Of a DNA stretch of 38,370 nt, positions 1 to 38,370 are shown one piece after another. The notes under the pieces were generated by a model. That model was not told the origin of the DNA, did not search any database, and was given only the letters and a program-made list of their open reading frames with translations. Origin of the DNA: Desulfatirhabdium butyrativorans (GTDB taxonomy: Bacteria > Desulfobacterota > Desulfobacteria > Desulfobacterales > JAIFKL01); contig DZCT01000002.1 in NCBI GenBank assembly GCA_022736535.1, forward strand, positions 1-38,370, read 5' to 3'. How positions within the stretch are numbered: the first letter of the stretch is position 1; the number at the start of each line of letters is the position of its first letter. Position numbers and translations under genes: made by a program.

Positions 1-1
1 A

Positions 2-3000
2 GATCAATGCTTTCATGAACTCTTTGAAGAACAGGCTCGACGCACACCGGACCGGACAGCAGCAGTTTTCGGATCAGAAAAGATCAGCTATTATGAGTTG
101 AACTGCCGGGCGAACCGTCTCGCCAGAATATTGACGGAGCATGTAGTAGGAACAGATTTTATCGTGGCTTTGCTTGCCGAGCGCAGTGGCGATTTTCTGA
201 CAGCAATGCTCGGCGTATTCAAAGCCGGGGGAGCGTATCTTCCCCTGGATCCGCTTCATCCGGCGCAGCGCATTGCTCAGATATTGAGAGAAAGCAGAAC
301 TCGCTTTGTGCTGGCAGAGAAAGCCTTTTTGCCGCTTCTCAGTGAAGCATCTGCATCAATGCCTTTGGAAAAGCGTCCGCAGGTGCTGATTCTCGAAGAA
401 TTGTTGAAACAGAAACGCGATGAGGAAAATTTGCCGATTCGCTGCACCCCGGATAATCTGGCTTATGTGATTTATACTTCCGGTTCTACCGGCGTTCCCA
501 AAGGTGCAATGGTTGAGCATAAGGGAATGCTGAATCATCTTTACGCCAAGATTTTCGAGCTTGATCTGAGTGAAAAAGATGTAGTTGCCCAGAACGCGAG
601 CCAGTGTTTTGACATCTCTGTATGGCAGTTTCTTTCCGGATTGCTTGCGGGCGGCAGAACTCATATTTGCAACGATGAAACGGCACATGATCCGGTTTTG
701 CTGCTCGATCAGGTTGTAAACGAAGGCGTTACGATTCTTGAACTCGTGCCGTCATTGCTCAGAATGATCTTGGATGAGATAAACCGCAGAGGGGATGACC
801 GCCCGGATTTGTCAGGGCTTCGTTGGCTGATTCCCACCGGTGAGGCATTACCCCCGAAACTGTGCGGACAATGGCTGAGACATTATCCGAATATTCCTGT
901 GCTGAATGCCTATGGTCCGACCGAGTGTTCCGACGATGTGGCGCATTACCGTATTACTCAGCCTCCGGGACATGAAACGGCAAATATGCCCATCGGCCGC
1001 CCGATTATCAATATGCAGCTTTACATACTTGACTCGCGTTTGGAGCCTCTCCCTGTCGGCGTTCCGGGCGAGCTTTATGTAGGCGGCATCGGCGTGGGCA
1101 GAGGTTATCTGAACAATCCCGAAAAAACTGCCGAGTCATTCATTTCTAATCCGTTTAGTAATGAATCAGGCGCACGGCTCTACAAAACCGGCGACCTTGC
1201 AGTATATCTGGCAGACGGCAACATCGTTTTTCTCGGACGCATAGATCATCAGGTGAAAGTGCGGGGATTCCGCATTGAATTGGGTGAAATCGAAGCAGTA
1301 CTGCATCAGCATCCGGCAATCCGGGAAACGGTTGTTATAGCTCGGGAAGATCATCCGGGAGATCAGCGGATCGTTGCCTATTTTGTTCCTAAGACTGAAA
1401 TACAAGCCTTGAATATCGCCGATCTCAGGACTTATCTTGGCGGAAAACTGCCGGATTACATGATTCCGTCTCATTTTGTGACGATGAAGGAATTTCAACT
1501 CACATCTAACGGCAAGATTGACCGAAAAGCTCTCCCAAAGCCTGAAGATATGCAGACAGATGCAGTATCAGCATATAAAACGCCCATGAATGCGATTGAA
1601 GAAAGGCTTGTACGGGTCTGGGAAAGTGTTCTGAGAAGAGAAAAAATCGGCATTCAGGACAACTACTTCGCTCTGGGCGGCGATTCGATAAAGGCGATTC
1701 AGATAGTATCACGACTCAAAGAAGAAAATCTGAAATTGCAGTTGCGGGATATTTTTCTCTTTCCTACAATAGAGGAATCAGCTTCACGCGTGACCGAAAT
1801 TGACAGAATTATTGAACAGGGTTTGATAACAGGCTCTGTTCCGCTTACGGCGATTCAGTCATGTTTTTTCCGAACTCACGGCAAAGGAAAGAATCACTAC
1901 AATCAGGCTGTTATTCTTGATTCAAAACAAGGTATTCGGGAAGATGCGGCGAGGGCAGCCCTTGAAAAAATTCAGGAACACCATGACGCCTTACGAATGA
2001 AATTCGAGATTGGAACATCCCAAACAGTCGCTTTCAACTGCGGTCTTGACTATCCTTTCAATTTTGACGTTCTTGACTTCAAAGCGAGACAGGATGCTCT
2101 CTCGGCTTATGAAATTCATGCGGATAGAGTTCAGGCAAGCATTGATCTTGAAAAGGGTCCGATGATGAAATCCGTCCTGTTCAAACTCCCGGATCGGGAC
2201 CGATTGCTTATCGTTATTCATCATTTGGTCATGGACGGCGTTTCGTGGCAAATTCTCTTGCAAGATTTTGCTCGTGCCTATCAACAGTATATTGCCGGAA
2301 AAGCCGTTCAATTGCCCTTGAAAAGCGATTCATTCAAGCGATGGGCGGAACAGATACAATCGTACTCAAACAGTGAATCGCTCCTGAAGGAAAAGGCATA
2401 TTGGGAATCTCTTGATGCTTTATCTGTCAAGCCTTTGCCAAAAGACTATGAAACAGGAGATAATCTGTATCGGGACATTAAAACCGCTGATTTCAGCCTC
2501 TCGAAAGAAGATACGAACCGGCTGATCCGCAATGTGAATCATGCCTATCATACGAATATAAACGACATTCTGCTCGTATCTCTTCCCCGAGCCATGAAGC
2601 GATGGCAGGGTGAAAGCCGCACCGCTATTATGCTGGAAGGTCACGGAAGGGAGCAGTTATTTGAGGATACGGACATCAACCGGACTGTGGGCTGGTTTAC
2701 CTCGGAATATCCCTTGGTATTAGAGTTGACTTCAAATGATGCAAGCATACAGATAAAGACGATAAAAGAGATGCTTCGCCGGATTCCGAACAAGGGCATC
2801 GGCTACGGAATCCTGAAATATCTCACCACAACAGAAGAAGTATCACTTCAACTCTGTCCGCAGATCGCTTTCAATTATCTGGGACAGACGGATGATGAGA
2901 TAAATGACGGTTTGTTTGAACTGACAGACGTTTCTGACGAGCATTCCATAAGCCCCGAACTGACGAGAAGCTATGATTTTGAAATTGAAGGAATGATTAT

Positions 3001-4612
3001 CCGGGGACAGTTCCGAGTCATCCTTTACTATAACAAACAGCACCATAAGCCTGAAACCGTAAGCGCAATATTGTCGTACTACAATACGGAATTACTGGAA
3101 ATTATCGCTCATTGCGAAAGCAAATCTGCCGGCGAACTGACGCCTGCGGATCTGACCTATCCGAATCTGAGTCTGAAAGAACTTGACGAAATTCTTGAAA
3201 GCGGCGGAATCGGAAAGAATAACCTCAAGGACATCTACCCGCTTTCTCCCATGCAGGAAGGGATGCTCTTTCACAGGCTTTATCAAAGCGAGTCACTCGC
3301 CTACTTTGAGCAGTTTTCCTTTTCCATGAGCGGAGATTTGAATGTAAAGCTGTTTGAAGAAAGCTGGAACGAACTGCTGAAACGCTATGATATTCTCAGA
3401 ACCGTTTTTGTCTATAAAGGAACTGCCCGACCGTTGCAAGTCGTACTAAATCAACGCCGCATTGCTTTTGATTTCAAAGACCTTCGGGCAATGCAGGGAG
3501 AAGAATCGGAAGGCTATATCGAGCGGTTTAAACAAAAAGACCGTGAAAAAGGATTTGATCTCAGCAGCGATGTGCTGACGCGGCTGACCGTGTTTCAACT
3601 TGGCGAAACTGCTTACAAAGCTGTCTGGAGTTATCATCATATCCTGATGGACGGCTGGTGTCTCGGCATTTTGGTCAGAGAACTCTTAGAATGCTATCAG
3701 GCGATTAAAAAAGGACAAAAACCGGTACTAATGCCTGCTGTCCAGTATAGCAATTATATCCGATGGCTTGAAAATGCAGACAAAGAGGCATCAAGAAAAT
3801 ATTGGGCGGATTATCTTGCCGGATACAGCCGACTGGCGACACTGCCGAAAACAGGAGAGAAAATCGGCGGACAAAAGGAGTTGTCAAAAATTGCCGGAAG
3901 TCAACTGAGCGAAAACAGCACGAATCTGCTTCAGCAATTTGCCGCAACTCGTCAGGTCACGGTCAACACGGTGATTCAGTCGGTCTGGGGCATTCTGCTG
4001 AGTCATTATAACGGTACAGATGATGTAGTATTCGGCGTTGCAGTTTCAGGGCGTCCTGCGGATATTCCGGGCGTTGATGAGATAGTCGGACTATTTCTAA
4101 ATACAGTGCCGTTGCGGGTTCAGACATACAAGGCGCAGCGATTCGATGAACTCATCAGAAAGGTACAGGCAGATTCTTTGGCAAGTGAAACGTATCATTA
4201 CTACTCGCTGGCTGAGATACAGACCGCAAGCGAGATAAAACAGGACCTGTCAGATCATGTTTTCATTTTTCAGAACTTTCCGCTTTCAGAAGAACTCTAC
4301 AATATTCGGAAAGAATTTAAGACAGACTTTTCTATTGATGAATTGGAGATATTCGAGCAGACGAGTTATGATCTTTCCCTTGAAGTCAATCCCGGCAGGC
4401 AGATGGGAATTGATCTGCGTTACAATACGCTGATCTTTCGTGAGGAGATGATGAAGCAGATCACAGAACAGCTTATCCAAATAATTGAGTCAGTTATAAA
4501 TAAGCCGGAGATAACTGTCGGCGAGATTAAAGAAGCTTTGGTGAGCGAAGCAGAAGAACAGGAACAGACGGATTTCTTAAATGCGGCTATGACGATAGAT
4601 GAGGATTTCTAA
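2..4612 (+). CDS. Non-ribosomal peptide synthetase, 5'-partial (continues upstream of window); domain order A-T-E-C
   Basis: The frame is open from nt 2 (DQCFHELFEEQARRTPDRTAAVFGSEKISYYELN = start of an adenylation domain), so the TTG at 98 in the ORF track is internal. A cores: LAYVIYTSGSTGVPKG (458-505), NAYGPTE, YKTGDL, GRIDHQVKVRGFRIELGEIE, NGKIDRKALP. Carrier GGDSI (Ser codon 1685-1687). Epimerase HHLVMDG (2219-2239), EGHGRE, RTVGWFT, FNYLGQ. C-terminal condensation domain from ~3230 (YPLSPMQEGMLFH, RYDILRTVF, HHILMDGW from 3635). Stop 4610-4612. Confidence 0.95.
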   Translation, partial: DQCFHELFEEQARRTPDRTAAVFGSEKISYYELNCRANRLARILTEHVVGTDFIVALLAERSGDFLTAMLGVFKAGGAYLPLDPLHPAQRIAQILRESRTRFVLAEKAFLPLLSEASASMPLEKRPQVLILEELLKQKRDEENLPIRCTPDNLAYVIYTSGSTGVPKGAMVEHKGMLNHLYAKIFELDLSEKDVVAQNASQCFDISVWQFLSGLLAGGRTHICNDETAHDPVLLLDQVVNEGVTILELVPSLLRMILDEINRRGDDRPDLSGLRWLIPTGEALPPKLCGQWLRHYPNIPVLNAYGPTECSDDVAHYRITQPPGHETANMPIGRPIINMQLYILDSRLEPLPVGVPGELYVGGIGVGRGYLNNPEKTAESFISNPFSNESGARLYKTGDLAVYLADGNIVFLGRIDHQVKVRGFRIELGEIEAVLHQHPAIRETVVIAREDHPGDQRIVAYFVPKTEIQALNIADLRTYLGGKLPDYMIPSHFVTMKEFQLTSNGKIDRKALPKPEDMQTDAVSAYKTPMNAIEERLVRVWESVLRREKIGIQDNYFALGGDSIKAIQIVSRLKEENLKLQLRDIFLFPTIEESASRVTEIDRIIEQGLITGSVPLTAIQSCFFRTHGKGKNHYNQAVILDSKQGIREDAARAALEKIQEHHDALRMKFEIGTSQTVAFNCGLDYPFNFDVLDFKARQDALSAYEIHADRVQASIDLEKGPMMKSVLFKLPDRDRLLIVIHHLVMDGVSWQILLQDFARAYQQYIAGKAVQLPLKSDSFKRWAEQIQSYSNSESLLKEKAYWESLDALSVKPLPKDYETGDNLYRDIKTADFSLSKEDTNRLIRNVNHAYHTNINDILLVSLPRAMKRWQGESRTAIMLEGHGREQLFEDTDINRTVGWFTSEYPLVLELTSNDASIQIKTIKEMLRRIPNKGIGYGILKYLTTTEEVSLQLCPQIAFNYLGQTDDEINDGLFELTDVSDEHSISPELTRSYDFEIEGMIIRGQFRVILYYNKQHHKPETVSAILSYYNTELLEIIAHCESKSAGELTPADLTYPNLSLKELDEILESGGIGKNNLKDIYPLSPMQEGMLFHRLYQSESLAYFEQFSFSMSGDLNVKLFEESWNELLKRYDILRTVFVYKGTARPLQVVLNQRRIAFDFKDLRAMQGEESEGYIERFKQKDREKGFDLSSDVLTRLTVFQLGETAYKAVWSYHHILMDGWCLGILVRELLECYQAIKKGQKPVLMPAVQYSNYIRWLENADKEASRKYWADYLAGYSRLATLPKTGEKIGGQKELSKIAGSQLSENSTNLLQQFAATRQVTVNTVIQSVWGILLSHYNGTDDVVFGVAVSGRPADIPGVDEIVGLFLNTVPLRVQTYKAQRFDELIRKVQADSLASETYHYYSLAEIQTASEIKQDLSDHVFIFQNFPLSEELYNIRKEFKTDFSIDELEIFEQTSYDLSLEVNPGRQMGIDLRYNTLIFREEMMKQITEQLIQIIESVINKPEITVGEIKEALVSEAEEQEQTDFLNAAMTIDEDF

Positions 4613-4614
4613 GC

Positions 4615-6480
4615 ATGTGCGGAATTACAGGAATTTTTAATCTTTCCGGCGGTCCGGGCATAGACAAAGAGTTGATCGAAGCGATGACAAATACACTTGT
4701 GCATCGCGGTCCGGATGACTCGGGGTTTTACAGCGATGATGTGCTGGGATTCGGCTTCAGACGGCTCTCCATCATTGATCTGACTTCCGGAAATCAGCCG
4801 ATTTACAATGAAGACCGTTCTGTCATTGTTGTCTGCAACGGAGAAATCTTCAACTACAAAGAACTCAGGCAGTTGCTTGAATCCAAAGGACATTGTTTCT
4901 ATACACACTGCGATATAGAAGTTCTTGTTCATCTGTATGAAGAATACGGCGCAGAATTTCTGAGCAAACTGAACGGGCAGTTCGCCTTTGCCGTCTATGA
5001 CCGAAAATCGAGAAGCCTTCTGCTTGCCAGAGATCATGTGGGCATTGCGCCGCTTTTCTACACAGTTGCAGACAATGTGTTTATTTTCGGTTCAGAGATA
5101 AAAGCGATTCTGAAACACCCGCTGGTGAAGCGGGAAGTTGATTTGACCGCACTGGATCAGATATTCTCTTTTCCGGGCATCGTCAGTCCCCGGACTATGT
5201 TCAGGCATATCAGCAGTCTGAAACCGGGTCATTATATCCTGATTCAAAACGGCAAAATTGAAGTAAAAGCATACTGGGACTTGGACTATCCGCATGAGTC
5301 GGAAATCGAGGTCGGAAAACCGGAGTCATACTACATTGAGAAATTGGACGAACTGTTTACCCGGTCGGTACAGTATCGCTTGCAGGCAGATGTGCCGGTG
5401 GGATTCTACCTGAGCGGCGGCATGGATTCTTCGCTGACCGCATCCGTTATTCGCAAGCTGCATTCGGAAAAACGGCATTCTTTCTCCATCGGCTTCCGAC
5501 AGGCAGATATAGATGAGAGAAAATATCAGCAATTAATGGCAAATACGGTCGGTTCCGTTCATCATGATGTTGTATTTGACTGGCACGGTATAAGCAATCG
5601 CCTGAAGCGAGTCATTTATCATGCGGAAATGCCTTTGAAGGAATCCTACGATACCTGCTCGCTTACACTGTCCGAATTGGTCAGAAATAACGGCATTAAA
5701 GTCGTACTAACCGGCGAAGGCTCTGATGAGCTATTTGCGGGCTATGTCGGCTATCGTTTTGACATGCAGCGCTCTGATTGGGGTGAAGAGGCATACAGCG
5801 TTGAAATGATGATGGAAAGAGAAATTCGGGAAAAACTGTGGGGAGACCCAGATTTTTTCTATGAAAGAAATCAGTATGAATTCAGAGAGACAAAGCAGGC
5901 AATTTATTCGCAGCGTGTCAACGAAAGTTTTCGTGAGTTTGACAGCGTGAATCATGAATTAGTTGACAGGAGCAAATTGGCGGGAAGACATCCCATTCAT
6001 CAACGCTCCTACATTGATTTCAAACTGCGGATTGCCGATCATCTGCTTGCGGATCACGGCGACCGTGTGGCTTATGCCAATTCAGTCGAGGCGCGCTATC
6101 CGTTTTTAGATGTAGAATTTATTGACTTTGTGAAAACTATACCGCCGAATCTGATGATAAAAGGCTCGGTTGAGAAGTATATTTTGAAACGGCTTTCTGA
6201 GAAATACCTGCCGGAACAGATCATTAACAGGGAAAAATTTGCCTTTGTCGCGCCGGGAAGCCCTTACCTGATCCGTCAGAATATCGAGTGGGTGAACGAT
6301 CTTTTGTCATATCAGACTGTAAAAAAGCAGGGATACTTCAACCCTGACACGGTCGAACGTCTGAAAAAAATGTATAGCGGCGACAACTTCAATGTGAATC
6401 AGACGTTTGAAAACGATTTGCTGATGATAGTATTGACCTTTGGAATCTTTCTGGAATTGTTTGATATGCCGGGGAATTGA
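4615..6480 (+). CDS. asnB: Asparagine synthetase (glutamine-hydrolysing) family amidotransferase
   Basis: The ATG lies 2 nt after the NRPS stop. N-terminal MCGITG carries the Cys2 nucleophile of class-II glutamine amidotransferases (codon 4618-4620). PP-loop SGGMDS at 5413-5430. The 621 aa length is typical of AsnB-type enzymes. Confidence 0.9.
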   Translation: MCGITGIFNLSGGPGIDKELIEAMTNTLVHRGPDDSGFYSDDVLGFGFRRLSIIDLTSGNQPIYNEDRSVIVVCNGEIFNYKELRQLLESKGHCFYTHCDIEVLVHLYEEYGAEFLSKLNGQFAFAVYDRKSRSLLLARDHVGIAPLFYTVADNVFIFGSEIKAILKHPLVKREVDLTALDQIFSFPGIVSPRTMFRHISSLKPGHYILIQNGKIEVKAYWDLDYPHESEIEVGKPESYYIEKLDELFTRSVQYRLQADVPVGFYLSGGMDSSLTASVIRKLHSEKRHSFSIGFRQADIDERKYQQLMANTVGSVHHDVVFDWHGISNRLKRVIYHAEMPLKESYDTCSLTLSELVRNNGIKVVLTGEGSDELFAGYVGYRFDMQRSDWGEEAYSVEMMMEREIREKLWGDPDFFYERNQYEFRETKQAIYSQRVNESFREFDSVNHELVDRSKLAGRHPIHQRSYIDFKLRIADHLLADHGDRVAYANSVEARYPFLDVEFIDFVKTIPPNLMIKGSVEKYILKRLSEKYLPEQIINREKFAFVAPGSPYLIRQNIEWVNDLLSYQTVKKQGYFNPDTVERLKKMYSGDNFNVNQTFENDLLMIVLTFGIFLELFDMPGN

Positions 6481-6490
6481 GAAACCTTAT

Positions 6491-6504
6491 TTCTCACTTC
6501 TCAC
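6491..6504 (+). repeat. Tandem heptamer TTCTCAC x2
   Basis: TTCTCACTTCTCAC lies in the asnB-NRPS2 spacer. Its reverse complement GTGAGAA is close to the AGTGAGG run at 38291. Confidence 0.6.
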
Positions 6505-6522
6505 TTGTAAGGGGAAAATACA

Positions 6523-9500
6523 ATGGATAAGAAAATTGTACACAGTGTAGTTGAAAATATCGCGGAAAAATTTCCGGGCAATATCGCGGTTGAACAGAGT
6601 GAACGGCGTATCAGCTACGATGCGTTGAATAAAGGCGCTAATAAAATTGCACGGGCTTTACGCGAAAAGGGTGTGGGAAAAGACACAATTGTCGGGATTT
6701 TCCTGCCCGGCGGCATTGAATATATTACAAGTATTCTGGGGATTTCCAAAGCCGGCGGTGTGTTTATGCCTTTAGATATAGAATTTCCCGAAAAACGCTT
6801 AGAATACATTCTGAATAAGACATTGCCGAAAATTATTATCACAAATGCCGAACACGAGGAAAATGTCATTCGGCGGATGGACTCGCTCAATATCTCCAAT
6901 CCGATTGACACGATGTTCATATTGGATCAGAGAGACAAAAATTTCCGCATGATATGGAGCAAAAGCGGCAAGCGGGAAACCGCCGACTATCCTGATGTGA
7001 ATCTGCCTTTGATTCCAGAAGCTGACGACAGCAGCTATATTATCTATACTTCGGGTTCTACCGGAGAGCCGAAAGCGATTCTGGGACGGCATAAAAGCCT
7101 GAGTCATTTCATTCATTGGGAAATTCAGGAGTTTGGGCTGAACGAAAATGTAAAAGTCAGCCTGTTTGCGCCCACGACGTTTGATGTGAGTTTCAGAGAC
7201 ATTTTTGTACCCTTACTTTCGGGCGGAACGGTGTGTATTCCGAAAAAAGAGACTAGAGCCAATGTCTCACACCTTCTGAAATGGATGGAAGCTTCGCAAT
7301 TGTCGCTCGTTCACTGTGTGCCGTCATTGTTTCGCCTGATTTTGAAGGAAATCGAAAGTAGAAATACTACATCCGATATTCTGCCTCATCTGAAACATAT
7401 TCTGCTGGCAGGCGAGGCGCTCTACGGAAGCGATGTGATCCGATGGAAAACGCAGGTCGGAGACCGCATTGAATTAGTCAATCTCTACGGTCCTTCGGAA
7501 ACGACGCTGGCAAAAATTTATCATCGGATAGACGGAATGACTCTTGAAAAAAACAAAATCATTCCGCTGGGAAAACCTATTTCCAATACGGCAGTTCTGA
7601 TTCTCAAGGACAATGCCTTATGTCGTGTCGGCGAGATCGGTGAAATATTTATAAAAACGCCGTTCAGAAGCAAAGGATACTATAACGCCCCTGAATTAAA
7701 CGCTGAAAGTTTTGTTCAAAATCCGCTGAACACCGACGAAGAGGATATTATCTATAAAACCGGTGATCTCGGAAAGTATCTGCCGGATCGAAGCGTAGAA
7801 TTTGTGGGACGCTTAGACGGGCAAGTAAAGGTAAACGGCATCCGCATCGAGCTGAACGAAATCGAAAGAGCGCTTTTCGGATACGACGATATCGAGCGGC
7901 CCTTTGTCCTTGCACATAACACGCCGGATCATGAAATCCGTCTGATATGCTACTACACTGAGAAAAAGCCCGTAGAAATAGCAGAACTGAGAGTCTGGCT
8001 GCAACGCTATCTTCCCGATTACATGATACCTTCTTTCTTTGTACAGCTTGATGAATTTCCGGTCAATCTCAACGGCAAGATAGACAAAAAGGCTTTGCCC
8101 AAGCCTGAAGACATTATCTATGCAAAAATAAAATACGAAGCGCCGGCAAATGAAATCGAAAGAAAACTCGCTGAAATTTGGGGAGAAGTTCTGGGGCTGC
8201 AAAAACTGGGCGTCAACAATCCTTTTTTTGAAATCGGCGGAAATTCTTTAAGTGCTATCCGCATAATTTCAAGGATATACAAGACCTTTGAAAGAGAAAT
8301 CAGCATTCAGGATTTCTTTGCCCGTTCTACGGTAAGGAAATTGGCGGAATTTATCTCTGAGTCGGAAAAGTCGGGCTATGCGGAAATCAGACCGGTCGAG
8401 ATTCAGGATTACTACGATGTCTCCCACGCCCAGCGGCGATTATGGATTATTGACCGGTTGGAGAAAAATCTGGTCAACTACAATCTTCCCGGCGCGTGCC
8501 TGCTTGAAGGCAAAATTGACGCCTCTGCATTTCGCAAGGCGTTTCAGTCGCTGATTGAACGTCATGAATCTCTGCGTACTGCTTTTCTTGCGGTTGACGG
8601 AGAACCGAAACAGAAGATTCACAGAGATATTGCATTTGTTCTGGAAGAGGCTGATCTGAGCGGAAAAACAGACAATGAAGCCATTGCCAGAAAGGAAGTC
8701 GAAAAAGAATCGCTCACGCCTTTTGACTTGTCGAAAGGACCGCTGCTAAGAGCAAAGTTGCTGAAGCTCTCACAAGACCGGCATGTCTTAGTTGTGAACA
8801 TGCACCATATCATCAGCGATGCCCTTTCGCTCGATATAGTCACAAAAGAAGTGATGTACTTCTACATGGCATATCTGAAAAATGAATCGCCTGCGCTGCC
8901 TCAGTTGCGGATTCAGTACAAAGACTACGCTGCATGGCAGAATGCCCTGCTTGAGTCAGAAAAAGCCGCGATGCACCGAGACTACTGGCGAGACAAGCTT
9001 TCAGGAGAAATGCCTGTGCTGAATCTGCCGACGGATTATCCCCGTCCTAAAATTCAGACTTTTAACGGCGCAACTATCCGTTTTGATCTGAGCAATAAAG
9101 CGGAATTGCAGAACATAGCGGAAGCCAACGACGCCAGTCTGTTTATGGTAGTGGTCTCTCTGATCAAAACCCTCTTTCACCGCTACACCGCTCAGGAAGA
9201 TATTATCATCGGCACGCCTATCGCCGGGAGAAGTCATCCGGATTTGGAAAATCAGATCGGCTTTTATGTAAATATGCTGGCGTTGAGAGATACCGTCCGT
9301 GCGAAAGACAGCTTTCTCAATGTGCTGAAAAAAGTAAGACAAACCTGTATTGAGGCTTACGATCATCAGGTTTATCCTTTTGACAAATTGGTGGACGAAC
9401 TGGCATTGGCAAGAGACATGAGCAGATCACCGGTTTTTGATGTGATGGCAGTCATGCACAATGAGAGCGAGTTCAGCCGGATACGCTTTGATAATGTGAA

Positions 9501-12500
9501 AATTTCGGAGTTTGATTTCGGTCTCTTTACAAGCAAATACGATGTGACATTTACCGTAACGGAAACCCGCAATGACTTGGATGTCCTCCTCGAATACAAC
9601 ACGGATTTGTTCCGTGAAGACCGTATGCTGAGGATGAAAAACCATCTTGAAGAATTGACGAAAAGCGTAGTCACGGATCCGAGTCAGTCTGTGGCGCATG
9701 TCAACATTCTTCCGGAATGGGAAAGACATAAGATTCTTTTTGAGTTCAACGATACGGCTACGGAATATCCGAGAGACAAAACTATCGCCGAGGTATTTGA
9801 GCAAAAAGCAAAGCAAGTACCGAATCATCCGGCAGTTGTCTATGAAGGAACGGTTTTGTCTTATCGAGAACTGAATGCCTGTGCGAATCAACTCGCGCAT
9901 ACACTGAGAGATAAATTCGGCCTCGGACTTGAGGAGCGTGTGGGCATACTGCTTGACAAAAGCGAGCGCACGGTTATATCGCTTCTGGGAATTCTCAAAG
10001 CCGGGGGCGCGTGCATGTCTATAGACCCCATGTATCCTGCTGAACGTATTAAATATATGATCGAAGATGCCCAATGCAGTGTCGTGCTTTCGGAGGGAAA
10101 ATATCTCAGGGATGTGATGTCGCTCTGTTCCGGCATTCAGGCAATTGATGTCTCAAAATTCGGACTCCGAAATCCGGAATTCGACATTGAAATGCCTGAT
10201 CTGAAGCCGCTGGGAAACGGCAGAAGTCTTGCTTATGTGATTTATACTTCAGGTTCTACGGGCAAGCCCAAAGGTTCGCTGATCGAACAGCGGACTGCGA
10301 TGCGGGTTATATTGAATACCAACTACATCAATATTCGGGAATCGGACCGGCTTTTACAGACTGTCTCTTTTTCTTTCGATGTCTCGGTGTTTGAGGTATG
10401 GGGCGCTCTGCTGAACGGCGCATGTCTTTATGTGATTCCGGACCGGGCAGTCGTAGAGGCGGATAAAATGAAGCATTATGTGAGTCATTATAAGATCACA
10501 ATCATGTGGCTGACAACGAGCCTGTTTAACGAACTCTCAGATGCGGAAATCGGAATTTTCGAGGGATTGGAGATTCTGCTGGTGGGCGGTGAGAAACTTT
10601 CTCTGCCTCACATCAACAGAGTCAAGAAAGCGCATCCGAATCTGAAGGTGATTAACGGCTACGGTCCCACAGAAAACGGAACTTTTACTACCTGCCATCA
10701 TATAGATAAGTTTTATGAAAGAGATATTCCGGTGGGCAAGCCACTTTCCAACACACAGGTTATCGTGCTGGATGCGAACAATGAGATTGCGCCGATAGGG
10801 ATTCCGGGGGAACTTTGCACGAGCGGCGAAGGGCTTGCCAGAGGTTATCTCAACAGACCGGAACTGAGCAGGGAGAAATTCGTTCCACATCCGTATCTGC
10901 CGGGAGAGCTGATGTACCGCATCGGCGACATGGCAAGATGGATGCCGGACGGCTGTGTTGAATACTTCGGGCGGAATGACGATCAGGTAAAAATAAGAGG
11001 TTACAGAATCGAACTGGGAGAAATCCAGAACAGACTGTTGCAGCATCCTGCGATTCGTCAGGCGGTTGTCTTAGACAGGCTGAATAAATCATCTCAGACT
11101 AAAGAACTGACCGCTTATTTTGTGTGCAGGGAAGAGATAAAAATGCCGCCGGATATTTCGGAATTACGGAGTTTTCTGGCGCAATTTCTGCCGAATTACA
11201 TGATTCCGGCTCATTTTGTTCACATGGAAGTTTTTGCCCTCAATGCCAACGGAAAGGTGGACAGAAACGTCTTGCCCTCGCCGGAGGAAGCTGCTATGGG
11301 CATTCCTACAACGCTGACACCTCCCCGGAATGAGACCGAGGCGCAATTGCTCAGGGCATGGCAACGGATACTGGGGAATGAAGCTGTCGGCATTTATGAT
11401 AACTATTTCTCCATCGGCGGAGATTCCATCAAGGCGATTCAGATTGTCTCCCGTCTTCAGGAGGAAAACTTGAAGATAGAAGTAAGAGACATTTTTCAGG
11501 AGCCGACCATTGCAGGTTTGGCGGAAAAAGTCGTAAAAACCGGCTGTGTGGCGGATCAAAGTATGACGACAGGAGTTGTTCCGCTGACGCCGGTTCAATG
11601 CTGGTTTTTTGACAATTACAGACAGGCGAGACATCATTTCAATCAGTCTGAAATGCTCTGTTCAAAAGAGAGATTTCAGGAAGATGCGCTCAGGACGGCG
11701 CTTGAAAAAGTTCAGGAACATCACGATGCCCTGCGGATGAGATTCAGGATTCAGGATTCAGGAGAGATCATTCAGGAGAACTGCGGCGCAGACTACCCCA
11801 TCGGCTTTGAAGTCGTCTCGATTGCAGATGCGAAAGATACGGTTTCCCGGTTAGAACAACATGCCGATGAAGTTCAGGCAAGTATGAATCTGGAGACAGG
11901 TCCCCTGATGAAAGTCGTTCTGTTTCAGATGCAGGACGGAGATCGTCTTCTTATCGTGCTGCATCATCTGGTCATTGACGGCTTTTCATGGCGTATTCTG
12001 GCTGAGGATATTCGCCGAGCCTACGCGCAATGTCTTGCCGGAGAAGCGGTTCGTCTGCCTGCCAAGACGCATTCTTTTAAATACTGGTCTGAGCAGTTGC
12101 AAAATTACGCGGACTCGGATGAGCTATTGAGAGAAAAAGCGTACTGGAAAGCTGTCGAATCGGCGCCGATAAAATCTTTGCCGAGAGATTTCGATGCAGA
12201 GAATGTCTCAGCACGCGTCAGAGACGCCCGAACCGTAGGAATTTCTCTTTCCGAAGATGAGACAAAGATGCTGCTGACAAAAGTGAATCATGCCTACAAC
12301 ACGGAGATTAACGACATCCTGCTGACCGCGCTGGCGCGGGCGATGAAGTCATGGCACGGAGACAATCAGACGCTCATCAACATGGAGGGTCACGGAAGAG
12401 AGAAATTTGCATCTCAGGAATTGGATGTGAGTCGAACCGTCGGCTGGTTTACGAGCATGTATCCCGTGATGCTGGAGATTCCCGACTCGGACGATCTCGG

Positions 12501-12978
12501 TTATCAGATCAAATTCGTGAAGGAATCGCTGAGGAAAATTCCCAACAAAGGCATGGGTTACAATACCTTGAAATATCTCACTGCTGCGGAGAATAAGAAA
12601 GGTGTCTCTTTTAATATCCGTCCCGAGGTCAGTTTTAACTACATGGGGCAGTTTGACGAAGATGTAGGCGTCGGTTTTGACTTGGCTTCAGAGTCATCCG
12701 GCAATAACCTGAATCCGAACTCGGAATGCCTCTATGACATTGATGTGAACTGTATTGTGATTCAGGGTAAGTTGCAGGTATCTCTCACATATAACGGGAA
12801 ACGCTATGTAGCAGAGACCATTGAAAAACTGGGAAGAGATTTCAAGGATGAACTTCTGGTGATAACAGCGCATTGCGCCGGTATCGAGGACACTGAAATC
12901 ACTCCGAGTGATATTGATTATGATGGTTTTGATATTGATGAATTAGATGCAGTTTTAGGAAGTCTGCAACAGAATTAG
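6523..12978 (+). CDS. Non-ribosomal peptide synthetase, two modules: A-T-C-A-T-E
   Basis: First A: [16 protein letters not shown] (~7030-7077), [49 protein letters not shown]: GGNSL (Ser 8245-8247). C: [27 protein letters not shown] (HH at 8803-8808). Second A: [16 protein letters not shown] (10228-10275), [49 protein letters not shown]: GGDSI (Ser 11425-11427). E: [10 protein letters not shown] (from 11962), EGHGRE, RTVGWFT, FNYMGQ. Acidic C-terminal tail [22 protein letters not shown]. Confidence 0.96.
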   Translation: [2151 protein letters not shown]

Positions 12979-13050
12979 CGATTTTTGTATTCCGTCCGCA
13001 GTGTATTTATGAGGAGAGAGTATTTCTAACCAAAAGAGGGAGAGACGTCC

Positions 13051-13650
13051 ATGATTGAGGAAAAAGTGATAACAACGGGTACGAATTCAGCTATCGGAGC
13101 CGGAAGTGCAAATACCGCCGCTGCTACTACTGCTGTACCGGCTGTTGCCGCCAAAACCGCCGCAGTTACAGCGGCTCCGACCGCTGCTACAGCCGCACCG
13201 GTTGCCGCTGCCAAGACTGCCGCTGCTGCTTCGGCGATGCCCGCAGCCGCGACTATGGCAGCGCCGGCGGCTACTGCTGCCAAAACCGCCGCTGTCACAG
13301 CCGCACCGAGTGCTGTACCGGTTGCCGGAGCCGCTAAAACTGCCGTAGCGATGCCCGCAGCTATGAGTTCGGCAATGCCGGCTGCAACTGCTGCCAAAAC
13401 TGTCGCTGCTACAGGTGCAGGCGCATCATCTGCTGTACCCGCTGCCGGAGCAGCTAAAGTTTCTGCCGGAACCGGACTTGCAAAAACCGCCCCTATTGCA
13501 AAAGCACTCGGAGCAAAAACACTCGGAGCCTTGGCATTTGTGCCGCTTCCCGTATTAGGCGTTTTATCGTTGGCAGGTATTATCGGTGTTGAATTTTGGA
13601 TGGGCAAAAGAGACAGCAAACCGAAATCAACGCCCAAAAAGAAAAAATAA
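13051..13650 (+). CDS. Alanine-rich repeat protein (199 aa) with a C-terminal hydrophobic helix and a polybasic tail; function unknown
   Basis: GAGGGAGAG Shine-Dalgarno-like run 6-14 nt upstream of ATG 13051, with an in-frame stop at 13027. About six ~20-aa units each contain one AAK(T/V) (Lys at residues 35, 55, 78, 96, 116, 136). The C-terminus is FVPLPVLGVLSLAGIIGVEFWMG followed by KRDSKPKSTPKKKK. Repeat units 13150-13185 and 13279-13314 differ by four synonymous third-position changes (gca/gct, gtt/gtc, gcg/gcc, gct/gca) and one non-synonymous codon. That pattern fits selection on this frame. Confidence 0.6.
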   Translation: MIEEKVITTGTNSAIGAGSANTAAATTAVPAVAAKTAAVTAAPTAATAAPVAAAKTAAAASAMPAAATMAAPAATAAKTAAVTAAPSAVPVAGAAKTAVAMPAAMSSAMPAATAAKTVAATGAGASSAVPAAGAAKVSAGTGLAKTAPIAKALGAKTLGALAFVPLPVLGVLSLAGIIGVEFWMGKRDSKPKSTPKKKK

Positions 13651-13665
13651 GTTTTAAAATTGAAA

Positions 13666-13698
13666 GTAGGGGCTTGTCGCTCGCTGACATGTCCCTAC
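13666..13698 (+). terminator. Imperfect hairpin after the Ala-rich ORF (weak terminator candidate)
   Basis: GTAGGGGCTTGTC gctcgct GACATGTCCCTAC pairs at about 11 of 13 positions. A second small hairpin CTCACT..AGTGAG follows. There is no U-tract directly after the hairpin (the A-rich run lies ~20 nt downstream). Confidence 0.25.
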
Positions 13699-13727
13699 TC
13701 ACTATAACTTATAAGTGAGACAAAAAA

Positions 13728-14768
13728 ATGAAGGTACGGTTGAACGGCGTTGAAGTTCGCTCGATAGCGGTTGTGCTGGGGGAGGAGGAATTTAATCTTG
13801 CCGAGCTTTATGATATTTATGAAAAAGATGAAGTCAATCGAATTATAAAAACAAACGGGATTTCAAAAATTCGGATTGCGCCGGAGGGCGTCTGCGCCTC
13901 TGATCTGTGCGAAAAAGCAGCCCGTCAGATATTGACAGACGATGAGACAAAGCGGATCGGCGCTGTCGTGTTTGTCTCTCAGACGCCGGACTATGTTTTA
14001 CCGGCAACCGGCGCATCCCTTCAGCATCGTTTGGGAATCTCGCAAGATACCGCGGCGTTTGACATCAATCACGGATGTTCCGGCTATGTTTACGGGCTGT
14101 ATCAGGCGTCTCTGTTAGTGGCTTCGGGAAGCTGCGATTCGGTGCTGGTCTGTGCGGGCGATACTCTCACACGCTATGTCAATCCGCTCGACAAGTCAAA
14201 TCGCACGGTGTTCGGCGATGCAGGCAGCGCAACACTTGTAGGAAAAGGAGACAGCGATATAGCTTTCAGCATCATGACGGACGGCTCCGGAGCGGAGCAT
14301 CTGATAATTCCTGCGGGCGGGTGCCGTTATCCGAAAGATGAGAACTCGGAAACGGTCTCCGTGAGAAAAGACGGAAATATGCGCTCGGATGAAGACCTTT
14401 TTATGAACGGGCTGGAAGTCATGAATTTCTCTCTTCGGGAAGTTCCTAAAACCGTGGAAGCCGTTCTCTCATGCAAGGGATGGGACAAGTCGGAAGTCAC
14501 ACTTTTCGGATTTCATCAGGCAAATAAATTCATGCTTGACTACCTGAGAAAAACGCTCAAAGTTCCGAAAGAAAGCCTTCCGATTGCAATGGGAGAAACC
14601 GGAAATACAAGTGCGGCGTCCATACCGACGATGCTTACACAGGAAGGCAAACGTCTCTCAGAAGAAAACAGACTGCAAAAAACGGTTCTGTGCGGATTCG
14701 GAGCAGGTTTGTCCTGCGCCGCCGCAGCCTTAGACCTTTCCAGGACAAAGATATTGGAAACGCTTTAA
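13728..14768 (+). CDS. 3-oxoacyl-ACP synthase III (KASIII / FabH-like condensing enzyme)
   Basis: 346 aa. Cys-His-Asn triad motifs: NHGCSGYVYG (Cys codon 14076-14078), GFHQANKFML, GETGNTSAASIP. GFGAGLS near the C-terminus. Confidence 0.9.
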   Translation: MKVRLNGVEVRSIAVVLGEEEFNLAELYDIYEKDEVNRIIKTNGISKIRIAPEGVCASDLCEKAARQILTDDETKRIGAVVFVSQTPDYVLPATGASLQHRLGISQDTAAFDINHGCSGYVYGLYQASLLVASGSCDSVLVCAGDTLTRYVNPLDKSNRTVFGDAGSATLVGKGDSDIAFSIMTDGSGAEHLIIPAGGCRYPKDENSETVSVRKDGNMRSDEDLFMNGLEVMNFSLREVPKTVEAVLSCKGWDKSEVTLFGFHQANKFMLDYLRKTLKVPKESLPIAMGETGNTSAASIPTMLTQEGKRLSEENRLQKTVLCGFGAGLSCAAAALDLSRTKILETL

Positions 14769-14800
14769 CTAATTGAGGGGTCGGGGAGTTTTTCCCCCGG

Positions 14801-14832
14801 ACTGTCATTTCGACGAACGAAGTGAGGAGAAA
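14801..14832 (+). repeat. Divergent relative of the CTGTCATT unit
   Basis: ACTGTCATTTCGACGAACGAAGTGAGGAGAAA lies between the KASIII and SBP genes. It shares the ACTGTCATT head and GAAG core with 18078-18107. It is preceded by the GC hairpin CGGGGA..TCCCCG (14782-14799). Confidence 0.6.
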
Positions 14833-14839
14833 AAGAGAA

Positions 14840-15577
14840 ATGAGAAAATCAGTAATAGTTATACTTGCGATGGCAATCTTTTTTTTGCCGAAAAACGTGC
14901 TTGGTGAAGAAATTGTTTTTGCCACCACTCAGGTGCCGCCCTTTGTGTATAAGGAAAACGGAAGCTGGGCAGGTATTGATGTGGATATGATTCGGGAAAT
15001 CTGCAAACAGCACGGACTTGAGCCGGAGTTCAAAGACCTGCCGTGGAAAAGAGGTTTAAGCGATGTGGAGAAAGGCAAGGTTGACGGCATGTTTCCTTTG
15101 TTCCGCACCAAAGAGCGAATAAAGTTTATGTATTTTCCGTCCGAATATGTTGATACGGTGAAAACCGTCATTCTGGTTCAAAAAGGAAGTGATATAAAAA
15201 TCAGCAGTCTCAATGACTTGAAAGATAAAAAAATTGCAACGGTTGCCGGTTTTTCCTACGGACCAATCTTTGATGCCTATACCGGGCTGAAAAAAGAAGA
15301 ATGTTATGATATGGAGACGCAGGCAAAAATATTGGATAAGGGGCGTGTTATGGCAGCAGTCGTGCCTCATCTCCCCTTCGGATTTATCTCTAAACAACTC
15401 GGTTTCCATGACAAGTTTGAAACGGCATATATCATATCCGAAGATCATAATTATGTGGGATTTTCCATGAAACTTGAAGGAGATAAAGGCAAATTGCTCG
15501 CTGAAAAATTTGAGCAGAGCTTGCGGCAGTTGAGAGAACAAGGTGTAGAGGAAAAAATTCTGGCAAAATACCGTTAG
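14840..15577 (+). CDS. Periplasmic solute-binding protein, family 3 (amino-acid-binding type), orphan
   Basis: GAGGAG sits 10 nt upstream of ATG 14840; the GTG at 14822 in the ORF track is less likely. Signal-peptide-like MRKSVIVILAMAIFFLPKNVLGEE. Body EIVFATTQVPPFVYKENGSWAGIDVDMIREICKQHGLEPEFKDLPWKRGLSDVEKGKVDGMF is typical of SBP_bac_3 proteins. No permease or ATPase gene is adjacent. Confidence 0.8.
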   Translation: MRKSVIVILAMAIFFLPKNVLGEEIVFATTQVPPFVYKENGSWAGIDVDMIREICKQHGLEPEFKDLPWKRGLSDVEKGKVDGMFPLFRTKERIKFMYFPSEYVDTVKTVILVQKGSDIKISSLNDLKDKKIATVAGFSYGPIFDAYTGLKKEECYDMETQAKILDKGRVMAAVVPHLPFGFISKQLGFHDKFETAYIISEDHNYVGFSMKLEGDKGKLLAEKFEQSLRQLREQGVEEKILAKYR

Positions 15578-15698
15578 TGTTTTGCCACGAATGAACACAA
15601 ATTTTTTACGAACAAAAAACACGAATTTTATTAAAAGTATAAATCTGTTAAATAGTAAACGATTGTCAAATCTTAAACTCAGGAGAAAAACAATTCCC

Positions 15699-15995
15699 GT
15701 GTATGAAAGAATTATTGATATAGTCATTCAGCAGGCAAAAGAACTGAACGAGGAATTGGCGAACAAAATTCCGCTCGAACAGGGCGCGGATGCGCCGCTG
15801 TTCGGGAAAGACGGCGTTCTGGATTCCATCGCGTTGGTGACGCTGATAGTTGCGGTCGAACAGGCAGTCGAAGATGAATTTGACACAGCCCTGACCATTG
15901 CCGACGAAAAAGCCATGTCGCAGAAAATCAGTCCTTTCAGAACTGTCGGCAGTTTAGCCGAGTATATTCAAAAGCTGGTCAAAGGAGAGATTTAA
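15699..15995 (+). CDS. Free-standing acyl carrier protein
   Basis: GVLDSIALVTLIVAVEQ carries the DS(I/L) phosphopantetheine-attachment motif (Ser codon 15825-15827). I chose the GTG start at 15699 with AGGAG at 15681-15685, giving 98 aa. The ORF-track start at 15582 would add an Asn/Lys-rich extension encoded by AT-rich spacer. Confidence 0.75.
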   Translation: MYERIIDIVIQQAKELNEELANKIPLEQGADAPLFGKDGVLDSIALVTLIVAVEQAVEDEFDTALTIADEKAMSQKISPFRTVGSLAEYIQKLVKGEI

Positions 15996-16694
15996 GTGGA
16001 AACGCCGATAACGCTGATTACAGGCGCAAGCAAAGGAATCGGAAAGTTTCTTGCACAATATTATCTCAGACAGGGGCATCGTGTGATCGGTTGCAGCCGT
16101 TCAGATACAGATTGGAAAGCAGAAGGATATGAACATCATCTCGCAGATGTGAGCCATGAAACTGATGTAAAAAAACTTTTTTCTGATATTCGCAGAAAAT
16201 ACGGAAAATTGGATCATCTCATCAACAACGCGGGCATTGCTTCCATGAATCACTTTATGCTCACGCCCCTGGCAGCGGCGCATAAAATTTTTGACACGAA
16301 TTTTATGGGAACTTTTCTTTTCTCCCGGGAAGCGGCAAAGCTGATGAAAAAGCAGCAATACGGAAGAATCGTAAACTTTTCCACCGTAGCCGTTCCCTTA
16401 AAACTTGAAGGAGAAGCCATCTACGCGGCGTCGAAAGCCGCGGTTATCTCTTTTACACAAGTTATAGCGAGAGAATTGGCAGACTTCGGGATAACCGTGA
16501 ATGCCGTGGGTCCCGCGCCTGTTCAGACGGATCTGATAGCCGCTGTTCCGAAAGATAAAATTCAGAATTTATTGGACAGACAGGCGATTCACAAGTTTGC
16601 CGAGTTTGAAGATGTCGCCAATGTGATTGACTTTTTTATCAGAAAAGAGAGTGCGTTTATCACGGGACAGGTTCTGTTTCTCGGAGGTATTTGA
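15996..16694 (+). CDS. Short-chain dehydrogenase/reductase (FabG-like ketoreductase)
   Basis: The GTG start abuts the ACP stop. Motifs: ITGASKGIGKFLA (TGxxxGxG), NNAG, YAASKAA (YxxxK), PAPVQTD. 232 aa. Confidence 0.9.
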   Translation: METPITLITGASKGIGKFLAQYYLRQGHRVIGCSRSDTDWKAEGYEHHLADVSHETDVKKLFSDIRRKYGKLDHLINNAGIASMNHFMLTPLAAAHKIFDTNFMGTFLFSREAAKLMKKQQYGRIVNFSTVAVPLKLEGEAIYAASKAAVISFTQVIARELADFGITVNAVGPAPVQTDLIAAVPKDKIQNLLDRQAIHKFAEFEDVANVIDFFIRKESAFITGQVLFLGGI

Positions 16695-18040
16695 TGTTTA
16701 CAGATTTTTTGTCAGAGATATTCTCAGATAACAAAGAAAAAGATGCGCTCGTCTGGCAGGACAGAAAATACTTATACGAATATCTGCTGAACGCCTTTCA
16801 AGACTGGCAAAAAAACCTTGATGAAAGCGGGATTGCAAAGAATTCTGTCGTATTGCTGGAAGCGGATTTTTCGCCCAATGCGCTGGCGTTGATGCTTGCG
16901 CTGATAGAACATGAGTGTATTGTCGTACCGTTTACGACTTCGGTAAAAGCGAAAAAAGCGGAATTTTGCGAGATTGCTCAGGCTGAACATATTGTCAGTA
17001 TTGACGAAAACGACATAGTTTCTTTTGAAAGAATATCTCGTGAGGCGGACCATGACTTGCTGAGACAACTGAAAATGAGGAGACATCCGGGGCTGATCCT
17101 TTTTTCTTCAGGTTCCACAGGAAAGAGCAAAGCCGCGCTGCATGATTTTGCGCCCCTGCTGGAAAAATTCAAACTTCGCCGCCATGCCATGCGAACCCTC
17201 ACGTTTCTGCTGTTTGACCATATCGGCGGCGTCAACACATTGCTGCATATTTTATCTAATGCGGGCTGCGCTGTCACGGTTCAGGAGCGTTCACCGGAAA
17301 GCGTCTGCAAGGCGATTGAAACGCACAAAGTTCAGCTTTTGCCGACTTCTCCGACTTTTATCTCCCTGCTCCTGCTCAGTGAGGCATATCGCAACTATGA
17401 TATGACTTCCCTTGAATTAGTGACTTACGGCACGGAAGTCATGCCGGAAAGCACGCTGAAAAAGTTTCACGAATGCTTTCCGAATGTCCGATTACTCCAA
17501 ACCTACGGGCTTTCGGAAATCGGCATCATGCGCTCGAAATCCGAGTCATCGGATTCTTTGTGGATGAAAATCGGAGGCGAAGGCATTCAAACCCGCATTG
17601 CTGACGGGATTCTTCAGATTAAAACGCCTTCCGCCATGCTGGGTTATCTCAACGCGCCGAGTCCTTTCACCCCGGACGGCTGGTTTGACACAGGAGACAA
17701 AGTAGAGACAAACGGCGATTATATTCGCATACTCGGCAGAGAATCGGAGATCATCAATGTGGGCGGAGAAAAGGTCTGGCCCGCTGAAATAGAAGAAGTC
17801 ATTCAGATGATGCCGGGCGTGGAAGATGTGGCGGTCTGCGGTGTGAAAAGTCCGATTACCGGTCAGATGGTTCAGGCGAGCGTGAAACTCAAAACTGACG
17901 AGACGCTTTCGGATTTTCGGAAAAGAATGCGGAACTTCTGCAAAGACAAACTCTCTGCTTTCAAGGTTCCGCAAAAAGTGATGCTGACCGATCACGCTTT
18001 TCACGGGGGACGGTTTAAGAAATTGAGAATTAAGCAGTAA
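16694..18040 (+). CDS. Stand-alone adenylate-forming enzyme (acyl-AMP / acyl-ACP ligase family)
   Basis: ATG 16694 overlaps the SDR stop (ATGA), with GGAGG at 16681-16685. Motifs: LILFSSGSTGKSKA, TYGLSE, FDTGDKVE, GRESEIINVGGEKVWPAEIEE. At 448 aa it is shorter than typical acyl-CoA synthetases. Confidence 0.88.
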   Translation: MFTDFLSEIFSDNKEKDALVWQDRKYLYEYLLNAFQDWQKNLDESGIAKNSVVLLEADFSPNALALMLALIEHECIVVPFTTSVKAKKAEFCEIAQAEHIVSIDENDIVSFERISREADHDLLRQLKMRRHPGLILFSSGSTGKSKAALHDFAPLLEKFKLRRHAMRTLTFLLFDHIGGVNTLLHILSNAGCAVTVQERSPESVCKAIETHKVQLLPTSPTFISLLLLSEAYRNYDMTSLELVTYGTEVMPESTLKKFHECFPNVRLLQTYGLSEIGIMRSKSESSDSLWMKIGGEGIQTRIADGILQIKTPSAMLGYLNAPSPFTPDGWFDTGDKVETNGDYIRILGRESEIINVGGEKVWPAEIEEVIQMMPGVEDVAVCGVKSPITGQMVQASVKLKTDETLSDFRKRMRNFCKDKLSAFKVPQKVMLTDHAFHGGRFKKLRIKQ

Positions 18041-18077
18041 TACAGAACAAGTTGGAGGATCGAGGCGGTTCTCTGAA

Positions 18078-18107
18078 ACTGTCATTCTGAGCGAAGCGAA
18101 GAATCTC
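18078..18107 (+). repeat. Solo copy of the CTGTCATTCTGAG..GAAGAATCTC unit
   Basis: ACTGTCATTCTGAGCGAAGCGAAGAATCTC lies in the spacer between the ligase gene and NRPS3. It is near-identical to 35665-35694. Confidence 0.85.
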
Positions 18108-18132
18108 ATTCCGCTATGCAGGGAGCATAAGT

Positions 18133-21100
18133 ATGTTTGCCAAAAAAAATGTAAAGAATATCTGCGCATTGACGCCGCTTCAGGAAGGCATTCTTTTTCA
18201 TGCGCTGTACAGCAAGGAAAATGCAACTTATTTTGAACAATTCAACTATCATATCTCCGGAAAGACAGATATTCCGCTGTTTGAAGCCGCCTGGAATGAA
18301 CTGATGCGGCGGCATGATATTTTCAGAACCGTGTTTGTGCATAAAAATGTGCCCCAGCCCTTACAGATTGTTCTCAAAGAACGCAAGATTGACTTTACTT
18401 TTGAAGACATCCGCAGTCTCAGCCCGGAAGCGCAGCGGGACCGCTGGCTCGTTTACAGAGAAAAAGATAAGAAAAGATATTTTGACCTGAGCAAAGATGC
18501 GCTGATGCGGGTGGCGGTGTTTCAACTGGCTGAAAATTCATTCAATATAACATGGAGCTTTCATCACATCGTCATGGACGGCTGGAGCGTGGGCATTGTT
18601 TATGACGAGCTGATTACTCTTTATCATTCCATGAGAAACGGAAACACAACGACACTGCCGGCGCCCGTGTCTTTCGGCGAGTATGTGAAATGGCTGAAAA
18701 AACAGGATACCGAAGCTGCAAAAGACTACTGGCGGAAATATTTGGCAGACTACCGCCGCCTGACCGGTTTGCCTCGTATTCTCGGAGAAAAGAAAAAAGA
18801 ATTTGTCAAAAAGACTTTTGAGTTCAAACTTTCTGAAACCATGTCTCAAGGATTGCGGGATACGGCTGCCCGGCATCATGTGACCGTCAACACGGTGATT
18901 CAGGTGATCTGGGGTATTCTTTTGGGGAAATACAACGATGCGACAGATGCGGTCTTTGCCGCAACCGTTTCGGGCAGACCTGCTGATCTCAAAGGTGTTG
19001 AGCGCATTGTCGGACTTTTTATCAATGCGATTCCGGTCCGCATTCAGATGAGACAGGGACAGACGACAGAAGCTTTGCTGCAAAAGACGCATCATGACGC
19101 TGCGGAAAACAAAGACTACCATTATTACTCGCTGGCAGACATTCAGTCAGAGACGCTTCTCAAACAGCGCCTTCTGGATCATCTTCTGATATTTGAAAGT
19201 TATCCGGATTTGGGGAAGTCGGAAGGACGCGGGGAGACCGAGTTTGTCATTGACGAGTTTGAACAGTTTGAACTCACCAACTATGATCTTTCCGTACAGG
19301 TTTTTCCGGAAGAGACATTTCATTTCTGTGTTATTTATAACGCTTCGGTTTATGAGCAAAACATAATAGAAAAGATTGAACCGCATCTGAAAACAATTAT
19401 TGAGTCAATTCTGAAAGATGCAGAAGTCGAACCGTCACAAATTGCGCTGCTTTCACCTGATGAGCAGGAGACATATCGGAAAGCTGCAAATGAGATAAAT
19501 GAGTCATTGCTGAAACTGCCTGTGCAGAGAGACGGAGCAAGAAGTTTGTCGGCAGTTTATGCAGAGCCGGAAAACGAGGCGCAGGAAAAATTGGTCTCGA
19601 TATGGAAAGAAGTCATGAATGTCGGGACCCTCGGCATTGATGACAACTTTTTTGAACTGGGCGGACACAGCCTGATGGCAACCCGGATTGTCTCCCGCAT
19701 CCATAAGATATTTGAAGTCGAAATCACCTTGCAGGAATTTTTTGACCGTCCGAATGTGAGGAAATTAAGCGAAGTCATTTCCCGGCACGCTGCCGCCGCG
19801 TATTCGGAGATTGAAGTCATTCCCGAACAGGAAGACTACGAAGTCTCCCATTCTCAGCGCAGACTCTGGATTTTAGACCGGATGGAAGAAAATTTCATTG
19901 CTTATAATCAGTCTGCGGGTTTTCTTTTTAAAGGAGATATGGACATTCCCGCGTTAAAACGTGCAGTTCGCTCGGTCTGCCGGCGGCATGAATCCCTGAG
20001 AACCGTCTTTGTTATGAAAGACGGAACGCCGAGACAGAAAATTCAGGCAGCCTCGCAAGTTGAGATTACAGAAACTGACTTGAGCCGTGCGGAGAATAAA
20101 GAAGATATAGCAAAAAATTATGCAAGGAAAGAGGCAACGCTTCCTTTTGATTTGGAAAAGGGACCCCTGTTGAGAGTCAGCATCCTGCGGCTTACAGATG
20201 ACTCCCGTTTATTGCTCATAAATATTCATCATATTATCTGCGACGGCTGGTCGGTTGTGCTTTTTGAAAATGAGATATTGACGCTGTATAAATCCTTTAC
20301 AGAAGGGCATGAAGCGGATTTATCTCCTTTGAAAATACAGTACAAAGACTACTCGGCATGGCATAACCGGCTTTTGGAAAGCGAGAATATCCGGGCGCAT
20401 CAGGCATACTGGCATCAGAAATTATCCGGCGAACTGCCGGTACTGAATCTCCCGACAGATTACCCGCGTCCCGCTACACTGAGCTATAAGGGAAACACCG
20501 TAACGCATGTTCTGAACGCCGAACTTTCCGCATCTCTTGATCAATTTTGCAGAGAAAAGCAAGTCAGTCTTTTTATGACTCTGCTCGCGGGCGCAAAAGT
20601 GCTGCTGCACCGCTATACGGGACAGAACGACATCATCATCGGTTCGCCGATTGCCGGCAGAATTCACCCGGATTTGGAACATCAGATCGGTTTCTTTGTG
20701 AACACGCTTGCCCTGAGAGATACGGTTCTCGGCGATGAAAGTTTTATGACGCTGCTGTCAAAGGTGAAGCAGACCACGCTTGAGGCATACCAGCATCAGG
20801 TTTACCCTTTTGACAAGCTGGTAGAAGAACTTGATGTTCAGCGGGACATCAGCCGCTCGCCGATTTTTGACGTGATGCTCGTTTTGCAGAATACCGACGA
20901 GATAAAAACTGATCTGCCGAATGTGGAGATAAAGCCTTTTGCTTATGAAACCGGCGTGAGTCAGTTTGATCTCACGCTGATTTTCACGCAGGATGAGGGA
21001 AAACTCCGGCTCGACATGAACTGCAACACCGATCTGTTTGCAAATGAGACAATCCTGCGGATGGGAAGGCATTTCGAGGAAGTGCTGAAAAGCATTCTGT

Positions 21101-24100
21101 CAGCGCCGGAGCATCAGATTCGGAACATAAACCTGTTGAGCGCGGCAGAGAAACAGCAGATTCTCTTTGACTTTAACAACACCAAAGCCCCGTATCCCGA
21201 AGACAAGACATTGGCTGATCTCTTTGAAGAACAAGTCATCAGGACGCCGGACAATATCGCGGTCATTTTTGAGGAAAAGCAGATGACTTACAGGGAACTG
21301 AATGACGCGGCAGACCGGCTCGCGCATGATCTCAGAGACAAGTATCAGATTCAGCCTGATGATCTGGTTGCTGTGATGATGAAGCGTAGCGAACAGCTCA
21401 TTGTCTCATTGCTGGGAATTTTGAAAGCAGGCGGCGCGTATCTGCCCATAGACCCCGCCTATCCTCAGAAAAGAATTGACTACATGCTCAACGACAGCGC
21501 ATGTAAGGTTTGCATAGGGGTACGGGGTACGGGGTTAGAGGTTCGGGGGGCGGGGGCCGCCCCTCGCACCTCTAACCTCAAACCTCAAACCTCGAACCTC
21601 GCCTACGTCATCTACACCTCCGGTTCTACCGGACAGCCCAAAGGCGTTATGATTGAACACCGCGGGTTTGTAAACATGACGCTGGATCAGATCAGAGGCT
21701 TCGGCGTGTCGGAATCGGATCGGGTGTTGCAGTTTTCTTCTCCTTCTTTTGACGCGTCATTGTCTGAGATATTCATGGCATTGCTCAAAGGCGCGGCATT
21801 GGTCATGATTTCGACAGACACGATTAATGACTCACATCGTTTTCTCGAATATATTGAGAGACATAAGGTAAGCGTGATTACCTTTCCGCCGGTCTATCTG
21901 AATATGCTCAACAAACATCCGCTGCCCACGGTCAGAACCATTATCACCGCGGGCGAACCCGCCATTCTCGGCGATGTGCTGTTTTACTGCAAAGACAGAC
22001 AGTATTTCAACGCCTACGGGCCTACGGAAACATCGGTCTGCACCTCATATTACAGAGTGCCGCCTGATTTCCGTGCGCCCTATTCCGGGTTCCGCATTCC
22101 CATCGGCGCGCCCATCGCCAATTCCTCTGTTTTTATTGTGGATGAGTCAATACAGCCCGTGCCGGTAGGCGTGACGGGAGAAATCTGTTTTTCGGGCGTG
22201 GGACTTGCCAGGGGGTATCTCAACAAGCCGGAACTGACCGCAGAGAAATTTGTCGAAAATCCTTTTCACCCCGGAACCCGGCTGTACAAAATCGGCGATC
22301 TGGGAAAATGGCTTCCGGACGGCAATATTGTTTTTCTCGGGAGAAAAGACGATCAGGTAAAAGTCAGAGGCTTCCGCATCGAACTGGGAGAAATCGAAAG
22401 CCGCCTGAAACAGCATCCGCAAATAACAGACGCATTGGTTCTGGCTGTGGGGGAAAACGAAAACTCAAGGCAATTAGTCGCATATCTCATTACGCATTCG
22501 GAAATAAATCTGGGAGAAATGAGAAATTTTCTGGGCGAAAGTCTTCCGCCTTTTATGATGCCGAATCATTTTGTGAGTCTTGAAAAATTCCCGCTCACCG
22601 TAAACGGAAAAATTGACAAGCGGGCTTTGCCCGGCGTTTCATCGGATTTGTCTCACGGACCGGATGATATGCCGCCCCGGAACGAGACAGAAGCAACACT
22701 TCTGAATGTCTGGAAAAAACTGTTTCAGAAAGAGAAAATCGGCATTTATGATGACTTCTTCGCGCTCGGCGGCGATTCCGTCAAAGCCATTCAGACCGTA
22801 TCGCTGCTGCATGAGCAAAACCTGAAGGTCAGAGCCAAAGATATTTTTCAATACCCCACAGTTGCACAGTTGGCTAAAGCCGCTGTTTTGTCCGGGCGCG
22901 GTCTTGCAGCAAATCAGGAGATGATTTCCGGCTATGTGCCGCTGACCCCGATTACCGCATGGTTTTTTAAAGAATTTACGGTTGACAGACATCACTTCAA
23001 CCATTCCGACCTGTTCTGTGTCAGAGAAAGGCTTGACGAAGACGCGCTGCGCGCCGCGTTTGCAAAGATACAGGAACACCATGACGCGCTGAGAATGCGC
23101 TGCCGCTTTGAAAACGGAAACTGGAAATTGGAAATTGCGGGAGACAATTATCCCCTGCATTTTGAAGTAACAGATTTGCGAAACTCGGAACAGGCGGTTT
23201 CGGAACTGGAATCCCACGCACAGCAGCTTCAGTCAAGCCTGAATTTGAAGAAAGGTCCTCTGATGAAAGCGGTTTTGTTCCGAATGCCTCATCCGGAGTG
23301 TCAAAATGAAATTTTGACAAGCACAGACCGGCTGCTGATTATCGTGCATCATCTCGTGATTGACGGCGTTTCATGGCGTTTTTTTCTGGAAGACCTTTTG
23401 CGGGGATATGAGCAGTATTTATCAAATAAGACCGTTACCCTGCCCCCGAAAAGCGATTCTTTCAAAGAATGGGCGGAAGGGATTCAGACATACAGCAGCA
23501 GCGATGAACTGCTCGGAGAAAAAGAATATTGGCGGCAGTTGGAAGCAACGCCGACCGGAGAACTGCCATGGGATGATGATTCCTCCCCCTCAGACACGGA
23601 TGAGGCGCGGATGAAGCATACCTTCACAGCCGATTTTAACTTGTCTCAGGCGGAAACCGAAATGCTTCTGACCTGTAGAGACGCAACATTTTGTGTCTCT
23701 GACGCGGCGAGAACCGATGAACTGCTGCTCACCGCACTGGCATGGGCGCTGAAACAATGGCACGGACATGACAGAACGCTGATTCATCTTGAAGGACACG
23801 GACGGGAAGATATTGTCAGGGGGACCGATGTCAGCCGGACCGTCGGCTGGTTCACGGCGGTTTATCCGGTGATCTTAGATTCGCCGGACGCATCTGATGC
23901 GGTGCAGATCGGGACAATTAAAGGCATTCTGCGAAATATTCCCAACCGGGGCATGGGATACGGGATTCTGAAATATGTGACGCCCTCGGCATATAAACAG
24001 GAATTGAAGTTCAATTTAAAGCCCCGCATCAGTTTCAACTATCTGGGTGAAATGGAGGCTTACGGAACCGGCATTTTTGAAAGGGCAACCGAATCCTGCG

Positions 24101-24288
24101 GCAATGCGGTCAGCCCGGACGCAAAGCTTATCCATGATATAGACATCAATGCGGTCATCATTGAAAAAAAACTGCATATTGACCTGACGGCAAACGGCTT
24201 GAAGTGCCGCCCCGAGCGCATTGAAAAAATTTTATCGGATTTTAAAAATAAATTGAAAGAAATAATTGCAAAGTGTGAAAAAATATGA
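18133..24288 (+). CDS. Non-ribosomal peptide synthetase: C-T (no A domain) followed by C-A-T-E; no release domain
   Basis: C1: LTPLQEGILFH, RHDIFRTVF, HHIVMDGW (from 18562). T: FFELGGHSL (Ser 19669-19671). C2: SHSQRRLWILD, RHESLRTVF, HHIICDGW (from 20227). A: LAYVIYTSGSTGQPKG (from 21598), NAYGPTETS, YKIGDLGKW, GRKDDQVKVRGFRIELGEIE, NGKIDKRALP. T: GGDSV (Ser 22777-22779). E: HHLVIDGVSW (from 23347), EGHGRE, RTVGWFT, FNYLGE. The protein ends ..IIAKCEKI with no thioesterase or reductase motif. Confidence 0.95.
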   Translation: MFAKKNVKNICALTPLQEGILFHALYSKENATYFEQFNYHISGKTDIPLFEAAWNELMRRHDIFRTVFVHKNVPQPLQIVLKERKIDFTFEDIRSLSPEAQRDRWLVYREKDKKRYFDLSKDALMRVAVFQLAENSFNITWSFHHIVMDGWSVGIVYDELITLYHSMRNGNTTTLPAPVSFGEYVKWLKKQDTEAAKDYWRKYLADYRRLTGLPRILGEKKKEFVKKTFEFKLSETMSQGLRDTAARHHVTVNTVIQVIWGILLGKYNDATDAVFAATVSGRPADLKGVERIVGLFINAIPVRIQMRQGQTTEALLQKTHHDAAENKDYHYYSLADIQSETLLKQRLLDHLLIFESYPDLGKSEGRGETEFVIDEFEQFELTNYDLSVQVFPEETFHFCVIYNASVYEQNIIEKIEPHLKTIIESILKDAEVEPSQIALLSPDEQETYRKAANEINESLLKLPVQRDGARSLSAVYAEPENEAQEKLVSIWKEVMNVGTLGIDDNFFELGGHSLMATRIVSRIHKIFEVEITLQEFFDRPNVRKLSEVISRHAAAAYSEIEVIPEQEDYEVSHSQRRLWILDRMEENFIAYNQSAGFLFKGDMDIPALKRAVRSVCRRHESLRTVFVMKDGTPRQKIQAASQVEITETDLSRAENKEDIAKNYARKEATLPFDLEKGPLLRVSILRLTDDSRLLLINIHHIICDGWSVVLFENEILTLYKSFTEGHEADLSPLKIQYKDYSAWHNRLLESENIRAHQAYWHQKLSGELPVLNLPTDYPRPATLSYKGNTVTHVLNAELSASLDQFCREKQVSLFMTLLAGAKVLLHRYTGQNDIIIGSPIAGRIHPDLEHQIGFFVNTLALRDTVLGDESFMTLLSKVKQTTLEAYQHQVYPFDKLVEELDVQRDISRSPIFDVMLVLQNTDEIKTDLPNVEIKPFAYETGVSQFDLTLIFTQDEGKLRLDMNCNTDLFANETILRMGRHFEEVLKSILSAPEHQIRNINLLSAAEKQQILFDFNNTKAPYPEDKTLADLFEEQVIRTPDNIAVIFEEKQMTYRELNDAADRLAHDLRDKYQIQPDDLVAVMMKRSEQLIVSLLGILKAGGAYLPIDPAYPQKRIDYMLNDSACKVCIGVRGTGLEVRGAGAAPRTSNLKPQTSNLAYVIYTSGSTGQPKGVMIEHRGFVNMTLDQIRGFGVSESDRVLQFSSPSFDASLSEIFMALLKGAALVMISTDTINDSHRFLEYIERHKVSVITFPPVYLNMLNKHPLPTVRTIITAGEPAILGDVLFYCKDRQYFNAYGPTETSVCTSYYRVPPDFRAPYSGFRIPIGAPIANSSVFIVDESIQPVPVGVTGEICFSGVGLARGYLNKPELTAEKFVENPFHPGTRLYKIGDLGKWLPDGNIVFLGRKDDQVKVRGFRIELGEIESRLKQHPQITDALVLAVGENENSRQLVAYLITHSEINLGEMRNFLGESLPPFMMPNHFVSLEKFPLTVNGKIDKRALPGVSSDLSHGPDDMPPRNETEATLLNVWKKLFQKEKIGIYDDFFALGGDSVKAIQTVSLLHEQNLKVRAKDIFQYPTVAQLAKAAVLSGRGLAANQEMISGYVPLTPITAWFFKEFTVDRHHFNHSDLFCVRERLDEDALRAAFAKIQEHHDALRMRCRFENGNWKLEIAGDNYPLHFEVTDLRNSEQAVSELESHAQQLQSSLNLKKGPLMKAVLFRMPHPECQNEILTSTDRLLIIVHHLVIDGVSWRFFLEDLLRGYEQYLSNKTVTLPPKSDSFKEWAEGIQTYSSSDELLGEKEYWRQLEATPTGELPWDDDSSPSDTDEARMKHTFTADFNLSQAETEMLLTCRDATFCVSDAARTDELLLTALAWALKQWHGHDRTLIHLEGHGREDIVRGTDVSRTVGWFTAVYPVILDSPDASDAVQIGTIKGILRNIPNRGMGYGILKYVTPSAYKQELKFNLKPRISFNYLGEMEAYGTGIFERATESCGNAVSPDAKLIHDIDINAVIIEKKLHIDLTANGLKCRPERIEKILSDFKNKLKEIIAKCEKI
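19570..19783 (+). other. Carrier (T) domain of an adenylation-less C-T module inside NRPS3
   Basis: ENEAQEKLVSIWKEVMNVGTLGIDDNFFELGGHSLMATRIVSRIHKIFEVEITLQEFF follows the first C domain after a short linker. No A-domain core motif lies between them. Domain boundaries are approximate. Confidence 0.8.
21517..21600 (+). repeat. Palindromic heptamer-repeat element, intragenic and in frame (A domain of NRPS3)
   Basis: Twelve contiguous 7-mers. G-rich arm: GGGGTAC GGGGTAC GGGGTTA GAGGTTC GGGGGGC GGGGGCC. C-rich arm: GCCCCTC GCACCTC TAACCTC AAACCTC AAACCTC GAACCTC. GGTTAGAGGT (21533-21542) and ACCTCTAACC (21568-21577) are exact reverse complements. 84 nt = 28 codons, translated GVRGTGLEVRGAGAAPRTSNLKPQTSNL. 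Confidence 0.9.
23292..23323 (+). repeat. Small palindromic element, family 2, intragenic and in frame (E domain of NRPS3)
   Basis: TCCGGAGTGTCAAAATGAAATTTTGACAAGCA. Perfect 9-bp stem TGTCAAAAT / ATTTTGACA with loop GAA. It encodes part of HPECQNEILTS, 10 residues absent from the two sister E domains. Confidence 0.85.
23676..23701 (+). repeat. Small palindromic element, family 3, intragenic and in frame (E domain of NRPS3)
   Basis: TAGAGACGCAACATTTTGTGTCTCTG matches the intergenic palindrome at 33258-33283 at 23 of 26 positions. The stem keeps a G-U wobble on the + strand RNA. It encodes CRDATFCVSD in place of the (K/N)VNHAY(N/H)T motif of the sister E domains. Confidence 0.8.
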
Positions 24289-24291
24289 TAC

Positions 24292-24322
24292 TTGACAATC
24301 CATTTATTTCATGCCATATAAA
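24292..24322 (+). promoter_or_regulatory. Candidate sigma70-type promoter for the downstream export/hydrolase genes
   Basis: TTGACA at 24292-24297. TATAAA at 24317-24322 gives a 19-nt spacer, or CATATA at 24315-24320 gives a 17-nt spacer. It lies 4 nt after the NRPS3 stop and ~215 nt upstream of ATG 24538. Pattern match only. Confidence 0.3.
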
Positions 24323-24404
24323 AATAAAGTTTTTATATATTTCCCGTTTCAATGTTCTGCGTCCTCTGTTTCGGACTGTTCCATGCCGTGACGCACGCAG
24401 CCGT

Positions 24405-24482
24405 AAAGCGAGTTTGAAACTCGCTTTGCAATGCAGAGCGGGGTTGTCAAATCTTGCGCAGGGTAAGCACGGGGGCTTACCC
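24405..24482 (+). other. Two stable hairpins in the 250-nt spacer upstream of 24538
   Basis: AAAGCGAGTTT g AAACTCGCTTT (24405-24427) and GGGTAAGC acgggg GCTTACCC (24461-24482). Neither is followed by a T-run. Confidence 0.5.
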
Positions 24483-24537
24483 TTACGAACAGTGTTGATT
24501 AAAGAAAATTTCAAAAAAAGATCAGGAGGAAGAAAAG

Positions 24538-25479
24538 ATGAAAAGGGTGGTGAAATGTGTCTTTTGTCTGTGGGTAATTTCTTTGCTCATAAATGCCCCG
24601 CTGGCCGCTTTTGCAGAGCAGGAATCAGCTCAGGCATCTGTAGAAGGCGACGCCGAGAAACAGAAAAAGGACCTGGGGGAATGGTGGAACAGGAATCCGC
24701 TGACATACAGTCCGGTCCCGGATGAATTTCTCTATCATCTGGAAGCGACTTATGACTGGAGCCGGCAGACCGGCAATTTTACCAATGACAAGCATGACCT
24801 CAGCGCGCTGCTGACGCTGAGAAAAAACATTTTTACCTATAACGTCCGATATGCGTTGGACAAGCGGAATGCGTCCAGACCGTATCCGCCGCCGTATCAG
24901 GACGACAACAAAGACCTTCGGAAAAGCACCCGGCATGAAATCCACAATGATTTCAGGATGGCACTCACAGACCGCATCATTGCATCCGTGGGCATGTTCT
25001 GGCTCAAAGACGACTACATCAAAATCGAGAACCGTTCTACCTATTACGGCGGGCTGGGCTATACTGTGTTCAGACATCCGAGACTGAAAATAGATATCTT
25101 CGGCGCTTATGCTTATGAAGAACAGGATCATACCGACGAGTACCATGAGGATTATCTGAAAATGCAGGACTGGGGGCAGACCGCCGGTGCGAACTATGAC
25201 AGCGGAACCGAAATGTACAGTCTGCTTTATCTTTATCAGTCAGCCAGATGTTATGTGACCCGCTCTCTGGTATTGAATGAAAGCATTCATTATTTTCTGA
25301 ATCCGGATGACAGCGACAAGTACCGCTGGAAATTCAATGTGAGCGCGGACATCAAAATCATAGAACATATTTTTGCCACTCTCAGTTACGATGAGACTTA
25401 TGACAATTCGCCTGAATCCATAATGGGAATCCGCAAAAGAGATTCTTCCATCGGCGCAGGTGTAAAAATAAGTTTTTGA
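24538..25479 (+). CDS. Secreted protein, probable outer-membrane beta-barrel
   Basis: AGGAGG sits 8 nt upstream. Signal peptide MKRVVKCVFCLWVISLLINAPLAAFA|EQ. The body has alternating hydrophobic/polar, Tyr/Asp/Asn-rich strands. The C-terminus GAGVKISF ends in Phe, as in many OM barrels. Family assignment (possibly DUF481/YdiY-like) is uncertain. Confidence 0.6.
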   Translation: MKRVVKCVFCLWVISLLINAPLAAFAEQESAQASVEGDAEKQKKDLGEWWNRNPLTYSPVPDEFLYHLEATYDWSRQTGNFTNDKHDLSALLTLRKNIFTYNVRYALDKRNASRPYPPPYQDDNKDLRKSTRHEIHNDFRMALTDRIIASVGMFWLKDDYIKIENRSTYYGGLGYTVFRHPRLKIDIFGAYAYEEQDHTDEYHEDYLKMQDWGQTAGANYDSGTEMYSLLYLYQSARCYVTRSLVLNESIHYFLNPDDSDKYRWKFNVSADIKIIEHIFATLSYDETYDNSPESIMGIRKRDSSIGAGVKISF

Positions 25480-25490
25480 GAAGTGAGCAA

Positions 25491-25560
25491 CAGGTTCGAG
25501 GTTTGGGGTTCGAGGTTCGAGGACTTCTCCCGCACCCGCACTCCGTACCCCGTACCCCAT
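25491..25560 (+). repeat. Palindromic heptamer-repeat element, intergenic copy
   Basis: CAGGTTC GAGGTTT GGGGTTC GAGGTTC GAGGACT | TCTCCCG CACCCGC ACTCCGT ACCCCGT ACCCCAT. The right arm ACCCCGTACCCC is the reverse complement of the GGGGTACGGGGT seen at 21517. It lies between the stop at 25479 and the start at 25575. Confidence 0.9.
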
Positions 25561-25574
25561 CTGGGAGAAAAAAA

Positions 25575-27371
25575 ATGAGGAAAAAACAAAATACGGTGTT
25601 TGACAAAGCATTCCGTCTTTGTACGGCAATCCTGATGCTGATGTTCTCCGCTTTCGGATGCGGCGGCGAACATGAAGATTATGTCTCTGAGAGAGAAGGA
25701 CGCTTTATAGACAGCGCCGTGCAGGGACTGTCCTATATTTCCGGCAGTCGTACCGACATAACCGATGAAAACGGGACTTTCTTTTATGAAAAAGGCAAAG
25801 ATGTCACATTCAGGCTCGGAAACATTGTACTCGGGTCTGCGACAACTGTTCTGGAATTAGATATAAAAACACAGGAACTTGCGCCGGACATACTGACGCT
25901 GACCCCCAGAGATCTGGTTTCCGCAGCGGAAAGCGACAGAGACCCGCAGGTGACAAATATTCTGCGCTTTTTGCAGACATTGGATGATGATGCGAATCCG
26001 GATAACGGCATTATGCTGTCAGAATCTGTGAGACAAAAAGCAGAAAAATACAGTACGGAAGTTGACTTCTCATTAAGCACAGACAAATTTGAAGAAAAAA
26101 TACAGACTGTCGTAAATGATCTGCTGGGCAAAGAGCGGGAACTGATTTCCGCGGTCAGGGCGCAGAATCATTTTATTCGGACCAAATTGCAGGAGATATT
26201 GGACAAAGCGGTTTCAGAAAACGAGGTTCCCGGCGTGGCACTCGTTGCGGAAGTTCCCTGCGAGGGAGAAGACTGTGCAGACGGCGCGATGGACGGCGTG
26301 ACTTATTCGGACGGAAAATTTACATGGAAGCTGACAAGCGGTTATTCCAATCTGGAAACCCAAACGCCCATGACCGCCGATACCCGATTCCGGGTTGCCA
26401 GTCTGACCAAAACATTTGTGGCAATGACCGTCATGCAAATGGTCGAGGAAGGAAAGATAACTCTCGACGATTCCATAGAACAGTGGTTTCCCGGACTGAT
26501 TCCCAACGGTGAAAACATCAATATCCGTCAGGTGGTGAATCACTCCAGCGGGCTTTATAATTTCTATGAAGTGCCTTCCGACTGGTTTTTTGATTTCCTG
26601 TTTCTCCGTCAGGATAAATGGGATCCGCTTGATCTCATTGAACTTGCGGTTGAAGAAGGACCGACATTTGCTCCCGGCACAGACTGGCATTATTCAAACA
26701 CAAATTATGTCCTGCTGGGAATGCTCATAGAGAAAGTGACCGGCAACAAGTGGGAAGATGAGATACGAAATCGTTTTATCAATAAATACGGACTGTCCGA
26801 CACCATTGTACCGGAAACCGGGGAGTCAAATCTTGAAGGTCCTTATGTTCAGAATCCGACAGAAGGAAAATACGCCCACGGCTACATTGACCTGTATGAT
26901 GTGACCGGCGCCATGTACGGAAGTAAAAACAAAGGCTTGGAAGACGCTTCGACTCGGGAACCGTCTGCTGCGAGTTCATCGGCATGTATGATTTCCTCGC
27001 CTGAAAATCTGTGCTTATGGATCAGACTCATCGGCGAAGGCAGGCTGTTCGGTGAAGGCTATGATTTTGTCAATGACACCGGCGTTGATCCTGAACTTTA
27101 TTTTCCGATGAATGAGGCAACGGATTGCGGTCCCAATATCTACAAAAATCTCGCAAACAACATGCTGATTGCTTCGGGTAATTTTCTGGGTTACGATGTG
27201 GGTATTGTCTATGATCCGAATCATGGGATACCGATTGCCACATGCGCCAACAGGACATTGAGGTCTGAAGACGGTCAGATAAAAGATATTGTCATTTTTG
27301 ACGCGATTGAGATTCTGGGCGCCGGACTGCCGACGGCTGAAAAAAGGTCGGCGGATTCTGAAGAAATTTGA
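25575..27371 (+). CDS. Secreted (possibly lipoprotein) serine hydrolase of the beta-lactamase / S12 D-peptidase fold, with a ~230-aa N-terminal domain of unknown function
   Basis: I chose the ATG at 25575 (GGGAGA 8 nt upstream); the ORF-track start 25476 would translate the heptamer repeat. N-terminus MRKKQNTVFDKAFRLCTAILMLMFSAFGCGG has a signal peptide with a Cys at a lipobox-like position. SxxK: ASLTKTF (26400-26411). YxN: YSNTNY (from 26691). HG in KYAHGYID. Confidence 0.85.
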   Translation: MRKKQNTVFDKAFRLCTAILMLMFSAFGCGGEHEDYVSEREGRFIDSAVQGLSYISGSRTDITDENGTFFYEKGKDVTFRLGNIVLGSATTVLELDIKTQELAPDILTLTPRDLVSAAESDRDPQVTNILRFLQTLDDDANPDNGIMLSESVRQKAEKYSTEVDFSLSTDKFEEKIQTVVNDLLGKERELISAVRAQNHFIRTKLQEILDKAVSENEVPGVALVAEVPCEGEDCADGAMDGVTYSDGKFTWKLTSGYSNLETQTPMTADTRFRVASLTKTFVAMTVMQMVEEGKITLDDSIEQWFPGLIPNGENINIRQVVNHSSGLYNFYEVPSDWFFDFLFLRQDKWDPLDLIELAVEEGPTFAPGTDWHYSNTNYVLLGMLIEKVTGNKWEDEIRNRFINKYGLSDTIVPETGESNLEGPYVQNPTEGKYAHGYIDLYDVTGAMYGSKNKGLEDASTREPSAASSSACMISSPENLCLWIRLIGEGRLFGEGYDFVNDTGVDPELYFPMNEATDCGPNIYKNLANNMLIASGNFLGYDVGIVYDPNHGIPIATCANRTLRSEDGQIKDIVIFDAIEILGAGLPTAEKRSADSEEI

Positions 27372-27374
27372 AAA

Positions 27375-27444
27375 AAGGTTAGGGGTTAGGGGTTCGAGGT
27401 TCGGGGTCAGAGGTCGCACCCCGAACCTCGCACCCCGAACCCCA
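27375..27444 (+). repeat. Palindromic heptamer-repeat element, intergenic copy (strong hairpin)
   Basis: AAGGTTA GGGGTTA GGGGTTC GAGGTTC GGGGTCA GAGGTCG | CACCCCG AACCTCG CACCCCG AACCCCA. CGAGGTTCGGGGT (27395-27407) pairs perfectly with ACCCCGAACCTCG (27418-27430). It lies between the stop at 27371 and the start at 27451. Confidence 0.9.
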
Positions 27445-27450
27445 TAAAAT

Positions 27451-29085
27451 ATGAACCTGCTGAAACTATATAAAAAAGAGTCAACTGTTTCCGGCAACTC
27501 GGTGATGTTTATGGCGATTGCTTCCGGCATCGCACAGGGACTTCTGCTGGGCATCATCACCACTGCTGCAGCCACGGCTTCCTACGACAGCCTGAATTTC
27601 AGATTCTTTCTGCTGTTTGTGATTGCCTTCGCCATTGTTATCATCGGAAAACGCTTTGCTTTGAAAAGAGCCACTGCCATCGCCGAGGGGATCATCAAAC
27701 GTATAAGGATAAGAATTTCCGATAAAATCAGAAATTCCGAACTCCTGTTTCTGGAACATACCGGAAAAGCCGAAATCTATACACGGATTACTTACAACAC
27801 CAATCTGATTTCCGAATCCGCGGTGCTGATTATCAATGCAGCCCAGTCCGGCATTGTGCTGTTTTTCTGCCTGTTTTATATCGCTGTCTTATCGAACTTG
27901 GCTTTTTTCATCACCGTTATTGCCATCGGCGCGGCTACAGCCAATTATATGTTGCAGCAGGATAAAATTGACATAGAAATCCGTGAAACCGCCGGAAAAG
28001 AAAGCACCTTCTTTGAGATGCTGAATCAGACTCTTGACGGCTTCAAAGAACTGAAAATGAACCGAAAAAAAAGCGATGACCTTTTCGGATATCTGACAAA
28101 AATAGCAGATGAAACCGAGGAACTGAAAGTAAAAACCGGCTTCAGATTTGTCACAGAACTGATGTTCTCCCAGGTCTTTTTTTATACGCTGCTGGCGGTC
28201 ATTGTTTTTGTTCTGCCCCGATTGGACCCGGCAAATCCTTCATTGGTTATCCGACTCACTGCCGCGATTCTGTTTATTATCGGACCGGTAAATCTGATGG
28301 TGGGCGCGATACCGCTTTTTTCCAGAGCCAACATGGCGGTGGAAATTCTCTATGAACTTGAAAAGCGTTTGGATGATGCTGCAGCGCCGTTTAAAGTCGG
28401 GGACAAGCCCTATATCAGAAAGATCGAATCCTTTAACGAACTCCGGCTTGACAACCTTTCTTTTTCCTATGCCGATCCTTACGGAACGCCTTTATTTACG
28501 GTCGGTCCCGTCAATATGACGATCCGGAAAGGAGAAATCGTCTTTATCGTCGGCGGCAACGGCAGCGGAAAATCAACGCTGCTCAAGCTTTTAACCGGAC
28601 TGTATTATCCCGATGCCGGCACCATCCGATTGGATGATTTGACGATTGATAAGACATCCTATCAGGCATATCGGGAAATGTTTTCAATTATTTTCAGTGA
28701 TTTTCATGTGTTTGACAGACTCTACGGCTTGGATGAAACCGATTTCGATAAAATCCGAAATCTTATCAAGCTGATGGAACTGGAAAAGAAAACAGAAGTG
28801 ATTGACGGCGAATTTACCAATATCAAGCTTTCCACGGGCCAGCGGAAAAGACTGGCGATGATCTGTGCTTTGCTGGAAAACCGTCCGATCTGCGTGTTTG
28901 ATGAATGGGCGGCGGATCAGGATCCGATATTCAGAAAATATTTTTATGAAACTCTGCTGAACGATTTGAGAGCGCAGGGAAAAACAATTATCGCGGTCAG
29001 CCATGACGACCGATATTTCGGCTTTGCAGACAGAGTATTAAAAATGGAATACGGCAAGTTTGTCGAGTACAGCAGTCAGATTTGA
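27451..29085 (+). CDS. ABC exporter, fused TMD-NBD, cyclic-peptide transporter family (SyrD / PvdE / YojI-like)
   Basis: 544 aa with about six N-terminal TM segments. Walker A GGNGSGKST (28552-28578), signature LSTGQRKRLA, Walker B ICVFDEWAADQD, SHDDRYF. By eye the NBD strongly resembles E. coli YojI as I recall its sequence. Confidence 0.9.
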   Translation: MNLLKLYKKESTVSGNSVMFMAIASGIAQGLLLGIITTAAATASYDSLNFRFFLLFVIAFAIVIIGKRFALKRATAIAEGIIKRIRIRISDKIRNSELLFLEHTGKAEIYTRITYNTNLISESAVLIINAAQSGIVLFFCLFYIAVLSNLAFFITVIAIGAATANYMLQQDKIDIEIRETAGKESTFFEMLNQTLDGFKELKMNRKKSDDLFGYLTKIADETEELKVKTGFRFVTELMFSQVFFYTLLAVIVFVLPRLDPANPSLVIRLTAAILFIIGPVNLMVGAIPLFSRANMAVEILYELEKRLDDAAAPFKVGDKPYIRKIESFNELRLDNLSFSYADPYGTPLFTVGPVNMTIRKGEIVFIVGGNGSGKSTLLKLLTGLYYPDAGTIRLDDLTIDKTSYQAYREMFSIIFSDFHVFDRLYGLDETDFDKIRNLIKLMELEKKTEVIDGEFTNIKLSTGQRKRLAMICALLENRPICVFDEWAADQDPIFRKYFYETLLNDLRAQGKTIIAVSHDDRYFGFADRVLKMEYGKFVEYSSQI

Positions 29086-29123
29086 AAAACAGGTGACTTG
29101 ACCTTCACACGCTTGCTGCTCTG

Positions 29124-29169
29124 TCCGGAGTGCTAAAATGAAATTTTAGCAAAGCATAGGTGCTAAAAT
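29124..29169 (+). repeat. Small palindromic element, family 2, intergenic copy plus an extra half-site
   Basis: TCCGGAGTGCTAAAATGAAATTTTAGCAAAGCA (29124-29156). Stem TGCTAAAAT / ATTTTAGCA with loop GAA. TGCTAAAAT recurs at 29161-29169. It matches 23292-23323 except for two compensatory dinucleotide swaps and a 1-nt indel. Confidence 0.85.
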
Positions 29170-29215
29170 TCGCTCCGCTCCGCTTTTATAAGATGACGCA
29201 GTCCGGAACGGCTTG

Positions 29216-30508
29216 ATGACAATATTTCGGAGTGAAATAAAAATCAGAAAAATGTTTAAAAAAATTTTCAATAAAATAAAAGAGATATACAATACGATTT
29301 TAGAGAAATTCCACGGGAATATCTCCGTGCTGATTGTTCTTGTTCTGATTCAACTGCTCCTTATTGCCTATCTGTTTAACAACATTGTCTGTACGGTTGA
29401 GTCAGGGGAAGCGGGTGTTTTATACAAGCGATTCGGCGGCGGGACTATCACGGACAAAGTTTTTCCCGAAGGGATTTATTTCATATATCCCTGGGACAGG
29501 CTCTATGTTTACAATGTCAGGGTTCAGCAGAAAGGACATAAATTCCATGTGCTGACAAAAACCGGATTGAAGGTTCAGTTATCCATAAGCGTTCGTTATT
29601 ACCCGGAATACAATCTCCTCGGCATCCTGCATCAGAAAGTGGGACCCAGTTATGTAGACGAAATCGTTATTCCGGAAATCGAATCGGTGCTGCGTCTGAT
29701 TGTAGGACAGTTGGACGCGGAGGAGATTTACACCACCAAAACCGGGCTGATTGACGCGGCAATCAACGAGGCCATCGAACAGATTTCCCGCAGATTTGTC
29801 AAAGTGGACGATGTGATCATCAAAGAAGTGGAACTGCCCGAAAGTGTTGCGGATTCCATCCGTTACAAAATCGAGCAGAAACACATGGCAGAAGCCCATC
29901 TGTTTAAGATAGAGAAAGAAAAAAGAGAAGCGGAAAGAAAGCGGATCGAAGCCGGCGGTCTGAAAGATTACAATCATATTGTCAACACCTCGCTTTCGGA
30001 AAACATACTACAGTGGATGGGCATTCAGGCAACTTTGCAGTTGGCAAATTCGGACAATTCAAAAGTGATAGTGGTCGGCGCGGGCAAAAGAGGTCTGCCT
30101 GTTATCGGAAGCATTCTGCTGAATGACGGAATGCCCGAAATCAGCATCGGAAGCGGTGAAAAAGCCGGGACCTCAGAGAAAAACAAATCCGGCAAAACTG
30201 CCGAAGAACAGGAGAAACAAAGCCAATCCGGTGAGACAGAATCCCCTGAAAAAACAGAAAGCAGCGAAGCATCGGAAACCGTCAAACCGGAACAGACATC
30301 CGGCTCCGGACGCCGATATGAGTTTGTACGGGACCCGAATGAGGCGGCACCCCGTGAATCTGAAGAAATGAAGCAAAAAGAACGCTCTGAAATCAAAGAT
30401 AAATCCGAAACGGTCACGGAAAAAGACCGCTCCGGAATGTCAACCGAAACCGAAAAGAATCGGTCAGAACTGACCGGAAAAACAGATACATCGGATGCAA
30501 ACAGGTAA
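29216..30508 (+). CDS. SPFH / band-7 (prohibitin-stomatin-HflK/C family) membrane protein with a ~120-aa Glu/Lys/Ser/Thr-rich tail
   Basis: N-terminal TM ISVLIVLVLIQLLLIAYLF. SPFH core VESGEAGVLYKRFGGG...LKVQLSISVRYYP...VIPEIESVLRLIVGQLDAEEIYTTK. Coiled-coil segment EQKHMAEAHLFKIEKEKREAERKRIEA. The start is ambiguous (ATG 29216 or ATG 29252). Confidence 0.8.
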   Translation: MTIFRSEIKIRKMFKKIFNKIKEIYNTILEKFHGNISVLIVLVLIQLLLIAYLFNNIVCTVESGEAGVLYKRFGGGTITDKVFPEGIYFIYPWDRLYVYNVRVQQKGHKFHVLTKTGLKVQLSISVRYYPEYNLLGILHQKVGPSYVDEIVIPEIESVLRLIVGQLDAEEIYTTKTGLIDAAINEAIEQISRRFVKVDDVIIKEVELPESVADSIRYKIEQKHMAEAHLFKIEKEKREAERKRIEAGGLKDYNHIVNTSLSENILQWMGIQATLQLANSDNSKVIVVGAGKRGLPVIGSILLNDGMPEISIGSGEKAGTSEKNKSGKTAEEQEKQSQSGETESPEKTESSEASETVKPEQTSGSGRRYEFVRDPNEAAPRESEEMKQKERSEIKDKSETVTEKDRSGMSTETEKNRSELTGKTDTSDANR

Positions 30509-33221
30509 ACAGACGATTATTCTGCTCATGGCGGGTTTGTTTCTTTTTTCATGCGGTGCCGGCTCGCTGACGCCTGAAGAAAGAGGCAAAAAAGCAGCTC
30601 AGTCAAAAGGCGACATCGTGATCGGCGTGGTGGATTCTTCTTTTGATCCCAGCCTGTTTACGGACGGCGTAAAGCTGGCGGTCGCAGAAATCAACGAACA
30701 GGGCGGTCCTTTGGGAAGAAAAATCAGACCCCTGTTTTATGATGACAGGAGATACCTCAATATCGGTCAGAATGTTGCCCGAAAGCTGGCAGCACATCCG
30801 GATGTGGTTGCGGTGCTGGGGCATCGTTATTCGGGCGTGGCTGTGCCGGTATCCATCATCTATGAAAATAACGGCATTGTGTTTATTTCCACCGGCGCGA
30901 CAGACCCGAATTTTACCCAGTACGGGGGCGCATACACCTTCAGAAATATGCTCTCCGACAGCGATACGGGAAAAGAGACGGCACGGATGTCCTATCAGCG
31001 GGGATACACAAAAATGGCGGTCTTTTATGAAAGAGAGACCGCGGGTCAGCGTCTGGCAGATATTTTCAGCGAAGAAGCAGACCGGCTCGGCATTGATATT
31101 GTCGCAGTCCGTTCTTATTTCAAATGGCAGACAGATTTCAAGAACATGGCATCCGAACTTGCCCGGAATTACCAATTTGATGCGGTGTTTGTCGCCGGAC
31201 TTCTGCCGTTTGCCGGCGAGCTGATCAAACAGGCGCGGATGATGGGCATCAGTGTTCCTTTTATCGGCTCCCACAGTCTGGATTCTCCGGAACTTTTCAC
31301 CGTGGCAGGCAAAAGCGCGGAGCATGTGATTGTGCCTTCGGTTTTCAATCCGGATATGCCCTCTAAAAGCACCCGGGATTTTGTCAAAAAATTTCGGGCA
31401 AAATTCGGCGTGATGCCGGATACATGGGCGGCTCAGGGATATGATGCGGTTCAACTGCTGGCTTACGCCGTTGAAAAAAGCGGTTCTGCCGTGCCGATTG
31501 CCATGGGATCTGCCCTGCGCTTTCTTGAAAAATGGAAAGGCGCGACCGGCTCTTATTCTTTCAAGATGAACGGCGACATCAGCGGAAAGGAAATCTTTTT
31601 CAAAGAGCTTCGCAACGGCAAATTTGAGATGCTGGACTATGAGATGAAAGAGGAAATCAGTCCCTTTTATGTGGTGGAAGAAATCACCCTGCGCCTGCCG
31701 GTGGAAGGCATTATCACCACCATTGATCCGGGATTTTCGCAGGATATTTCCTCTATTGAAGCGATTGAGCAGATGTTTCTGGGGCTGACCGATTTTGATC
31801 CGAAAACCTATCAGGCAGTTCCCGAACTGGCGGAAAGCTGGAGTGTCAGCGACGACGGAAAGACCTACCGCTTCAAACTGCGTGAGGATGCCAAATGGAC
31901 AAACGGCAGAGCCGTCACCGCGCATGACATTGTCTGGGCAATTCAGCGGAATATAAAACCGGAAAGCAGATGTCCCTCTGCTTCCATGCTCTATATTCTG
32001 AAAAATGCAAAAGAGATCAGCAGCGGAAATATCACGGATGTCTCGCAGATCGGGGTCCGTGCGCCGGATGATTTTACAGCGGAATTTGAACTGGAACACC
32101 CTGCCGCATATTTTCCCGGAATGGCAGGTCTTGCGGTGTATCGGCCCCTGCCCCGTGAGACTGTTGAAGAATACAAAGAGCGCTGGACAGAACCTGAACA
32201 CATTCAGACCAACGGCTCTTACAAACTCGCGTTCTGGGACAAAGGGATGCTGATGATATTAAGAAAAAATCCGAATTATTATGAAGCGCAGAAGGTTTCT
32301 ATCCCTGAAGTCCGCTTTTATATCATCCCTGAGAGTGCGGTGGGTCTGGTCATGTATGAAAACAATGAATTGGACATCACGGGCGGAAATTATCTCAGAC
32401 TTCCTTTTGCCCGGCTGGATGATATTAAAGTCAATCCGCATATAGGCAAAGAATATTCAAGAGCGCCGATGTTTGCGACCTATTCTTACGGTTTTAATAC
32501 CAAACGTCCGCCCATGGACAATCCGCTGGTTCGGAAGGCGATCTGCGCGGCGGTTGACCGTCAGTTTTTAATTGATCTGGTGACCAAAAGCGGGGAAGCG
32601 CCGGCAACCACTTATACGCCCCCGCCGATTCTCGGTTCGGTTGCTCCCGAAGAGGGTGTGGGCATCGGCTTTGATCCGCTGCAGGCGAAAAAATGGCTGG
32701 CAGAAGCCGGCTATCCGGACGGCAAGGGTTTTCCCGAAATAGAGCTGCTGTATAATGCTTCCAAAACCCATTCGGAAATTGCCCGGGCCCTTGCGGCATC
32801 TTTAGCCTATTATCTGAATATCCGCCTCCGTCTGAAGGAAGAAACATGGGATAATTATGTCAAATATCTGTATGAGCCTGACACATCTTCGCATCATATC
32901 TTCAGATTCGGATGGTCTGTTGATTATCCGGATGCGAACAATATTCTCAATGAACTCTTCAATCCCCGGAACCCGAACAATTTCACGGGCTGGGACAATG
33001 CGGAGTTTTCCGAGCTGATGGCAAAGGCATTGGAAACAACGAATCCGGAAGAGAGAAAAGCCTTTTACAGACGTGCAGAACAGATTCTGTGCGAAGAACA
33101 TGCCGTGATTTTTCCGCTTTATTTTGAAGCCGCGCACTGTCTGGTAAAGCCCAGGGTCAAAGGCTGGTATCACATGGCAATCGGGGGGCAGCATATCCGC
33201 AACTGGAGTCTGAAAAACTGA
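30495..33221 (+). CDS. Lipoprotein fusing a type-1 periplasmic binding domain (LivK / Peripla_BP_6-like) to a family-5 solute-binding domain (OppA/DppA-like)
   Basis: The start overlaps the SPFH gene by 14 nt. Lipobox LFLFSC|GAG. N-terminal half: DIVIGVVDSS...KLAVAEINEQGGPLGRKIRPLFYDD...VVAVLGHRYSGVAVPVS..GIVFISTGATDP (LivK-like). C-terminal half from ~31677: FLGLTDFDPKTYQAVPELAESWSVSDDGKTYRFKLREDAKWTNG (family-5 SBP signature region), NPNYYE, GWSVDYPDANNIL. Confidence 0.85.
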   Translation: MQTGKQTIILLMAGLFLFSCGAGSLTPEERGKKAAQSKGDIVIGVVDSSFDPSLFTDGVKLAVAEINEQGGPLGRKIRPLFYDDRRYLNIGQNVARKLAAHPDVVAVLGHRYSGVAVPVSIIYENNGIVFISTGATDPNFTQYGGAYTFRNMLSDSDTGKETARMSYQRGYTKMAVFYERETAGQRLADIFSEEADRLGIDIVAVRSYFKWQTDFKNMASELARNYQFDAVFVAGLLPFAGELIKQARMMGISVPFIGSHSLDSPELFTVAGKSAEHVIVPSVFNPDMPSKSTRDFVKKFRAKFGVMPDTWAAQGYDAVQLLAYAVEKSGSAVPIAMGSALRFLEKWKGATGSYSFKMNGDISGKEIFFKELRNGKFEMLDYEMKEEISPFYVVEEITLRLPVEGIITTIDPGFSQDISSIEAIEQMFLGLTDFDPKTYQAVPELAESWSVSDDGKTYRFKLREDAKWTNGRAVTAHDIVWAIQRNIKPESRCPSASMLYILKNAKEISSGNITDVSQIGVRAPDDFTAEFELEHPAAYFPGMAGLAVYRPLPRETVEEYKERWTEPEHIQTNGSYKLAFWDKGMLMILRKNPNYYEAQKVSIPEVRFYIIPESAVGLVMYENNELDITGGNYLRLPFARLDDIKVNPHIGKEYSRAPMFATYSYGFNTKRPPMDNPLVRKAICAAVDRQFLIDLVTKSGEAPATTYTPPPILGSVAPEEGVGIGFDPLQAKKWLAEAGYPDGKGFPEIELLYNASKTHSEIARALAASLAYYLNIRLRLKEETWDNYVKYLYEPDTSSHHIFRFGWSVDYPDANNILNELFNPRNPNNFTGWDNAEFSELMAKALETTNPEERKAFYRRAEQILCEEHAVIFPLYFEAAHCLVKPRVKGWYHMAIGGQHIRNWSLKN

Positions 33222-33230
33222 CTTTTAATT

Positions 33231-33290
33231 TCTCGCAAAGGCGCAAAGGTCGCAAAGCAGAGACGCAAAATTTTGCGTCTCTGCGTCTCC
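33231..33290 (+). repeat. Composite intergenic repeat: three CGCAAAG direct repeats plus a 26-bp perfect palindrome (family 3)
   Basis: CGCAAAG at 33234, 33242 and 33251. CAGAGACGCAAAA|TTTTGCGTCTCTG at 33258-33283 is a perfect palindrome. A related TGCAAAGGGCGCAAAG lies at 33367-33382. Confidence 0.85.
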
Positions 33291-33392
33291 TCCTGTTTAC
33301 CCAAAAAATCCTTTGAGCTCTCTGCGCCGAGGCTGAGAACAGATGCGAGAAACCTTTATTATTTCTTGCAAAGGGCGCAAAGATTCTGAACT

Positions 33393-35624
33393 ATGAAAAA
33401 AAAACGGCTGTTCATATCCGCAATGCTGCTGGGGCTGATCGCCCTTGCCGCAGCAGTTATTTTTCTGCTGTCGGAGCAGTCTCCTTTTTTCAAAAAAGAA
33501 AAGATTGTCATTGCCGCTGCCGCGCCGATGAGCGGAGAAGCAAAAATGCAGGGGGATCAGATGCTTCAGGGAATCCGCCTGTTTTTTGCCGACTTCAACC
33601 GGCAGCATAAAGACCGGCAGATAGAACTCCTTGTGTTTGACGATAAAAATGACAAACGCATGGCAATGAAAGCCGCTTCCGAGATTGTCGGAAATGAAAA
33701 TGTGCTGCTGGTACTCGGTCATTACAGCAGTGAAACCGCGGCTGTGGCAGGAGACATTTACAAAAAAACCGGTATGCCGGTTATCACCGCATCTGCAACA
33801 GCAGACCGGATTACAGAGAACAATGACTGGTATTTCAGAACGGTTCCCGCAAACCGTTTTACAGGCAGTTTTATCGCAAATTACATTTACCGCAGTCTGA
33901 ACAAAGACAGAGTCAGCATTGTTTTTGACAAAGATTATTACGGAATATCGCTTGTGGAATCCTTTGAAAAAACGGCTGAAACATTGGGCATGACGGTCAG
34001 CGGAAAATGGGGAATTGACACGGATGAGAAAAATTCGGAAACTGATCTCAAGCGGATCGGCGATGAACTGAGAGCCGCACAGGACCCCGGGGCAATTTTT
34101 CTGGCAATGCACGGCGCCGAAGCAGCGAAAATTGTCGCGTCATTGAAGTATCCCGGAACAAGTTATATCATTGTCGGCGCAGATGCCCTGAGCACAGAAA
34201 TATTTCTCGACAACCTGAAAAGATACCCCGGTGAACAGATTATTGCGGGCTATCATTCGGACGGCGTTTATGCCGTGTCTCATTTTATGCCTGATATTTC
34301 CAATGAAAAAGCCCGGGTATTCACAAAAAAATTCCTGAATCAATATCAGCGCCGGCCTTCATGGGTATCTGCCGCCTACTATGACGCGGCGCATATTGTT
34401 GCGGAAGCTGTTGAAAGGGCTGAAATTCAGGGCATTAAGAACATAAGGGAAAGCCGGAAACTGCTCAGGGAATCGCTGGCAAGACTGAACTCTCCGGAAA
34501 GCGCCGTCGCGGGAATCTGCGGCAGCACGTATTTCAATCCGGTCGGAGATGTCATCAGATCACTGCCCGTGAGCGTTTATAAAAAACATTTTCTTCTTCC
34601 GGCATCTCATCAATATCAGTTTGTCTCTGAAGCGGAGCCGAAGTCCCGGGGACCCGCCCCGGTTCCGGCCGGAGATATAATAGAAGTTGAGGGGAAAAAA
34701 ATGGAGCAGTTCCGAATTGTTTATACCGGCGTTGATATAAATGAAATCGGCAATGCGGATATAGAGAGTTCCGCCTGCGCCATAGATTTTTATATCTGGT
34801 TCCGTTTTGAGAATGACTTTGATGACAGACAGATTGAGTTTACAAACGCTGTAAAACCTGTCTCACTGGGCATTCCGGTTATGGAATCGAAAACAGACAG
34901 CAGCACGGTGCGGGCTTACCGGGTAAAGGGGATTTTCAAAATCGCTTCTGATTTTCAAAAACATCCCTTCGGGCAGCAGTCCGTCAGCATCAGCCTGCGT
35001 CATACAGCGATTCCGAAAAACAGATTGGTTTATGTTCCCGATACACTGGGAATGCCCCGGCTTGAAACCGTCAAAAGCGAGATCGGAAAACAGACAAAAG
35101 GAATGCGGGACCGATGGCATGTCAAAGATATGTTTTTTTATCAGGACGCTGTATCCAAAACCTTTGTCAGCGGAAAGTTTCCGGATAATCTTCATGAGTC
35201 GGATATTGATTACTCACAGTTCAATGCGGTCTTCCAGATGGAACGGACGGGCTTTGAGCTGATTCTTAAAAATTTTCTGCCGATTCTGACGGCAGTCATC
35301 ATGCTGTATATCACGTATTTTCTGCCTTCGGGGCGCTTGGACATTCGTGCGCTGATGCTGGCGGCTGCTCTGCTGACATGCGGCATGTATCATATTCGGC
35401 TTTATCTTCTGTTTCCGGTAGGATACACCTTATTCATTGCTTATGCCTTTTTTGCATTTTATGCTTTGACGGCAATATCTCTGCTCTTTTTTCTCTTTAT
35501 CGGATATTTGCTGAAGAAAGATGCGCGGAAAAAGATAAAATATCTCAGCCGTGCGGCAAAGATTCTTTATCCGCCTGCGGTTTCAATTATCGGTATTTTA
35601 ATTGCATATTCCTGTTATTTATAA
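33393..35624 (+). CDS. Periplasmic-binding-domain (LivK-like) fused to a pentameric ligand-gated ion channel (pLGIC, Cys-loop superfamily) with four TM helices
   Basis: N-terminal TM/signal, then PBP1 region IVIAAAAPMSGEAK..IELLVFDDKND..VLLVLGHYSSETAAVAGDIYKKTGMPVITASAT..WYFRTVP. pLGIC extracellular domain FRIVYTGVDINEIGNADIESSACAIDFYIWFRFENDFD (beta1-beta2 pattern). Cys-loop-equivalent HPFGQQSVSISLRH (from 34962). Pre-M1 Arg plus M1 Pro in ERTGFELILKNFLPILTAVIM, an M2 helix, M2-M3 FPVGYTLFIAY, M3, and M4 ILYPPAVSIIGILIAYSCYL. Confidence 0.85.
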   Translation: MKKKRLFISAMLLGLIALAAAVIFLLSEQSPFFKKEKIVIAAAAPMSGEAKMQGDQMLQGIRLFFADFNRQHKDRQIELLVFDDKNDKRMAMKAASEIVGNENVLLVLGHYSSETAAVAGDIYKKTGMPVITASATADRITENNDWYFRTVPANRFTGSFIANYIYRSLNKDRVSIVFDKDYYGISLVESFEKTAETLGMTVSGKWGIDTDEKNSETDLKRIGDELRAAQDPGAIFLAMHGAEAAKIVASLKYPGTSYIIVGADALSTEIFLDNLKRYPGEQIIAGYHSDGVYAVSHFMPDISNEKARVFTKKFLNQYQRRPSWVSAAYYDAAHIVAEAVERAEIQGIKNIRESRKLLRESLARLNSPESAVAGICGSTYFNPVGDVIRSLPVSVYKKHFLLPASHQYQFVSEAEPKSRGPAPVPAGDIIEVEGKKMEQFRIVYTGVDINEIGNADIESSACAIDFYIWFRFENDFDDRQIEFTNAVKPVSLGIPVMESKTDSSTVRAYRVKGIFKIASDFQKHPFGQQSVSISLRHTAIPKNRLVYVPDTLGMPRLETVKSEIGKQTKGMRDRWHVKDMFFYQDAVSKTFVSGKFPDNLHESDIDYSQFNAVFQMERTGFELILKNFLPILTAVIMLYITYFLPSGRLDIRALMLAAALLTCGMYHIRLYLLFPVGYTLFIAYAFFAFYALTAISLLFFLFIGYLLKKDARKKIKYLSRAAKILYPPAVSIIGILIAYSCYL

Positions 35625-35630
35625 AAAAAA

Positions 35631-35822
35631 GGGTAGCGGTGCAGAAGAGGTGATGAACCCTCTCACTGTCATTCTGAGTGCAGCGAAGAATCTCGTTTTT
35701 TATAATACGCTGTTATAATAAAAGATTCTTCACTGCGTTCAGAATGACAGGTCATACAGAGATTCTTCACTGCGTTCAGAATGACAGAAGCAGAAATCAT
35801 CACCTCTTCTACACCACTACCC
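35631..35822. repeat. 192-bp nested inverted-repeat (MITE-like) element between the two pLGIC paralogs
   Basis: Outer arms GGGTAGCGGTGCAGAAGAGGTGATGA (35631-35656) and TCATCACCTCTTCTACACCACTACCC (35797-35822) match at 24 of 26 positions. Inside are one forward unit ACTGTCATTCTGAGTGCAGCGAAGAATCTC (35665-35694), an AT-rich spacer with a TTATAATA direct repeat, and two inverted units AGATTCTTCACTGCGTTCAGAATGACAG (35723-35750 and 35760-35787). Confidence 0.9.
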
Positions 35823-35854
35823 AAAAAACTTAGTTTCTCACCAATCTGTTATTT

Positions 35855-38062
35855 ATGAAAAAAATACTGCTGATCGTCATATTGTTTCTCCTGCTGGTCG
35901 GGGGAGCTGCCGGCATTTTTCTGCGGATGCATCCTTTATCGCCGCTTAAAAAAGAGGTCGTCTATATTGCGCTTGCGGGTCCCGTGAGCGGCGTGGAAAA
36001 AGCAGCGGGAAAAGCCATGGTAAGAGGAGCGGAACTGTATTTGGACCGGCTCCGCAAAGAAGGAGGCGAACCTCAGGGTAAAAAGATAGAACTGCTTGTT
36101 TTTGATGATAAAAACAATGAAGAGACTGCCCGAAAAGTTGCAACGGAAATTGCCTTGCAGAAAAAAGCACTGCTGGTGCTGGGACATGATTACAGCAGCA
36201 CTTCCATTGCCGCCGGAGAGATTTACAAACGAAATGAAATCTGTGCGATAACAGGGTCCGCGGCAGCAGAAGCCGTCACGTCTGACAACGAATGGTATTT
36301 CCGAATCATTCCCGGCAATGTTTCCCAAATCAGTTTTATCGCAAATTATATCCGCAAAGAATTGCAGCAGACATCCGTCGCTGTTATATTTGACAAAGAC
36401 AGCTACGGTTCTTCTCTTGCCGAATATTTTGAAGCGACGGCAAAAAAGCTGGGAATTGATATTAAAGGGAAATGGGGAGTTGATTCTTCCGACGGAAATA
36501 CTGACGCGCTTTTAAAGAATATCGCGGATAAAATTGCAGATGAGCCGGGGGTGCTGTTCTTTGCCCTTTACTTTCCCGAAGCCGCCAAAATGACCCGGCT
36601 GTTAAAAGACAGAGGGGGGAAGCATGTTATCATCGGCACCGATTCGCTTTCAGACAGTTCTTTTATTGAGGCGCTGAAAAAGTATCCCGAAGAACAGCAG
36701 AAGCCCGGATATTATTCCGACGGGATTCTCACCGTATCGCCGCTTCTGATAGAGGTTGCAGATAAAGAAGCATATATTTTCGGACAGGATTTCATCAGAA
36801 CGTACAAAGAAGAACCCTCATGGACAGCAGGCTGCTATTATGACGCGATGCACGTTGCTGTGGAAGCTGTAAAAAAAGCTGAAATACAGGGAAAAGGACA
36901 TATCCTGAGCGACCGGAGAAAAATCAGGGAAGCCCTGAGAGGTTTTTACAATCATGAAAATGCGGTGAGAGGCATCAGCGGCTCTCTTTATTTCAATGCT
37001 TACGGCAATGTGTCCAGACCGCCTTTCATGGGCTTCTATGAAAAACAGATACTCTTTCCTGACTTTGTGCAGTATCAGCCTGTTCCCGAAGGAGATCAGG
37101 TTGAGGATATATTCAGAAAAGCTTTGGAAGGAGAGGTCATCCTCAGCGACGGCAAACTGATGATTCAGACCCGCGTGGTGTATGCCGGAATTTATATTAA
37201 TGAAATAAGCAATTTGGATGTTATCCGTTCAAGTTATACCGCCGATTTTTATCTCTGGTTCCGCTATAGGGGCGATTTTGACGAAACCCGGATCGAATTT
37301 CTGAATGCCGTGAATCCGGTTGATCCGGGAAAGCCTTTCATAGACAAAACAGATGAAAAAAACATTACATTTCGGGCATTTCGCATAAAAGCGGATTTCA
37401 AAGACGATTTTGATTTTCATGCCTATCCTTTTGACCGGCATCACTTGCGGATAAAAATCCGGCACGCTGAAATGAAAAAAGAGCAACTGATTTATGTTGC
37501 CGATGTGCTGGGTCTGCCGGAGGCAAGTAAAATGCTTGAGAAACCGGGGCTTAAAGACGCGGAAGACTGGCAGCTCGGCGAACTTGATTTCTACCAGAAT
37601 ACCGTAGAAAAAGTTTCCGCGCTCGGCAACCCCCAGTTTTTTGACACGCATCACACGATCAGCTATTCCCGCTTTAATGCGGCAATTCCGATTGAGAGAA
37701 AAGGCTTGGGGTTTGTCGTCAGGGCATTTCTGCCGGTCAGCATCATGATGGCGCTGATTTGCGGCATCCTCTGTCTTGCGCCCGCGGAAAGACTCGGTAT
37801 TTCGCTCTCCGGGCTGGCAGCCGTGCTGACGGTCAATACGCTTTTTCATCTGAAGCTTTTTTCAGACCTGCCCGTAGCCTATATATCAGCCCTTGAGTAT
37901 GCGCATCTGGCAGTCTGCCTCCTGTCCGTCATATCGGCGGTTGTTGTATTGCTGAAATATGCTTCGCACAGAAAAAGAGAGAGATTTACGATGCCGGAGC
38001 AGGGCGGTCCAGGGGCTGAACCGTCTGCAAAACACATTAAAAAAAACGGCGGAGAGACGTAA
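35855..38062 (+). CDS. Paralogous LivK-like binding domain fused to a pLGIC body; only three C-terminal TM helices (M4 absent)
   Basis: Collinear with the upstream paralog, roughly 40% identity by eye. The YPFDRHHLRIKIRH loop (from 37424) falls at residue 524, as does HPFGQQ in the paralog. Other motifs: VVYAGIYINEISNLDVIRSSYTADFYLWFRYRGDFD, ERKGLGFVVRAFLPVSIMM (M1), LGISLSGLAAVLTVNTLFHL (M2), LPVAYISALEY, M3. It ends in a 33-aa polar tail. Confidence 0.85.
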   Translation: MKKILLIVILFLLLVGGAAGIFLRMHPLSPLKKEVVYIALAGPVSGVEKAAGKAMVRGAELYLDRLRKEGGEPQGKKIELLVFDDKNNEETARKVATEIALQKKALLVLGHDYSSTSIAAGEIYKRNEICAITGSAAAEAVTSDNEWYFRIIPGNVSQISFIANYIRKELQQTSVAVIFDKDSYGSSLAEYFEATAKKLGIDIKGKWGVDSSDGNTDALLKNIADKIADEPGVLFFALYFPEAAKMTRLLKDRGGKHVIIGTDSLSDSSFIEALKKYPEEQQKPGYYSDGILTVSPLLIEVADKEAYIFGQDFIRTYKEEPSWTAGCYYDAMHVAVEAVKKAEIQGKGHILSDRRKIREALRGFYNHENAVRGISGSLYFNAYGNVSRPPFMGFYEKQILFPDFVQYQPVPEGDQVEDIFRKALEGEVILSDGKLMIQTRVVYAGIYINEISNLDVIRSSYTADFYLWFRYRGDFDETRIEFLNAVNPVDPGKPFIDKTDEKNITFRAFRIKADFKDDFDFHAYPFDRHHLRIKIRHAEMKKEQLIYVADVLGLPEASKMLEKPGLKDAEDWQLGELDFYQNTVEKVSALGNPQFFDTHHTISYSRFNAAIPIERKGLGFVVRAFLPVSIMMALICGILCLAPAERLGISLSGLAAVLTVNTLFHLKLFSDLPVAYISALEYAHLAVCLLSVISAVVVLLKYASHRKRERFTMPEQGGPGAEPSAKHIKKNGGET

Positions 38063-38105
38063 CCCCTCACTAACATTATTATTTTCTGAAAAGGCGGTAA
38101 AAGCG

Positions 38106-38309
38106 ATGTCACCGACAATCATCACCATAGCGTGGGTAGCAGCGAGTCTGGTGATCGGACTCATGGGGATCAACAGGAAAATGGGATTTTGGGGCTATTT
38201 TTTCGGTTCGATGCTTCTGGGACCTGTCATCGGTTTATTCTTACTGCTTGCCTCTGACAAAAGAACCCCGGTCAAAGCCGAAATCGAGGAAGTGAGGAGT
38301 GAGGAGTGA
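38106..38309 (+). CDS. Small two-TM membrane protein, unknown function
   Basis: I chose ATG 38106, because the ORF-track start 37959 overlaps the preceding gene. Sequence: MSPTIITIAWVAASLVIGLMGINRKMGFWGYFFGSMLLGPVIGLFLLLASDK. The last codons (EEVRSEE*) are encoded by an AGTGAGG heptamer run. Confidence 0.45.
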   Translation: MSPTIITIAWVAASLVIGLMGINRKMGFWGYFFGSMLLGPVIGLFLLLASDKRTPVKAEIEEVRSEE

Positions 38310-38311
38310 GT
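38291..38311 (+). repeat. Tandem heptamer AGTGAGG x3 spanning a stop codon
   Basis: AGTGAGG AGTGAGG AGTGAGT. It supplies the last codons and the TGA (38307-38309) of the small membrane ORF. Confidence 0.7.
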
Positions 38312-38370
38312 TCGCAGGGCGGGCGGAGCGAAGCGTATCCGCTCTGCCGGCTTTTGTAGTAGGGTGGGCA

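Follow-up and report, generated by a model that had tools for sequence, protein, structure and literature searches.

Gene organization of the locus

The 38,370-nt stretch of Desulfatirhabdium butyrativorans DNA analysed here in full (the window) carries on its forward strand the genes of a nonribosomal peptide synthetase (NRPS) assembly line, together with a KSIII-ACP-SDR-ligase cassette located between NRPS2 and NRPS3 (Table 1). No literature was found on the source organism. NRPS1 is represented by its 3' part; in locus L030 it extends further upstream, where a PKS-ACP and a class-III aminotransferase-like region are followed by C-A-T-E-C. This aminotransferase region is 51–59% identical in many ACP-AMT-C loci, and a metagenome scan with the ACP-aminotransferase region returned only relatives at ≤48% identity and no longer contig of the cluster. 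The arrangement of a C domain, an AsnB-like gene and an A domain at the NRPS1-NRPS2 boundary is conserved in four other loci (L034, L049, L058 and L059). The first A domain of NRPS2 (A1) has the specificity code DVRHLALLAK and LgrA as its best PDB match, and the code of the second (A2), DVFWLGGTFK, was read as Val-like. The code of the single NRPS3 A domain, DASTIAAVCK, we take to be Tyr-like on the basis of published codes. The NRPS3 C terminus carries neither a TE domain nor a docking tail after its E domain, and no member of the thioesterase families was found in any ORF of the window. The order of the line is thus PKS-ACP-aminotransferase, (C-A-T-E)(C|A-T)(C-A-T-E)(C-T)(C-A(Tyr-like)-T-E), in which the C-T pair is predicted to be the fourth module of a lipopeptide line starting from a beta-amino fatty acid.

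Table 1. Genes and domains of the assembly line and the adjoining cassette.
Feature	Position (nt)	Strand	Basis
NRPS1, 3' part, A-T-E-C; terminal C with acidic tail	1..4612	+	Pfam, sequence
AsnB-like amidotransferase, between NRPS1 terminal C and NRPS2 N-terminal A	4615..6480	+	Pfam, NCBIfam
NRPS2, A1-T-C-A2-T-E and COM-type tail (..TPSDIDYDGFDIDELDAVL..)	6523..12978	+	Pfam, sequence
FabH-like KSIII, Cys-His-Asn triad (GCSG, FHQAN, GNTSAAS)	13728..14768	+	Pfam, NCBIfam
Free acyl carrier protein (ACP), LDSI Ser	15582..15995	+	Weak NCBIfam ACP matches
SDR, FabG-like ketoreductase	15996..16694	+	Pfam adh_short; NCBIfam 3-oxoacyl-ACP reductase
Stand-alone ANL ligase, acyl-CoA-synthetase type, 449 aa, directly 5' of NRPS3	16691..18040	+	Pfam, NCBIfam
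NRPS3, C-T-C-A-T-E	18133-24288	+	
C1, D-donor-type condensation domain, head of NRPS3 (aa 1-440)	18133..19452	+	Pfam Condensation, motif scan
C1-T1 linker, 44 aa	19453..19584	+	Alignments to C-A, A-T, terminal-C tails and C-FkbH relatives
T1, PCP-type carrier (aa 485-550)	19585..19782	+	PP-binding aa 485-548; GGHSL
C2, L-donor-type condensation domain, HHIICDGW (aa 566-1011)	19828..21165	+	Pfam best stretch
Sole NRPS3 A domain, code DASTIAAVCK	21223..22611	+	Pfam AMP-binding/AMP-binding_C; code by alignment
T2 (GGDSV) and terminal epimerization domain	22690..24285	+	Pfam; HHLVIDGVSW, EGHGRE, FNYLG

The first module of NRPS3

The 2051-aa product of 18133-24285 contains three Condensation stretches (Pfam, E 2.3e-303) and two PP-binding stretches, the best of which, that of T1, covers profile positions 1-66 of 67. 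AMP-binding was found once only, at aa 1031-1363, followed by AMP-binding_C at aa 1420-1493; a motif scan placed the sole A3 motif (SGSTG) at aa 1163 and the sole A10 motif (NGKID) at aa 1491. As the earlier note had proposed, the first module therefore lacks an adenylation domain. The C1 catalytic motif HHIVMDGW (aa 144, nt 18562) and Ser513 of the T1 GGHS motif (nt 19669-19671) lie exactly where that note had located them. C1 ends at about aa 440, and its intact HHxxxDG motif is also kept in P0001-P0003, P0007, P0015 and L123; the GGHS(L) motif of T1 is the same in all orthologues. The N terminus of C1 is of the COM type (MFAKKNVKNICALTPLQEG), and by its sequence the COM-type tail of NRPS2 should dock on it. 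C2 pairs with the internal L-donor-type C domain of NRPS2 (47% identical; sisters in the tree), in agreement with the donor type previously assigned to it, and would be the domain that receives the chain from T1. Because an intact module without an A domain is followed by an L-donor-type C domain, the T1 unit would have to be loaded in trans and handed on, as also previously suggested.

Collapse of the assembly with loss of an A domain, a possibility that had been raised for this junction, was ruled out. Logan contigs from four public metagenome runs cover 18081-19865 and 19239-20385, crossing the C1-T1 junction free of joints, with 0 differences and at even depth, and the junction is the same in six independent assemblies. 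The same C1-linker-T1-C2-A-T-E order was found in at least five other Desulfobacterales loci, in which C1 identity falls from 88% (L001) through 85% (L118/P0001), 70% (L002) and 56% (L032) to 43% (L123, a Desulfamplus MAG). T1 is 91%, 77% and 59% identical in L001, L002 and L123, respectively, and linker identity among the orthologues is 57–73%. Nei-Gojobori dN/dS values are 0.08-0.12 for T1, 0.11-0.15 for C1, 0.08-0.22 for the other domains and 0.10-0.31 for the linker; purifying selection on C1 and T1 is of similar strength to that on the neighbouring domains (dN/dS about 0.1). In one further copy (L115), the module is broken by an inversion located exactly at the C1-T1 linker. The C-T pair appears to function as an elongation module, having either arisen without a loading domain of its own or come to lack one.

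Relationships of the C and T domains

C1 groups with C domains that follow an E domain, with N-terminal C domains and with FkbH-linked C domains in a neighbor-joining tree with bootstrap. The C-T clade has a bootstrap value of 95; its sister at 60% comprises P0005, a C-FkbH protein, and P0007, and next to the clade lie P0015, P0030 and P0021 at 20–29% support, the last two also being C-FkbH proteins. The link between C1 and the C-FkbH proteins suggested by this tree is weak to moderate. In L117, an E domain with a COM tail is followed by C-FkbH-...-T(GGHSL), the same junction as that from NRPS2 to NRPS3.

Within the line, C1 is 43% identical to the post-E terminal C domain of NRPS1, and T1 is 56% identical to the T domain that follows NRPS2 A1 versus 32–38% to the other T domains. 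A recent internal duplication of the NRPS1 terminal C domain and NRPS2 minus A1 was considered as the origin of the module and rejected, as the domain identities are only 43–56% and C1 falls in a different subclade; the argument from duplication for A1 as the loader is weak for the same reasons. Beyond the orthologues, the homologues of T1-C2 are generic T-C segments with 37–51% identity. Other C-T architectures lacking an A domain turned up in P0123 and P0129.

The linker and the missing loader

The earlier note had interpreted the linker as the joint left by excision of an A domain of ~500 aa. This interpretation was not upheld: of the two halves of the linker, the front one (LLSPDEQETY..) is generic post-C sequence, also present in the tails of C-terminal C domains and ahead of FkbH, and the back one is the usual N-terminal lead-in of a T domain. 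Because the LS..E.. segment can precede A domains as well as FkbH domains and is also seen in terminal tails, the ancestral loader is not readable from the linker, which itself contains neither A-domain nor FkbH sequence. FkbH-like sequence was also not found by tblastn with three FkbH regions in the window or seven related loci (best E 0.77), and no stand-alone FkbH is present in the window. A linker retained as a docking site for A1 was rejected as well: the NRPS1 tail aligns with it over EQE..AA..I.E, but the terminal DEDF is absent from NRPS3 and its orthologues.

In the closest non-orthologous relatives and in the cystomanamide line, this module position holds an FkbH glyceryl-loading domain, and by this comparison the missing loader is as likely to have been an FkbH-type domain as an A domain. 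The cystomanamide ctm/cym cluster of Cystobacter fuscus (Etzbach et al. 2014, as tabulated in PMC9581180) is listed with the order (C-A-PCP-E)(C-C-A-PCP)(C-A-PCP-E)(C-FkbH-PCP)(C-A-PCP-E-TE) and the product Asn-Asn-Phe-glyceric acid-Tyr on 3-amino-9-methyldecanoic acid (PMC9581180 Table 2). Compared by published domain order, the present line parallels this synthetase module for module. Both begin with a beta-amino fatty acid and continue with five NRPS modules, of which the first, third and fifth contain E domains, and in both a non-A module in position 4 precedes a Tyr-type C-A-T-E module, Tyr being on our side a putative assignment. Unlike the cystomanamide synthetase, the line described here has no FkbH in module 4 and no terminal TE, its module 2 is split over two proteins with the AsnB-like gene between them rather than forming C-C-A-T, it is accompanied by the KSIII-ACP-KR-ligase cassette, and its predicted amino acids differ. 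No Ctm-named protein was present among the matches listed. With C-FkbH proteins as the nearest non-orthologous relatives of C1 and the cystomanamide line as a parallel, the unit expected on T1 would be a hydroxy acid.

The KSIII-ACP-SDR-ligase cassette

The nearest structures to the KSIII are the FabH-like 3GWA and 4EFI. The conserved part of the ACP is approximately its last 100 aa, and its true start is probably later than 15582; its homologues of 97-103 aa in L032, L118, L119, L121 and L123 precede the SDR and, wherever there is a KSIII, follow it. The ligase lacks a T domain and belongs to a family with ~8000 database members at E<=1e-60. The earlier note had named it as a candidate trans loader, and a serious candidate it remains, though as an acyl-CoA-synthetase type rather than an amino-acid-adenylating enzyme: LFDHIGG occupies its A4 region, and among solved structures it matches 4-chlorobenzoate-CoA ligase best. 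Because of this type, its own ACP and its membership of an amino-sugar acylation family, any unit that it supplies would be a carboxylic acid or a hydroxy acid and would probably pass through the cassette. No alpha/beta-hydrolase transferase was found in the cluster.

The ligase adjoins the C1 homologue on its upstream side in L001, L002, L032, L114, L118 and L123, with some of the gaps containing only a small inserted toxin-antitoxin-type gene pair, and in L115 a 3' fragment of the ligase lies upstream of the C1 homologue. The full cassette is found wherever the contig reaches far enough (the window, L001, L002, L032, L118 and L123), and every full copy is placed between NRPS2 and NRPS3. A ligase precedes the C domain in all C-T loci and in 0/3 C-FkbH loci (L113, L116 and L117). 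As the loci with ligase and C-T are all orthologous and belong to one bacterial order, their shared gene order is not independent evidence of coupling.

Trios of ACP, SDR and ligase in the same order and of the same family, with ligases 51–66% identical, were found in L003, L007 and L121 among glycosyltransferases, sugar aminotransferases and LbH acyltransferases, and by gene content and sequence the cassette has its origin in such polysaccharide (amino-sugar N-acylation) loci. In these loci an LbH-type N-acyltransferase uses the acyl-ACP on a nucleotide sugar, whereas here an NRPS starting with C-T follows the ligase. A comparable set of ACP, KS and KR, matched by enzyme types alone, is found in the wfpC-F genes of Flavobacterium psychrophilum (ACP, two KS, KR), to which synthesis of the 3,5-dihydroxyhexanoyl N-acyl group on the O-antigen is ascribed; the account of these genes mentions no ligase (PMC6519341).

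Supply of the T1 unit

We infer that T1 is fed by the cassette, with a hydroxy acid as the unit and an ester as the resulting bond; this reading, in which C1 forms an ester with a short hydroxyacyl unit of cassette origin, is the one we favor, and in our judgement it has a little less than an even chance of being correct. The ligase would activate a small acid, the ACP carry it, the KSIII extend it and the ketoreductase generate the hydroxyl, so that T1 would bear a hydroxyl-carrying, non-amino-acid unit supplied in trans. NRPS2, ending in an E domain, would deliver a D-configured peptidyl chain across the COM-type junction, C1 would link this chain to the hydroxyl of the T1 unit as an ester, and C2 would hand the depsi-chain to the Tyr module. 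The unit could reach T1 by direct loading by the ligase, by KSIII-mediated hand-over from the ACP or by condensation on T1 itself. The supply of T1 by the cassette is favored by parsimony, as just one carrier in the cluster lacks a loader, just one unit-building cassette lacks an assigned acceptor, and the two are adjacent. Against it, the ligase keeps its own ACP, so that T1 is not its obvious carrier, and both C2 and T1 look like ordinary amino-acid-handling domains; no enzyme for transfer from ACP to T1 was identified, the KSIII triad being that of a normal condensing enzyme.

Incorporation of hydroxy acids is established in C-A-KR-T depsipeptide modules (cereulide, valinomycin, cryptophycin), in which an acid is activated, its ketone is reduced on the carrier and the C domain makes the ester. 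A ligase and SDR beside C-T would represent the same logic in trans, except that those modules have A and KR in cis and use alpha-keto acids, while the enzymes here are free-standing and the KSIII suggests a beta-hydroxy product. In syringomycin biosynthesis, a SyrC-type transferase reportedly hands the unit over. Complementation by stand-alone A-T proteins is described for SyrE module 9 (C-T-TE) with SyrB1 (A-T) and for albicidin, cystobactamid, ramoplanin and enduracidin, and in vioprolide an ester-forming C domain joins glycerate to a fatty acid (PMC8949500). As in the SyrE/SyrB1/SyrC system, the unit here would be made on a separate carrier by stand-alone enzymes and used by an incomplete module. 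In that system and the other A-T systems the partners are amino-acid A-T didomains, in place of which the present cluster has an acyl-CoA-type ligase, a small ACP, a ketoreductase and a FabH-like KSIII, with no A-T didomain or aminoacyl transferase evident. A more far-reaching proposal, which we consider rather unlikely, is that a type-II-FAS-like cassette recruited from amino-sugar N-acylation loci has replaced a cis FkbH in an NRPS cluster, placing a short beta-hydroxyacyl group on a mid-line PCP for ester formation by a D-donor C domain and thus yielding, in sulfate-reducing bacteria, a lipodepsipeptide with a hydroxy acid in mid-chain. The conserved periplasmic beta-lactamase-fold lipoprotein encoded downstream could then cleave at the mid-chain ester as a maturation step.

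The strongest alternative to supply by the cassette, though one that we hold to be unlikely, is that an A domain from elsewhere in the line charges T1 in trans with an L-amino acid, giving a normal peptide bond and leaving the cassette a different job. Such cross-loading has precedents: the A-less CmnI is charged by CmnA-A1, VioI is proposed to be charged by VioA-A2, and fungal SidC/SidD behave likewise (PMC12400406), and trans A domains are used in WS9326A biosynthesis (PMC7539972). In the capreomycin, viomycin and SidC/SidD systems, as here, an intact C domain and a carrier without an A domain stand in a working line, the donor A domain being shown for CmnI and proposed for VioI (PMC12400406), whereas the line described here offers only candidate donors (NRPS2-A1, NRPS2-A2 and the NRPS3 A domain), FkbH is what its evolutionary neighbours employ, and the module is adjoined by a carboxylic-acid ligase cassette. 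Of the donors, the earlier note had considered the neighbouring Val and Tyr A domains and overlooked NRPS2 A1, which is the more natural candidate and the most likely donor, the downstream Tyr domain being less likely; A1 already works apart from its own C domain, the latter being the last domain of NRPS1 and A1 the first of NRPS2. Trans-aminoacylation would keep the D-L-D-L-D alternation of the line and agrees with C2 being an ordinary L-donor-type C domain, with T1 being nearest to the T domain behind A1 (56%) and with C2 being nearest to the C domain behind that T domain (47%). The likeness of T1, however, may reflect only carrier class (T before C versus T before E). C1 is no recent duplicate of the NRPS1 terminal C domain and falls in another subclade, the NRPS1 docking-tail motif (..DEDF) is missing from the NRPS3 linker, relatives carry FkbH and not an A domain at this module position, and the conserved cassette would be left without a role.

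It is distinctly less probable that the T1 loader is encoded outside the window, for example as a stand-alone FkbH or A-T, and that the cassette serves a PKS starter or acyl decoration of the peptide. The PKS part of the line is situated upstream, past the edge of the window, and could draw its lipid starter from the cassette, which might alternatively furnish a tailoring acyl group, and the ligase does have its own ACP; puwainaphycin and similar beta-amino fatty acid lipopeptides are reported to be initiated by stand-alone FAAL and ACP pairs (PMC4219810). No NRPS gene lies upstream of the L119 cassette, whose ligase is 75% identical, and the contig stops ~370 nt past that ligase with no NRPS start within the stretch. 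However, neither the 38-kb window nor the related loci yielded a candidate loader, a KSIII and ketoreductase would be odd for PKS priming, and the position between NRPS2 and NRPS3 is kept in every full copy of the cassette.

That the C-T pair adds nothing, whether because the module is skipped or decaying or because an A domain was lost in assembly, is very improbable: module skipping is known in other systems such as myxochromide S and the L115 copy is disrupted at the linker, but C1 and T1 show dN/dS of 0.08-0.15, intact catalytic residues and conservation down to 43% identity, the four independent read sets and six assemblies are concordant, and no known chemistry lets a C domain pass its chain to an unloaded T domain.

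Implications

Modules without an A domain are instances in which assembly lines borrow building blocks from free-standing enzymes, a principle of direct use in the engineering of new peptides. If T1 is indeed supplied by the cassette, this would be a third way to a mid-chain hydroxy acid, besides cis A-KR and cis FkbH, relying on a small, portable set of four genes, extremely widespread in cell-surface sugar loci. The predicted product would contain D-Val ester-linked to a hydroxy acid, followed by D-Tyr. The locus marks a conserved, uncharacterised lipopeptide pathway in the Desulfobacterales, a group with few known natural products.

Organization of the cluster

The window holds a single biosynthetic cluster whose large genes all lie on the forward strand. 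A contig encoding an identical AsnB protein lengthens it 3.3 kb leftward, where the upstream part of NRPS1 consists of a PKS-type ACP, a class-III aminotransferase and then a C domain; in iturin-type lipopeptides, such an ACP-aminotransferase-C head is the source of a beta-amino fatty acid.

Features of the cluster and their positions in the window (nt)
Feature	Position	Strand	Remarks
NRPS1	cut by left window edge, end at 4612	+	visible: A-T-E-C
Module split between NRPS1 and NRPS2	3200-8130
AsnB-like amidotransferase	4615-6480	+
NRPS2	6523-12978	+	A-T-C-A-T-E; tail of docking (COM) donor type
Variant motif, internal C of NRPS2	8803-8832
Ala-rich membrane ORF	13051-13650, between NRPS2 and KSIII
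FabH-like KSIII	13728-14768	+
Solute-binding protein	between KSIII and ACP
ACP	within 15582-15995	+	~100 aa
FabG-like SDR	15996-16694	+
Acyl-CoA-synthetase-type ligase	16691-18040	+
NRPS3	18133-24288	+	C 1-440, 44-aa linker, T 485-550, C 566-1011, A 1031-1493 (aa), T, E
Region of the NRPS3 end	22930-27371
DUF481 outer-membrane protein; beta-lactamase-fold protein; cyclic-peptide-type ABC exporter; SPFH protein; several periplasmic binding proteins	3' of NRPS3
Three successive large genes with Peripla_BP_6 domains	30495-38062		first is a fusion with an SBP_bac_5 domain
Palindromic repeat	21509-21600; 25483-25560; 27367-27446
Short inverted-repeat element	18072-18107 (ligase-NRPS3 gap); 35631-35822

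One module is divided exactly between the C domain that ends NRPS1 with an acidic tail (..AAMTIDEDF) and the A domain that begins NRPS2 (A1; code DVRHLALLAK, best PDB match LgrA), with the AsnB-like gene between them. In four of four otherwise unrelated metagenome clusters (L034, L049, L058 and L059), the gene after a terminal C domain encodes an AsnB homologue (54-61% identical), and an A1-like A domain follows AsnB in L049, the sole locus reaching far enough, the others ending near the AsnB gene. Tails resembling '[ED]F[DG]F' end many database C-domain proteins, a pattern suggestive of a shared docking device. In NRPS2, the internal C domain reads HHIISDA (aa 761) instead of HHxxxDG. The Ala-rich ORF encodes 199 aa of low complexity, hydrophobic in a C-terminal segment and rich in Lys at the end; it matches no family, and is kept just 5' of KSIII in the related loci L001 (348-530, 89% in the final 60 aa) and L119 (5296-5658, 43%).

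NRPS3 ends in an E domain, with neither thioesterase nor docking tail, and no thioesterase is encoded within the window. The beta-lactamase-fold protein, which also follows NRPS3 in L001 and L123, is probably periplasmic and not a releasing enzyme because it carries a lipoprotein-type signal peptide (..FSAFGCGG). The otherwise intergenic palindromic repeat GGTTCGAGG.../...CCTCGAACC lies in frame within the NRPS3 A-domain coding sequence, where it encodes GVRGTGLEVRGAGAAPRTSNLKPQTSNL in the A2-A3 motif loop; this loop holds a related version of the repeat in L001 and is ordinary in L002. The short inverted-repeat element CTGTCATTCTGAGCGAAGCGAAGAATCT is highly repeated and MITE-like, since its word depth in four metagenome runs is 500-6000x versus 5-20x in flanking genes.

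The A-less module of NRPS3

The earlier note had claimed that NRPS3 opens with a C-T module whose A domain is missing and whose carrier is loaded in trans. Its coordinates are exact: nt 18562 is the first base of the HHIVMDGW motif of the first C domain (C1), and 19669-19671 form the Ser codon of the first T domain (T1). No A core motif is present in this module, as those of NRPS3 all fall in the later A domain. The junction is also intact, and is not an assembly collapse. Logan contigs, assembled separately per run from four public metagenome runs, span 18081-19865 and 19239-20385 with 0 differences, no joint and even depth, and the same domain order with a short linker recurs in five further loci (C1 identity in parentheses): L001, a Desulfatirhabdium butyrativorans MAG (88%); P0001/P0002 of Desulfobacteraceae IS3, locus L118 (85%); L002, a Desulfobacterales MAG (70%); L032, a JGI metagenome contig (56%); and L123, a Desulfamplus MAG (43%).

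The C1-T1 module is maintained by selection. Among the window, L001 and L002, T1 has a dN/dS of 0.08-0.12 and C1 one of 0.11-0.15, values equal to or below those of other domains, while the linker is under looser constraint (0.10-0.31), and the carrier Ser and the catalytic His and Asp are retained in all copies; these observations make a skipped or decaying module unlikely. In L115 (Desulfobacterales HSG16 MAG), an inversion or chimeric contig at 4880-5500 has one breakpoint at about aa 319 of the ligase and the other in the C1-T1 linker, such that T1-C2-A-T-E begins a gene on the strand opposite to the ligase fragment and C1.

The N terminus of C1, MFAKKNVKNICALTPLQEG, is of the type found in C domains that accept the chain of an E-terminated partner; it faces the NRPS2 tail ..TPSDIDYDGFDIDELDAVL.., and C1 groups with post-E C domains in the tree. 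The second C domain of NRPS3 (C2) pairs there with the internal C of NRPS2 (47% identity). These domain types support the expectation of a unit on T1 that is handed onward. The first half of the linker, 'ALLSPDEQETYRKAANEINE', can be aligned to the NRPS1 C-terminal tail ('ALVSEAEEQEQTDFLNAAMTIDE') and to the start of ordinary C-A linkers, and matches the pre-FkbH segment of P0005 ('VLSEGERKIYRR') at least equally well; the second half, '..SAVYAEPENEAQEKLVSIWKEV', forms a typical T-domain lead-in, alike behind A domains and behind FkbH. The linker had been read as the start of a C-A linker joined to the end of an A-T linker. It is compatible with a lost loader, but since its halves occur with A and FkbH alike, it is silent on whether that loader was an A domain.

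Relatives with FkbH-like domains

The distinctive N terminus of C1 is common to its closest non-orthologous relatives, and in three of these relatives, P0005, P0021 and P0030, the domain that comes after C is FkbH-like rather than an A domain. In the distance tree, P0005 and P0007 together are sister (60%) to the C-T clade (bootstrap 95); the next branches, with low support (20-29%), are P0015, P0030 and P0021, and beyond those lie protein-ending C domains with an acidic tail. In L117, a C-FkbH locus, the upstream protein ends in E and a COM tail and is followed by C-FkbH-...-T with GGHSL, the same position in the line as in the window. FkbH-like sequence was found neither in the window nor in seven related loci.

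The window line is (C-A-T-E)(C|A-T)(C-A-T-E)(C-T)(C-A-T-E), and its last A domain has the code DASTIAAVCK, which we take to be Tyr-like. The cystomanamide line, (C-A-PCP-E)(C-C-A-PCP)(C-A-PCP-E)(C-FkbH-PCP)(C-A-PCP-E-TE), produces Asn-Asn-Phe-glyceric acid-Tyr on a beta-amino fatty acid (PMC9581180), and the two lines are alike in this head. In NRPS modules, an FkbH domain takes the place of the A domain and loads T with a glyceryl group, and in vioprolide the bond is then made by an ester-forming C domain (PMC8949500). By this parallel in module order, the A-less module lies at exactly the hydroxy-acid insertion position of cystomanamide-type lines.

The upstream cassette and the proposed loading of T1

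The ligase gene adjoins the C1 homologue directly upstream in L001, L032, L114 and L118, and is separated from it in L002 and L123 by a small inserted toxin-antitoxin-type gene pair alone; in the inversion-broken L115, a 3' ligase fragment holds the same position. The KSIII-ACP-SDR-ligase cassette is complete wherever the contig extends far enough. A ligase in front of C is absent from all three C-FkbH loci. Small inserts of mobile appearance mark the borders of the cassette: a HEPN-like pair between ligase and NRPS3 in L002 (3715-4700), an AAA_21/DUF4276 pair between SDR and ligase in L032 (1638-3310), and ParE-like and BrnT-like toxin-antitoxin genes flanking the cassette in L123 (4448-5466 and 9368-9848).

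Judged by its sequence, the ligase does not belong to the amino-acid adenylating enzymes. The NCBIfam matches are acyl-CoA ligases, all far under cut-offs, the closest relative of solved structure is 4-chlorobenzoate-CoA ligase, and the A4 region reads LFDHIGG, versus FDxS. The ligase family is very large (some 8000 proteins in the database at E<=1e-60, many ~65% identical), and in L003, L007 and L121, where its surroundings were examined, the member is part of an ACP-SDR-ligase trio neighbored by glycosyltransferases, sugar aminotransferases, epimerases and LbH acyltransferases. For a Flavobacterium O-antigen, the 3,5-dihydroxyhexanoyl group on nitrogen has been proposed to be built by a comparable ACP, KS and KR set (PMC6519341). 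In the window, KSIII retains its Cys-His-Asn triad and the SDR its Tyr-x-x-x-Lys motif. The enzyme types and their polysaccharide-locus kin indicate that the cassette product is most plausibly a short hydroxyacyl thioester.

The cluster thus contains, adjacent to one another, one carrier without a loader and one unit-building cassette without an assigned acceptor, and because the carrier stands at the hydroxy-acid position of its relatives, we propose, with somewhat less than even confidence, that the cassette feeds T1. It would supply a short hydroxyacyl unit, C1 would form the ester between this unit and the D-Val-terminated chain, and C2 would hand the depsi-chain to the Tyr module, following the logic of a C-A-KR-T depsipeptide module, done in trans. 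Against this reading, the ligase has its own ACP, and no ACP-to-T1 transferase is evident in the cluster, unless KSIII hands the unit over or takes T1 as its carrier. Since all the supporting loci are orthologous clusters from a single order, the gene order they share does not count as independent evidence.

Charging of T1 in trans by an A domain of the same line is less likely; the best candidate would be A1, which begins NRPS2 and already functions apart from its C domain, and capreomycin and viomycin provide precedent (PMC12400406). T1 is most like the T behind A1 (56%) and C2 most like the C behind that T (47%), but these similarities may reflect domain class only, and in the tree C1 is no recent copy of the NRPS1 terminal C. 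We consider it improbable that the loader is encoded elsewhere, with the cassette priming the upstream PKS or decorating the peptide, and scarcely credible that C1-T1 is a silent module or an artefact.

A-less modules are already well documented in syringomycin, capreomycin/viomycin, WS9326A and fungal siderophore synthetases. The A-less C-T architecture also recurs in unrelated phyla, in the NRPS fragments P0123 (T-C-T) and P0129 (C-T-C) among metagenome and Thermoanaerobaculia proteins. We know of no prior description of a D-donor-type C-T at the FkbH position together with a polysaccharide-type ligase/ACP/KR/KSIII cassette, here proposed to serve it, a combination conserved in several Desulfobacterales lineages.

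Follow-up and report, generated by a model that had tools for sequence, protein, structure and literature searches.

The window analysed here is a stretch of DNA of 38,370 nucleotides, to which all positions refer. It contains a nonribosomal peptide synthetase (NRPS) gene with a palindromic heptamer array inside its adenylation (A) domain, and two further arrays of the same family. The relevant features are as follows.

18133..24288, plus strand: NRPS host gene, 2051 aa, intact, domain order C-T-C-A-T-C with all A-domain core motifs (Pfam, translation, syntenic orthologs)
21421..21453, plus strand: A2 core motif LKAGGAYLPID, aa 1097-1107 (motif search)
21517..21558, plus strand: G arm, six GRGGNNN heptamers encoding GVRGTGLEVRGAGA (tandem and inverted repeat detection, translation)
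21559..21600, plus strand: C arm, six NNNCCTC heptamers encoding APRTSNLKPQTSNL (tandem and inverted repeat detection, translation)
21598..21633, plus strand: A3 core motif LAYVIYTSGSTG, aa 1156-1167 (motif search)
25491..25560, no strand assigned: degenerate copy in the interval between a DUF481 gene and a beta-lactamase-family gene, with about 15 nt separating its end from the likely ATG at 25575
27375..27444, no strand assigned: well-preserved copy that follows the beta-lactamase-family gene (stop at 27371) and precedes an ABC transporter gene (ATG at 27451)

The block at 21517-21600 consists of 12 heptamers (84 nt), six GRGGNNN units followed by six NNNCCTC units. In order, the G arm reads GGGGTAC GGGGTAC GGGGTTA GAGGTTC GGGGGGC GGGGGCC and the C arm reads GCCCCTC GCACCTC TAACCTC AAACCTC AAACCTC GAACCTC. 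Tandem repeat detection gave a period of 7, and at most two neighbouring units are identical. The initial annotation had described a stop-free heptamer block of 84 nt that begins on a codon boundary and stays in frame, and this was confirmed by reading and translating the sequence: base 21517 opens codon 1129 of the ORF 18133-24288, and the block is translated as GVRGTGLEVRGAGAAPRTSNLKPQTSNL with no stop. The accompanying claim that the last repeat codon supplies the Leu of the A3 motif also proved correct, as the final CTC encodes that residue. Trypsin is predicted to release the peptides GTGLEVR, GAGAAPR, and TSNLKPQTSNLAYVIYTSGSTGQPK from the element. As RNA, the NRPS copy is predicted to fold into a hairpin of -56.6 kcal/mol (z -6.5); the inverted arms of the copies in the window span 26-38 nt and are 74-92% complementary. 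The 3' boundary of the NRPS element is ambiguous by about 11 nt, since an element-free ortholog carries native CCTCGAATCTG at this place, which resembles a C-arm unit. The last ~11 nt of the C arm may thus be native sequence or microhomology.

The A2-A3 stretch is short in the element-bearing domain. From the end of A2 to LAY it spans 48 aa there, 69 aa in NRPS1, and, counted by hand, ~67 aa in NRPS2, which reproduces the earlier values (47, 68, and 66 aa) within one residue. Compared with the nearest ortholog that lacks the element, the domain has lost ~40 native residues and acquired 28. Pfam gave a single uninterrupted AMP-binding match for the host A domain, with no extra domain. AlphaFold predicted a short strand and a short helix in the native stretch of the element-free ortholog, and to this extent the proposal that the element replaced a structured segment was borne out. 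However, the A2-A3 stretch is a hypervariable peripheral part of the A domain: orthologs of the Magnetomorum clade have only ~23 residues there and lack the element, and in the alignment LgrA exceeds the window protein by only 12 residues in this stretch. In another Desulfobacterales NRPS, a different in-frame palindrome occupies the same stretch. The AlphaFold model of the window A domain is of moderate confidence (mean pLDDT 72; underlying alignment of 24 sequences). In this model, VCIGVR and GLEVRG form a beta hairpin (pLDDT 65-76), so that GLEVRG, encoded by the G arm, is predicted to re-form the lost strand. The C-arm segment has a pLDDT of <50, consistent with a disordered loop. The sharp distinction that had been drawn between replacement and insertion into a loop therefore holds only in part, because the G arm is predicted to restore the strand and the same family forms a plain loop insertion in a PaaK-like ligase.

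The identical element peptide was found in three assemblies of the same species (the window and two others), and the junction peptide is the same in independent assemblies. At this site, the two closest orthologs (80-81% identity, from separate metagenomes) also carry an element of this kind; the heptamers differ, the 3' junction is the same, and the encoded peptide is not conserved. An ortholog with 70% identity has ordinary A-domain sequence at the site, lacks the 28 residues, and has no copies in its 21.7-kb locus. All four orthologous NRPS ORFs are intact (2046-2055 aa). Whole-gene dN/dS lies at 0.15-0.17 and that of the A domain at 0.08-0.11, and dS between the element-bearing lineages is 0.47-0.66; these substitution rates indicate that the gene is under purifying selection since it acquired the element. 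The A domain of element-free orthologs is equally conserved. The element was also considered as a recombination breakpoint of the A core, and this was rejected: conservation within the protein is highest in the A core just downstream of the element, where identity to the element-free ortholog peaks, so there was no domain swap. The hairpins of the orthologous NRPS elements have energies of -44.5 (z -4.0) in locus L001 and -29.9 (z -1.2) in locus L002; judging from these folds, the hairpin is decaying in one lineage. Strand-specific selection on the RNA, sought as G.U asymmetry, was not evident: the sense energy minus the antisense energy ranges from -10 to +16 kcal/mol and follows no trend.

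In the window, the pattern GRGGTNNGRGGT has 17 matches, all inside the three elements, where shuffled sequence would give 0.09. The copy at 27375-27444 has 26-nt arms that are 92% complementary (dG -48.7, z -8.9), and the hairpin of the copy at 25491-25560 is weak (z -1). The latter counts as intergenic only when the gene truly starts at the ATG at 25575, preceded by GGGAGA; a mechanical ORF from the TTG at 25476 would run through it. With this start, both additional copies are intergenic, as the initial annotation had reported. The sites orthologous to these two copies are empty in L001, L002, and a third related locus, L003. Together with the copies in relatives, the excess of matches supports the earlier view that the element is dispersed repeat DNA and not native A-domain sequence.

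Many more copies indeed exist in relatives: 3 in L001, 2 in L002, 17 in 74 kb of DYRK01 loci, and 5 in the 13.8 kb of locus L107. One lineage, GCA_029935875.1, appears to be free of elements. The initial annotation had set refuting conditions on the junction, on repeat-free orthologs, and on further copies, and the results favour its reading on each. The counts come from relatives and from loci picked by the pattern, among the matches listed, so that numbers per genome or per phylum are not quantitative; within these bounds, the density in one Desulfobacterales clade is ~1 copy per 10 kb. In the family pattern, GRGG-T-NN heptamers make up the 5' array and NN-A-CCYC heptamers the 3' array, 45-115 nt in all. 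The G arm is always 5', both arms are present at every site, and every full copy carries the inverted arm. All 26 aligned two-armed copies begin with GRGGT and end with ACCYC. Units are mixed within arrays, with TTC (27), TCA (21), TGA (17), and others as heptamer spacers, and well-preserved copies have folding z-scores of -6.5 to -8.9.

About 12 of the 29 copies in Desulfobacterales loci, among the matches listed, lie in frame within Pfam-confirmed genes. The hosts include the NRPS, a second NRPS, a PKS, a PaaK-like ligase, a histidine kinase, a glycogen debranching enzyme (GDE), and a GT9 protein. The NRPS case had been thought to be without precedent among NRPS domains; in fact, an NRPS T-C linker and a PKS AT domain of related genomes also harbour copies. 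In the PaaK-like ligase, seven lineages (73-98% identity) carry the element, and more distant orthologs have clean empty sites. The empty site, AAGTCAAGAGAAGGGTAT, contains no clear seed, and the filled sites are full two-armed elements. In one ligase lineage, a 42-nt deletion removed six heptamers from the C arm, which destroyed the hairpin and kept the ORF. Intergenic sites among relatives are either filled or wholly empty. No direct duplication of flanking bases was visible in the 26 two-armed copies or in the comparison of filled and empty ligase sites, although old copies could have lost it, and the same 26 copies share no conserved terminus beyond the GRGGT/ACCYC pattern.

Heptamer hairpins with a similar G-arm/C-arm layout, built from units of other sequence, are present in many phyla, among the matches listed. 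Most Planctomycetota matches of the genome scan were set aside as a different nested palindrome, CCCCTCGCCCCGGTACTCCGGGGAGAGGGGTCGGGGGTGAGGGG.... In the window, Rfam 15 gave no family at the gathering threshold, and a permissive search returned only weak matches to GC-rich miRNA hairpin models. Searching a set of 5.8 billion proteins with a synthetic element peptide gave 16 weak matches, all to hypothetical ORFs of 60-97 aa. A literature search for typical unit dimers (GGGGTCAGGGGTCA and similar) yielded nothing relevant, and general searches yielded RPE, MITE, and REP reviews and the TAACTGA paper, with no description of this heptamer family.

The element in the NRPS probably stems from a selfish or neutral repeat copy that was inserted in frame, in an ancestor, into the variable A2-A3 segment; this segment tolerates insertions, and the copy there would be both translated and tolerated. 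A copy entered the gene before the window lineage and its two closest relatives diverged from one another, but after the 70% ortholog's lineage had split off, landing between A2 and A3 with the loss of ~40 native codons. Since then it has stayed in frame and stop-free in all three lineages, with the rest of the gene, and the A-domain core above all, under strong purifying selection. From this conservation we infer that the mRNA and the protein of the enzyme include the element. According to the model, the G arm would provide a Gly/Val/Arg-rich piece able to replace the lost beta strand, and the C arm a flexible surface loop rich in Pro, Thr, Ser, and Asn. The enzyme would tolerate this because the A2-A3 stretch is peripheral, variable in length, and accepts even whole methyltransferase domains. 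The element presumably has no function of its own here: its hairpin decays, its units would turn over by slippage or by recombination between heptamers, and frame-breaking changes would be removed by selection. Insertion of a mobile copy is deduced from the distribution of copies, because neither a target-site duplication nor a conserved terminus was found among those aligned. Moreover, what defines the family is a pattern that leaves two positions free in each unit, and not a conserved sequence, which is unusual for a transposed element.

The arrays could also have arisen in other ways. One is that the hairpins are neither ordinary transposed repeats nor products of slippage and are made by a dedicated process, either one that adds G-rich heptads, templated or semi-templated, to the two 3' ends at a DNA break, or selection of arrays as binding sites for a protein or the 16S tail in a 7-nt register. 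Such a process would operate in several phyla and serve as a steady source of surface loops in Desulfobacterales enzymes. We consider it unlikely; it is proposed because the invariant order of G arm 5' and C arm 3', the conserved T at unit position 5, the two free positions, and the lack of target duplications stay otherwise unexplained.

The resemblance of the native 3'-junction sequence to a C-arm unit also leaves room for local seeding. The array would then have grown without a pre-formed copy from native heptamer-like seeds (CCTCGAA at the A3 junction) by replication slippage and a strand switch that produced the inverted arm, and the family would reflect a mutational process shared by many sites. 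The position of CCTCGAATCTG exactly at the C-arm end would fit such growth, as would the absence of target-site duplications and conserved flanks, the heterogeneous units of a family that is a pattern and not a sequence, and the related hairpins with other units in many phyla, among the matches listed. In most bacterial genomes, heptanucleotides are also reported to be the most frequent of the long simple repeats (PMC4679880). However, slippage yields identical units and not mixtures of TTC, TCA, TGA, and TAC, and both arms occur together at every site with the G arm always 5'. The ligase site has no clear seed when empty, yet is fully two-armed when filled, and intergenic sites are filled or completely empty between relatives. 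Local growth of the NRPS array is thus quite unlikely.

The element might instead be kept for a function, either in the mRNA, where a hairpin could make ribosomes pause or the long transcript more stable, or in the protein, as a peptide loop that serves, for example, docking or solubility. In-frame persistence over a dS of ~0.65 in the NRPS and in seven lineages of the PaaK-like ligase would agree with this, as would the very stable hairpin of the window copy and, in our own reading of the sequence, the likeness of G-arm units to the Shine-Dalgarno sequence and of C-arm units to the 16S 3' tail. Against this, the hairpin has decayed in L002 and was destroyed in the ligase lineage with the 42-nt deletion, where the ORF was retained; its stability shows no strand bias, the peptide is unconserved between orthologs, and A domains are equally conserved without the element. 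A maintained function is therefore improbable.

A contingency switch, in which slippage of a single heptamer toggles the synthetase within a population, is very improbable. The gain or loss of one unit would shift the frame because 7 is not a multiple of 3, and arrays do change their unit number over time. However, with at most two identical adjacent units a low slippage rate is expected, three same-species assemblies have the identical element peptide, and all seven ligase and all three NRPS lineages are in frame. We give almost no credence to an assembly chimera or a still-open pseudogene: repeats are classic sites of misassembly and the window comes from a metagenome-assembled contig, but the junction peptide recurs in three assemblies, homologous elements occupy the site in two other metagenomes, and the ORFs are intact with a dN/dS of 0.15.

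To our knowledge, in-frame "selfish" palindromes have so far been mainly a curiosity of Rickettsia and a few pathogens. The heptamer family is a second, architecturally different in-frame palindrome system, in free-living environmental bacteria. About two-fifths of the sampled copies are intragenic, among the matches listed, and inserts persist through substantial divergence. They thus provide a natural experiment on where large enzymes accept 20-30 extra residues, with the A2-A3 stretch, a PKS acyltransferase loop, the ATP-lid region of a histidine kinase, and a PaaK-type ligase loop as tolerant places. This is of direct use in NRPS and PKS engineering and in deciding if unusual low-complexity stretches of metagenomic proteins are genuine; such stretches also put annotation at risk, since gene callers and domain predictors will not recognise them. 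In addition, the origin of heptamer palindromes defined by pattern is raised as a mechanistic question.

Among known systems, cyanobacterial STRRs are heptanucleotide tandem repeats. The TAACTGA repeats of Beggiatoaceae are also heptanucleotide tandem repeats, with stop codons in the forward orientation (PMC4679880). Both share with the present family the 7-nt period and are abundant intergenically, often just upstream of start codons, with few inside ORFs; they are direct repeats of one identical unit with no inverted arm, whereas the heptamer elements mix units and pair a G arm with a C arm. REP/REPIN sequences are likewise short, G+C-rich, imperfect palindromes in many copies, intergenic ones lying between convergent or co-directional genes, but they carry a GTAG or CGTC tag at the end of a 20-40 bp palindrome (PMC3733652), and neither tag stands at an end of our 26 aligned copies. 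They are also extragenic, whereas ~40% of the heptamer-array elements are intragenic (~12/29, among the matches listed).

MITEs have terminal inverted repeats and target-site duplications; the heptamer element is an inverted repeat throughout, and old copies could have lost a duplication. The BRE of Bordetella, intragenic ERIC, and pneumococcal BOX/RUP resemble it as nonautonomous repeats that are occasionally fused in frame, internally or at gene ends (PMC3184786). They are sequence defined and MITE-like, with few internal in-frame cases (~9 genes for BRE; PMC3184786), compared with ~12/29 here among the matches listed. Interrupted A domains such as TioN and MarQ have foreign sequence between a2 and a3 and retain adenylation (PMC11355689, PMC8341866), and methyltransferase insertions at this place are both natural and engineered (PMC11355689). 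The A2-A3 site therefore tolerates insertion; those inserts are entire catalytic methyltransferase domains, several hundred residues long and joined by structured linkers, whereas the present one is 28 repeat-encoded residues and no domain.

The closest parallel is the Rickettsia palindromic element (RPE), to which the initial annotation had compared the NRPS copy. This comparison is supported by multiple copies, hairpin formation, and recurrent in-frame insertion into functional genes. As far as the summary of Ogata et al. (2000, 2002) in PMC10969869 describes them, RPEs are ~100-150 bp long, have a family-specific conserved sequence and a conserved encoded peptide, and belong to obligate intracellular Alphaproteobacteria. 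By that description, the heptamer elements differ as degenerate GRGGTNN/NNACCYC arrays of 45-115 nt in free-living Desulfobacterales. On the same account, both are dispersed palindromes with many copies in frame in unrelated functional genes, kept in the ORF at places compatible with the fold (PMC10969869).

The 84-nt element at 21517-21600 consists of a G arm (GGGGTAC GGGGTAC GGGGTTA GAGGTTC GGGGGGC GGGGGCC) followed by a C arm (GCCCCTC GCACCTC TAACCTC AAACCTC AAACCTC GAACCTC). It begins at codon 1129 of the NRPS ORF at 18133-24288 and is translated as GVRGTGLEVRGAGAAPRTSNLKPQTSNL, with its final codon supplying the Leu of LAYVIYTSGSTG. Pfam gave the domain order of this ORF as Condensation, PP-binding, Condensation, AMP-binding, PP-binding, and Condensation, with AMP-binding as one uninterrupted match, and every A-domain core motif, as well as the carrier and condensation signatures, was readable in the translation. 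Two more copies lie among a DUF481 gene, a beta-lactamase-family gene, and an ABC transporter gene:

25491-25560, second family copy
27375-27444, third family copy

The pattern GRGGTNNGRGGT matched 17 times in the window (0.09 expected), always within these three blocks. Very stable hairpins were predicted for the NRPS copy (-56.6 kcal/mol, z -6.5) and the copy at 27375 (-48.7 kcal/mol, z -8.9), and folding showed the copy at 25491 to be degenerate. The A2-to-A3 distance was 48 residues in the host, compared with 69 in NRPS1 and about 67 in NRPS2 (counted by hand), the window's other two NRPS A domains. Thus, the initial annotation described the element, its three copies, and the A2-A3 lengths accurately.

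The ABC transporter ATG follows the end of the copy at 27375 by 6 nt, and no other Shine-Dalgarno sequence lies between them (27375-27451). The 16S 3' tail would pair with G-arm units (GAGGTGA, GRGGT), and TCACCTC, a C-arm unit, is the sequence of the tail itself (25491-25577 and 27375-27451); this Shine-Dalgarno/anti-Shine-Dalgarno look of units near the window's start codons may be a coincidence. Two small direct repeats of heptamers that lack an inverted arm were also present, namely, GAGGAGT x3.4 at the 3' end of a small ORF (38286-38310; ..EEVRSEE, stop) and TTCTCAC x2.3 in the spacer before the second NRPS gene (6491-6506).

The 90% protein cluster contained the window protein and two members from other assemblies, both with an identical element peptide; the full-length member differed at 3 of 2051 residues. 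The two closest orthologs, L001 (81% identity, Frasassi cave metagenome) and L002 (80%, ENA metagenome), each sit in a syntenic cluster, with a heptamer palindrome where the window has its element. Their elements, 66 and 72 nt, respectively, are unlike the window's in unit sequence and length, and the 3' junction ..CCTC/GCCTAC is common to all three. In the next ortholog, L003 (GCA_029935875.1, 70%), the site holds the ordinary sequence SGMQMPDIDIPCLEIETLNSQLTNDELQIENPQSPITSSN, and no family copy was found in the whole 21.7-kb locus. The more distant Magnetomorum-group orthologs have an element-free stretch of ~23 residues there. This comparison of orthologous NRPS genes, which the initial annotation had proposed, bears out its view of the block as a dispersed repeat, since L003 is ordinary where L001 and L002 carry differing palindromes. 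As judged from these loci, the element is neither an artefact nor native A-domain sequence, and the simplest history would be a single insertion before the three element-bearing lineages separated.

At the left edge of the element (21508-21516), 15 nt present in all three orthologs are gone from the window (VLLTESG to VC), changing the conserved VLLTE strand to KVCIGV (versus L001:4301-4338 and L002:6568-6605). An intergenic copy in the NRPS-DUF481 gap is orthologous in L001:7116-7163 and L002:9360-9410, with a degenerate G arm in L002, and is absent from the window and L003; the others are empty at the sites where the window has its two intergenic copies. Therefore, copies were gained and lost over a dS of about 0.5-0.65. 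In all four genomes, the intergenic DNA of the NRPS cluster also contains REP-like hairpins of a second family unrelated to the heptamer element, with five or six consecutive copies in the element-free L003:

GCGGGTTTSAAACCCGC / GGACGGGGTTTGTAACCCCGTCC hairpin sites: window 24385-24420; L001:8215-8245 and 10100-10130; L002:12405-12435; L003:16990-17380

All four orthologous NRPS ORFs are intact (2046-2055 aa). Comparing the window with L001 or L002 gave a dS of about 0.65 and a dN/dS of 0.155-0.172; downstream of the element, the A domain had a dN/dS of 0.10-0.11 in these comparisons and of 0.08 against the element-free L003. The host gene appears from these values to have stayed alive. The idea that the element marks a swapped A core was rejected because the 300 residues right after it are the protein's most conserved part (76-94% identity to L003). 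Hairpin stability falls from -56.6 (z -6.5) in the window to -44.5 (z -4.0) in L001 and -29.9 (z -1.2) in L002, and sense and antisense stability did not differ consistently among 13 copies; neither the folding across these three loci nor the strand comparison gave a sign of hairpin selection.

The initial annotation also held that the element had replaced a structured segment. In an alignment with LgrA, the window protein is only 12 residues shorter from A2 to A3, and its LEVRGAG aligns to the LgrA strand IDVHDPD. The AlphaFold model of the window A domain (mean pLDDT 72) matches solved A domains and forms a hairpin from the predicted strands VCIGVR and GLEVRG (pLDDT 65-76), followed by a disordered stretch covering AGAAPRTSNLKPQTSN. 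The model of the element-free L003 A domain (mean pLDDT 82) has a short strand, a helix, and a long coil at the site. Adenylation is retained when a methyltransferase is inserted between a2 and a3, as recorded for natural cases (TioN, MarQ) and engineered ones (PMC11355689). In addition, the P0010 NRPS of a Desulfobacterales MAG (L103:8240-8430, GCA_024244725.1) carries five direct heptamer repeats, (TGGAAAC)x5, and a different 103-nt palindrome in frame in the A2-A3 stretch, so that stretch is a recurrent landing site. This palindrome is unrelated to the heptamer family; its arms are 20 nt (100%) and 21 nt (90%). The alignment, the models, and these other insertions would explain the A domain's tolerance of the element. 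The replacement claim is therefore half right: native residues were lost, including the small strand and helix of the L003 model, but the stretch is the A domain's most variable, peripheral part, and the element itself seems, in the model, to supply a substitute strand.

When species-representative genomes were scanned with the two-armed pattern, at least 99 stretches matched. Among the matches listed, those from Planctomycetota were mostly another, nested palindrome, and simple G-arm-then-C-arm hairpins occurred in many phyla, being especially frequent in the Desulfobacterales MAGs DYRK01 (labelled Desulfatirhabdium butyrativorans, from the Frasassi sample that is also the source of L001) and JAIFKL01 (a Desulfobacteraceae bin). 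Across the window, L001, L002, and the DYRK01/JAIFKL01 loci, about 12 of 29 copies are in frame within long ORFs, and Pfam identified the host ORFs of in-frame copies as real genes:

Glycogen debranching enzyme, two or three in-frame copies
Hybrid histidine kinase, in-frame copy within HATPase_c
PKS, half copy in the KS-AT linker and full copy in the AT domain
NRPS, in-frame copy in the T-C linker
Two GT9 domains, in-frame copy at their junction
Coordinates of in-frame copies in Desulfobacterales MAGs, with the hosts above and also the C-terminal tail of a methyltransferase: L020:411-474, 1004-1070, 2312-2336; L031:4261-4337; L037:1826-1857, 2284-2349; L069:1648-1710; L007:6146-6219; L107:2394-2440

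The G arm is 5' in every two-armed copy. Units follow GRGG-T-NN, whose final two positions are free, and one array mixes different units. Neither conserved flanks nor target duplications were visible among the two-armed copies. The encoded peptides share a style, with the G arm giving (G/E)VRGxGS and the C arm giving PEPRTxN, PLTSHPE, or TSNL. The NRPS element is one case of a lineage-wide phenomenon, not a one-off.

The nested palindrome (CCCCTCGCCCCGGTACTCCGGGGAGAGGGGTCGGGGGTGAGGGG ... mirror) crowds Gemmataceae and Planctomycetaceae MAGs, long-read assemblies included. G-then-C-arm hairpins with other units ((GGGGTCA)n..(TGACCCC)n, GGGGTGT, GGGGTTT) occurred in at least six groups, with Acidobacteriota, Gemmatimonadota, Chloroflexota, Hydrogenedentes, Elusimicrobia, and Alphaproteobacteria as hosts among the matches listed; one came from a cultured isolate, Natronospira elongata. 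Perfect hairpins of TCA/TGA units have stop codons in all six frames.

Nested Planctomycetota palindrome, sometimes in tandem arrays: L004-L102, e.g., L006:2252-2360, L015:4105-4441, L093:1702-2046
Other-unit hairpins, e.g., L029:2935-3000, L063:7502-7580, L083:840-931, L052:4333-4418, L051:7517-7575, L092:4547-4615

L001 has a second in-frame copy, which lies in a ligase gene:

L001:15225-15320, in-frame loop copy in a PaaK-like (DVU_1553 family) AMP-dependent ligase (gene 14666-16072, minus strand); also in L105, L106, L107, and L104

Seven lineages (73-98% identity) have the element in this ligase, and their inserts are 18-32 residues long. In more distant orthologs (55-70% identity), the loop is the native EC-KSREGY-H, a clean empty site. 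At the DNA level, 57-99 nt stand in place of the 18-nt loop. In one lineage, the native Gly-Tyr is kept left of the element, which puts the insertion point between the codons for Tyr and His. In another, 42 nt of the C arm (six heptamers) are missing between two CTTACCTC repeats, a deletion that destroyed the hairpin and kept the ORF. The filled and empty sites and this deletion indicate recombination or slippage between units as the way in which arrays change, and the series indicates that only frame-preserving outcomes survive among in-gene changes.

No family was found for the element in Rfam, and no description of a heptamer-palindrome family was found in the literature. The family does not belong to the REP class, as it lacks a GTAG or CGTC tag and is not extragenic, nor is it of the type of the STRR/TAACTGA simple heptanucleotide repeats (PMC4679880). 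Likewise, the host A domain does not count as interrupted in the catalytic sense. The closest systems in behaviour are the Rickettsia palindromic elements and other in-frame small repeats (PMC10969869, PMC3184786), and in this respect the likeness drawn in the initial annotation is upheld. Its core interpretation holds, and the finding is real: the family is a new form of a known kind of element, the protein-coding palindromic repeats.

What the first reader, a model, noticed from the sequence alone, without database searches (positions are those of the whole stretch)
23292..23323. Second repeat family inserted in frame just upstream of the epimerase HHxxxDG motif, with compensatory stem changes
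TCCGGAGTGTCAAAATGAAATTTTGACAAGCA in the NRPS3 E domain matches the intergenic TCCGGAGTGCTAAAATGAAATTTTAGCAAAGCA at 29124-29156. The only substitutions are CT to TC in the left arm and AG to GA in the right arm. These are paired changes that keep a perfect 9-bp stem, and there is also a 1-nt indel. The segment between GPLMK and HH is 26 aa here and 16 aa in both sister E domains, so there are 10 extra residues (within HPECQNEILTS). Covariation argues that the hairpin, or a dyad binding site, is what is conserved, even inside a coding sequence.
Basis: seen in the sequence. Interest (0 to 1): 0.75.

Follow-up and report, generated by a model that had tools for sequence, protein, structure and literature searches.

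The report
Palindromic repeat inserted in NRPS gene
A 30-base hairpin sequence sitting in frame inside a working peptide-synthetase gene is a stray copy of a small, multi-copy palindromic repeat family of sulfate-reducing bacteria; this kind of insertion is already known, but this repeat family does not seem to have been described.

Summary
The 32-nt motif at 23292-23323 matches 29124-29156, and the only substitutions are two paired stem changes. It adds exactly 10 codons (HPECQNEILT) to a beta-hairpin turn just before the epimerase HHxxxDG motif. That insert is unique among 123 E domains.

It is one copy of a real repeat family, (TCC)GGAGTG-NN-AAAAT-GAA-ATTTT-NN-CA. There are at least 87 exact-pattern copies in 69 or more stretches of Thermodesulfobacteriota genomes, and 135 copies with a covariance model. 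Stem pairing is kept in 97.9% of cells, with several covarying stem variants.

Copies are almost all intergenic. They form tandem clusters and convergent inverted doublets (21 against 4 divergent) that fold into one long hairpin, as REP/REPIN elements do.

A distant orthologue has an empty site. A close orthologue (82% nt) has an 84-nt in-frame doublet at the same site. The gene is under purifying selection (dN/dS 0.19), and the insert is modelled as a surface loop.

Verdict: an old, tolerated, in-frame insertion of a REP/REPIN-like selfish element. No transposase, target duplication or RNA-level role was found. It is a new member of a known kind and moderately interesting.

The parts
23292..23323 (+). 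In-gene copy (a single unit) of the repeat, TC/GA stem subfamily: TCCGGAGTG TC AAAAT GAA ATTTT GA CA AGCA. Left arm 23299-23307, loop 23308-23310, right arm 23311-23319.
   Evidence: covariance-model hit at 23289-23329, 47.9 bits, E 2e-10
23290..23319 (+). The net 30-nt, 10-codon insertion HPECQNEILT in the NRPS3 epimerase domain. It lies in the turn between the two beta strands that precede the catalytic HHxxxDG.
   Evidence: AlphaFold model (loop 131-140, pLDDT about 66, between strands 122-130 and 141-150)
22900..24285 (+). Epimerase (E) domain of NRPS3, the host of the insertion. The fold is predicted intact and the domain is under purifying selection.
   Evidence: mean pLDDT 92.4, pTM 0.91; dN/dS 0.25 against the L053 orthologue
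18133..24288 (+). NRPS3 ORF (C-T-C-A-T-E, 2051 aa), which carries in-frame copies of three different small repeat families.
29124..29156 (+). Intergenic copy, left unit, CT/AG stem subfamily. Left arm 29131-29139, loop 29140-29142, right arm 29143-29151.
   Evidence: 51.2 bits
29160..29207 (-). Right unit of the intergenic doublet, inverted and of the long-loop type: GTGCTAAAAT-TCGCTCCGCTCCGC-TTTTATAAGATGAC-GCAGTCCGGA. Together with the left unit it forms a complete 84-nt heterodimer, 29124-29207.
   Evidence: aligns end to end with doublets in L024, L049, L057, L007 and L060

Best explanation
The 32-nt motif in the NRPS3 epimerase domain is one unit of a small, non-autonomous, hairpin-forming repeat family of Thermodesulfobacteriota. 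The family resembles REP/REPIN elements, or MITEs in the broad sense. The unit is (TCC)GGAGTG-NN-AAAAT-GAA-ATTTT-NN-CA(CTCC).

Shown:
- The family is multi-copy and occurs in many genomes.
- It is almost entirely intergenic.
- Its stem covaries.
- Copies occur as singlets, as tandem clusters, and as convergent inverted doublets bounded by TCCGGAGTGC...GCACTCCGGA. The doublets fold into one long hairpin.
- The window's intergenic copy is such a doublet.
- The in-gene copy arose by insertion into the turn of a beta-hairpin after the split from the L072/L073 lineage and before the split of the window organism from Desulfobacteraceae bin_101.
- The reading frame and the E-domain fold were kept, and the gene stayed under purifying selection.

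Inferred:
- The original insert was probably a full doublet of about 84 nt, as still seen in bin_101. The window lineage then lost 54 nt in frame, leaving the left unit.
- Only copies that happened to land in an open frame (3 of 6 frames for this variant) and in a tolerant surface loop survive in genes. This explains why coding copies are rare.
- Spread is most likely through a single-stranded DNA hairpin recognised by structure, as with a HUH/Y1-type (RAYT or IS200/IS605-like) enzyme. That fits the covarying stem, the conserved 5' tag, the doublet form and the lack of target-site duplications. No such enzyme was found.
- The hairpin's perfect symmetry could be kept by that recognition, by intrastrand template switching in quasi-palindromes, or by both.
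For: - Roughly 0.3 chance matches are expected for 21 fixed bases in 596 Gb. There are 135 non-overlapping covariance-model copies in 480 kb.
- Covariation: NN/NN is complementary in 78 of 87 copies, as CC/GG 24, CT/AG 24, TC/GA 15, CA/TG 12, TG/CA 2. 97.9% of cells are paired against about 46% when slid by one column. 4 of 9 pairs show changes on both sides, and 0 of 500 shuffles reach the observed score.
- Doublets: 21 convergent against 4 divergent, plus 27 tandem. Termini are consistent and there is no target-site duplication. An intact doublet folds at -24.9 kcal/mol, z -9.0.
- Location: only the NRPS pair and L047 are inside verified genes.
- Insertion history: the site is empty in L072/L073, in both sister domains and in 120 other E domains. 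The orthologue L053 (81.6% nt) has an 84-nt in-frame doublet at the same site.
- Tolerance: dN/dS is 0.19, with dS 0.59. The insert is a loop in a confident model.
- Precedent: REP dimers, heterodimers, clusters and in-frame intragenic REPs encoding 20-30 aa are described in PMC3733652. REPINs are described in PMC3116915, and in-frame RPEs and MITEs in PMC10969869.
Against: - No transposase of any kind was found. No RAYT/Y1 homologue appears among 2525 ORFs of the sampled loci (best E 0.09, and that hit is antisense to gatB). ORFs bracketed by copies are ordinary genes. Only about 0.5 Mb from more than 10 genomes could be examined, so this is weak negative evidence.
- The 5' tag is GGAG, not the GTAG or CGTC that defines the described REP superfamilies. 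The stem is AT-rich, unlike classical REPs.
- The same 25-mer, with 21 fixed bases, occurs in two classes of the phylum. That is broader than typical species-specific REPs and could mean a host function rather than selfish spread.
- The copy number in the window's own genome beyond this contig could not be measured.
- The insertion junctions cannot be resolved to the nucleotide, because the ancestral xDG codons were also altered.
Confidence: 0.78

Rival explanations
1. The hairpin is a functional cis-element that is selected for in its own right, even inside the NRPS3 coding sequence. It could be an mRNA structure for pausing, processing or stability, or a DNA site used by the host. On this reading the family is host-maintained rather than selfish.
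For: - The unit is 28/28 identical between the window and L053 although the E domain is 80% identical overall. Only 0.9% of 28-nt windows are fully identical, and 10/10 third positions are conserved against 69% outside.
- 21 fixed bases are shared across two classes.
- G:T pairs outnumber A:C mismatches 20 to 8 on the GAA-loop strand.
- As ssDNA the singlet beats all 200 shuffles.
Against: - The hairpin is weak, about -7 to -8 kcal/mol, and its RNA z-score is only -1.1.
- Orientation relative to flanking genes is unbiased, 24:29.
- Copies occur in tandem arrays and doublets with variable spacers.
- The insert differs in length between orthologues, 30 against 84 nt, and is absent from a more distant orthologue and from all other E domains.
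- No Rfam family matches.
- Identity can be explained by gene conversion against other copies.
Confidence: 0.1
2. It is a classical MITE derived from a DDE-transposase insertion sequence. On this reading the GGAGTGC.../...GCACTCC ends are terminal inverted repeats bound as double-stranded DNA, and the hairpin is incidental.
For: - Doublets have clear inverted termini.
- In Desulfatirhabdiaceae, elements of about 120 nt carry a TC/GA unit at each end (L018, L038, L055).
- Copies are non-coding, short and multi-copy.
Against: - No target-site duplication is visible around 24 doublets.
- Single units, each itself a hairpin, are the commonest form, and their internal stems covary. A dsDNA inverted-repeat model does not require this.
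- No parent insertion sequence was seen in the loci.
Confidence: 0.1
3. The palindrome is the operator of a dimeric transcription factor, and the in-gene copy is an internal regulatory site.
For: The core is a perfect 21-bp dyad with a 3-nt centre. Several copies lie just upstream of gene starts.
Against: - At least five symmetric stem variants coexist within single genomes. A single factor would fix contacted bases and let uncontacted ones drift independently, not covary.
- There are dozens of copies per genome, in tandem arrays and between convergent genes.
- The asymmetric 5' tag and the GAA loop are conserved.
Confidence: 0.03
4. It is a one-off local event: a patch of the nearby intergenic copy, 5.8 kb downstream, was copied into the E domain by ectopic repair or template switching.
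For: The two copies are close together on the same strand.
Against: - The in-gene copy has the TC/GA stem, not the neighbour's CT/AG.
- The orthologue in another species already has a TC/GA unit at the same site.
- TC/GA units occur in at least four other genomes.
Confidence: 0.02

Closest known systems
REP elements and REPINs (REP doublets forming hairpins; Bertels & Rainey 2011, PMC3116915; Di Nocera et al. 2013, PMC3733652)
   Same: - A short palindromic unit (stem 9-13 bp, loop 3 or 11-16 nt) with an unpaired tag at one end.
- Multi-copy and overwhelmingly extragenic.
- Inverted doublets are over-represented and fold into one long hairpin.
- There are heterodimers whose units differ in stem or loop length, and there are clusters.
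- Occasional in-frame intragenic single units and dimers encode 10-30 residues.
- No target-site duplication.
   Different: - The tag is GGAG (often TCCGGAG), not GTAG or CGTC.
- The stem is AT-rich (AAAAT/ATTTT) rather than GC-rich.
- No RAYT gene was found near any copy, though sampling was limited.
- The same unit is shared across two classes of Thermodesulfobacteriota, whereas many REP families are specific to a species or genus.
Rickettsia palindromic elements (RPE; Ogata et al. 2000 and 2002, as summarised in PMC10969869 and PMC3733652)
   Same: Palindromic selfish repeats inserted in frame into functional protein-coding genes. They add a peptide segment at positions compatible with the fold. 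The same family also occurs in intergenic DNA.
   Different: RPE-1 elements are about 100-150 bp, Rickettsia-specific and unrelated in sequence, and a large share of their copies are in genes. Here only about 3 of 130 copies are in genes, and the unit is 30-84 nt.
Bacterial MITEs (for example Correia, ERIC, Nezha and Chunjie; review PMC10969869)
   Same: Small, non-autonomous, with inverted ends. They are multi-copy and sometimes form in-frame fusions with host ORFs.
   Different: Classical MITEs have target-site duplications and a recognisable parent insertion sequence. Neither was seen here.

Membership tests
REP / REPIN | Short (20-40 bp) imperfect palindrome present in many copies, predominantly extragenic | tested here: met
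   At least 87 exact-pattern and 135 model-detected copies. Only the NRPS orthologue pair and L047 lie inside verified genes.
REP / REPIN | Inverted doublets are over-represented and fold into one long hairpin | tested here: met
   21 convergent against 4 divergent neighbour pairs. The L029 doublet folds at -24.9 kcal/mol, z -9.0. The window's 29124-29207 element aligns with doublets from a relative.
REP / REPIN | A RAYT (Y1/HUH transposase) gene in the genome, flanked by the same REPs | tested here: inconclusive
   phmmer with E. coli RayT against 2525 ORFs of all loci gave no significant hit. A regex for the HUH...Y motif found none. Bracketed ORFs are ordinary genes. Only about 0.5 Mb of more than 10 genomes was available, and whole genomes could not be scanned.
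GTAG / CGTC REP superfamilies (Di Nocera 2013) | An unpaired GTAG or CGTC tag at one end of the stem | tested here: not met
   The tag is GGAG in all copies, because the search pattern fixed it, and TCCGGAG in 63 of 135. So this is not a member of those two superfamilies, although the architecture is the same.
Classical DDE-type MITE | Terminal inverted repeats plus flanking target-site duplication, with a parent insertion sequence sharing the ends | tested here: not met
   Inverted ends are present, but no direct repeats flank 24 doublets and no insertion sequence was seen.
Rickettsia palindromic elements | Sequence family of Rickettsia, about 100-150 bp, frequently inside genes | tested here: not met
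   Different taxon, size and sequence. Coding copies are rare. It works like an RPE but is not a member.
CRISPR array | Regularly spaced repeats separated by unique spacers | tested here: not met
   In the arrays the spacers are identical. Examples are the 51-nt period in L063 and the 44-nt period in L052, so these are tandem duplications.
Intrinsic terminator | GC-rich stem followed by a T-run | tested here: not met
   The scan of 28900-29400 does not call the element, and there is no T-run after either copy.
Any curated RNA family (Rfam 15) | Match at the gathering score | tested here: not met
   No match in the window. 20 repeat-rich loci gave only tRNAs. A permissive scan gave only a meaningless snoRNA hit at E 0.28.

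The most novel reading that the evidence does not exclude
The hairpin may not be merely selfish. It could be a host-maintained element shared across at least two classes of Thermodesulfobacteriota, for example the substrate of a domesticated HUH enzyme, or a DNA or RNA structural signal. The in-gene NRPS3 copy would then be held constant at the nucleotide level (28/28 identical across dS of about 0.6) by selection on that structure rather than on the peptide.
Probability: 0.15. Interest if true: 0.6.

Novelty: new member of a known kind. Interest (0 to 1): 0.36.

Why it matters
- **Clean dated example.** It shows a tiny palindromic repeat entering a large, functional biosynthetic enzyme without breaking it. 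There is an empty-site outgroup, two differently remodelled filled sites, an intact predicted fold and clear purifying selection.
- **Annotation.** It defines a repeat family of sulfate-reducing and syntrophic bacteria that seems undescribed: GGAG tag, AT-rich covarying stem, GAA loop. Annotators can use it to explain odd loop insertions, spurious ORFs and assembly breaks in these genomes.
- **NRPS engineering.** It marks the turn before the HHxxxDG strand, and a second loop, as positions that tolerate 10-28 extra residues.
- **Limits.** It does not open a new mechanism. In-frame REP, RPE and MITE insertions are already known.

Tried and rejected
- **Assembly artefact or chance:** rejected. 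Two independent assemblies carry both copies, and 0.00 matches are expected.
- **Known RNA family:** none.
- **Terminator:** not called and no T-run.
- **CRISPR:** the spacers in the arrays are identical.
- **Local copy from the neighbouring intergenic element:** rejected. The stem subfamily differs, and the orthologue already has the TC/GA unit.
- **Transposase search:** a HUH regex, phmmer with E. coli RayT and Pfam on ORFs bracketed by copies were all negative. The one weak hit is antisense to gatB.
- **Plasmid, phage and viral-contig searches:** no copies.
- **Target-site duplications:** none seen.
- **Orientation bias relative to genes:** none. My crude ORF caller over-called 'inside ORF' copies. 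Re-inspection left only the NRPS pair and L047 as verified, plus an unverified 246-aa ORF in Desulfonema magnum with no Pfam match.
- **Metagenome scan for more NRPS3 orthologues:** only three loci came back, two of them near-identical, so constraint inside the gene could not be tested on more than one orthologue pair.
- **Literature searches:** no earlier description of this family in Desulfobacterales was found.
Full report
**1. The observation**

The sequence TCCGGAGTGTCAAAATGAAATTTTGACAAGCA is at 23292-23323, and TCCGGAGTGCTAAAATGAAATTTTAGCAAAGCA is at 29124-29156. A degenerate 28-nt pattern matches only these two sites in the window, with 0.00 matches expected from shuffles.

The differences are the paired CT/AG to TC/GA swap in the stem and one extra A. 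Each copy folds into a perfect 9-bp stem with a GAA loop. The hairpins are weak, about -7 kcal/mol, and as RNA they are not clearly better than shuffled sequence.

Translation and alignment of the three A-T-E regions show NRPS3 reading GPLMKAVLFRMP[HPECQNEILT]STDRLLIIVHHLVIDG. The sister domains read ...FQM-QDG-DRLL... and ...FKL-PDR-DRLL.... The insert is exactly 30 nt (23290-23319) and is in frame.

Across the two sister domains and 120 retrieved E domains the GPLMK..HHxxxDG segment is 28-30 residues. Only NRPS3 has 38.

The window corresponds to MAG GCA_975759245.1, contig CDKPDZ010000084.1. That assembly (99.96% identical) and an independent JGI metagenome contig (99.88%) both carry both copies.

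**2. It is a real, widespread repeat family**

I scanned the species-representative genome collection with GGAGTGNNAAAATGAAATTTTNNCA. This pattern has 21 fixed bases, so roughly 0.3 chance matches are expected in 596 Gb; that figure is my own estimate.

The stretches come from many genomes:
- Desulfobacterales, Desulfatirhabdiaceae and Desulfobacteraceae MAGs.
- Desulfonema magnum (Desulfococcaceae).
- Desulfatiglandales.
- Desulfoferrobacter suflitae (Syntrophobacteria).

Together these span at least two classes of Thermodesulfobacteriota.

A few copies are on contigs binned as Chloroflexota. They come from the same studies as the Desulfobacterales MAGs, so mis-binning is possible. One non-complementary match in Schleiferia is probably chance.

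No copy occurs in the plasmid, phage or viral-contig collections.

Extraction gave 87 exact-pattern copies. A covariance model built from 61 distinct copies found 135 non-overlapping copies among the best 150 hits in 480 kb of loci. In the window it found only the two known copies.

**3. Covariation**

At the two stem positions left free by the pattern, 78 of 87 copies are fully complementary. The variants are CC/GG 24, CT/AG 24, TC/GA 15, CA/TG 12, TG/CA 2 and GC/GC 1.

On the model alignment:
- 97.9% of stem cells are standard pairs, against about 46% when the partner column is slid by one.
- 4 of 9 pairs show changes on both sides, including positions my pattern had fixed.
- 0 of 500 shuffles reach the observed covariation score.

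Copies are related by descent, so the number of independent events is small. Still, at least four pair types at one position and three at another are maintained.

The two window copies each belong to a stem subfamily that is present in several genomes. The 'compensatory change' is therefore a difference between subfamilies, not a mutation pair that arose in NRPS3.

A dimeric operator would not predict covariation among symmetric variants. A hairpin recognised by its structure does. So does intrastrand template switching in quasi-palindromes; that second point rests on established knowledge of mutagenesis.

**4. Anatomy of the family**

- Half of the copies carry TCC before GGAG (63 of 135), and the loop is GAA in 113 of 135. 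A minority have an 11-16-nt loop such as GAGCGGAGCGAA.
- Of neighbouring copies within 150 nt, 27 are tandem, 21 convergent and only 4 divergent.
- The convergent doublets have the form TCC|GGAGTGC...GAA...GCA - spacer - TGC...TTC...GCACTCC|GGA. No direct repeats are visible outside them.
- An intact doublet folds into one long hairpin at -24.9 kcal/mol, z -9.0.
- Tandem arrays have identical spacers, for example a 51-nt period in D. magnum. They are duplications, not CRISPR arrays.
- The window's intergenic copy is the left unit of a complete 84-nt heterodimer, 29124-29207. Its right unit is the long-loop type with an ATAAGATGAC variant. It aligns end to end with doublets in the related genome bin_101.
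- Orientation relative to flanking genes is unbiased, 24 same against 29 opposite.
- G:T pairs outnumber A:C mismatches 20 to 8 on the GAA-loop strand. This is a mild hint about which strand folds.
- No Rfam family matches, and the terminator scan does not call the element.

**5. History of the in-gene copy**

L053, from Desulfobacteraceae bin_101, is the NRPS3 orthologue. It is 81.6% identical in nucleotides over 5.6 kb and 81% in amino acids.

It carries an element at the same site, but of 84 nt (28 codons): PECQNEILTTTTPNFQFGTPDEILTARQA. This comprises a TC/GA unit, a spacer, a second inverted unit whose diverged stem (GCCGAACT/AGTTTGGC) still pairs, and a partial duplicate. All of it is in frame.

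L072 and L073 are 61% identical in amino acids and share lineage-specific features with these orthologues. Their site is empty: GPLMKAVLFRL-DDG-DRLLIVVHH.

The insertion therefore happened after that split and before the window and bin_101 lineages separated. It was then remodelled.

Because doublets are the typical complete form, and the bin_101 insert is doublet-sized, I infer that a doublet inserted and the window lineage lost 54 nt in frame. The reverse order is not excluded. The junctions cannot be resolved to the base, because the ancestral xDG codons were also changed.

**6. Is the hairpin constrained inside the gene?**

The first 28 nt of the unit are identical in the two orthologues, although the E domain is 80% identical overall. 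Only 0.9% of 28-nt windows are fully identical. All 10 third-codon positions in the unit are identical, against 69% outside it, p about 0.02.

This is suggestive. It fits selection on the structure, but it equally fits homogenisation by gene conversion with other TC/GA copies.

**7. Tolerance by the protein**

dN/dS between the window and L053 is 0.19 for the whole gene, 0.25 for the E domain and 0.16 for the A domain, with dS 0.59. The gene is therefore functional in both lineages.

An AlphaFold model of the E domain is confident (mean pLDDT 92.4, pTM 0.91). It places the insert as a loop at residues 131-140 (pLDDT about 66), between strand 122-130 and strand 141-150. The second strand leads into the catalytic HH.

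For the TC/GA variant, three of the six reading frames through the unit are stop-free; this follows from reading the sequence. In-gene survivors are therefore expected to be rare and in frame.

A second, independent in-frame copy exists in L047. It is LLKFHFSTPE, in the opposite orientation, within the cohesin domain of a Big_9/cadherin/dockerin surface protein.

**8. Mechanism and its limits**

The architecture matches REP/REPIN elements as described in PMC3116915 and PMC3733652:
- a tagged palindrome;
- predominant inverted dimers, including heterodimers with different stems or loop lengths;
- clusters;
- intragenic dimers encoding 20-30 residues.

In-frame insertion of palindromic elements is also known for Rickettsia RPEs and for some MITEs (PMC10969869).

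I therefore favour spread through a structured ssDNA intermediate handled by a HUH/Y1-type enzyme. No such enzyme was found in the roughly 0.5 Mb available. The tag is GGAG, not GTAG or CGTC. Membership in the described REP superfamilies is therefore not met, and a RAYT link remains untested at genome scale. A DDE-type MITE origin is a minority alternative.

**9. Verdict**

What it is, however, is ordinary in kind. It is a tolerated selfish-element insertion in a surface loop of a functional enzyme, and it belongs to a REP/REPIN-like family that appears not to have been described. No evidence supports a role for the hairpin in NRPS3 expression.

Main limitations:
- There was no whole-genome census.
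- Only one close orthologue and one empty-site outgroup were available.

Noticed in passing
window 23677-23701 and 33258-33282: A different palindrome family. AGAGACGCAACATTTTGTGTCTCT lies in frame in the same E domain and replaces the conserved ...KVNHAY-NTE... segment with CRDATFCVSDAAR. A perfect intergenic copy, CAGAGACGCAAAATTTTGCGTCTCTG, folds at -21.8 kcal/mol, z -6.6. The orthologues L053 and L072 lack it (empty site LLTKAGQAY----AAGTDELL). In the model it is a loop with pLDDT about 49. It was not found in any other fetched locus.
   Followed up: partly
window 21509-21600, 25483-25558, 27367-27453: Palindromic arrays of heptamer-like repeats (GGTTCGA/GGGGTTA... facing CCCCGAA...). One lies in frame in the NRPS3 A domain between motifs A2 and A3. 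It encodes CIGVRGTGLEVRGAGAAPRTSNLKPQTSN, where the sister modules have a longer, unrelated segment. The orthologue L053 has a different low-complexity sequence there. The other two arrays are intergenic. Similar heptamer runs (AAGGGTC)n follow hairpin units in MAG GMC6.concoct.52 (L023, L059).
   Followed up: partly
window 18072-18107 and 35631-35822: A third small repeat, CTGTCATTCTGAGCGAAGCGAAGAATCTC, occurs as inverted copies just upstream of NRPS3. It also forms a nested inverted-repeat cluster between two Peripla_BP_6 genes. Its GAGCGAAGCGAAG core resembles the long-loop insert (GAGCGGAGCGAA) of some hairpin units.
   Followed up: no
L053, reverse strand, about 60 codons upstream of the hairpin site: The orthologue has a further 14-residue in-frame insertion (HSGFSSVERVSNPLYSGT region) that is absent from the window, L072 and the sister domains. 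This NRPS gene has been hit repeatedly by small insertions in both lineages.
   Followed up: no
L047 244-268 (Desulfatirhabdium butyrativorans MAG): An independent in-frame copy of the hairpin unit in the opposite orientation. It encodes LLKFHFSTPE within the cohesin domain of a 797-aa or longer Big_9/cadherin/dockerin surface protein.
   Followed up: yes
L018 451-570, L038 1615-1734, L055 652-772, and L026, L027, L037, L039 (Desulfatirhabdiaceae, UBA4064): The TC/GA units form both ends of a composite element of about 120 nt. The element is preceded by a conserved GGTTCCAATTTGGCCCAYY sequence, so the same hairpin seems to be reused as the terminus of a larger MITE-like repeat.
   Followed up: no
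all CT/AG and TC/GA copies, e.g. window 23295-23319 and 29127-29151: The unit reads like a miniature translation start: GGAG, 7 nt, then ATG AAA TTT TAG (or TGA), that is a Shine-Dalgarno-like tag followed by a 3-codon ORF, MKF*. The CC/GG and CA/TG variants lack the stop, so this is probably coincidental.
   Followed up: no
L063 7338-7470 (Desulfonema magnum chromosome), L052 3927-4144, L050 1-236: Head-to-tail arrays of 3-5 units with identical spacers, with periods of 51, 44 and about 41-55 nt. In D. magnum the array is stop-free in one frame (LLKFHFSTPENTNSEQA x3) at the end of a 246-aa ORF that has no Pfam match.
   Followed up: partly
L009 (Caldilinea aerophila MAG), L030 and L048 (Chloroflexota bin_187), L056 (Schleiferia thermophila): These exact-pattern copies lie outside Thermodesulfobacteriota. 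The Chloroflexota MAG contigs come from the same samples as Desulfobacterales MAGs, so mis-binning or transfer is possible. The Schleiferia match is not complementary at the free positions and is likely chance.
   Followed up: no
window 13051-13650: An ORF made of Ala/Pro/Thr-rich imperfect repeats (the 32-48-nt repeat families D9 and D12), lying between NRPS2 and the downstream genes.
   Followed up: no

Follow-up and report, generated by a model that had tools for sequence, protein, structure and literature searches.

A lineage-specific, tolerated GTAG-tagged REP copy lies in frame within the terminal epimerization domain of an NRPS gene

The window analyzed here, a stretch of 38,370 nt from Desulfatirhabdium butyrativorans, contains the gene NRPS3, whose C-T-C-A-T-E product ends in an epimerization (E) domain; no database record matched the exact protein as we delimited it. 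The E domain contains all of the motifs that characterize its class, namely E2 (HHxxxDG, intact as HHLVIDG), E3 (DxLLxA), E4 (EGHGRE), E5 (RTVGWFT), E6 (PxxGxGYG, intact as PNRGMGYG) and E7 (FNYLG). Two open reading frames downstream of NRPS3 lies a gene for an S12 D-peptidase/PBP-like protein, one of a class of enzymes active on D-residues. Immediately before motif E3, a short palindrome is read in frame within the E-domain coding sequence, and a second copy of it is located between genes (Table 1). Rfam models, applied at their gathering thresholds, had no match within the window.

Table 1. Coordinates of the host gene, the REP copies and other elements in the window
Feature	Position	Strand	Remarks
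NRPS3, 2051 aa, C-T-C-A-T-E	18133..24288	+	uninterrupted reading frame
Terminal epimerization (E) domain, host of the element	22885..24285	+	Pfam Condensation
73-nt G-rich/C-rich hairpin, in frame	21519..21591	+	A domain, just before motif A3 (GVRGTGLEVRGAGAAPRTSNLKPQTSNL)
Palindrome TGTCAAAATGAAATTTTGACA, in frame within HPECQNEILT	23299..23319	+	E domain, just before HHxxxDG
29-nt block without orthologue counterpart	23673..23701	+	replaces 17 nt (AAAAGCCGGCCAGGCTT in L124); from DNA alignment with L124 and L123 and indel map
Ten codons CRDATFCVSD replacing ancestral KAGQAY	23674..23703	+	NRPS3 residues 1848-1857
Focal REP copy, 28-nt family register	23675..23702	+	GTAGAGACGCAA-CATT-TTGTGTCTCT-GA; core 23676-23701
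Window-specific intergenic DNA, about 150 nt	33233..33389		holds the sister copy and CGCAAAGG repeats
Intergenic sister copy GCAGAGACGCAAAATTTTGCGTCTCTGC	33257..33284		perfect palindrome

The initial annotation of this DNA proposed that the 26-nt sequence TAGAGACGCAACATTTTGTGTCTCTG at 23676-23701 matches the intergenic palindrome CAGAGACGCAAAATTTTGCGTCTCTG at 33258-33283, and we confirmed agreement at 23 of 26 positions. These are the only two sites found across the window when up to three mismatches are allowed, and none of 100 dinucleotide-preserving shuffles contained any match to the 26-nt palindrome. The focal copy is an imperfect palindrome whose 26-28 nt form a stem of 10-12 bp closed by a 4-nt loop; this is within the 20-40 nt range of REP hairpins, and the copy carries the GTAG tetranucleotide at its 5' end (23675-23678, on the + strand only). 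It differs from the family consensus GTAGAGACGCAANNNNTTGCGTCTCTAC by three substitutions, while its CATT loop recurs in four other copies, for example in L050. T23676 fits the consensus as part of GTAG, and need not represent decay from the intergenic copy. The stem change that had been read as a G-U wobble on the + strand is G23683/T23694, and we found a second wobble, T23676/G23701. Since both mispaired positions form G-U wobbles in the sense transcript, the + strand RNA folds into the stronger hairpin (-15.9 kcal/mol, z = -4.4, versus -11.8 kcal/mol on the - strand). Translation of the element in the NRPS3 frame yields CRDATFCVSD, as originally described, which corresponds to the REP frame R-D-A-x-x-C-V-S.

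The initial annotation named a failure of read support as grounds for refutation; independent support for the site comes from three further assemblies of the same population from other samples (L121, NCBI GCA_975759245.1; L122, JGI 3300000230; L128, JGI 3300042991). Each is 99.88-99.95% identical to the window, all three agree base for base and without gaps at the site, and there are no SNPs inside the element across the four assemblies. Two additional loci, L126 and L127, match the window at 100% identity. Relatives of the locus, reached through the neighboring KAS III and ABC genes, include two orthologues from a sister lineage, L124 and L123, at about 82% amino acid identity. The element is absent from both: the window reads CTTCTGAC-CTGTAGAGACGCAACATTTTGTGTCTCTG-ACGCG where the orthologues read CTTCTGAC-AAAAGCCGGCCAGGCTT-ACGCC, encoding K-A-G-Q-A-Y within KAGQAY-AAGTDELLL. 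The net gain is 12 nt, and six codons have become ten. The claim that the element overwrites a segment of the epimerase is supported by this alignment, which shows a replacement and not a simple insertion. The 14 residues once described as unrelated need to be divided, however, as the first 10 are derived from the element and the last four, AART, are ancestral because the orthologues read AAGT.

The remaining E-domain comparisons are in agreement. The two sister E domains do read differently at the site, NVNHAYHTNIND-ILL and KVNHAYNTEIND-ILL; neither contains the element and NRPS3 is longer by four residues. A broad comparison, which by the initial annotation would count against its reading if the segment proved a normal variant, found a CRDATFCVSD-like segment in none of 120 E-domain homologues and in neither of the two orthologues, and extra residues at the site in none of the 120; the closest return in this search was 52% identical, and the true orthologues were not among the returns. 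Metagenome contigs, from a collection evidently without these samples, yielded no match to a flank-gap-flank pattern or to a 25-mer conserved in three lineages. We conclude that the element is a real, lineage-specific and tolerated intragenic REP.

The intergenic copy is lineage-specific as well. It starts 36 nt past the stop codon of an SBP_bac_5 gene, and the same spacer is only 28 nt long in L124 and is filled by different GTAG REPs in L123. This sister copy folds at -21.8 kcal/mol on either strand (z = -7.1), and its ends are GCAG/CTGC instead of GTAG/CTAC, so that the GTAG tag is missing. We considered an intrinsic terminator and rejected it, as the copy is not flagged terminator-like because it has no T run.

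Both copies belong to a GTAG-tagged REP family with the consensus GTAGAGACGCAA-N4-TTGCGTCTCTAC, which crosses phyla. A contig scan found at least 131 copies in loci from many phyla, including Bacteroidota, Planctomycetota, Chloroflexota, Desulfobacterota, Acidobacteriota and CPR. Among these at least 131 copies listed, 89 have full GTAG...CTAC ends, and the variable stem pair is G-C in 119 and A-T in 7, versus A.C in 4 and G.T in 1. The family is largely extragenic, with 113 of the at least 131 copies lying outside any frame that stays open for 80 codons or more in both directions, and the focal copy belongs to the intragenic minority. The REP is free of stops in two frames, the third frame holding the TAG of GTAG, and in either orientation it encodes about 10 residues (VETQxxASL or RDAxxCVS). 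Other in-frame copies occur in a valyl-tRNA synthetase, two AcrB pumps, a Ser/Thr kinase and a U32 peptidase; the two AcrB proteins carry the REP at different sites and are too divergent to judge whether either insertion was clean.

Elements of this kind have a precedent. Di Nocera, De Gregorio and Rocco (2013, BMC Genomics 14:522; PMC3733652) described GTAG-tagged REPs as palindromes of 20-40 nt with GTAG at one end and G-T pairs in the stem, located mostly downstream of ORFs, with a minority inside ORFs and translated. REP-decorated proteins were listed for several species, with Opitutus terrae and Rickettsia conorii contributing the majority (PMC3733652). The intragenic REP in NRPS3 is of this known sort, already described (Di Nocera 2013). 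It differs from those examples in its host, an NRPS E domain and not a replication or repair gene, in having replaced resident codons, and in a stem that is common to many phyla whereas the earlier families were reported per species. A literature search with two half-site strings matched unrelated molecular biology papers only.

The family is connected to transposase-like genes in genomes other than this one. REP doublets stand on both sides of a 178-aa gene in L006 (1255-1788), which has homologues in L056, L080 and L077. These proteins match the NCBIfam model for the REP-associated tyrosine transposase (NF047646) at E = 1e-15 with 50-58 bits, below its cut-off of 80, and score weakly against Pfam Y1_Tnp; they align with TnpA-REP (PDB 4er8, E = 6.6e-6) across the HUH motif and the conserved C-terminal WQ-R block, and homologues have been named RayT by JGI. 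The arrangement, with doublets of the palindrome on either side of a small HUH/Y1 transposase-like gene, is that of the REP/RAYT systems (REPtrons) of E. coli, Stenotrophomonas and Marinomonas (PMC2817692, PMC3479197, PMC8266576), and the GTAG head and near-perfect stem of the family resemble group 3 REPs. Unlike those REPtron transposases, the associated proteins are known from sequence alone, and most of their genes carry their own REP in frame, within a hypervariable loop: the REP peptide was found within the ORF itself in 82 of the best 120 RAYT-like homologues. We found no description of such an in-frame REP in the REP/RAYT full texts searched. Its position hints at autoregulation or at cis-preferential insertion.

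The reading we favor, to which we assign a probability of roughly 0.8, is that 23675-23702 is a GTAG-REP copy that arrived in this lineage by replacement and is carried as a tolerated passenger. The copy entered the E-domain coding sequence of NRPS3 after the split from the IS3/L124 lineage, with the reading frame kept as 17 nt became 29 nt; the replacement would have arisen either through a 30-nt in-frame insertion accompanied by an 18-nt deletion or through one imprecise event. Mobilization as single-stranded DNA by a RAYT (TnpA-REP, HUH/Y1) transposase is what we infer because the same palindrome flanks RAYT-like genes in other genomes. The element would then be a selfish or neutral passenger, surviving because it is in frame by chance and lies in what appears to be a length-tolerant loop. 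Several observations are awkward for this reading: the copy is a singlet, it came as a replacement in place of a clean insertion, its sister ends in GCAG, and neither a RAYT gene in the loci searched nor CT enrichment at the flanks of other copies was found (see below). A high copy number in the genome is also unproven, because two copies are visible in 38 kb.

Some of these observations would fit a repair origin. Break repair, or a replication template switch off another REP copy, could have written the REP into NRPS3 as filler DNA or by ectopic gene conversion, so that 17 nt were lost as 29 were gained, with neither RAYT transposition nor a target-site duplication, leaving a singlet. By tblastn there is no RAYT gene within the window or loci L121-L125, and CT is found next to GTAG in only 4% of the flanks of 89 other copies, which is no enrichment; we dropped CT dinucleotides as marks of RAYT cleavage on that ground. 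The L124 orthologue has another REP in frame, likewise with altered flanking residues (HSGFSS-VERVSNPLY-SGTDS versus A-GDNYP). Yet the flanks of the two window copies revealed neither homology nor microhomology, and elsewhere the family is tied to RAYT-like genes. Moreover, RAYTs cleave several CT sites in vitro, at variable distance from the hairpin, and could therefore give ragged products of their own (PMC8266576). We consider a repair origin unlikely.

Whether the element is tolerated depends on the state of its host. Over the whole gene, dN/dS is 0.178 relative to the L124 orthologue (dS 0.57). NRPS3 and its E domain remain under purifying selection, with dN/dS far below 1, and neither a stop codon nor a frameshift interrupts NRPS3 in any assembly. 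In the E domain, every one of the 21 columns that are invariant among 72 aligned sequences is preserved. The AlphaFold model of the domain (pLDDT 92.1, pTM 0.91) is confident outside three loops of lower confidence, and element sequence encodes two of these loops. Foldseek places TycB3(E) first (6ta8, TM 0.89/0.94), followed by 2xhg and 5isx; these solved E domains match at TM 0.88-0.94 and an rmsd of 1.9 A, and C domains at about 0.7. The element codons correspond to model residues 264-273, the end of helix 255-266 and part of loop 267-276, with block pLDDT values of 71 and 80, and the new residues are predicted to extend the helix and to lengthen the loop just before motif E3 (D-x-L-L-x-A).

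The host domain may instead be decaying, in which case elements would accumulate in it and the insertion would mark a loss of function, not tolerance. The E domain does evolve significantly faster than C-T-C-A (dN/dS 0.24, bootstrap 0.19-0.32, versus 0.15, 0.12-0.18), so that the epimerase may have lost some efficiency. The two lineages together have at least four in-frame element-type indels in this domain, and the pre-E3 sequence AAGTDE, already present in the orthologues, departs from the canonical NTEIND. A decaying domain would nonetheless hardly show a dN/dS so far below 1 at a dS of about 0.6, intact catalytic motifs and invariant residues, and a predicted fold this close to solved E domains; the D-peptidase-like gene downstream also counts against decay. 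We judge decay to be quite improbable. The gene still looks functional from its sequence, and consequently we regard the element as a tolerated hitch-hiker of the kind already described and not as a new system. The terminal E domain probably still works, and the last residue is accordingly still expected to be D-configured.

The hairpin might also have been co-opted, either in the mRNA, by making ribosomes pause between the E subdomains or by shielding against RNase, or in the protein, as a segment with its own role. The stronger pairing of the + strand RNA would fit such a role, but two transitions are too few to show selection, and G-T pairs are a general trait of these REPs (PMC3733652). 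The element is fixed and free of SNPs in four assemblies, which says little because the assemblies differ by only about 0.1%; the sister lineage manages without the element, and the Rfam search has nothing to offer. Co-option thus seems very unlikely. Of the options first raised, relaxed constraint or a tolerated or exploited role, a tolerated element under mildly relaxed constraint fits the dN/dS values best, and exploitation is unsupported. The shuffles, the homologues and orthologues, and the agreeing assemblies refute a coincidental match, an ordinary E-domain variant and a chimeric assembly.

The focal copy is accompanied by two other in-frame palindromic elements in NRPS3, as the initial annotation held. 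Copies related to the hairpin in the A domain are located at 27382-27443 and 25483-25537. The palindrome before HHxxxDG is shared by the orthologues, with 19 extra residues adjoining it (57 nt in L124), and further REPs are read in frame within the E domain of the orthologues. In NRPS1 and NRPS2, where the initial annotation found no such element, a scan with the core motifs of the families covered gave no more than scattered partial matches, with 1-2 mismatches.

Rickettsia palindromic elements, as reportedly set out by Ogata and colleagues in 2000, are selfish and sit in frame in functional coding genes, typically adding a surface segment. The classic RPE-1 is about 100-150 bp in size and is, to our knowledge, confined to Rickettsia. 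The NRPS3 element is similar in being in-frame palindromic DNA in a gene that remains functional, but at 28 nt, with a net four residues added and relatives across phyla, it is not of the RPE-1 type. RPE-1, RPE-4 and RPE-6 are discussed alongside GTAG REPs in PMC3733652. According to Bertels and Rainey (2011; PMC3116915), REPINs are non-autonomous REPs that depend on a single-copy RAYT, and the doublet of inverted REPs is the proposed mobile unit; the NRPS3 and intergenic copies, by comparison, are both singlets. We rejected a MITE, as the whole element is one hairpin, there is no junction duplication and 17 nt of the target are missing.

The CRDATFCVSD segment is mobile-element sequence and not a specificity or docking feature, and it should therefore be ignored when the chemistry of the product is predicted. 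The site immediately preceding E3, together with the other in-frame insertion sites of this gene and its orthologues, offers NRPS engineering naturally validated positions at which 4-20 additional residues are tolerated by an E or A domain. The clean pairs of filled and empty sites between sister lineages show that the arrival of a REP in coding DNA can replace resident codons. The locus also led to a REP family common to many phyla, whose RAYT-like genes usually hold their own REP. It is possible, though doubtful at present, that one RAYT-REP system underlies the family, having spread through many bacterial phyla with coding sequence as a routine place of residence. If so, the REP would decorate essential and large proteins, and the copy in NRPS3 would exemplify a general way of life, so far undescribed, in which REPs decorate proteins.

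We compared the focal 26-mer within NRPS3 with the perfect intergenic palindrome that the initial annotation had matched to it, and the two agree at 23 of 26 positions, as claimed. A search allowing up to three mismatches returned these two sites only, and 100 dinucleotide-preserving shuffles yielded no match at all, which rules out chance resemblance. On the + strand, the reported G-U wobble (G23683/T23694) is accompanied by a second one at T23676/G23701; RNA folding of the focal copy yields −15.9 kcal/mol (z = −4.4) on this strand, versus −11.8 on the − strand. Translation of the ORF gives the proposed reading, CRDATFCVSD.

The palindrome appears to be a mobile repeat. A scan for AGAGACRCAANNNNTTGYGTCTCT, using one genome per species, matched at least 120 loci in Bacteroidales, Planctomycetaceae, Anaerolineae, Brocadiaceae, Desulfobacterales, Acidobacteriota, CPR and others, against about two chance matches expected in the collection by a rough estimate. 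The 131 copies in these loci define a 28-nt consensus, GT-AGAGACGCAA-N4-TTGCGTCTCT-AC, with a GTAG head, a variable loop (AATT, TGCA, GATT, AATC or, in four copies outside the window, CATT) and a CTAC tail. At the only stem position left free by the search pattern, paired states prevail (G-C 119 and A-T 7 versus A.C 4 and G.T 1). A GTAG head followed by a hairpin is the hallmark of GTAG superfamily REPs (PMC3733652). Because the focal copy has the canonical GTAG head, its T at 23676 is the family consensus and not a mutated intergenic C; its deviations are a synonymous C to T change at 23694 (TGC to TGT) and a 3′ end of GA instead of AC.

The element overwrote coding sequence, to judge from comparison with orthologues. 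NRPS3 has the Pfam domain order C-T-C-A-T-E, and its epimerization (E) domain is four residues longer at the element site than those of the other two synthetases, which read NVNHAYHTNIND-ILL and KVNHAYNTEIND-ILL. The sister-lineage orthologues, in L124 (JGI 3300028584) and L123 (IS3 MAG), have about 82% amino acid identity (dS 0.57) and read LLT-KAGQAY-AAGTDELLL, versus LLT-CRDATFCVSD-AARTDELLL in the window. Between homologous DNA flanks (CTTCTGAC and ACGC(C/G)GCG(G/A)GAACCGATGA), 17 nt in L124 (AAAAGCCGGCCAGGCTT) correspond to 29 nt in the window (CTGTAGAGACGCAACATTTTGTGTCTCTG), so that six codons were replaced by ten. Across 120 E-domain homologues, the consensus is vNxAY-xTeINDiLL with invariant spacing; none has extra residues at this position, and the alignment contains no CRDATFCVSD-like variant. 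The element is absent from both orthologues and from these homologues, and is thus a gain in the window’s lineage that overwrote part of a length-invariant segment. Of the 14 residues initially called unrelated, only the first ten are new, because the last four, AART, descend from AAGT. In its essentials the initial interpretation was right, and the finding is real.

The window’s population is Desulfobacteraceae and Desulfonema-like; a ≥90% identity cluster groups one of its proteins with one from ‘Desulfobacteraceae bacterium IS3’. Three further assemblies of the same population, from projects other than the window’s, carry the same element site without gaps (GCA_975759245.1 at NCBI, 99.94% identity to the window; JGI 3300000230, 99.95%; JGI 3300042991, 99.88%). 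Among them, SNPs are few overall and none lies inside the element. Such agreement rules out an assembly artefact for practical purposes. The intergenic copy lies within about 150 nt missing from L124, where the spacer is 28 nt, and is also a lineage-specific gain; the same spacer was colonised independently in the IS3 MAG and in the window’s lineage. The insertion holding this palindrome also contains GCAAAGGGCGCAAAG again, near 33375.

RAYTs (REP-associated tyrosine transposases) recognise GTAG and cut single-stranded REPs at flanking CT dinucleotides on both sides (PMC8266576). When all ORFs of the 120 matched loci listed were clustered, one small protein recurred. In L006, a locus from the scan, palindrome doublets lie on both sides of its gene, and homologues adjoin palindrome copies in three others (L056, L080 and L077). 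Its sole NCBIfam match is ‘REP-associated tyrosine transposase’ (E = 1e-15; 50-58 bits, under the 80-bit cut-off), and its sole PDB match is E. coli TnpA-REP (4er8, E = 6.6e-6), the alignment spanning both the HUH motif and a WQ-R block conserved at the C-terminus; scores against Pfam Y1_Tnp fall slightly below threshold, and JGI annotates homologues as ‘REP element-mobilizing transposase RayT’. The doublets, together with the NCBIfam, 4er8 and JGI matches, point to a REP family whose partner in other genomes is RAYT-like. From this link elsewhere we infer RAYT-mediated arrival in this genome; no RAYT-like gene was found in the window or related loci.

In-frame residence is habitual in this family. 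In either orientation, one frame of the palindrome contains TAG and the other two are open, encoding V-E-T-Q-x-x-A-S-L or R-D-A-x-x-C-V-S. Elsewhere, 18 of 131 copies lie in reading frames that stay open for 80 codons or more on each side. A Pfam check of ten such copies placed one in an interdomain linker and five within a domain envelope (valyl-tRNA synthetase, two AcrB pumps, a Ser/Thr kinase and a U32 peptidase). Translated intragenic GTAG REPs have been reported in several species (Di Nocera et al. 2013, PMC3733652). The focal element, likewise a translated GTAG REP within coding DNA, exemplifies this known phenomenon, and ‘selfish DNA in protein-coding genes’ more broadly; its NRPS host and replacement junction are new.

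We consider it probable (about 0.8) that a REP copy landed in frame in an NRPS3 loop that accepts extra length and was then kept as a passenger. The route is less certain than the in-frame arrival itself. In the textbook route of REP arrival, a RAYT acts on single-stranded DNA. Three observations speak against this route: the junction shows replacement and no duplication, the NRPS3 copy is a singlet, and CT enrichment was not found in the flanks of other copies. A serious, if rather unlikely, mechanistic rival is that another REP served as the source for templated repair or ectopic conversion.

A decaying NRPS3 E domain is more doubtful still, and is contradicted by selection data and intact motifs. 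NRPS3 has a dN/dS versus L124 of 0.178, inside the neighbouring-gene range of 0.105-0.235. The E domain is at 0.243 (bootstrap 0.186-0.323) versus 0.151 (0.122-0.180) for C-T-C-A; it is somewhat relaxed, in line with one of the two options suggested initially for the last module, yet clearly constrained. A 72-sequence E-domain alignment has 21 invariant columns, and NRPS3 keeps them all, HHxxxDG and EGHGRE included. An AlphaFold model of the domain (pLDDT 92.1, pTM 0.91) superposes on solved E domains (6ta8, TM 0.89/0.94, rmsd 1.9 Å; then 2xhg and 5isx). In the model, C264-D266 end helix 255-266, A267-D273 lie within loop 267-276, and the following helix 277-293 carries motif E3. Model confidence is lower at the focal segment (blocks 71 and 80), and also at the other in-frame element and a variable acidic loop, 231-240 (block 67). 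That the hairpin was co-opted as an RNA element is highly improbable, its sole basis being two wobble-preserving transitions that are typical of REPs anyway.

NRPS3 ends in T-E, without a thioesterase. The S12/PBP-fold protein encoded downstream has as its best solved relatives alkaline D-peptidase 4y7p (E = 4e-43) and R61 DD-peptidase, with SurE 6ksu at E = 4e-10, and its 270-aa N-terminal extension has no match. The protein may serve as a PBP-type offloading cyclase or as a D-stereospecific peptidase. PBP-type cyclases require a C-terminal D-residue (PMC11735501), so that a working E domain would be necessary if this protein is, as we tentatively suggest, such a cyclase.

Three in-frame elements in NRPS3 were confirmed; NRPS1 and NRPS2, initially said to have none, hold only scattered partial matches to core motifs of the scanned families. 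The orthologues also have an insert at the A-domain hairpin site, of other sequence and length, and share TGTCAAAATGAAATTTTGACA with 19 adjoining extra residues (57 nt in L124). At their GTAGAGCGGGTTTCAAACCCGCTCTAC site, the window reads EIA-GDNYP (about 23137-23141), with no element. In each of the two lineages, the NRPS3 E domain has thus independently gained REP-type elements, several in all, and has stayed under selection. Separately, a 199-aa ORF between NRPS2 and the KAS III gene has no Pfam match and contains degenerate tandem repeats rich in GCN, ACN and CCG codons (Ala/Thr/Pro-rich).

Coordinates of the elements and genes discussed
Feature	Location	Context
Focal copy TAGAGACGCAACATTTTGTGTCTCTG	window 23676-23701	NRPS3 E domain
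Intergenic palindrome CAGAGACGCAAAATTTTGCGTCTCTG	window 33258-33283	
Three tandem CGCAAAG(G) motifs	window 33234-33257	immediately 5′ of intergenic palindrome, same window-specific insertion
About 3 tandem units of another GTAG REP pair (GTAGGGCGGACAAAGCGGAGCGTGTCCGCC ... GGTGGACACGCTTCGCTTAGTCCACCCTAC)	L123 12174-12653	same spacer as intergenic copy
NRPS3 ORF, 2051 aa	window 18133-24288	
73-nt G-rich/C-rich hairpin (GGGGTTCGAGGTTCGGGG...)	window 21519-21591	in frame, NRPS3 A domain just before motif A3
Relatives of this hairpin	window 27382-27443; 25483-25537	
Palindrome TGTCAAAATGAAATTTTGACA	window 23299-23319	in frame within HPECQNEILT, just upstream of E-domain HHxxxDG
Perfect GTAG...CTAC REP GTAGAGCGGGTTTCAAACCCGCTCTAC	L124 5272-5298, also in L123	in frame (SVERVSNPLY), orthologue E domain
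Half-copies related to GTAGAGCGGGTTTCAAACCCGCTCTAC	L124, about 20375-20530	intergenic
GTCATTCTGAG...GCGAAGAATC family insertions	window 18040-18122; 35636-35848	intergenic, window-specific, absent from L124
Inverted repeat, 37-nt arms	window 35666-35750	within the second of these insertions
Beta-lactamase-fold S12/PBP-fold protein, 631 aa	window 25476-27371	two ORFs downstream of NRPS3
199-aa ORF	window 13051-13650	
RAYT-like gene	L006 1255-1788 (−)	
RAYT-like genes examined for their own REP peptide	L056 199-792 (−); L080 1254-1802 (+)	

Reports of REP families usually describe them as specific to a species or genus. One REP stem (GTAGAGACGCAA...TTGCGTCTCTAC) is common to genomes of many phyla (L001-L120), and the spread of a single stem across phyla is among the more unusual outcomes of this analysis. 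The other is that the REP lies in frame inside the majority of the RAYT-like genes that belong to it: among the 120 closest RAYT-like homologues (P0138-P0257), 82 carry the REP peptide, RDAMHCVS(T) or VETQCIASL, within their own ORF. In 45 aligned proteins, the peptide occupies a hypervariable loop flanked by the HUH motif and KNkFGPQSKNLAS. Some proteins have two to three copies or degenerate ones, and a few have none. We found no description of a REP in frame in its own RAYT gene in the full texts of PMC3733652 and PMC8266576. Such residence may reflect autoregulation or cis-preferential insertion.

What the first reader, a model, noticed from the sequence alone, without database searches (positions are those of the whole stretch)
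33393..38062. Tandem paralogs fusing a LivK-type ligand-binding domain to a pentameric ligand-gated ion channel
Both proteins are collinear. Each has an N-terminal TM/signal, a ~370-aa type-1 periplasmic binding domain (..IELLVFDDKN.., LLVLGH.YSS, WYFR..P), a ~200-aa beta-rich domain and a TM bundle. The beta-rich domain shows pLGIC hallmarks: the V.Y.G..INEI...D.....Y..DFY.WFR pattern, and the Cys-loop-equivalent YPFDRHHLRIKIRH / HPFGQQSVSISLRH. The TM bundle has the pre-M1 Arg, the M1 Pro (FLP) and an M2-M3 (L/F)PV.Y motif. In-silico surveys of prokaryotic Cys-loop homologs have noted N-terminal PBP fusions, but to my knowledge none has been characterised functionally. A duplicated pair beside a peptide biosynthesis and export locus is a candidate for amino-acid-gated or peptide-gated ion flux. 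A link to the NRPS product is pure inference.
Basis: partly seen in the sequence, partly recalled or inferred. Interest (0 to 1): 0.72.

Follow-up and report, generated by a model that had tools for sequence, protein, structure and literature searches.

The report
Binding-protein-fused pentameric channel gene pair
Two neighbouring genes each join an amino-acid-binding "Venus flytrap" domain to a bacterial relative of the nerve-cell GABA/nicotinic receptor channels; the architecture was predicted in 2004 but never tested, public databases label these proteins as transporter binding proteins, and the genes sit in a conserved module that offers candidates for finding out what such channels do in bacteria.

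Summary
ORF A (33393-35624, 743 aa) and ORF B (35855-38062, 735 aa) are 40% identical and collinear. Each has an N-terminal hydrophobic anchor and a LivJ/LivK-type PBP-I domain (Pfam E 1e-37 and 6e-34). [quoted passage not shown] Pfam's channel models miss both proteins. A family profile hits GLIC and GABA-A chains at E 2e-18, and B alone hits an ELIC chimera at 8.5e-9. The AlphaFold model of A's C-terminal half (pLDDT 91) matches GABA-A/GLIC subunits end to end (Foldseek E 8e-18, TM about 0.7).

Three points are new relative to the finding:
- B has only M1-M3. A roughly 330-bp deletion, absent from 75%-identical orthologs, removed M4.
- The pair belongs to a conserved module: SPFH protein, then a PBP-I+OppA-like lipoprotein, then the channel gene(s), often preceded by a cyclic-peptide-type ABC exporter. 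NRPS adjacency is seen only in close relatives.
- The family is large (880 clusters at E<=1e-30), is named "ABC transporter substrate-binding protein" in databases, and its closest members are mostly in filamentous or multicellular bacteria.

The architecture itself was described in silico in 2004. Gating, ligand and stoichiometry remain untested.

The parts
33393..35624 (+). Gene A: PBP-I / pLGIC fusion, 743 aa, with four TM helices
   Evidence: ORF. Pfam PBP domain. AF2 model plus Foldseek for the channel half. The identical protein is found on three independent contigs.
33498..34622 (+). A: periplasmic LivJ/LivK-type (PBP-I) domain, about aa 36-410
   Evidence: Peripla_BP_6 E 1.6e-37 and ANF_receptor E 1.6e-26. 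PDB LivJ/LivK-type proteins at E about 4e-18.
34677..35246 (+). A: pLGIC extracellular beta-sandwich, aa 429-618, with Pro-loop HPFGQQ
   Evidence: AF2 strands at model residues 5-194. Foldseek matches to GABA-A/GLIC subunits.
35253..35618 (+). A: transmembrane domain M1-M4, aa 621-742
   Evidence: AF2 helices 197-219, 225-249, 257-284 and 288-318 of the model. phmmer match to GABA-A alpha5 residues 204-338.
35631..35822 (.). Palindromic repeat element of about 190 nt inserted in the A-B spacer
   Evidence: 64-nt inverted arms and a duplicated 28-mer. RNA fold -94 kcal/mol, z -10.9. One more core copy at 18079-18106. Relatives have only 15-65 nt between A and B.
35855..38062 (+). Gene B: PBP-I / pLGIC fusion, 735 aa, with only three TM helices after the beta-sandwich
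   Evidence: ORF. 40% identity to A. AF2 full-length model with pLDDT 91.1 and pTM 0.88. phmmer match to an ELIC chimera at E 8.5e-9.
35954..37084 (+). B: PBP-I domain, aa 34-410
   Evidence: Peripla_BP_6 E 6.3e-34. Foldseek matches to LivJ/LivK and Leu-bound SBPs with TM(target) 0.89, rmsd 2.5 A.
37136..37699 (+). B: pLGIC beta-sandwich, aa 428-615, with canonical Pro-loop YPFDRH
   Evidence: AF2 strands. Alignment to ELIC/GABA-A chimera residues 75-282.
37703..37987 (+). B: M1-M3, aa 617-711
   Evidence: AF2 helices 617-641, 647-671 and 679-711.
37988..38059 (+). B: hydrophilic C-terminal tail replacing M4; the deletion scar begins near 37982
   Evidence: pLDDT below 50 for aa 721-735. DNA homology to orthologs stops after ..ASHRKRE and resumes about 94 nt later, against 420 nt in relatives that encode an M4-like helix.
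30495..33221 (+). Conserved partner: lipoprotein fusing a PBP-I domain to an OppA-like SBP_bac_5 domain (908 aa)
   Evidence: Pfam SBP_bac_5 6e-78 plus Peripla_BP_6 4e-44. NCBIfam OppA-like match. Found directly upstream of channel genes in many loci.
29213..30508 (+). Conserved partner: SPFH/Band-7 protein; its stop overlaps the next gene's start by 14 nt
   Evidence: Pfam Band_7 2e-23. Found upstream of the lipoprotein gene in 13 loci.
27451..29085 (+). Cyclic-peptide-type ABC exporter, a frequent but not universal partner
   Evidence: TIGR01194 at 356 bits against a cut-off of 286. Homologs lie upstream of the SPFH gene in HSG2, HSG8 and HSG9 and in close relatives.
38106..38309 (+). Small two-TM ORF (67 aa) downstream of B, conserved in close relatives only
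   Evidence: A 65-67 aa gene is called at this place in L001-L003 and L083-L085. 84% DNA identity to relatives. No family match.

Best explanation
SHOWN. A and B are subunits of a divergent clade of prokaryotic pentameric ligand-gated ion channels (Pro-loop/Cys-loop superfamily). The canonical periplasmic beta-sandwich and helical membrane domain are preceded by a LivJ/LivK-type PBP-I 'Venus flytrap' domain and an N-terminal membrane anchor or signal sequence. They are old paralogs, not a recent duplication. Each has about 70-75%-identical orthologs that keep lineage-specific features. The A lineage has Pro-loop YPFG and an Arg at the position the profile aligns to M2 0'. The B lineage has Pro-loop YPFD, Ser in place of that Arg, and an atypical M4. 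In this genome B has additionally lost M4 through a roughly 330-bp deletion. The genes belong to a module conserved across Desulfobacterales: an SPFH protein, a PBP-I+OppA-like lipoprotein, then one or two PBP-pLGIC genes, often preceded by a cyclic-peptide-type ABC exporter. In sulfur-oxidising Gammaproteobacteria a stand-alone OppA-like gene sits immediately upstream. In cyanobacteria, Chloroflexota and Beggiatoaceae a class-II SBP is fused after M4.

INFERRED. A periplasmic alpha-amino acid, or a compound carrying an amino-acid-like head group, closes the N-terminal flytrap. That movement is passed to the beta-sandwich and the Pro-loop/M2-M3 interface, opens the M2-lined pore, and changes membrane potential or ion content. 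The OppA-like partner probably delivers or senses a second, peptide-like ligand at the periplasmic face. The SPFH protein probably organises or modulates the complex in the membrane. A and B form either a heteromer or two channels with different side-chain specificity.

CONFIDENCE. Identity as PBP-I-fused pLGIC homologs: about 0.95. The gating mechanism as stated: about 0.5.
For: Channel identity:
- Family profile against PDB: GLIC/GABA-A chimera 2e-18 and GLIC about 1e-13, spanning the beta-sandwich to M4.
- B alone 8.5e-9; A alone 1.2e-4.
- AF2 pLDDT 91 for both models.
- Foldseek: all 50 top hits are pLGIC subunits at TM about 0.7.
- Relatives pass Pfam's Neur_chan_memb cut-off, for example P0010 at 36 bits against 28.1.
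- The hallmarks YPFD, pre-M1 Arg, M1 Pro and M2-M3 LPxVGY are conserved in the family alignment.

PBP domain:
- Pfam hits and Foldseek matches to ligand-bound LivJ/LivK-type proteins at TM 0.89.
- The residues that hold the amino-acid backbone in LivJ are kept in the 71-sequence family set: S79 in 64, the S-A-T/S motif (LivJ A100-T102; position 102 is T or S in 66), Y/F150 in 67, D at 226 in 60, Y at 276 in 70.
- The side-chain pocket positions 18 and 77 differ between the A and B lineages.

Module:
- Synteny from tblastn and gene calls.
- Gaps of 11-34 nt between the lipoprotein gene and the first channel gene in relatives.
- The C-terminal SBP_bac_1 fusions show that a second SBP works next to the channel.

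Paralog age: orthologs of both A and B in L083-L085.
Against: - No experiment exists on any PBP-fused pLGIC (PMC12664993; PMC4795631).
- Oligomeric state could not be predicted here.
- Pfam channel models do not reach the two window proteins, and only 1 of 30 relatives touches Neur_chan_LBD, so the beta-sandwich is very divergent.
- A lacks the Pro-loop Asp that is conserved in the family majority.
- B lacks M4 in this genome and has Ala where LivJ has Thr102, so B may be impaired.
- By my reading of the aligned M2, the pore-facing positions of A are mostly hydrophobic. The M2 register differs by one residue between the profile alignment and the single-sequence alignment.
Its numbering agrees with the residue numbers I recall for the LivJ binding site, but it was not checked against a database.
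Confidence: 0.6

Rival explanations
1. Only A is a working channel here. B in this genome is a decaying or regulatory remnant, because the deletion that removed M4 disabled it.
For: About 330 bp are missing relative to 75%-identical orthologs, which end in an M4-like helix. The tail has pLDDT below 50. B alone has Ala at the LivJ Thr102 position, where its orthologs have Thr or Ser.
Against: The B reading frame is otherwise intact over 735 codons and is identical on three contigs. Relatives that end shortly after M3 exist (P0209, P0218, P0095), though some may be truncated gene calls, and in others M3 runs straight into a cytoplasmic cNMP-binding domain (P0170, P0204, P0213). A three-helix version is therefore tolerated repeatedly in this family.
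Confidence: 0.3
2. The proteins are receptors that signal by conformational change or by recruiting partners such as SPFH, PilZ or MscS-type proteins, rather than by conducting ions. The pLGIC membrane domain serves as a transducer and not as a pore.
For: By my reading, the M2 face in A is mostly hydrophobic. Some variants are fused to cNMP-binding or MscS modules. PilZ and MscS genes lie inside some modules. The SPFH partner is conserved.
Against: The gating hallmarks (Pro-loop, pre-M1 Arg, M2-M3 Pro, mid-M2 Leu) are conserved as in conducting pLGICs. The solved pLGIC chains matched here (GLIC, ELIC, DeCLIC, GABA-A) are all described as ion channels (background knowledge).
Confidence: 0.12
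3. The pair senses, or protects against, the product of the adjacent NRPS cluster. It would be a dedicated sensor for the exported peptide.
For: The NRPS genes, a cyclic-peptide-type exporter and the channel module lie on one strand in the window and in 70%-identical relatives. An exporter of the same type precedes the module in HSG2, HSG8 and HSG9. The OppA-like partner points to a peptide ligand.
Against: No NRPS lies within the 4-10 kb upstream of the module in HSG2 and HSG9 or in the 10 kb shown for the Desulfonema magnum locus. Most of the 79 genome loci have neither an exporter nor an NRPS gene in the 10-kb flanks. Synteny among 70%-identical relatives is not independent evidence.
Confidence: 0.1
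4. They are substrate-binding proteins of a branched-chain amino acid ABC importer, as public records name them.
For: Source names such as 'ABC transporter substrate-binding protein' and 'branched-chain amino acid transport system substrate-binding protein'. The N-terminal half is a genuine LivJ/LivK-type domain.
Against: Half of each protein is a pLGIC module. No importer permease or ATPase genes lie next to them; the only ABC gene nearby is an exporter type.
Confidence: 0.02

Closest known systems
PBP-I + ART-LGIC fusions predicted by Tasneem, Iyer, Jakobsson and Aravind (Genome Biol 2004/2005, PMC549065)
   Same: The same architecture, an N-terminal periplasmic-binding-protein type I domain in front of a complete Cys-loop-type channel module. 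[quoted passage not shown]
   Different: Those examples came from alpha-proteobacteria (Magnetospirillum, Bradyrhizobium) and were never tested. The clade here falls below Pfam's channel thresholds. It comes as conserved paralog pairs with SPFH and a double-SBP lipoprotein, and includes versions ending after M3. Whether the two sets form one clade was not tested.
DeCLIC (Desulfofustis pLGIC with an N-terminal domain; PDB 6v4a)
   Same: A prokaryotic pLGIC whose large periplasmic N-terminal domain makes up about half the mass and modulates gating. B's channel half matches it at E 1.4e-3.
   Different: According to PMC12664993, the DeCLIC N-terminal domain consists of two lobes that resemble calcium-binding regulatory regions of other prokaryotic proteins, not a PBP flytrap. 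The same paper states that DeCLIC is the only NTD-bearing pLGIC characterised so far.
GLIC and ELIC (minimal bacterial pLGICs)
   Same: The same beta-sandwich plus M1-M4 fold and the same coupling motifs. GLIC aligns over residues 76-311 at E about 1e-13 with the family profile, and ELIC aligns over 75-287.
   Different: They have no accessory domain. Identity in the structural alignments is about 12-18%. B lacks M4.
Ionotropic and metabotropic glutamate receptors
   Same: A LIVBP-type flytrap placed on the outer face of a membrane signalling module. mGluR and taste-receptor flytraps are among the sequence and fold hits of the PBP half.
   Different: The membrane modules are unrelated: a tetrameric P-loop pore or a 7-TM receptor, against a pentameric four-helix bundle. 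The resemblance is an analogy in design, not family membership.
LivJ/LivK and related amino-acid SBPs (4gnr, 3td9, 4n0q, 3ip5)
   Same: The N-terminal half has the same fold (TM 0.89, rmsd 2.5 A) and keeps the residues that bind the amino-acid backbone.
   Different: It is tethered to a channel rather than free in the periplasm, and there is no cognate importer.

Membership tests
Pentameric ligand-gated ion channels (Pro-loop/Cys-loop superfamily) | Extracellular beta-sandwich followed by a four-helix membrane domain (M1-M4) | tested here: met
   Met for A: AF2 pLDDT 91.4 and full-length Foldseek matches to GABA-A/GLIC subunits, E 8e-18, TM 0.62-0.72. B has the beta-sandwich and M1-M3 only; see the separate row.
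Pentameric ligand-gated ion channels (Pro-loop/Cys-loop superfamily) | Fourth helix M4 present in every subunit | tested here: not met
   Not met for B: the protein ends 24 residues after M3, there is no M4 in any frame, and a roughly 330-bp deletion separates it from its orthologs. Met for A.
Pentameric ligand-gated ion channels (Pro-loop/Cys-loop superfamily) | Statistically significant sequence similarity to known members | tested here: met
   Family profile 2e-18. B alone 8.5e-9. A alone 1.2e-4.
Pentameric ligand-gated ion channels (Pro-loop/Cys-loop superfamily) | Passing the curated Pfam models Neur_chan_LBD (PF02931) and Neur_chan_memb (PF02932) | tested here: not met
   No hit for A or B at E<=1. 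16 of 30 relatives hit PF02932 at E<=0.01, some above the cut-off, and 1 of 30 hits PF02931. This is a sensitivity limit of the models and not evidence against homology.
Pentameric ligand-gated ion channels (Pro-loop/Cys-loop superfamily) | Pro-loop motif (aromatic-Pro-x-Asp) in the beta6-beta7 loop, pre-M1 Arg, M1 Pro, and M2-M3 loop Pro | tested here: met
   B has YPFD, IERKG, FLP and LPVAY. A has HPFG (Asp replaced by Gly, conserved in A orthologs), MERTG, FLP and FPVGY. Family consensus is YPFD...FRH and LPxVGY.
Pentameric ligand-gated ion channels (Pro-loop/Cys-loop superfamily) | Assembly as a pentamer around a central pore | not testable with these tools
   Only monomer prediction was available.
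Pentameric ligand-gated ion channels (Pro-loop/Cys-loop superfamily) | Ligand-evoked ion conduction | not testable with these tools
   Needs electrophysiology or flux assays.
PBP type I / LivJ-LivK family (Pfam Peripla_BP_6) | Curated HMM above cut-off and a two-lobe flytrap fold | tested here: met
   130.5 and 118.6 bits against a cut-off of 31.7. Foldseek TM(target) 0.89 to LivJ/LivK-type structures.
PBP type I / LivJ-LivK family (Pfam Peripla_BP_6) | Residues that bind the alpha-amino and alpha-carboxylate groups of the ligand | tested here: inconclusive
   Equivalents of LivJ S79, A100-T102, Y150 and E226 (as Asp) are kept in 57-69 of 71 family members and in A. B has Ala at position 102.
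ABC importer substrate-binding proteins (the database annotation) | Soluble or lipid-anchored SBP encoded with importer permease and ATPase genes | tested here: not met
   The protein carries an integral channel module. No importer genes are in the window; the neighbouring ABC gene is an exporter type.
DeCLIC-type NTD-bearing pLGICs | N-terminal domain built of two lobes of the DeCLIC type | tested here: not met
   The N-terminal domain here is a PBP-I flytrap. DeCLIC matches only in the channel half. The nature of the DeCLIC NTD is taken from PMC12664993.

The most novel reading that the evidence does not exclude
The conserved module forms a peptide- or amino-acid-triggered electrical signalling device. 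Its parts are a peptide exporter, an SPFH scaffold, a double-SBP lipoprotein and paired PBP-pLGIC subunits. Filamentous and multicellular bacteria would use it to coordinate cells along a filament or aggregate. The candidate hosts are Desulfonema, Beggiatoaceae, cable bacteria, filamentous cyanobacteria, Chloroflexota and multicellular magnetotactic bacteria. This would be a bacterial counterpart of transmitter-gated signalling. The A and B paralogs would assemble as a heteromer, and the versions ending after M3 would be a genuine new subunit type whose cytoplasmic end can carry a cNMP sensor.
Probability: 0.1. Interest if true: 0.9.

Novelty: new member of a known kind. Interest (0 to 1): 0.6.

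Why it matters
The physiological role of bacterial pLGICs, and of their extra N-terminal domains, is an open question. Only DeCLIC has been studied, and its domain is not a binding protein (PMC12664993). This locus, and the family it belongs to, gives concrete testable candidates.

- The ligand class can be guessed from a well-understood flytrap domain.
- Conserved partner genes (an SPFH protein and an OppA-like lipoprotein) can be co-expressed with the channel.
- A natural pair of diverged subunits is available for testing heteromer formation.
- Relatives that end after M3, including window B, bear on whether M4 is essential.

There is also a practical annotation point. At least 880 sequence clusters at E<=1e-30 are related to the channel half. 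Most of the best-scoring ones carry an N-terminal PBP domain, and the public names seen for them call them ABC-transporter binding proteins, so the channel half goes unannotated. The closest members are mostly in filamentous or multicellular bacteria from four phyla. That pattern has not been tested statistically, but it suggests a lifestyle-linked function worth a proper comparative study.

Tried and rejected
- Direct Pfam and NCBIfam scans of A and B found no usable channel hit. The best was TIGR00860 at E 0.0026 for B. Profiles and structure prediction were needed instead.
- The first word-indexed homolog search with B's channel half returned only 6 proteins. The exhaustive profile search and an alignment-seeded search showed that the family is in fact large.
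- Counting TM helices with a Kyte-Doolittle window misclassified many relatives, because it misses M2 and weak M4 helices. Reading the tails directly showed that nearly all relatives have an M4 with a G-[RK]-I-x-Y-P motif.
- I first took B to have a one-residue deletion in M2 relative to A. The larger alignment shows A and B are gapless against each other. The M2 register is ambiguous by one residue between the profile and single-sequence alignments, so I draw no conclusion on the 9' residue or on ion selectivity.
- A neighbour-joining tree of 22 homologs was star-like and had no support values. It shows only that A and B are not each other's closest relatives.
- The full-length B model returned only PBP hits in the top 50 Foldseek matches. 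The evidence for B's channel half is therefore sequence-based, together with the model's secondary structure.
- The promoter/terminator scan found promoter-like sites at about the shuffle expectation and nothing that settles how A and B are transcribed. Rfam found nothing in the window.
- Literature searches for the channel family in filamentous bacteria found nothing relevant.
Full report
**1. What is in the sequence**

The coordinates bracket two ORFs on the + strand. A runs 33393..35624 (743 aa) and B runs 35855..38062 (735 aa). They are collinear paralogs, 40% identical over 694 residues, E 2e-172. The window is part of a 42.9-kb MAG contig (GCA_975759245.1). Both proteins recur unchanged on two JGI metagenome contigs, so the gene structures are not single-assembly artefacts. 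The closest genome in the species-representative collection is a Desulfobacteraceae MAG, with B's channel half at 76% identity.

**2. The N-terminal half**

Both proteins pass Pfam Peripla_BP_6 by a wide margin: 130.5 and 118.6 bits against a cut-off of 31.7. ANF_receptor is the second hit. Their best PDB sequence matches are branched-chain amino-acid binding proteins. The full-length AF2 model of B has pLDDT 91.1 and pTM 0.88. Its PBP half superposes on LivJ/LivK-type structures with TM(target) 0.89 and rmsd 2.5 A. The fit is better to ligand-bound forms than to open forms.

I aligned the family to E. coli LivJ.
- The positions that hold the ligand's alpha-amino and alpha-carboxylate groups are strongly conserved among the 71 family sequences: S79 in 64, S-A-T/S at 100-102 in 66 or more, Y/F150 in 67, Asp at 226 in 60, Tyr at 276 in 70.
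- The side-chain pocket positions 18 and 77 differ systematically between the A lineage (Gln, Tyr) and the B lineage (small residue, Asp).

This points to an amino acid or an amino-acid-like head group, with different specificities for A and B. It is an inference and not a demonstrated ligand.

**3. The C-terminal half**

Pfam's two channel models do not reach either window protein, even at E<=1. Homology is nevertheless secure on three grounds.

Sequence searches against PDB chains:

| Query | Best pLGIC hits |
|---|---|
| B channel half alone | ELIC/GABA-A chimera 8.5e-9; ELIC about 4e-4; DeCLIC 1.4e-3 (beta-sandwich through M3) |
| A full length | GABA-A alpha5, 1.2e-4 |
| 8-sequence family profile | GLIC/GABA-A chimeras 2e-18; GLIC about 1e-13 over GLIC residues 76-311 |

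Family members: 16 of 30 full-length relatives hit Neur_chan_memb at E<=0.01, some above Pfam's cut-off. Only one touches Neur_chan_LBD, so the beta-sandwich is the most divergent part.

Structure: the AF2 model of A residues 425-743 (pLDDT 91.4, pTM 0.81) is a beta-sandwich followed by four long helices. All 50 top Foldseek hits in the PDB are GABA-A or GLIC-chimera subunits aligned end to end, with E down to 8e-18 and TM 0.62-0.72.

The coupling hallmarks are conserved in the family: the Pro-loop YPFD, the pre-M1 Arg, the M1 Pro and the M2-M3 LPxVGY motif, which resembles LPKVAY of GABA-A subunits. The topology is as required: a basic N-terminus and a hydrophobic helix, then PBP and beta-sandwich outside, then M1.

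**4. How A and B differ**

A has M1-M4, and its M4 is preceded by the family's SR..K-I-x-Y-P motif. B stops 24 residues after M3, and no frame downstream encodes an M4. Orthologs of B at about 75% identity (P0014, P0156, P0157) are 747-748 aa and end in a hydrophobic M4-like helix. At the DNA level, homology between the window and those relatives stops just after the codons for ASHRKRE and resumes about 94 nt later. The relatives have 420 nt between the same two points. The window lineage has therefore lost about 330 bp, including M4.

Other differences are older and conserved within each lineage:
- A-type proteins have Gly in place of the Pro-loop Asp (YPFGQQ) and an Arg at the position the profile aligns to M2 0'.
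- B-type proteins keep YPFD but have Ser at that M2 position.

Orthologs of both A and B sit side by side in the 70%-identical relatives. In a rough tree, A and B are not each other's nearest relatives. The duplication is therefore old and both copies have been maintained.

Relatives that end shortly after M3 occur elsewhere in the family (P0209, P0218, P0095), although some of these could be truncated gene calls. In three relatives M3 runs directly into a cytoplasmic cNMP-binding domain, which fits the topology because M3 ends inside the cell. M4 loss is therefore recurrent in this family. Whether window B still works is open.

**5. Surroundings and their conservation**

Upstream on the same strand lie, in order:
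- three NRPS genes with tailoring genes;
- a DUF481 protein;
- a beta-lactamase-fold protein;
- an ABC gene that passes the NCBIfam cut-off for 'cyclic peptide export ABC transporter' (356 against 286 bits);
- an SPFH/Band-7 gene;
- a 908-aa lipoprotein gene fusing a PBP-I domain to an OppA-like SBP_bac_5 domain, which overlaps the SPFH stop by 14 nt.

I searched 79 genome loci that encode relatives of the channel half with the window's proteins. The results:
- The order SPFH, double-SBP lipoprotein, channel gene(s) recurs in about a dozen Desulfobacterales loci at 50-60% identity, including Desulfonema magnum and D. limicola.
- An exporter homolog precedes the module in HSG2, HSG8 and HSG9.
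- In Thiomargarita, Thioploca, Parabeggiatoa and other Thiotrichales, a stand-alone OppA-like gene lies directly upstream of the channel gene.
- In many cyanobacterial, Chloroflexota and Beggiatoaceae members, a class-II SBP (SBP_bac_1) is fused after M4, where the chain is again periplasmic.

Adjacency in some lineages and fusion in others is good evidence that a second binding protein works at the outer face of the channel. This extends the operon observation of Tasneem et al. (PMC549065). In relatives, the lipoprotein gene and the first channel gene are 11-34 nt apart. The larger spacers in the window are at least partly due to an inserted palindromic repeat.

The NRPS genes are adjacent only in the 70%-identical relatives. 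In HSG2, HSG9 and a D. magnum locus, other genes occupy that place. The exporter link is somewhat better supported.

**6. Size and distribution of the family**

An exhaustive profile search of 1.84 billion cluster representatives found 6573 proteins at E<=1e-3 and 880 at E<=1e-30. Most top hits are 730-770 aa with the channel half at about 365-750, which means they are PBP-fused. A second class of about 1150-1260 aa carries the extra C-terminal SBP. Where public sources name these proteins, they call them ABC-transporter or branched-chain amino-acid substrate-binding proteins.

The 79 best genome loci come almost entirely from these groups, often with several copies per genome:
- Desulfobacterales, including Desulfonema;
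- large sulfur bacteria;
- a cable bacterium;
- filamentous cyanobacteria (Moorena, Okeania, Trichodesmium, Dapis, Symploca, Planktothrix);
- Anaerolineae/Chloroflexota.

Candidatus Magnetomorum and Magnetoglobus also appear. That list is ranked by similarity to the query and I ran no statistical test. The association with filamentous or multicellular lifestyles is therefore an observation to follow up and not a result.

**7. Mechanism**

Shown: domain identities, topology, paralogy, and conserved partners.

Inferred: ligand binding closes the flytrap. The movement is relayed through the beta-sandwich and the Pro-loop/M2-M3 interface and opens a pentameric pore. The OppA-like partner supplies or senses a peptide-like ligand, and the SPFH protein organises or modulates the complex.

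I put identity at about 0.95 and this mechanism at about 0.5. The main rivals are:
- B is non-functional here (0.3, compatible with the main model);
- the proteins signal without conducting ions (0.12);
- they are a dedicated sensor of the NRPS product (0.1);
- the database annotation as an importer binding protein is correct (0.02).

**8. Comparison with what is known, and novelty**

The architecture is the PBP-I + channel fusion that Tasneem et al. predicted in 2004 from alpha-proteobacterial genomes. Jaiteh et al. 2016 stressed that such associations were evidenced only at the genome level. A 2025 paper states that DeCLIC is the only pLGIC whose N-terminal domain has been characterised, and that domain is not a PBP. 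The design parallels glutamate receptors, but the membrane modules are unrelated.

I therefore file the finding as a new member of a known, purely in-silico kind. It is a correct and well-observed identification. Four additions could interest specialists: the conserved SPFH/double-SBP module, the maintained A/B subunit pair, recurrent loss of M4, and the scale of mis-annotation. Interest 0.6.

Noticed in passing
window 35631-35822 and 18079-18106: A palindromic element of about 190 nt sits in the A-B spacer. It has 64-nt inverted arms at 81% complementarity and a 28-mer (AGATTCTTCACTGCGTTCAGAATGACAG) present twice direct and once inverted. The predicted RNA fold is -94 kcal/mol, z -10.9. Another copy of the core lies between the acyl-ligase gene and the third NRPS gene. 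Relatives have only 15-65 nt between A and B, so it looks like an inserted REP/MITE-like repeat.
   Followed up: partly
window 30495-33221: A 908-aa predicted lipoprotein (N-terminal ...LFLFSCGAG) fuses a PBP-I domain to an OppA-like SBP_bac_5 domain. This double binding protein is conserved next to the channel genes in many Desulfobacterales. Its PBP-I domain lacks the LivJ-type backbone-binding Tyr150 and Glu226 equivalents, so it probably binds something other than a free amino acid.
   Followed up: partly
P0170, P0204, P0213, P0211 (relatives): Some family members run from M3 straight into a cytoplasmic cyclic-nucleotide-binding domain with no M4. One member (P0211) joins the PBP and beta-sandwich to an MscS-type channel plus a cNMP domain.
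   Followed up: partly
L088 (Desulfonema magnum CP061800.1, 2926487-2948598) and L087 (Desulfococcaceae HSG9): The D. magnum locus reads SPFH, double-SBP lipoprotein, PBP-pLGIC, a 1301-aa MscS-like protein, PBP-pLGIC. The HSG9 module has two ABC exporter genes, a DUF697 gene and two PilZ genes before the SPFH gene, and a second double-SBP lipoprotein gene after the channel pair. D. magnum has at least three such loci.
   Followed up: no
L008, L015, L017, L020-L022, L024, L026, L031, L041, L052, L057, L063, L078: Long relatives of about 1150-1260 aa carry a class-II solute-binding domain (SBP_bac_1) fused after M4. This gives a channel with binding-protein domains at both periplasmic ends. They occur in cyanobacteria, Chloroflexota and Beggiatoaceae.
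   Followed up: partly
window 38106-38309: A 67-aa ORF with two predicted TM helices lies just downstream of B. It is conserved at 84% DNA identity in close relatives and matches no family. It is followed by a convergent priA in the source contig.
   Followed up: no
window 33222-33392: The spacer before gene A holds a perfect 9-bp stem hairpin (GAGACGCAAAATTTTGCGTCTC) and two similar GCAAAGG-rich direct repeats (TTCTCGCAAAGGCGCAAAG and TTCTTGCAAAGGGCGCAAAG). In relatives the equivalent spacer is only 11-34 nt.
   Followed up: no
window 98-24288: The NRPS locus has three multi-module NRPS genes, an AsnB-like amidotransferase, a KAS III, an SDR, a stand-alone acyl-AMP ligase and an SBP_bac_3 gene. 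This suggests a lipopeptide-type product. The first NRPS ORF probably starts upstream of the window.
   Followed up: no
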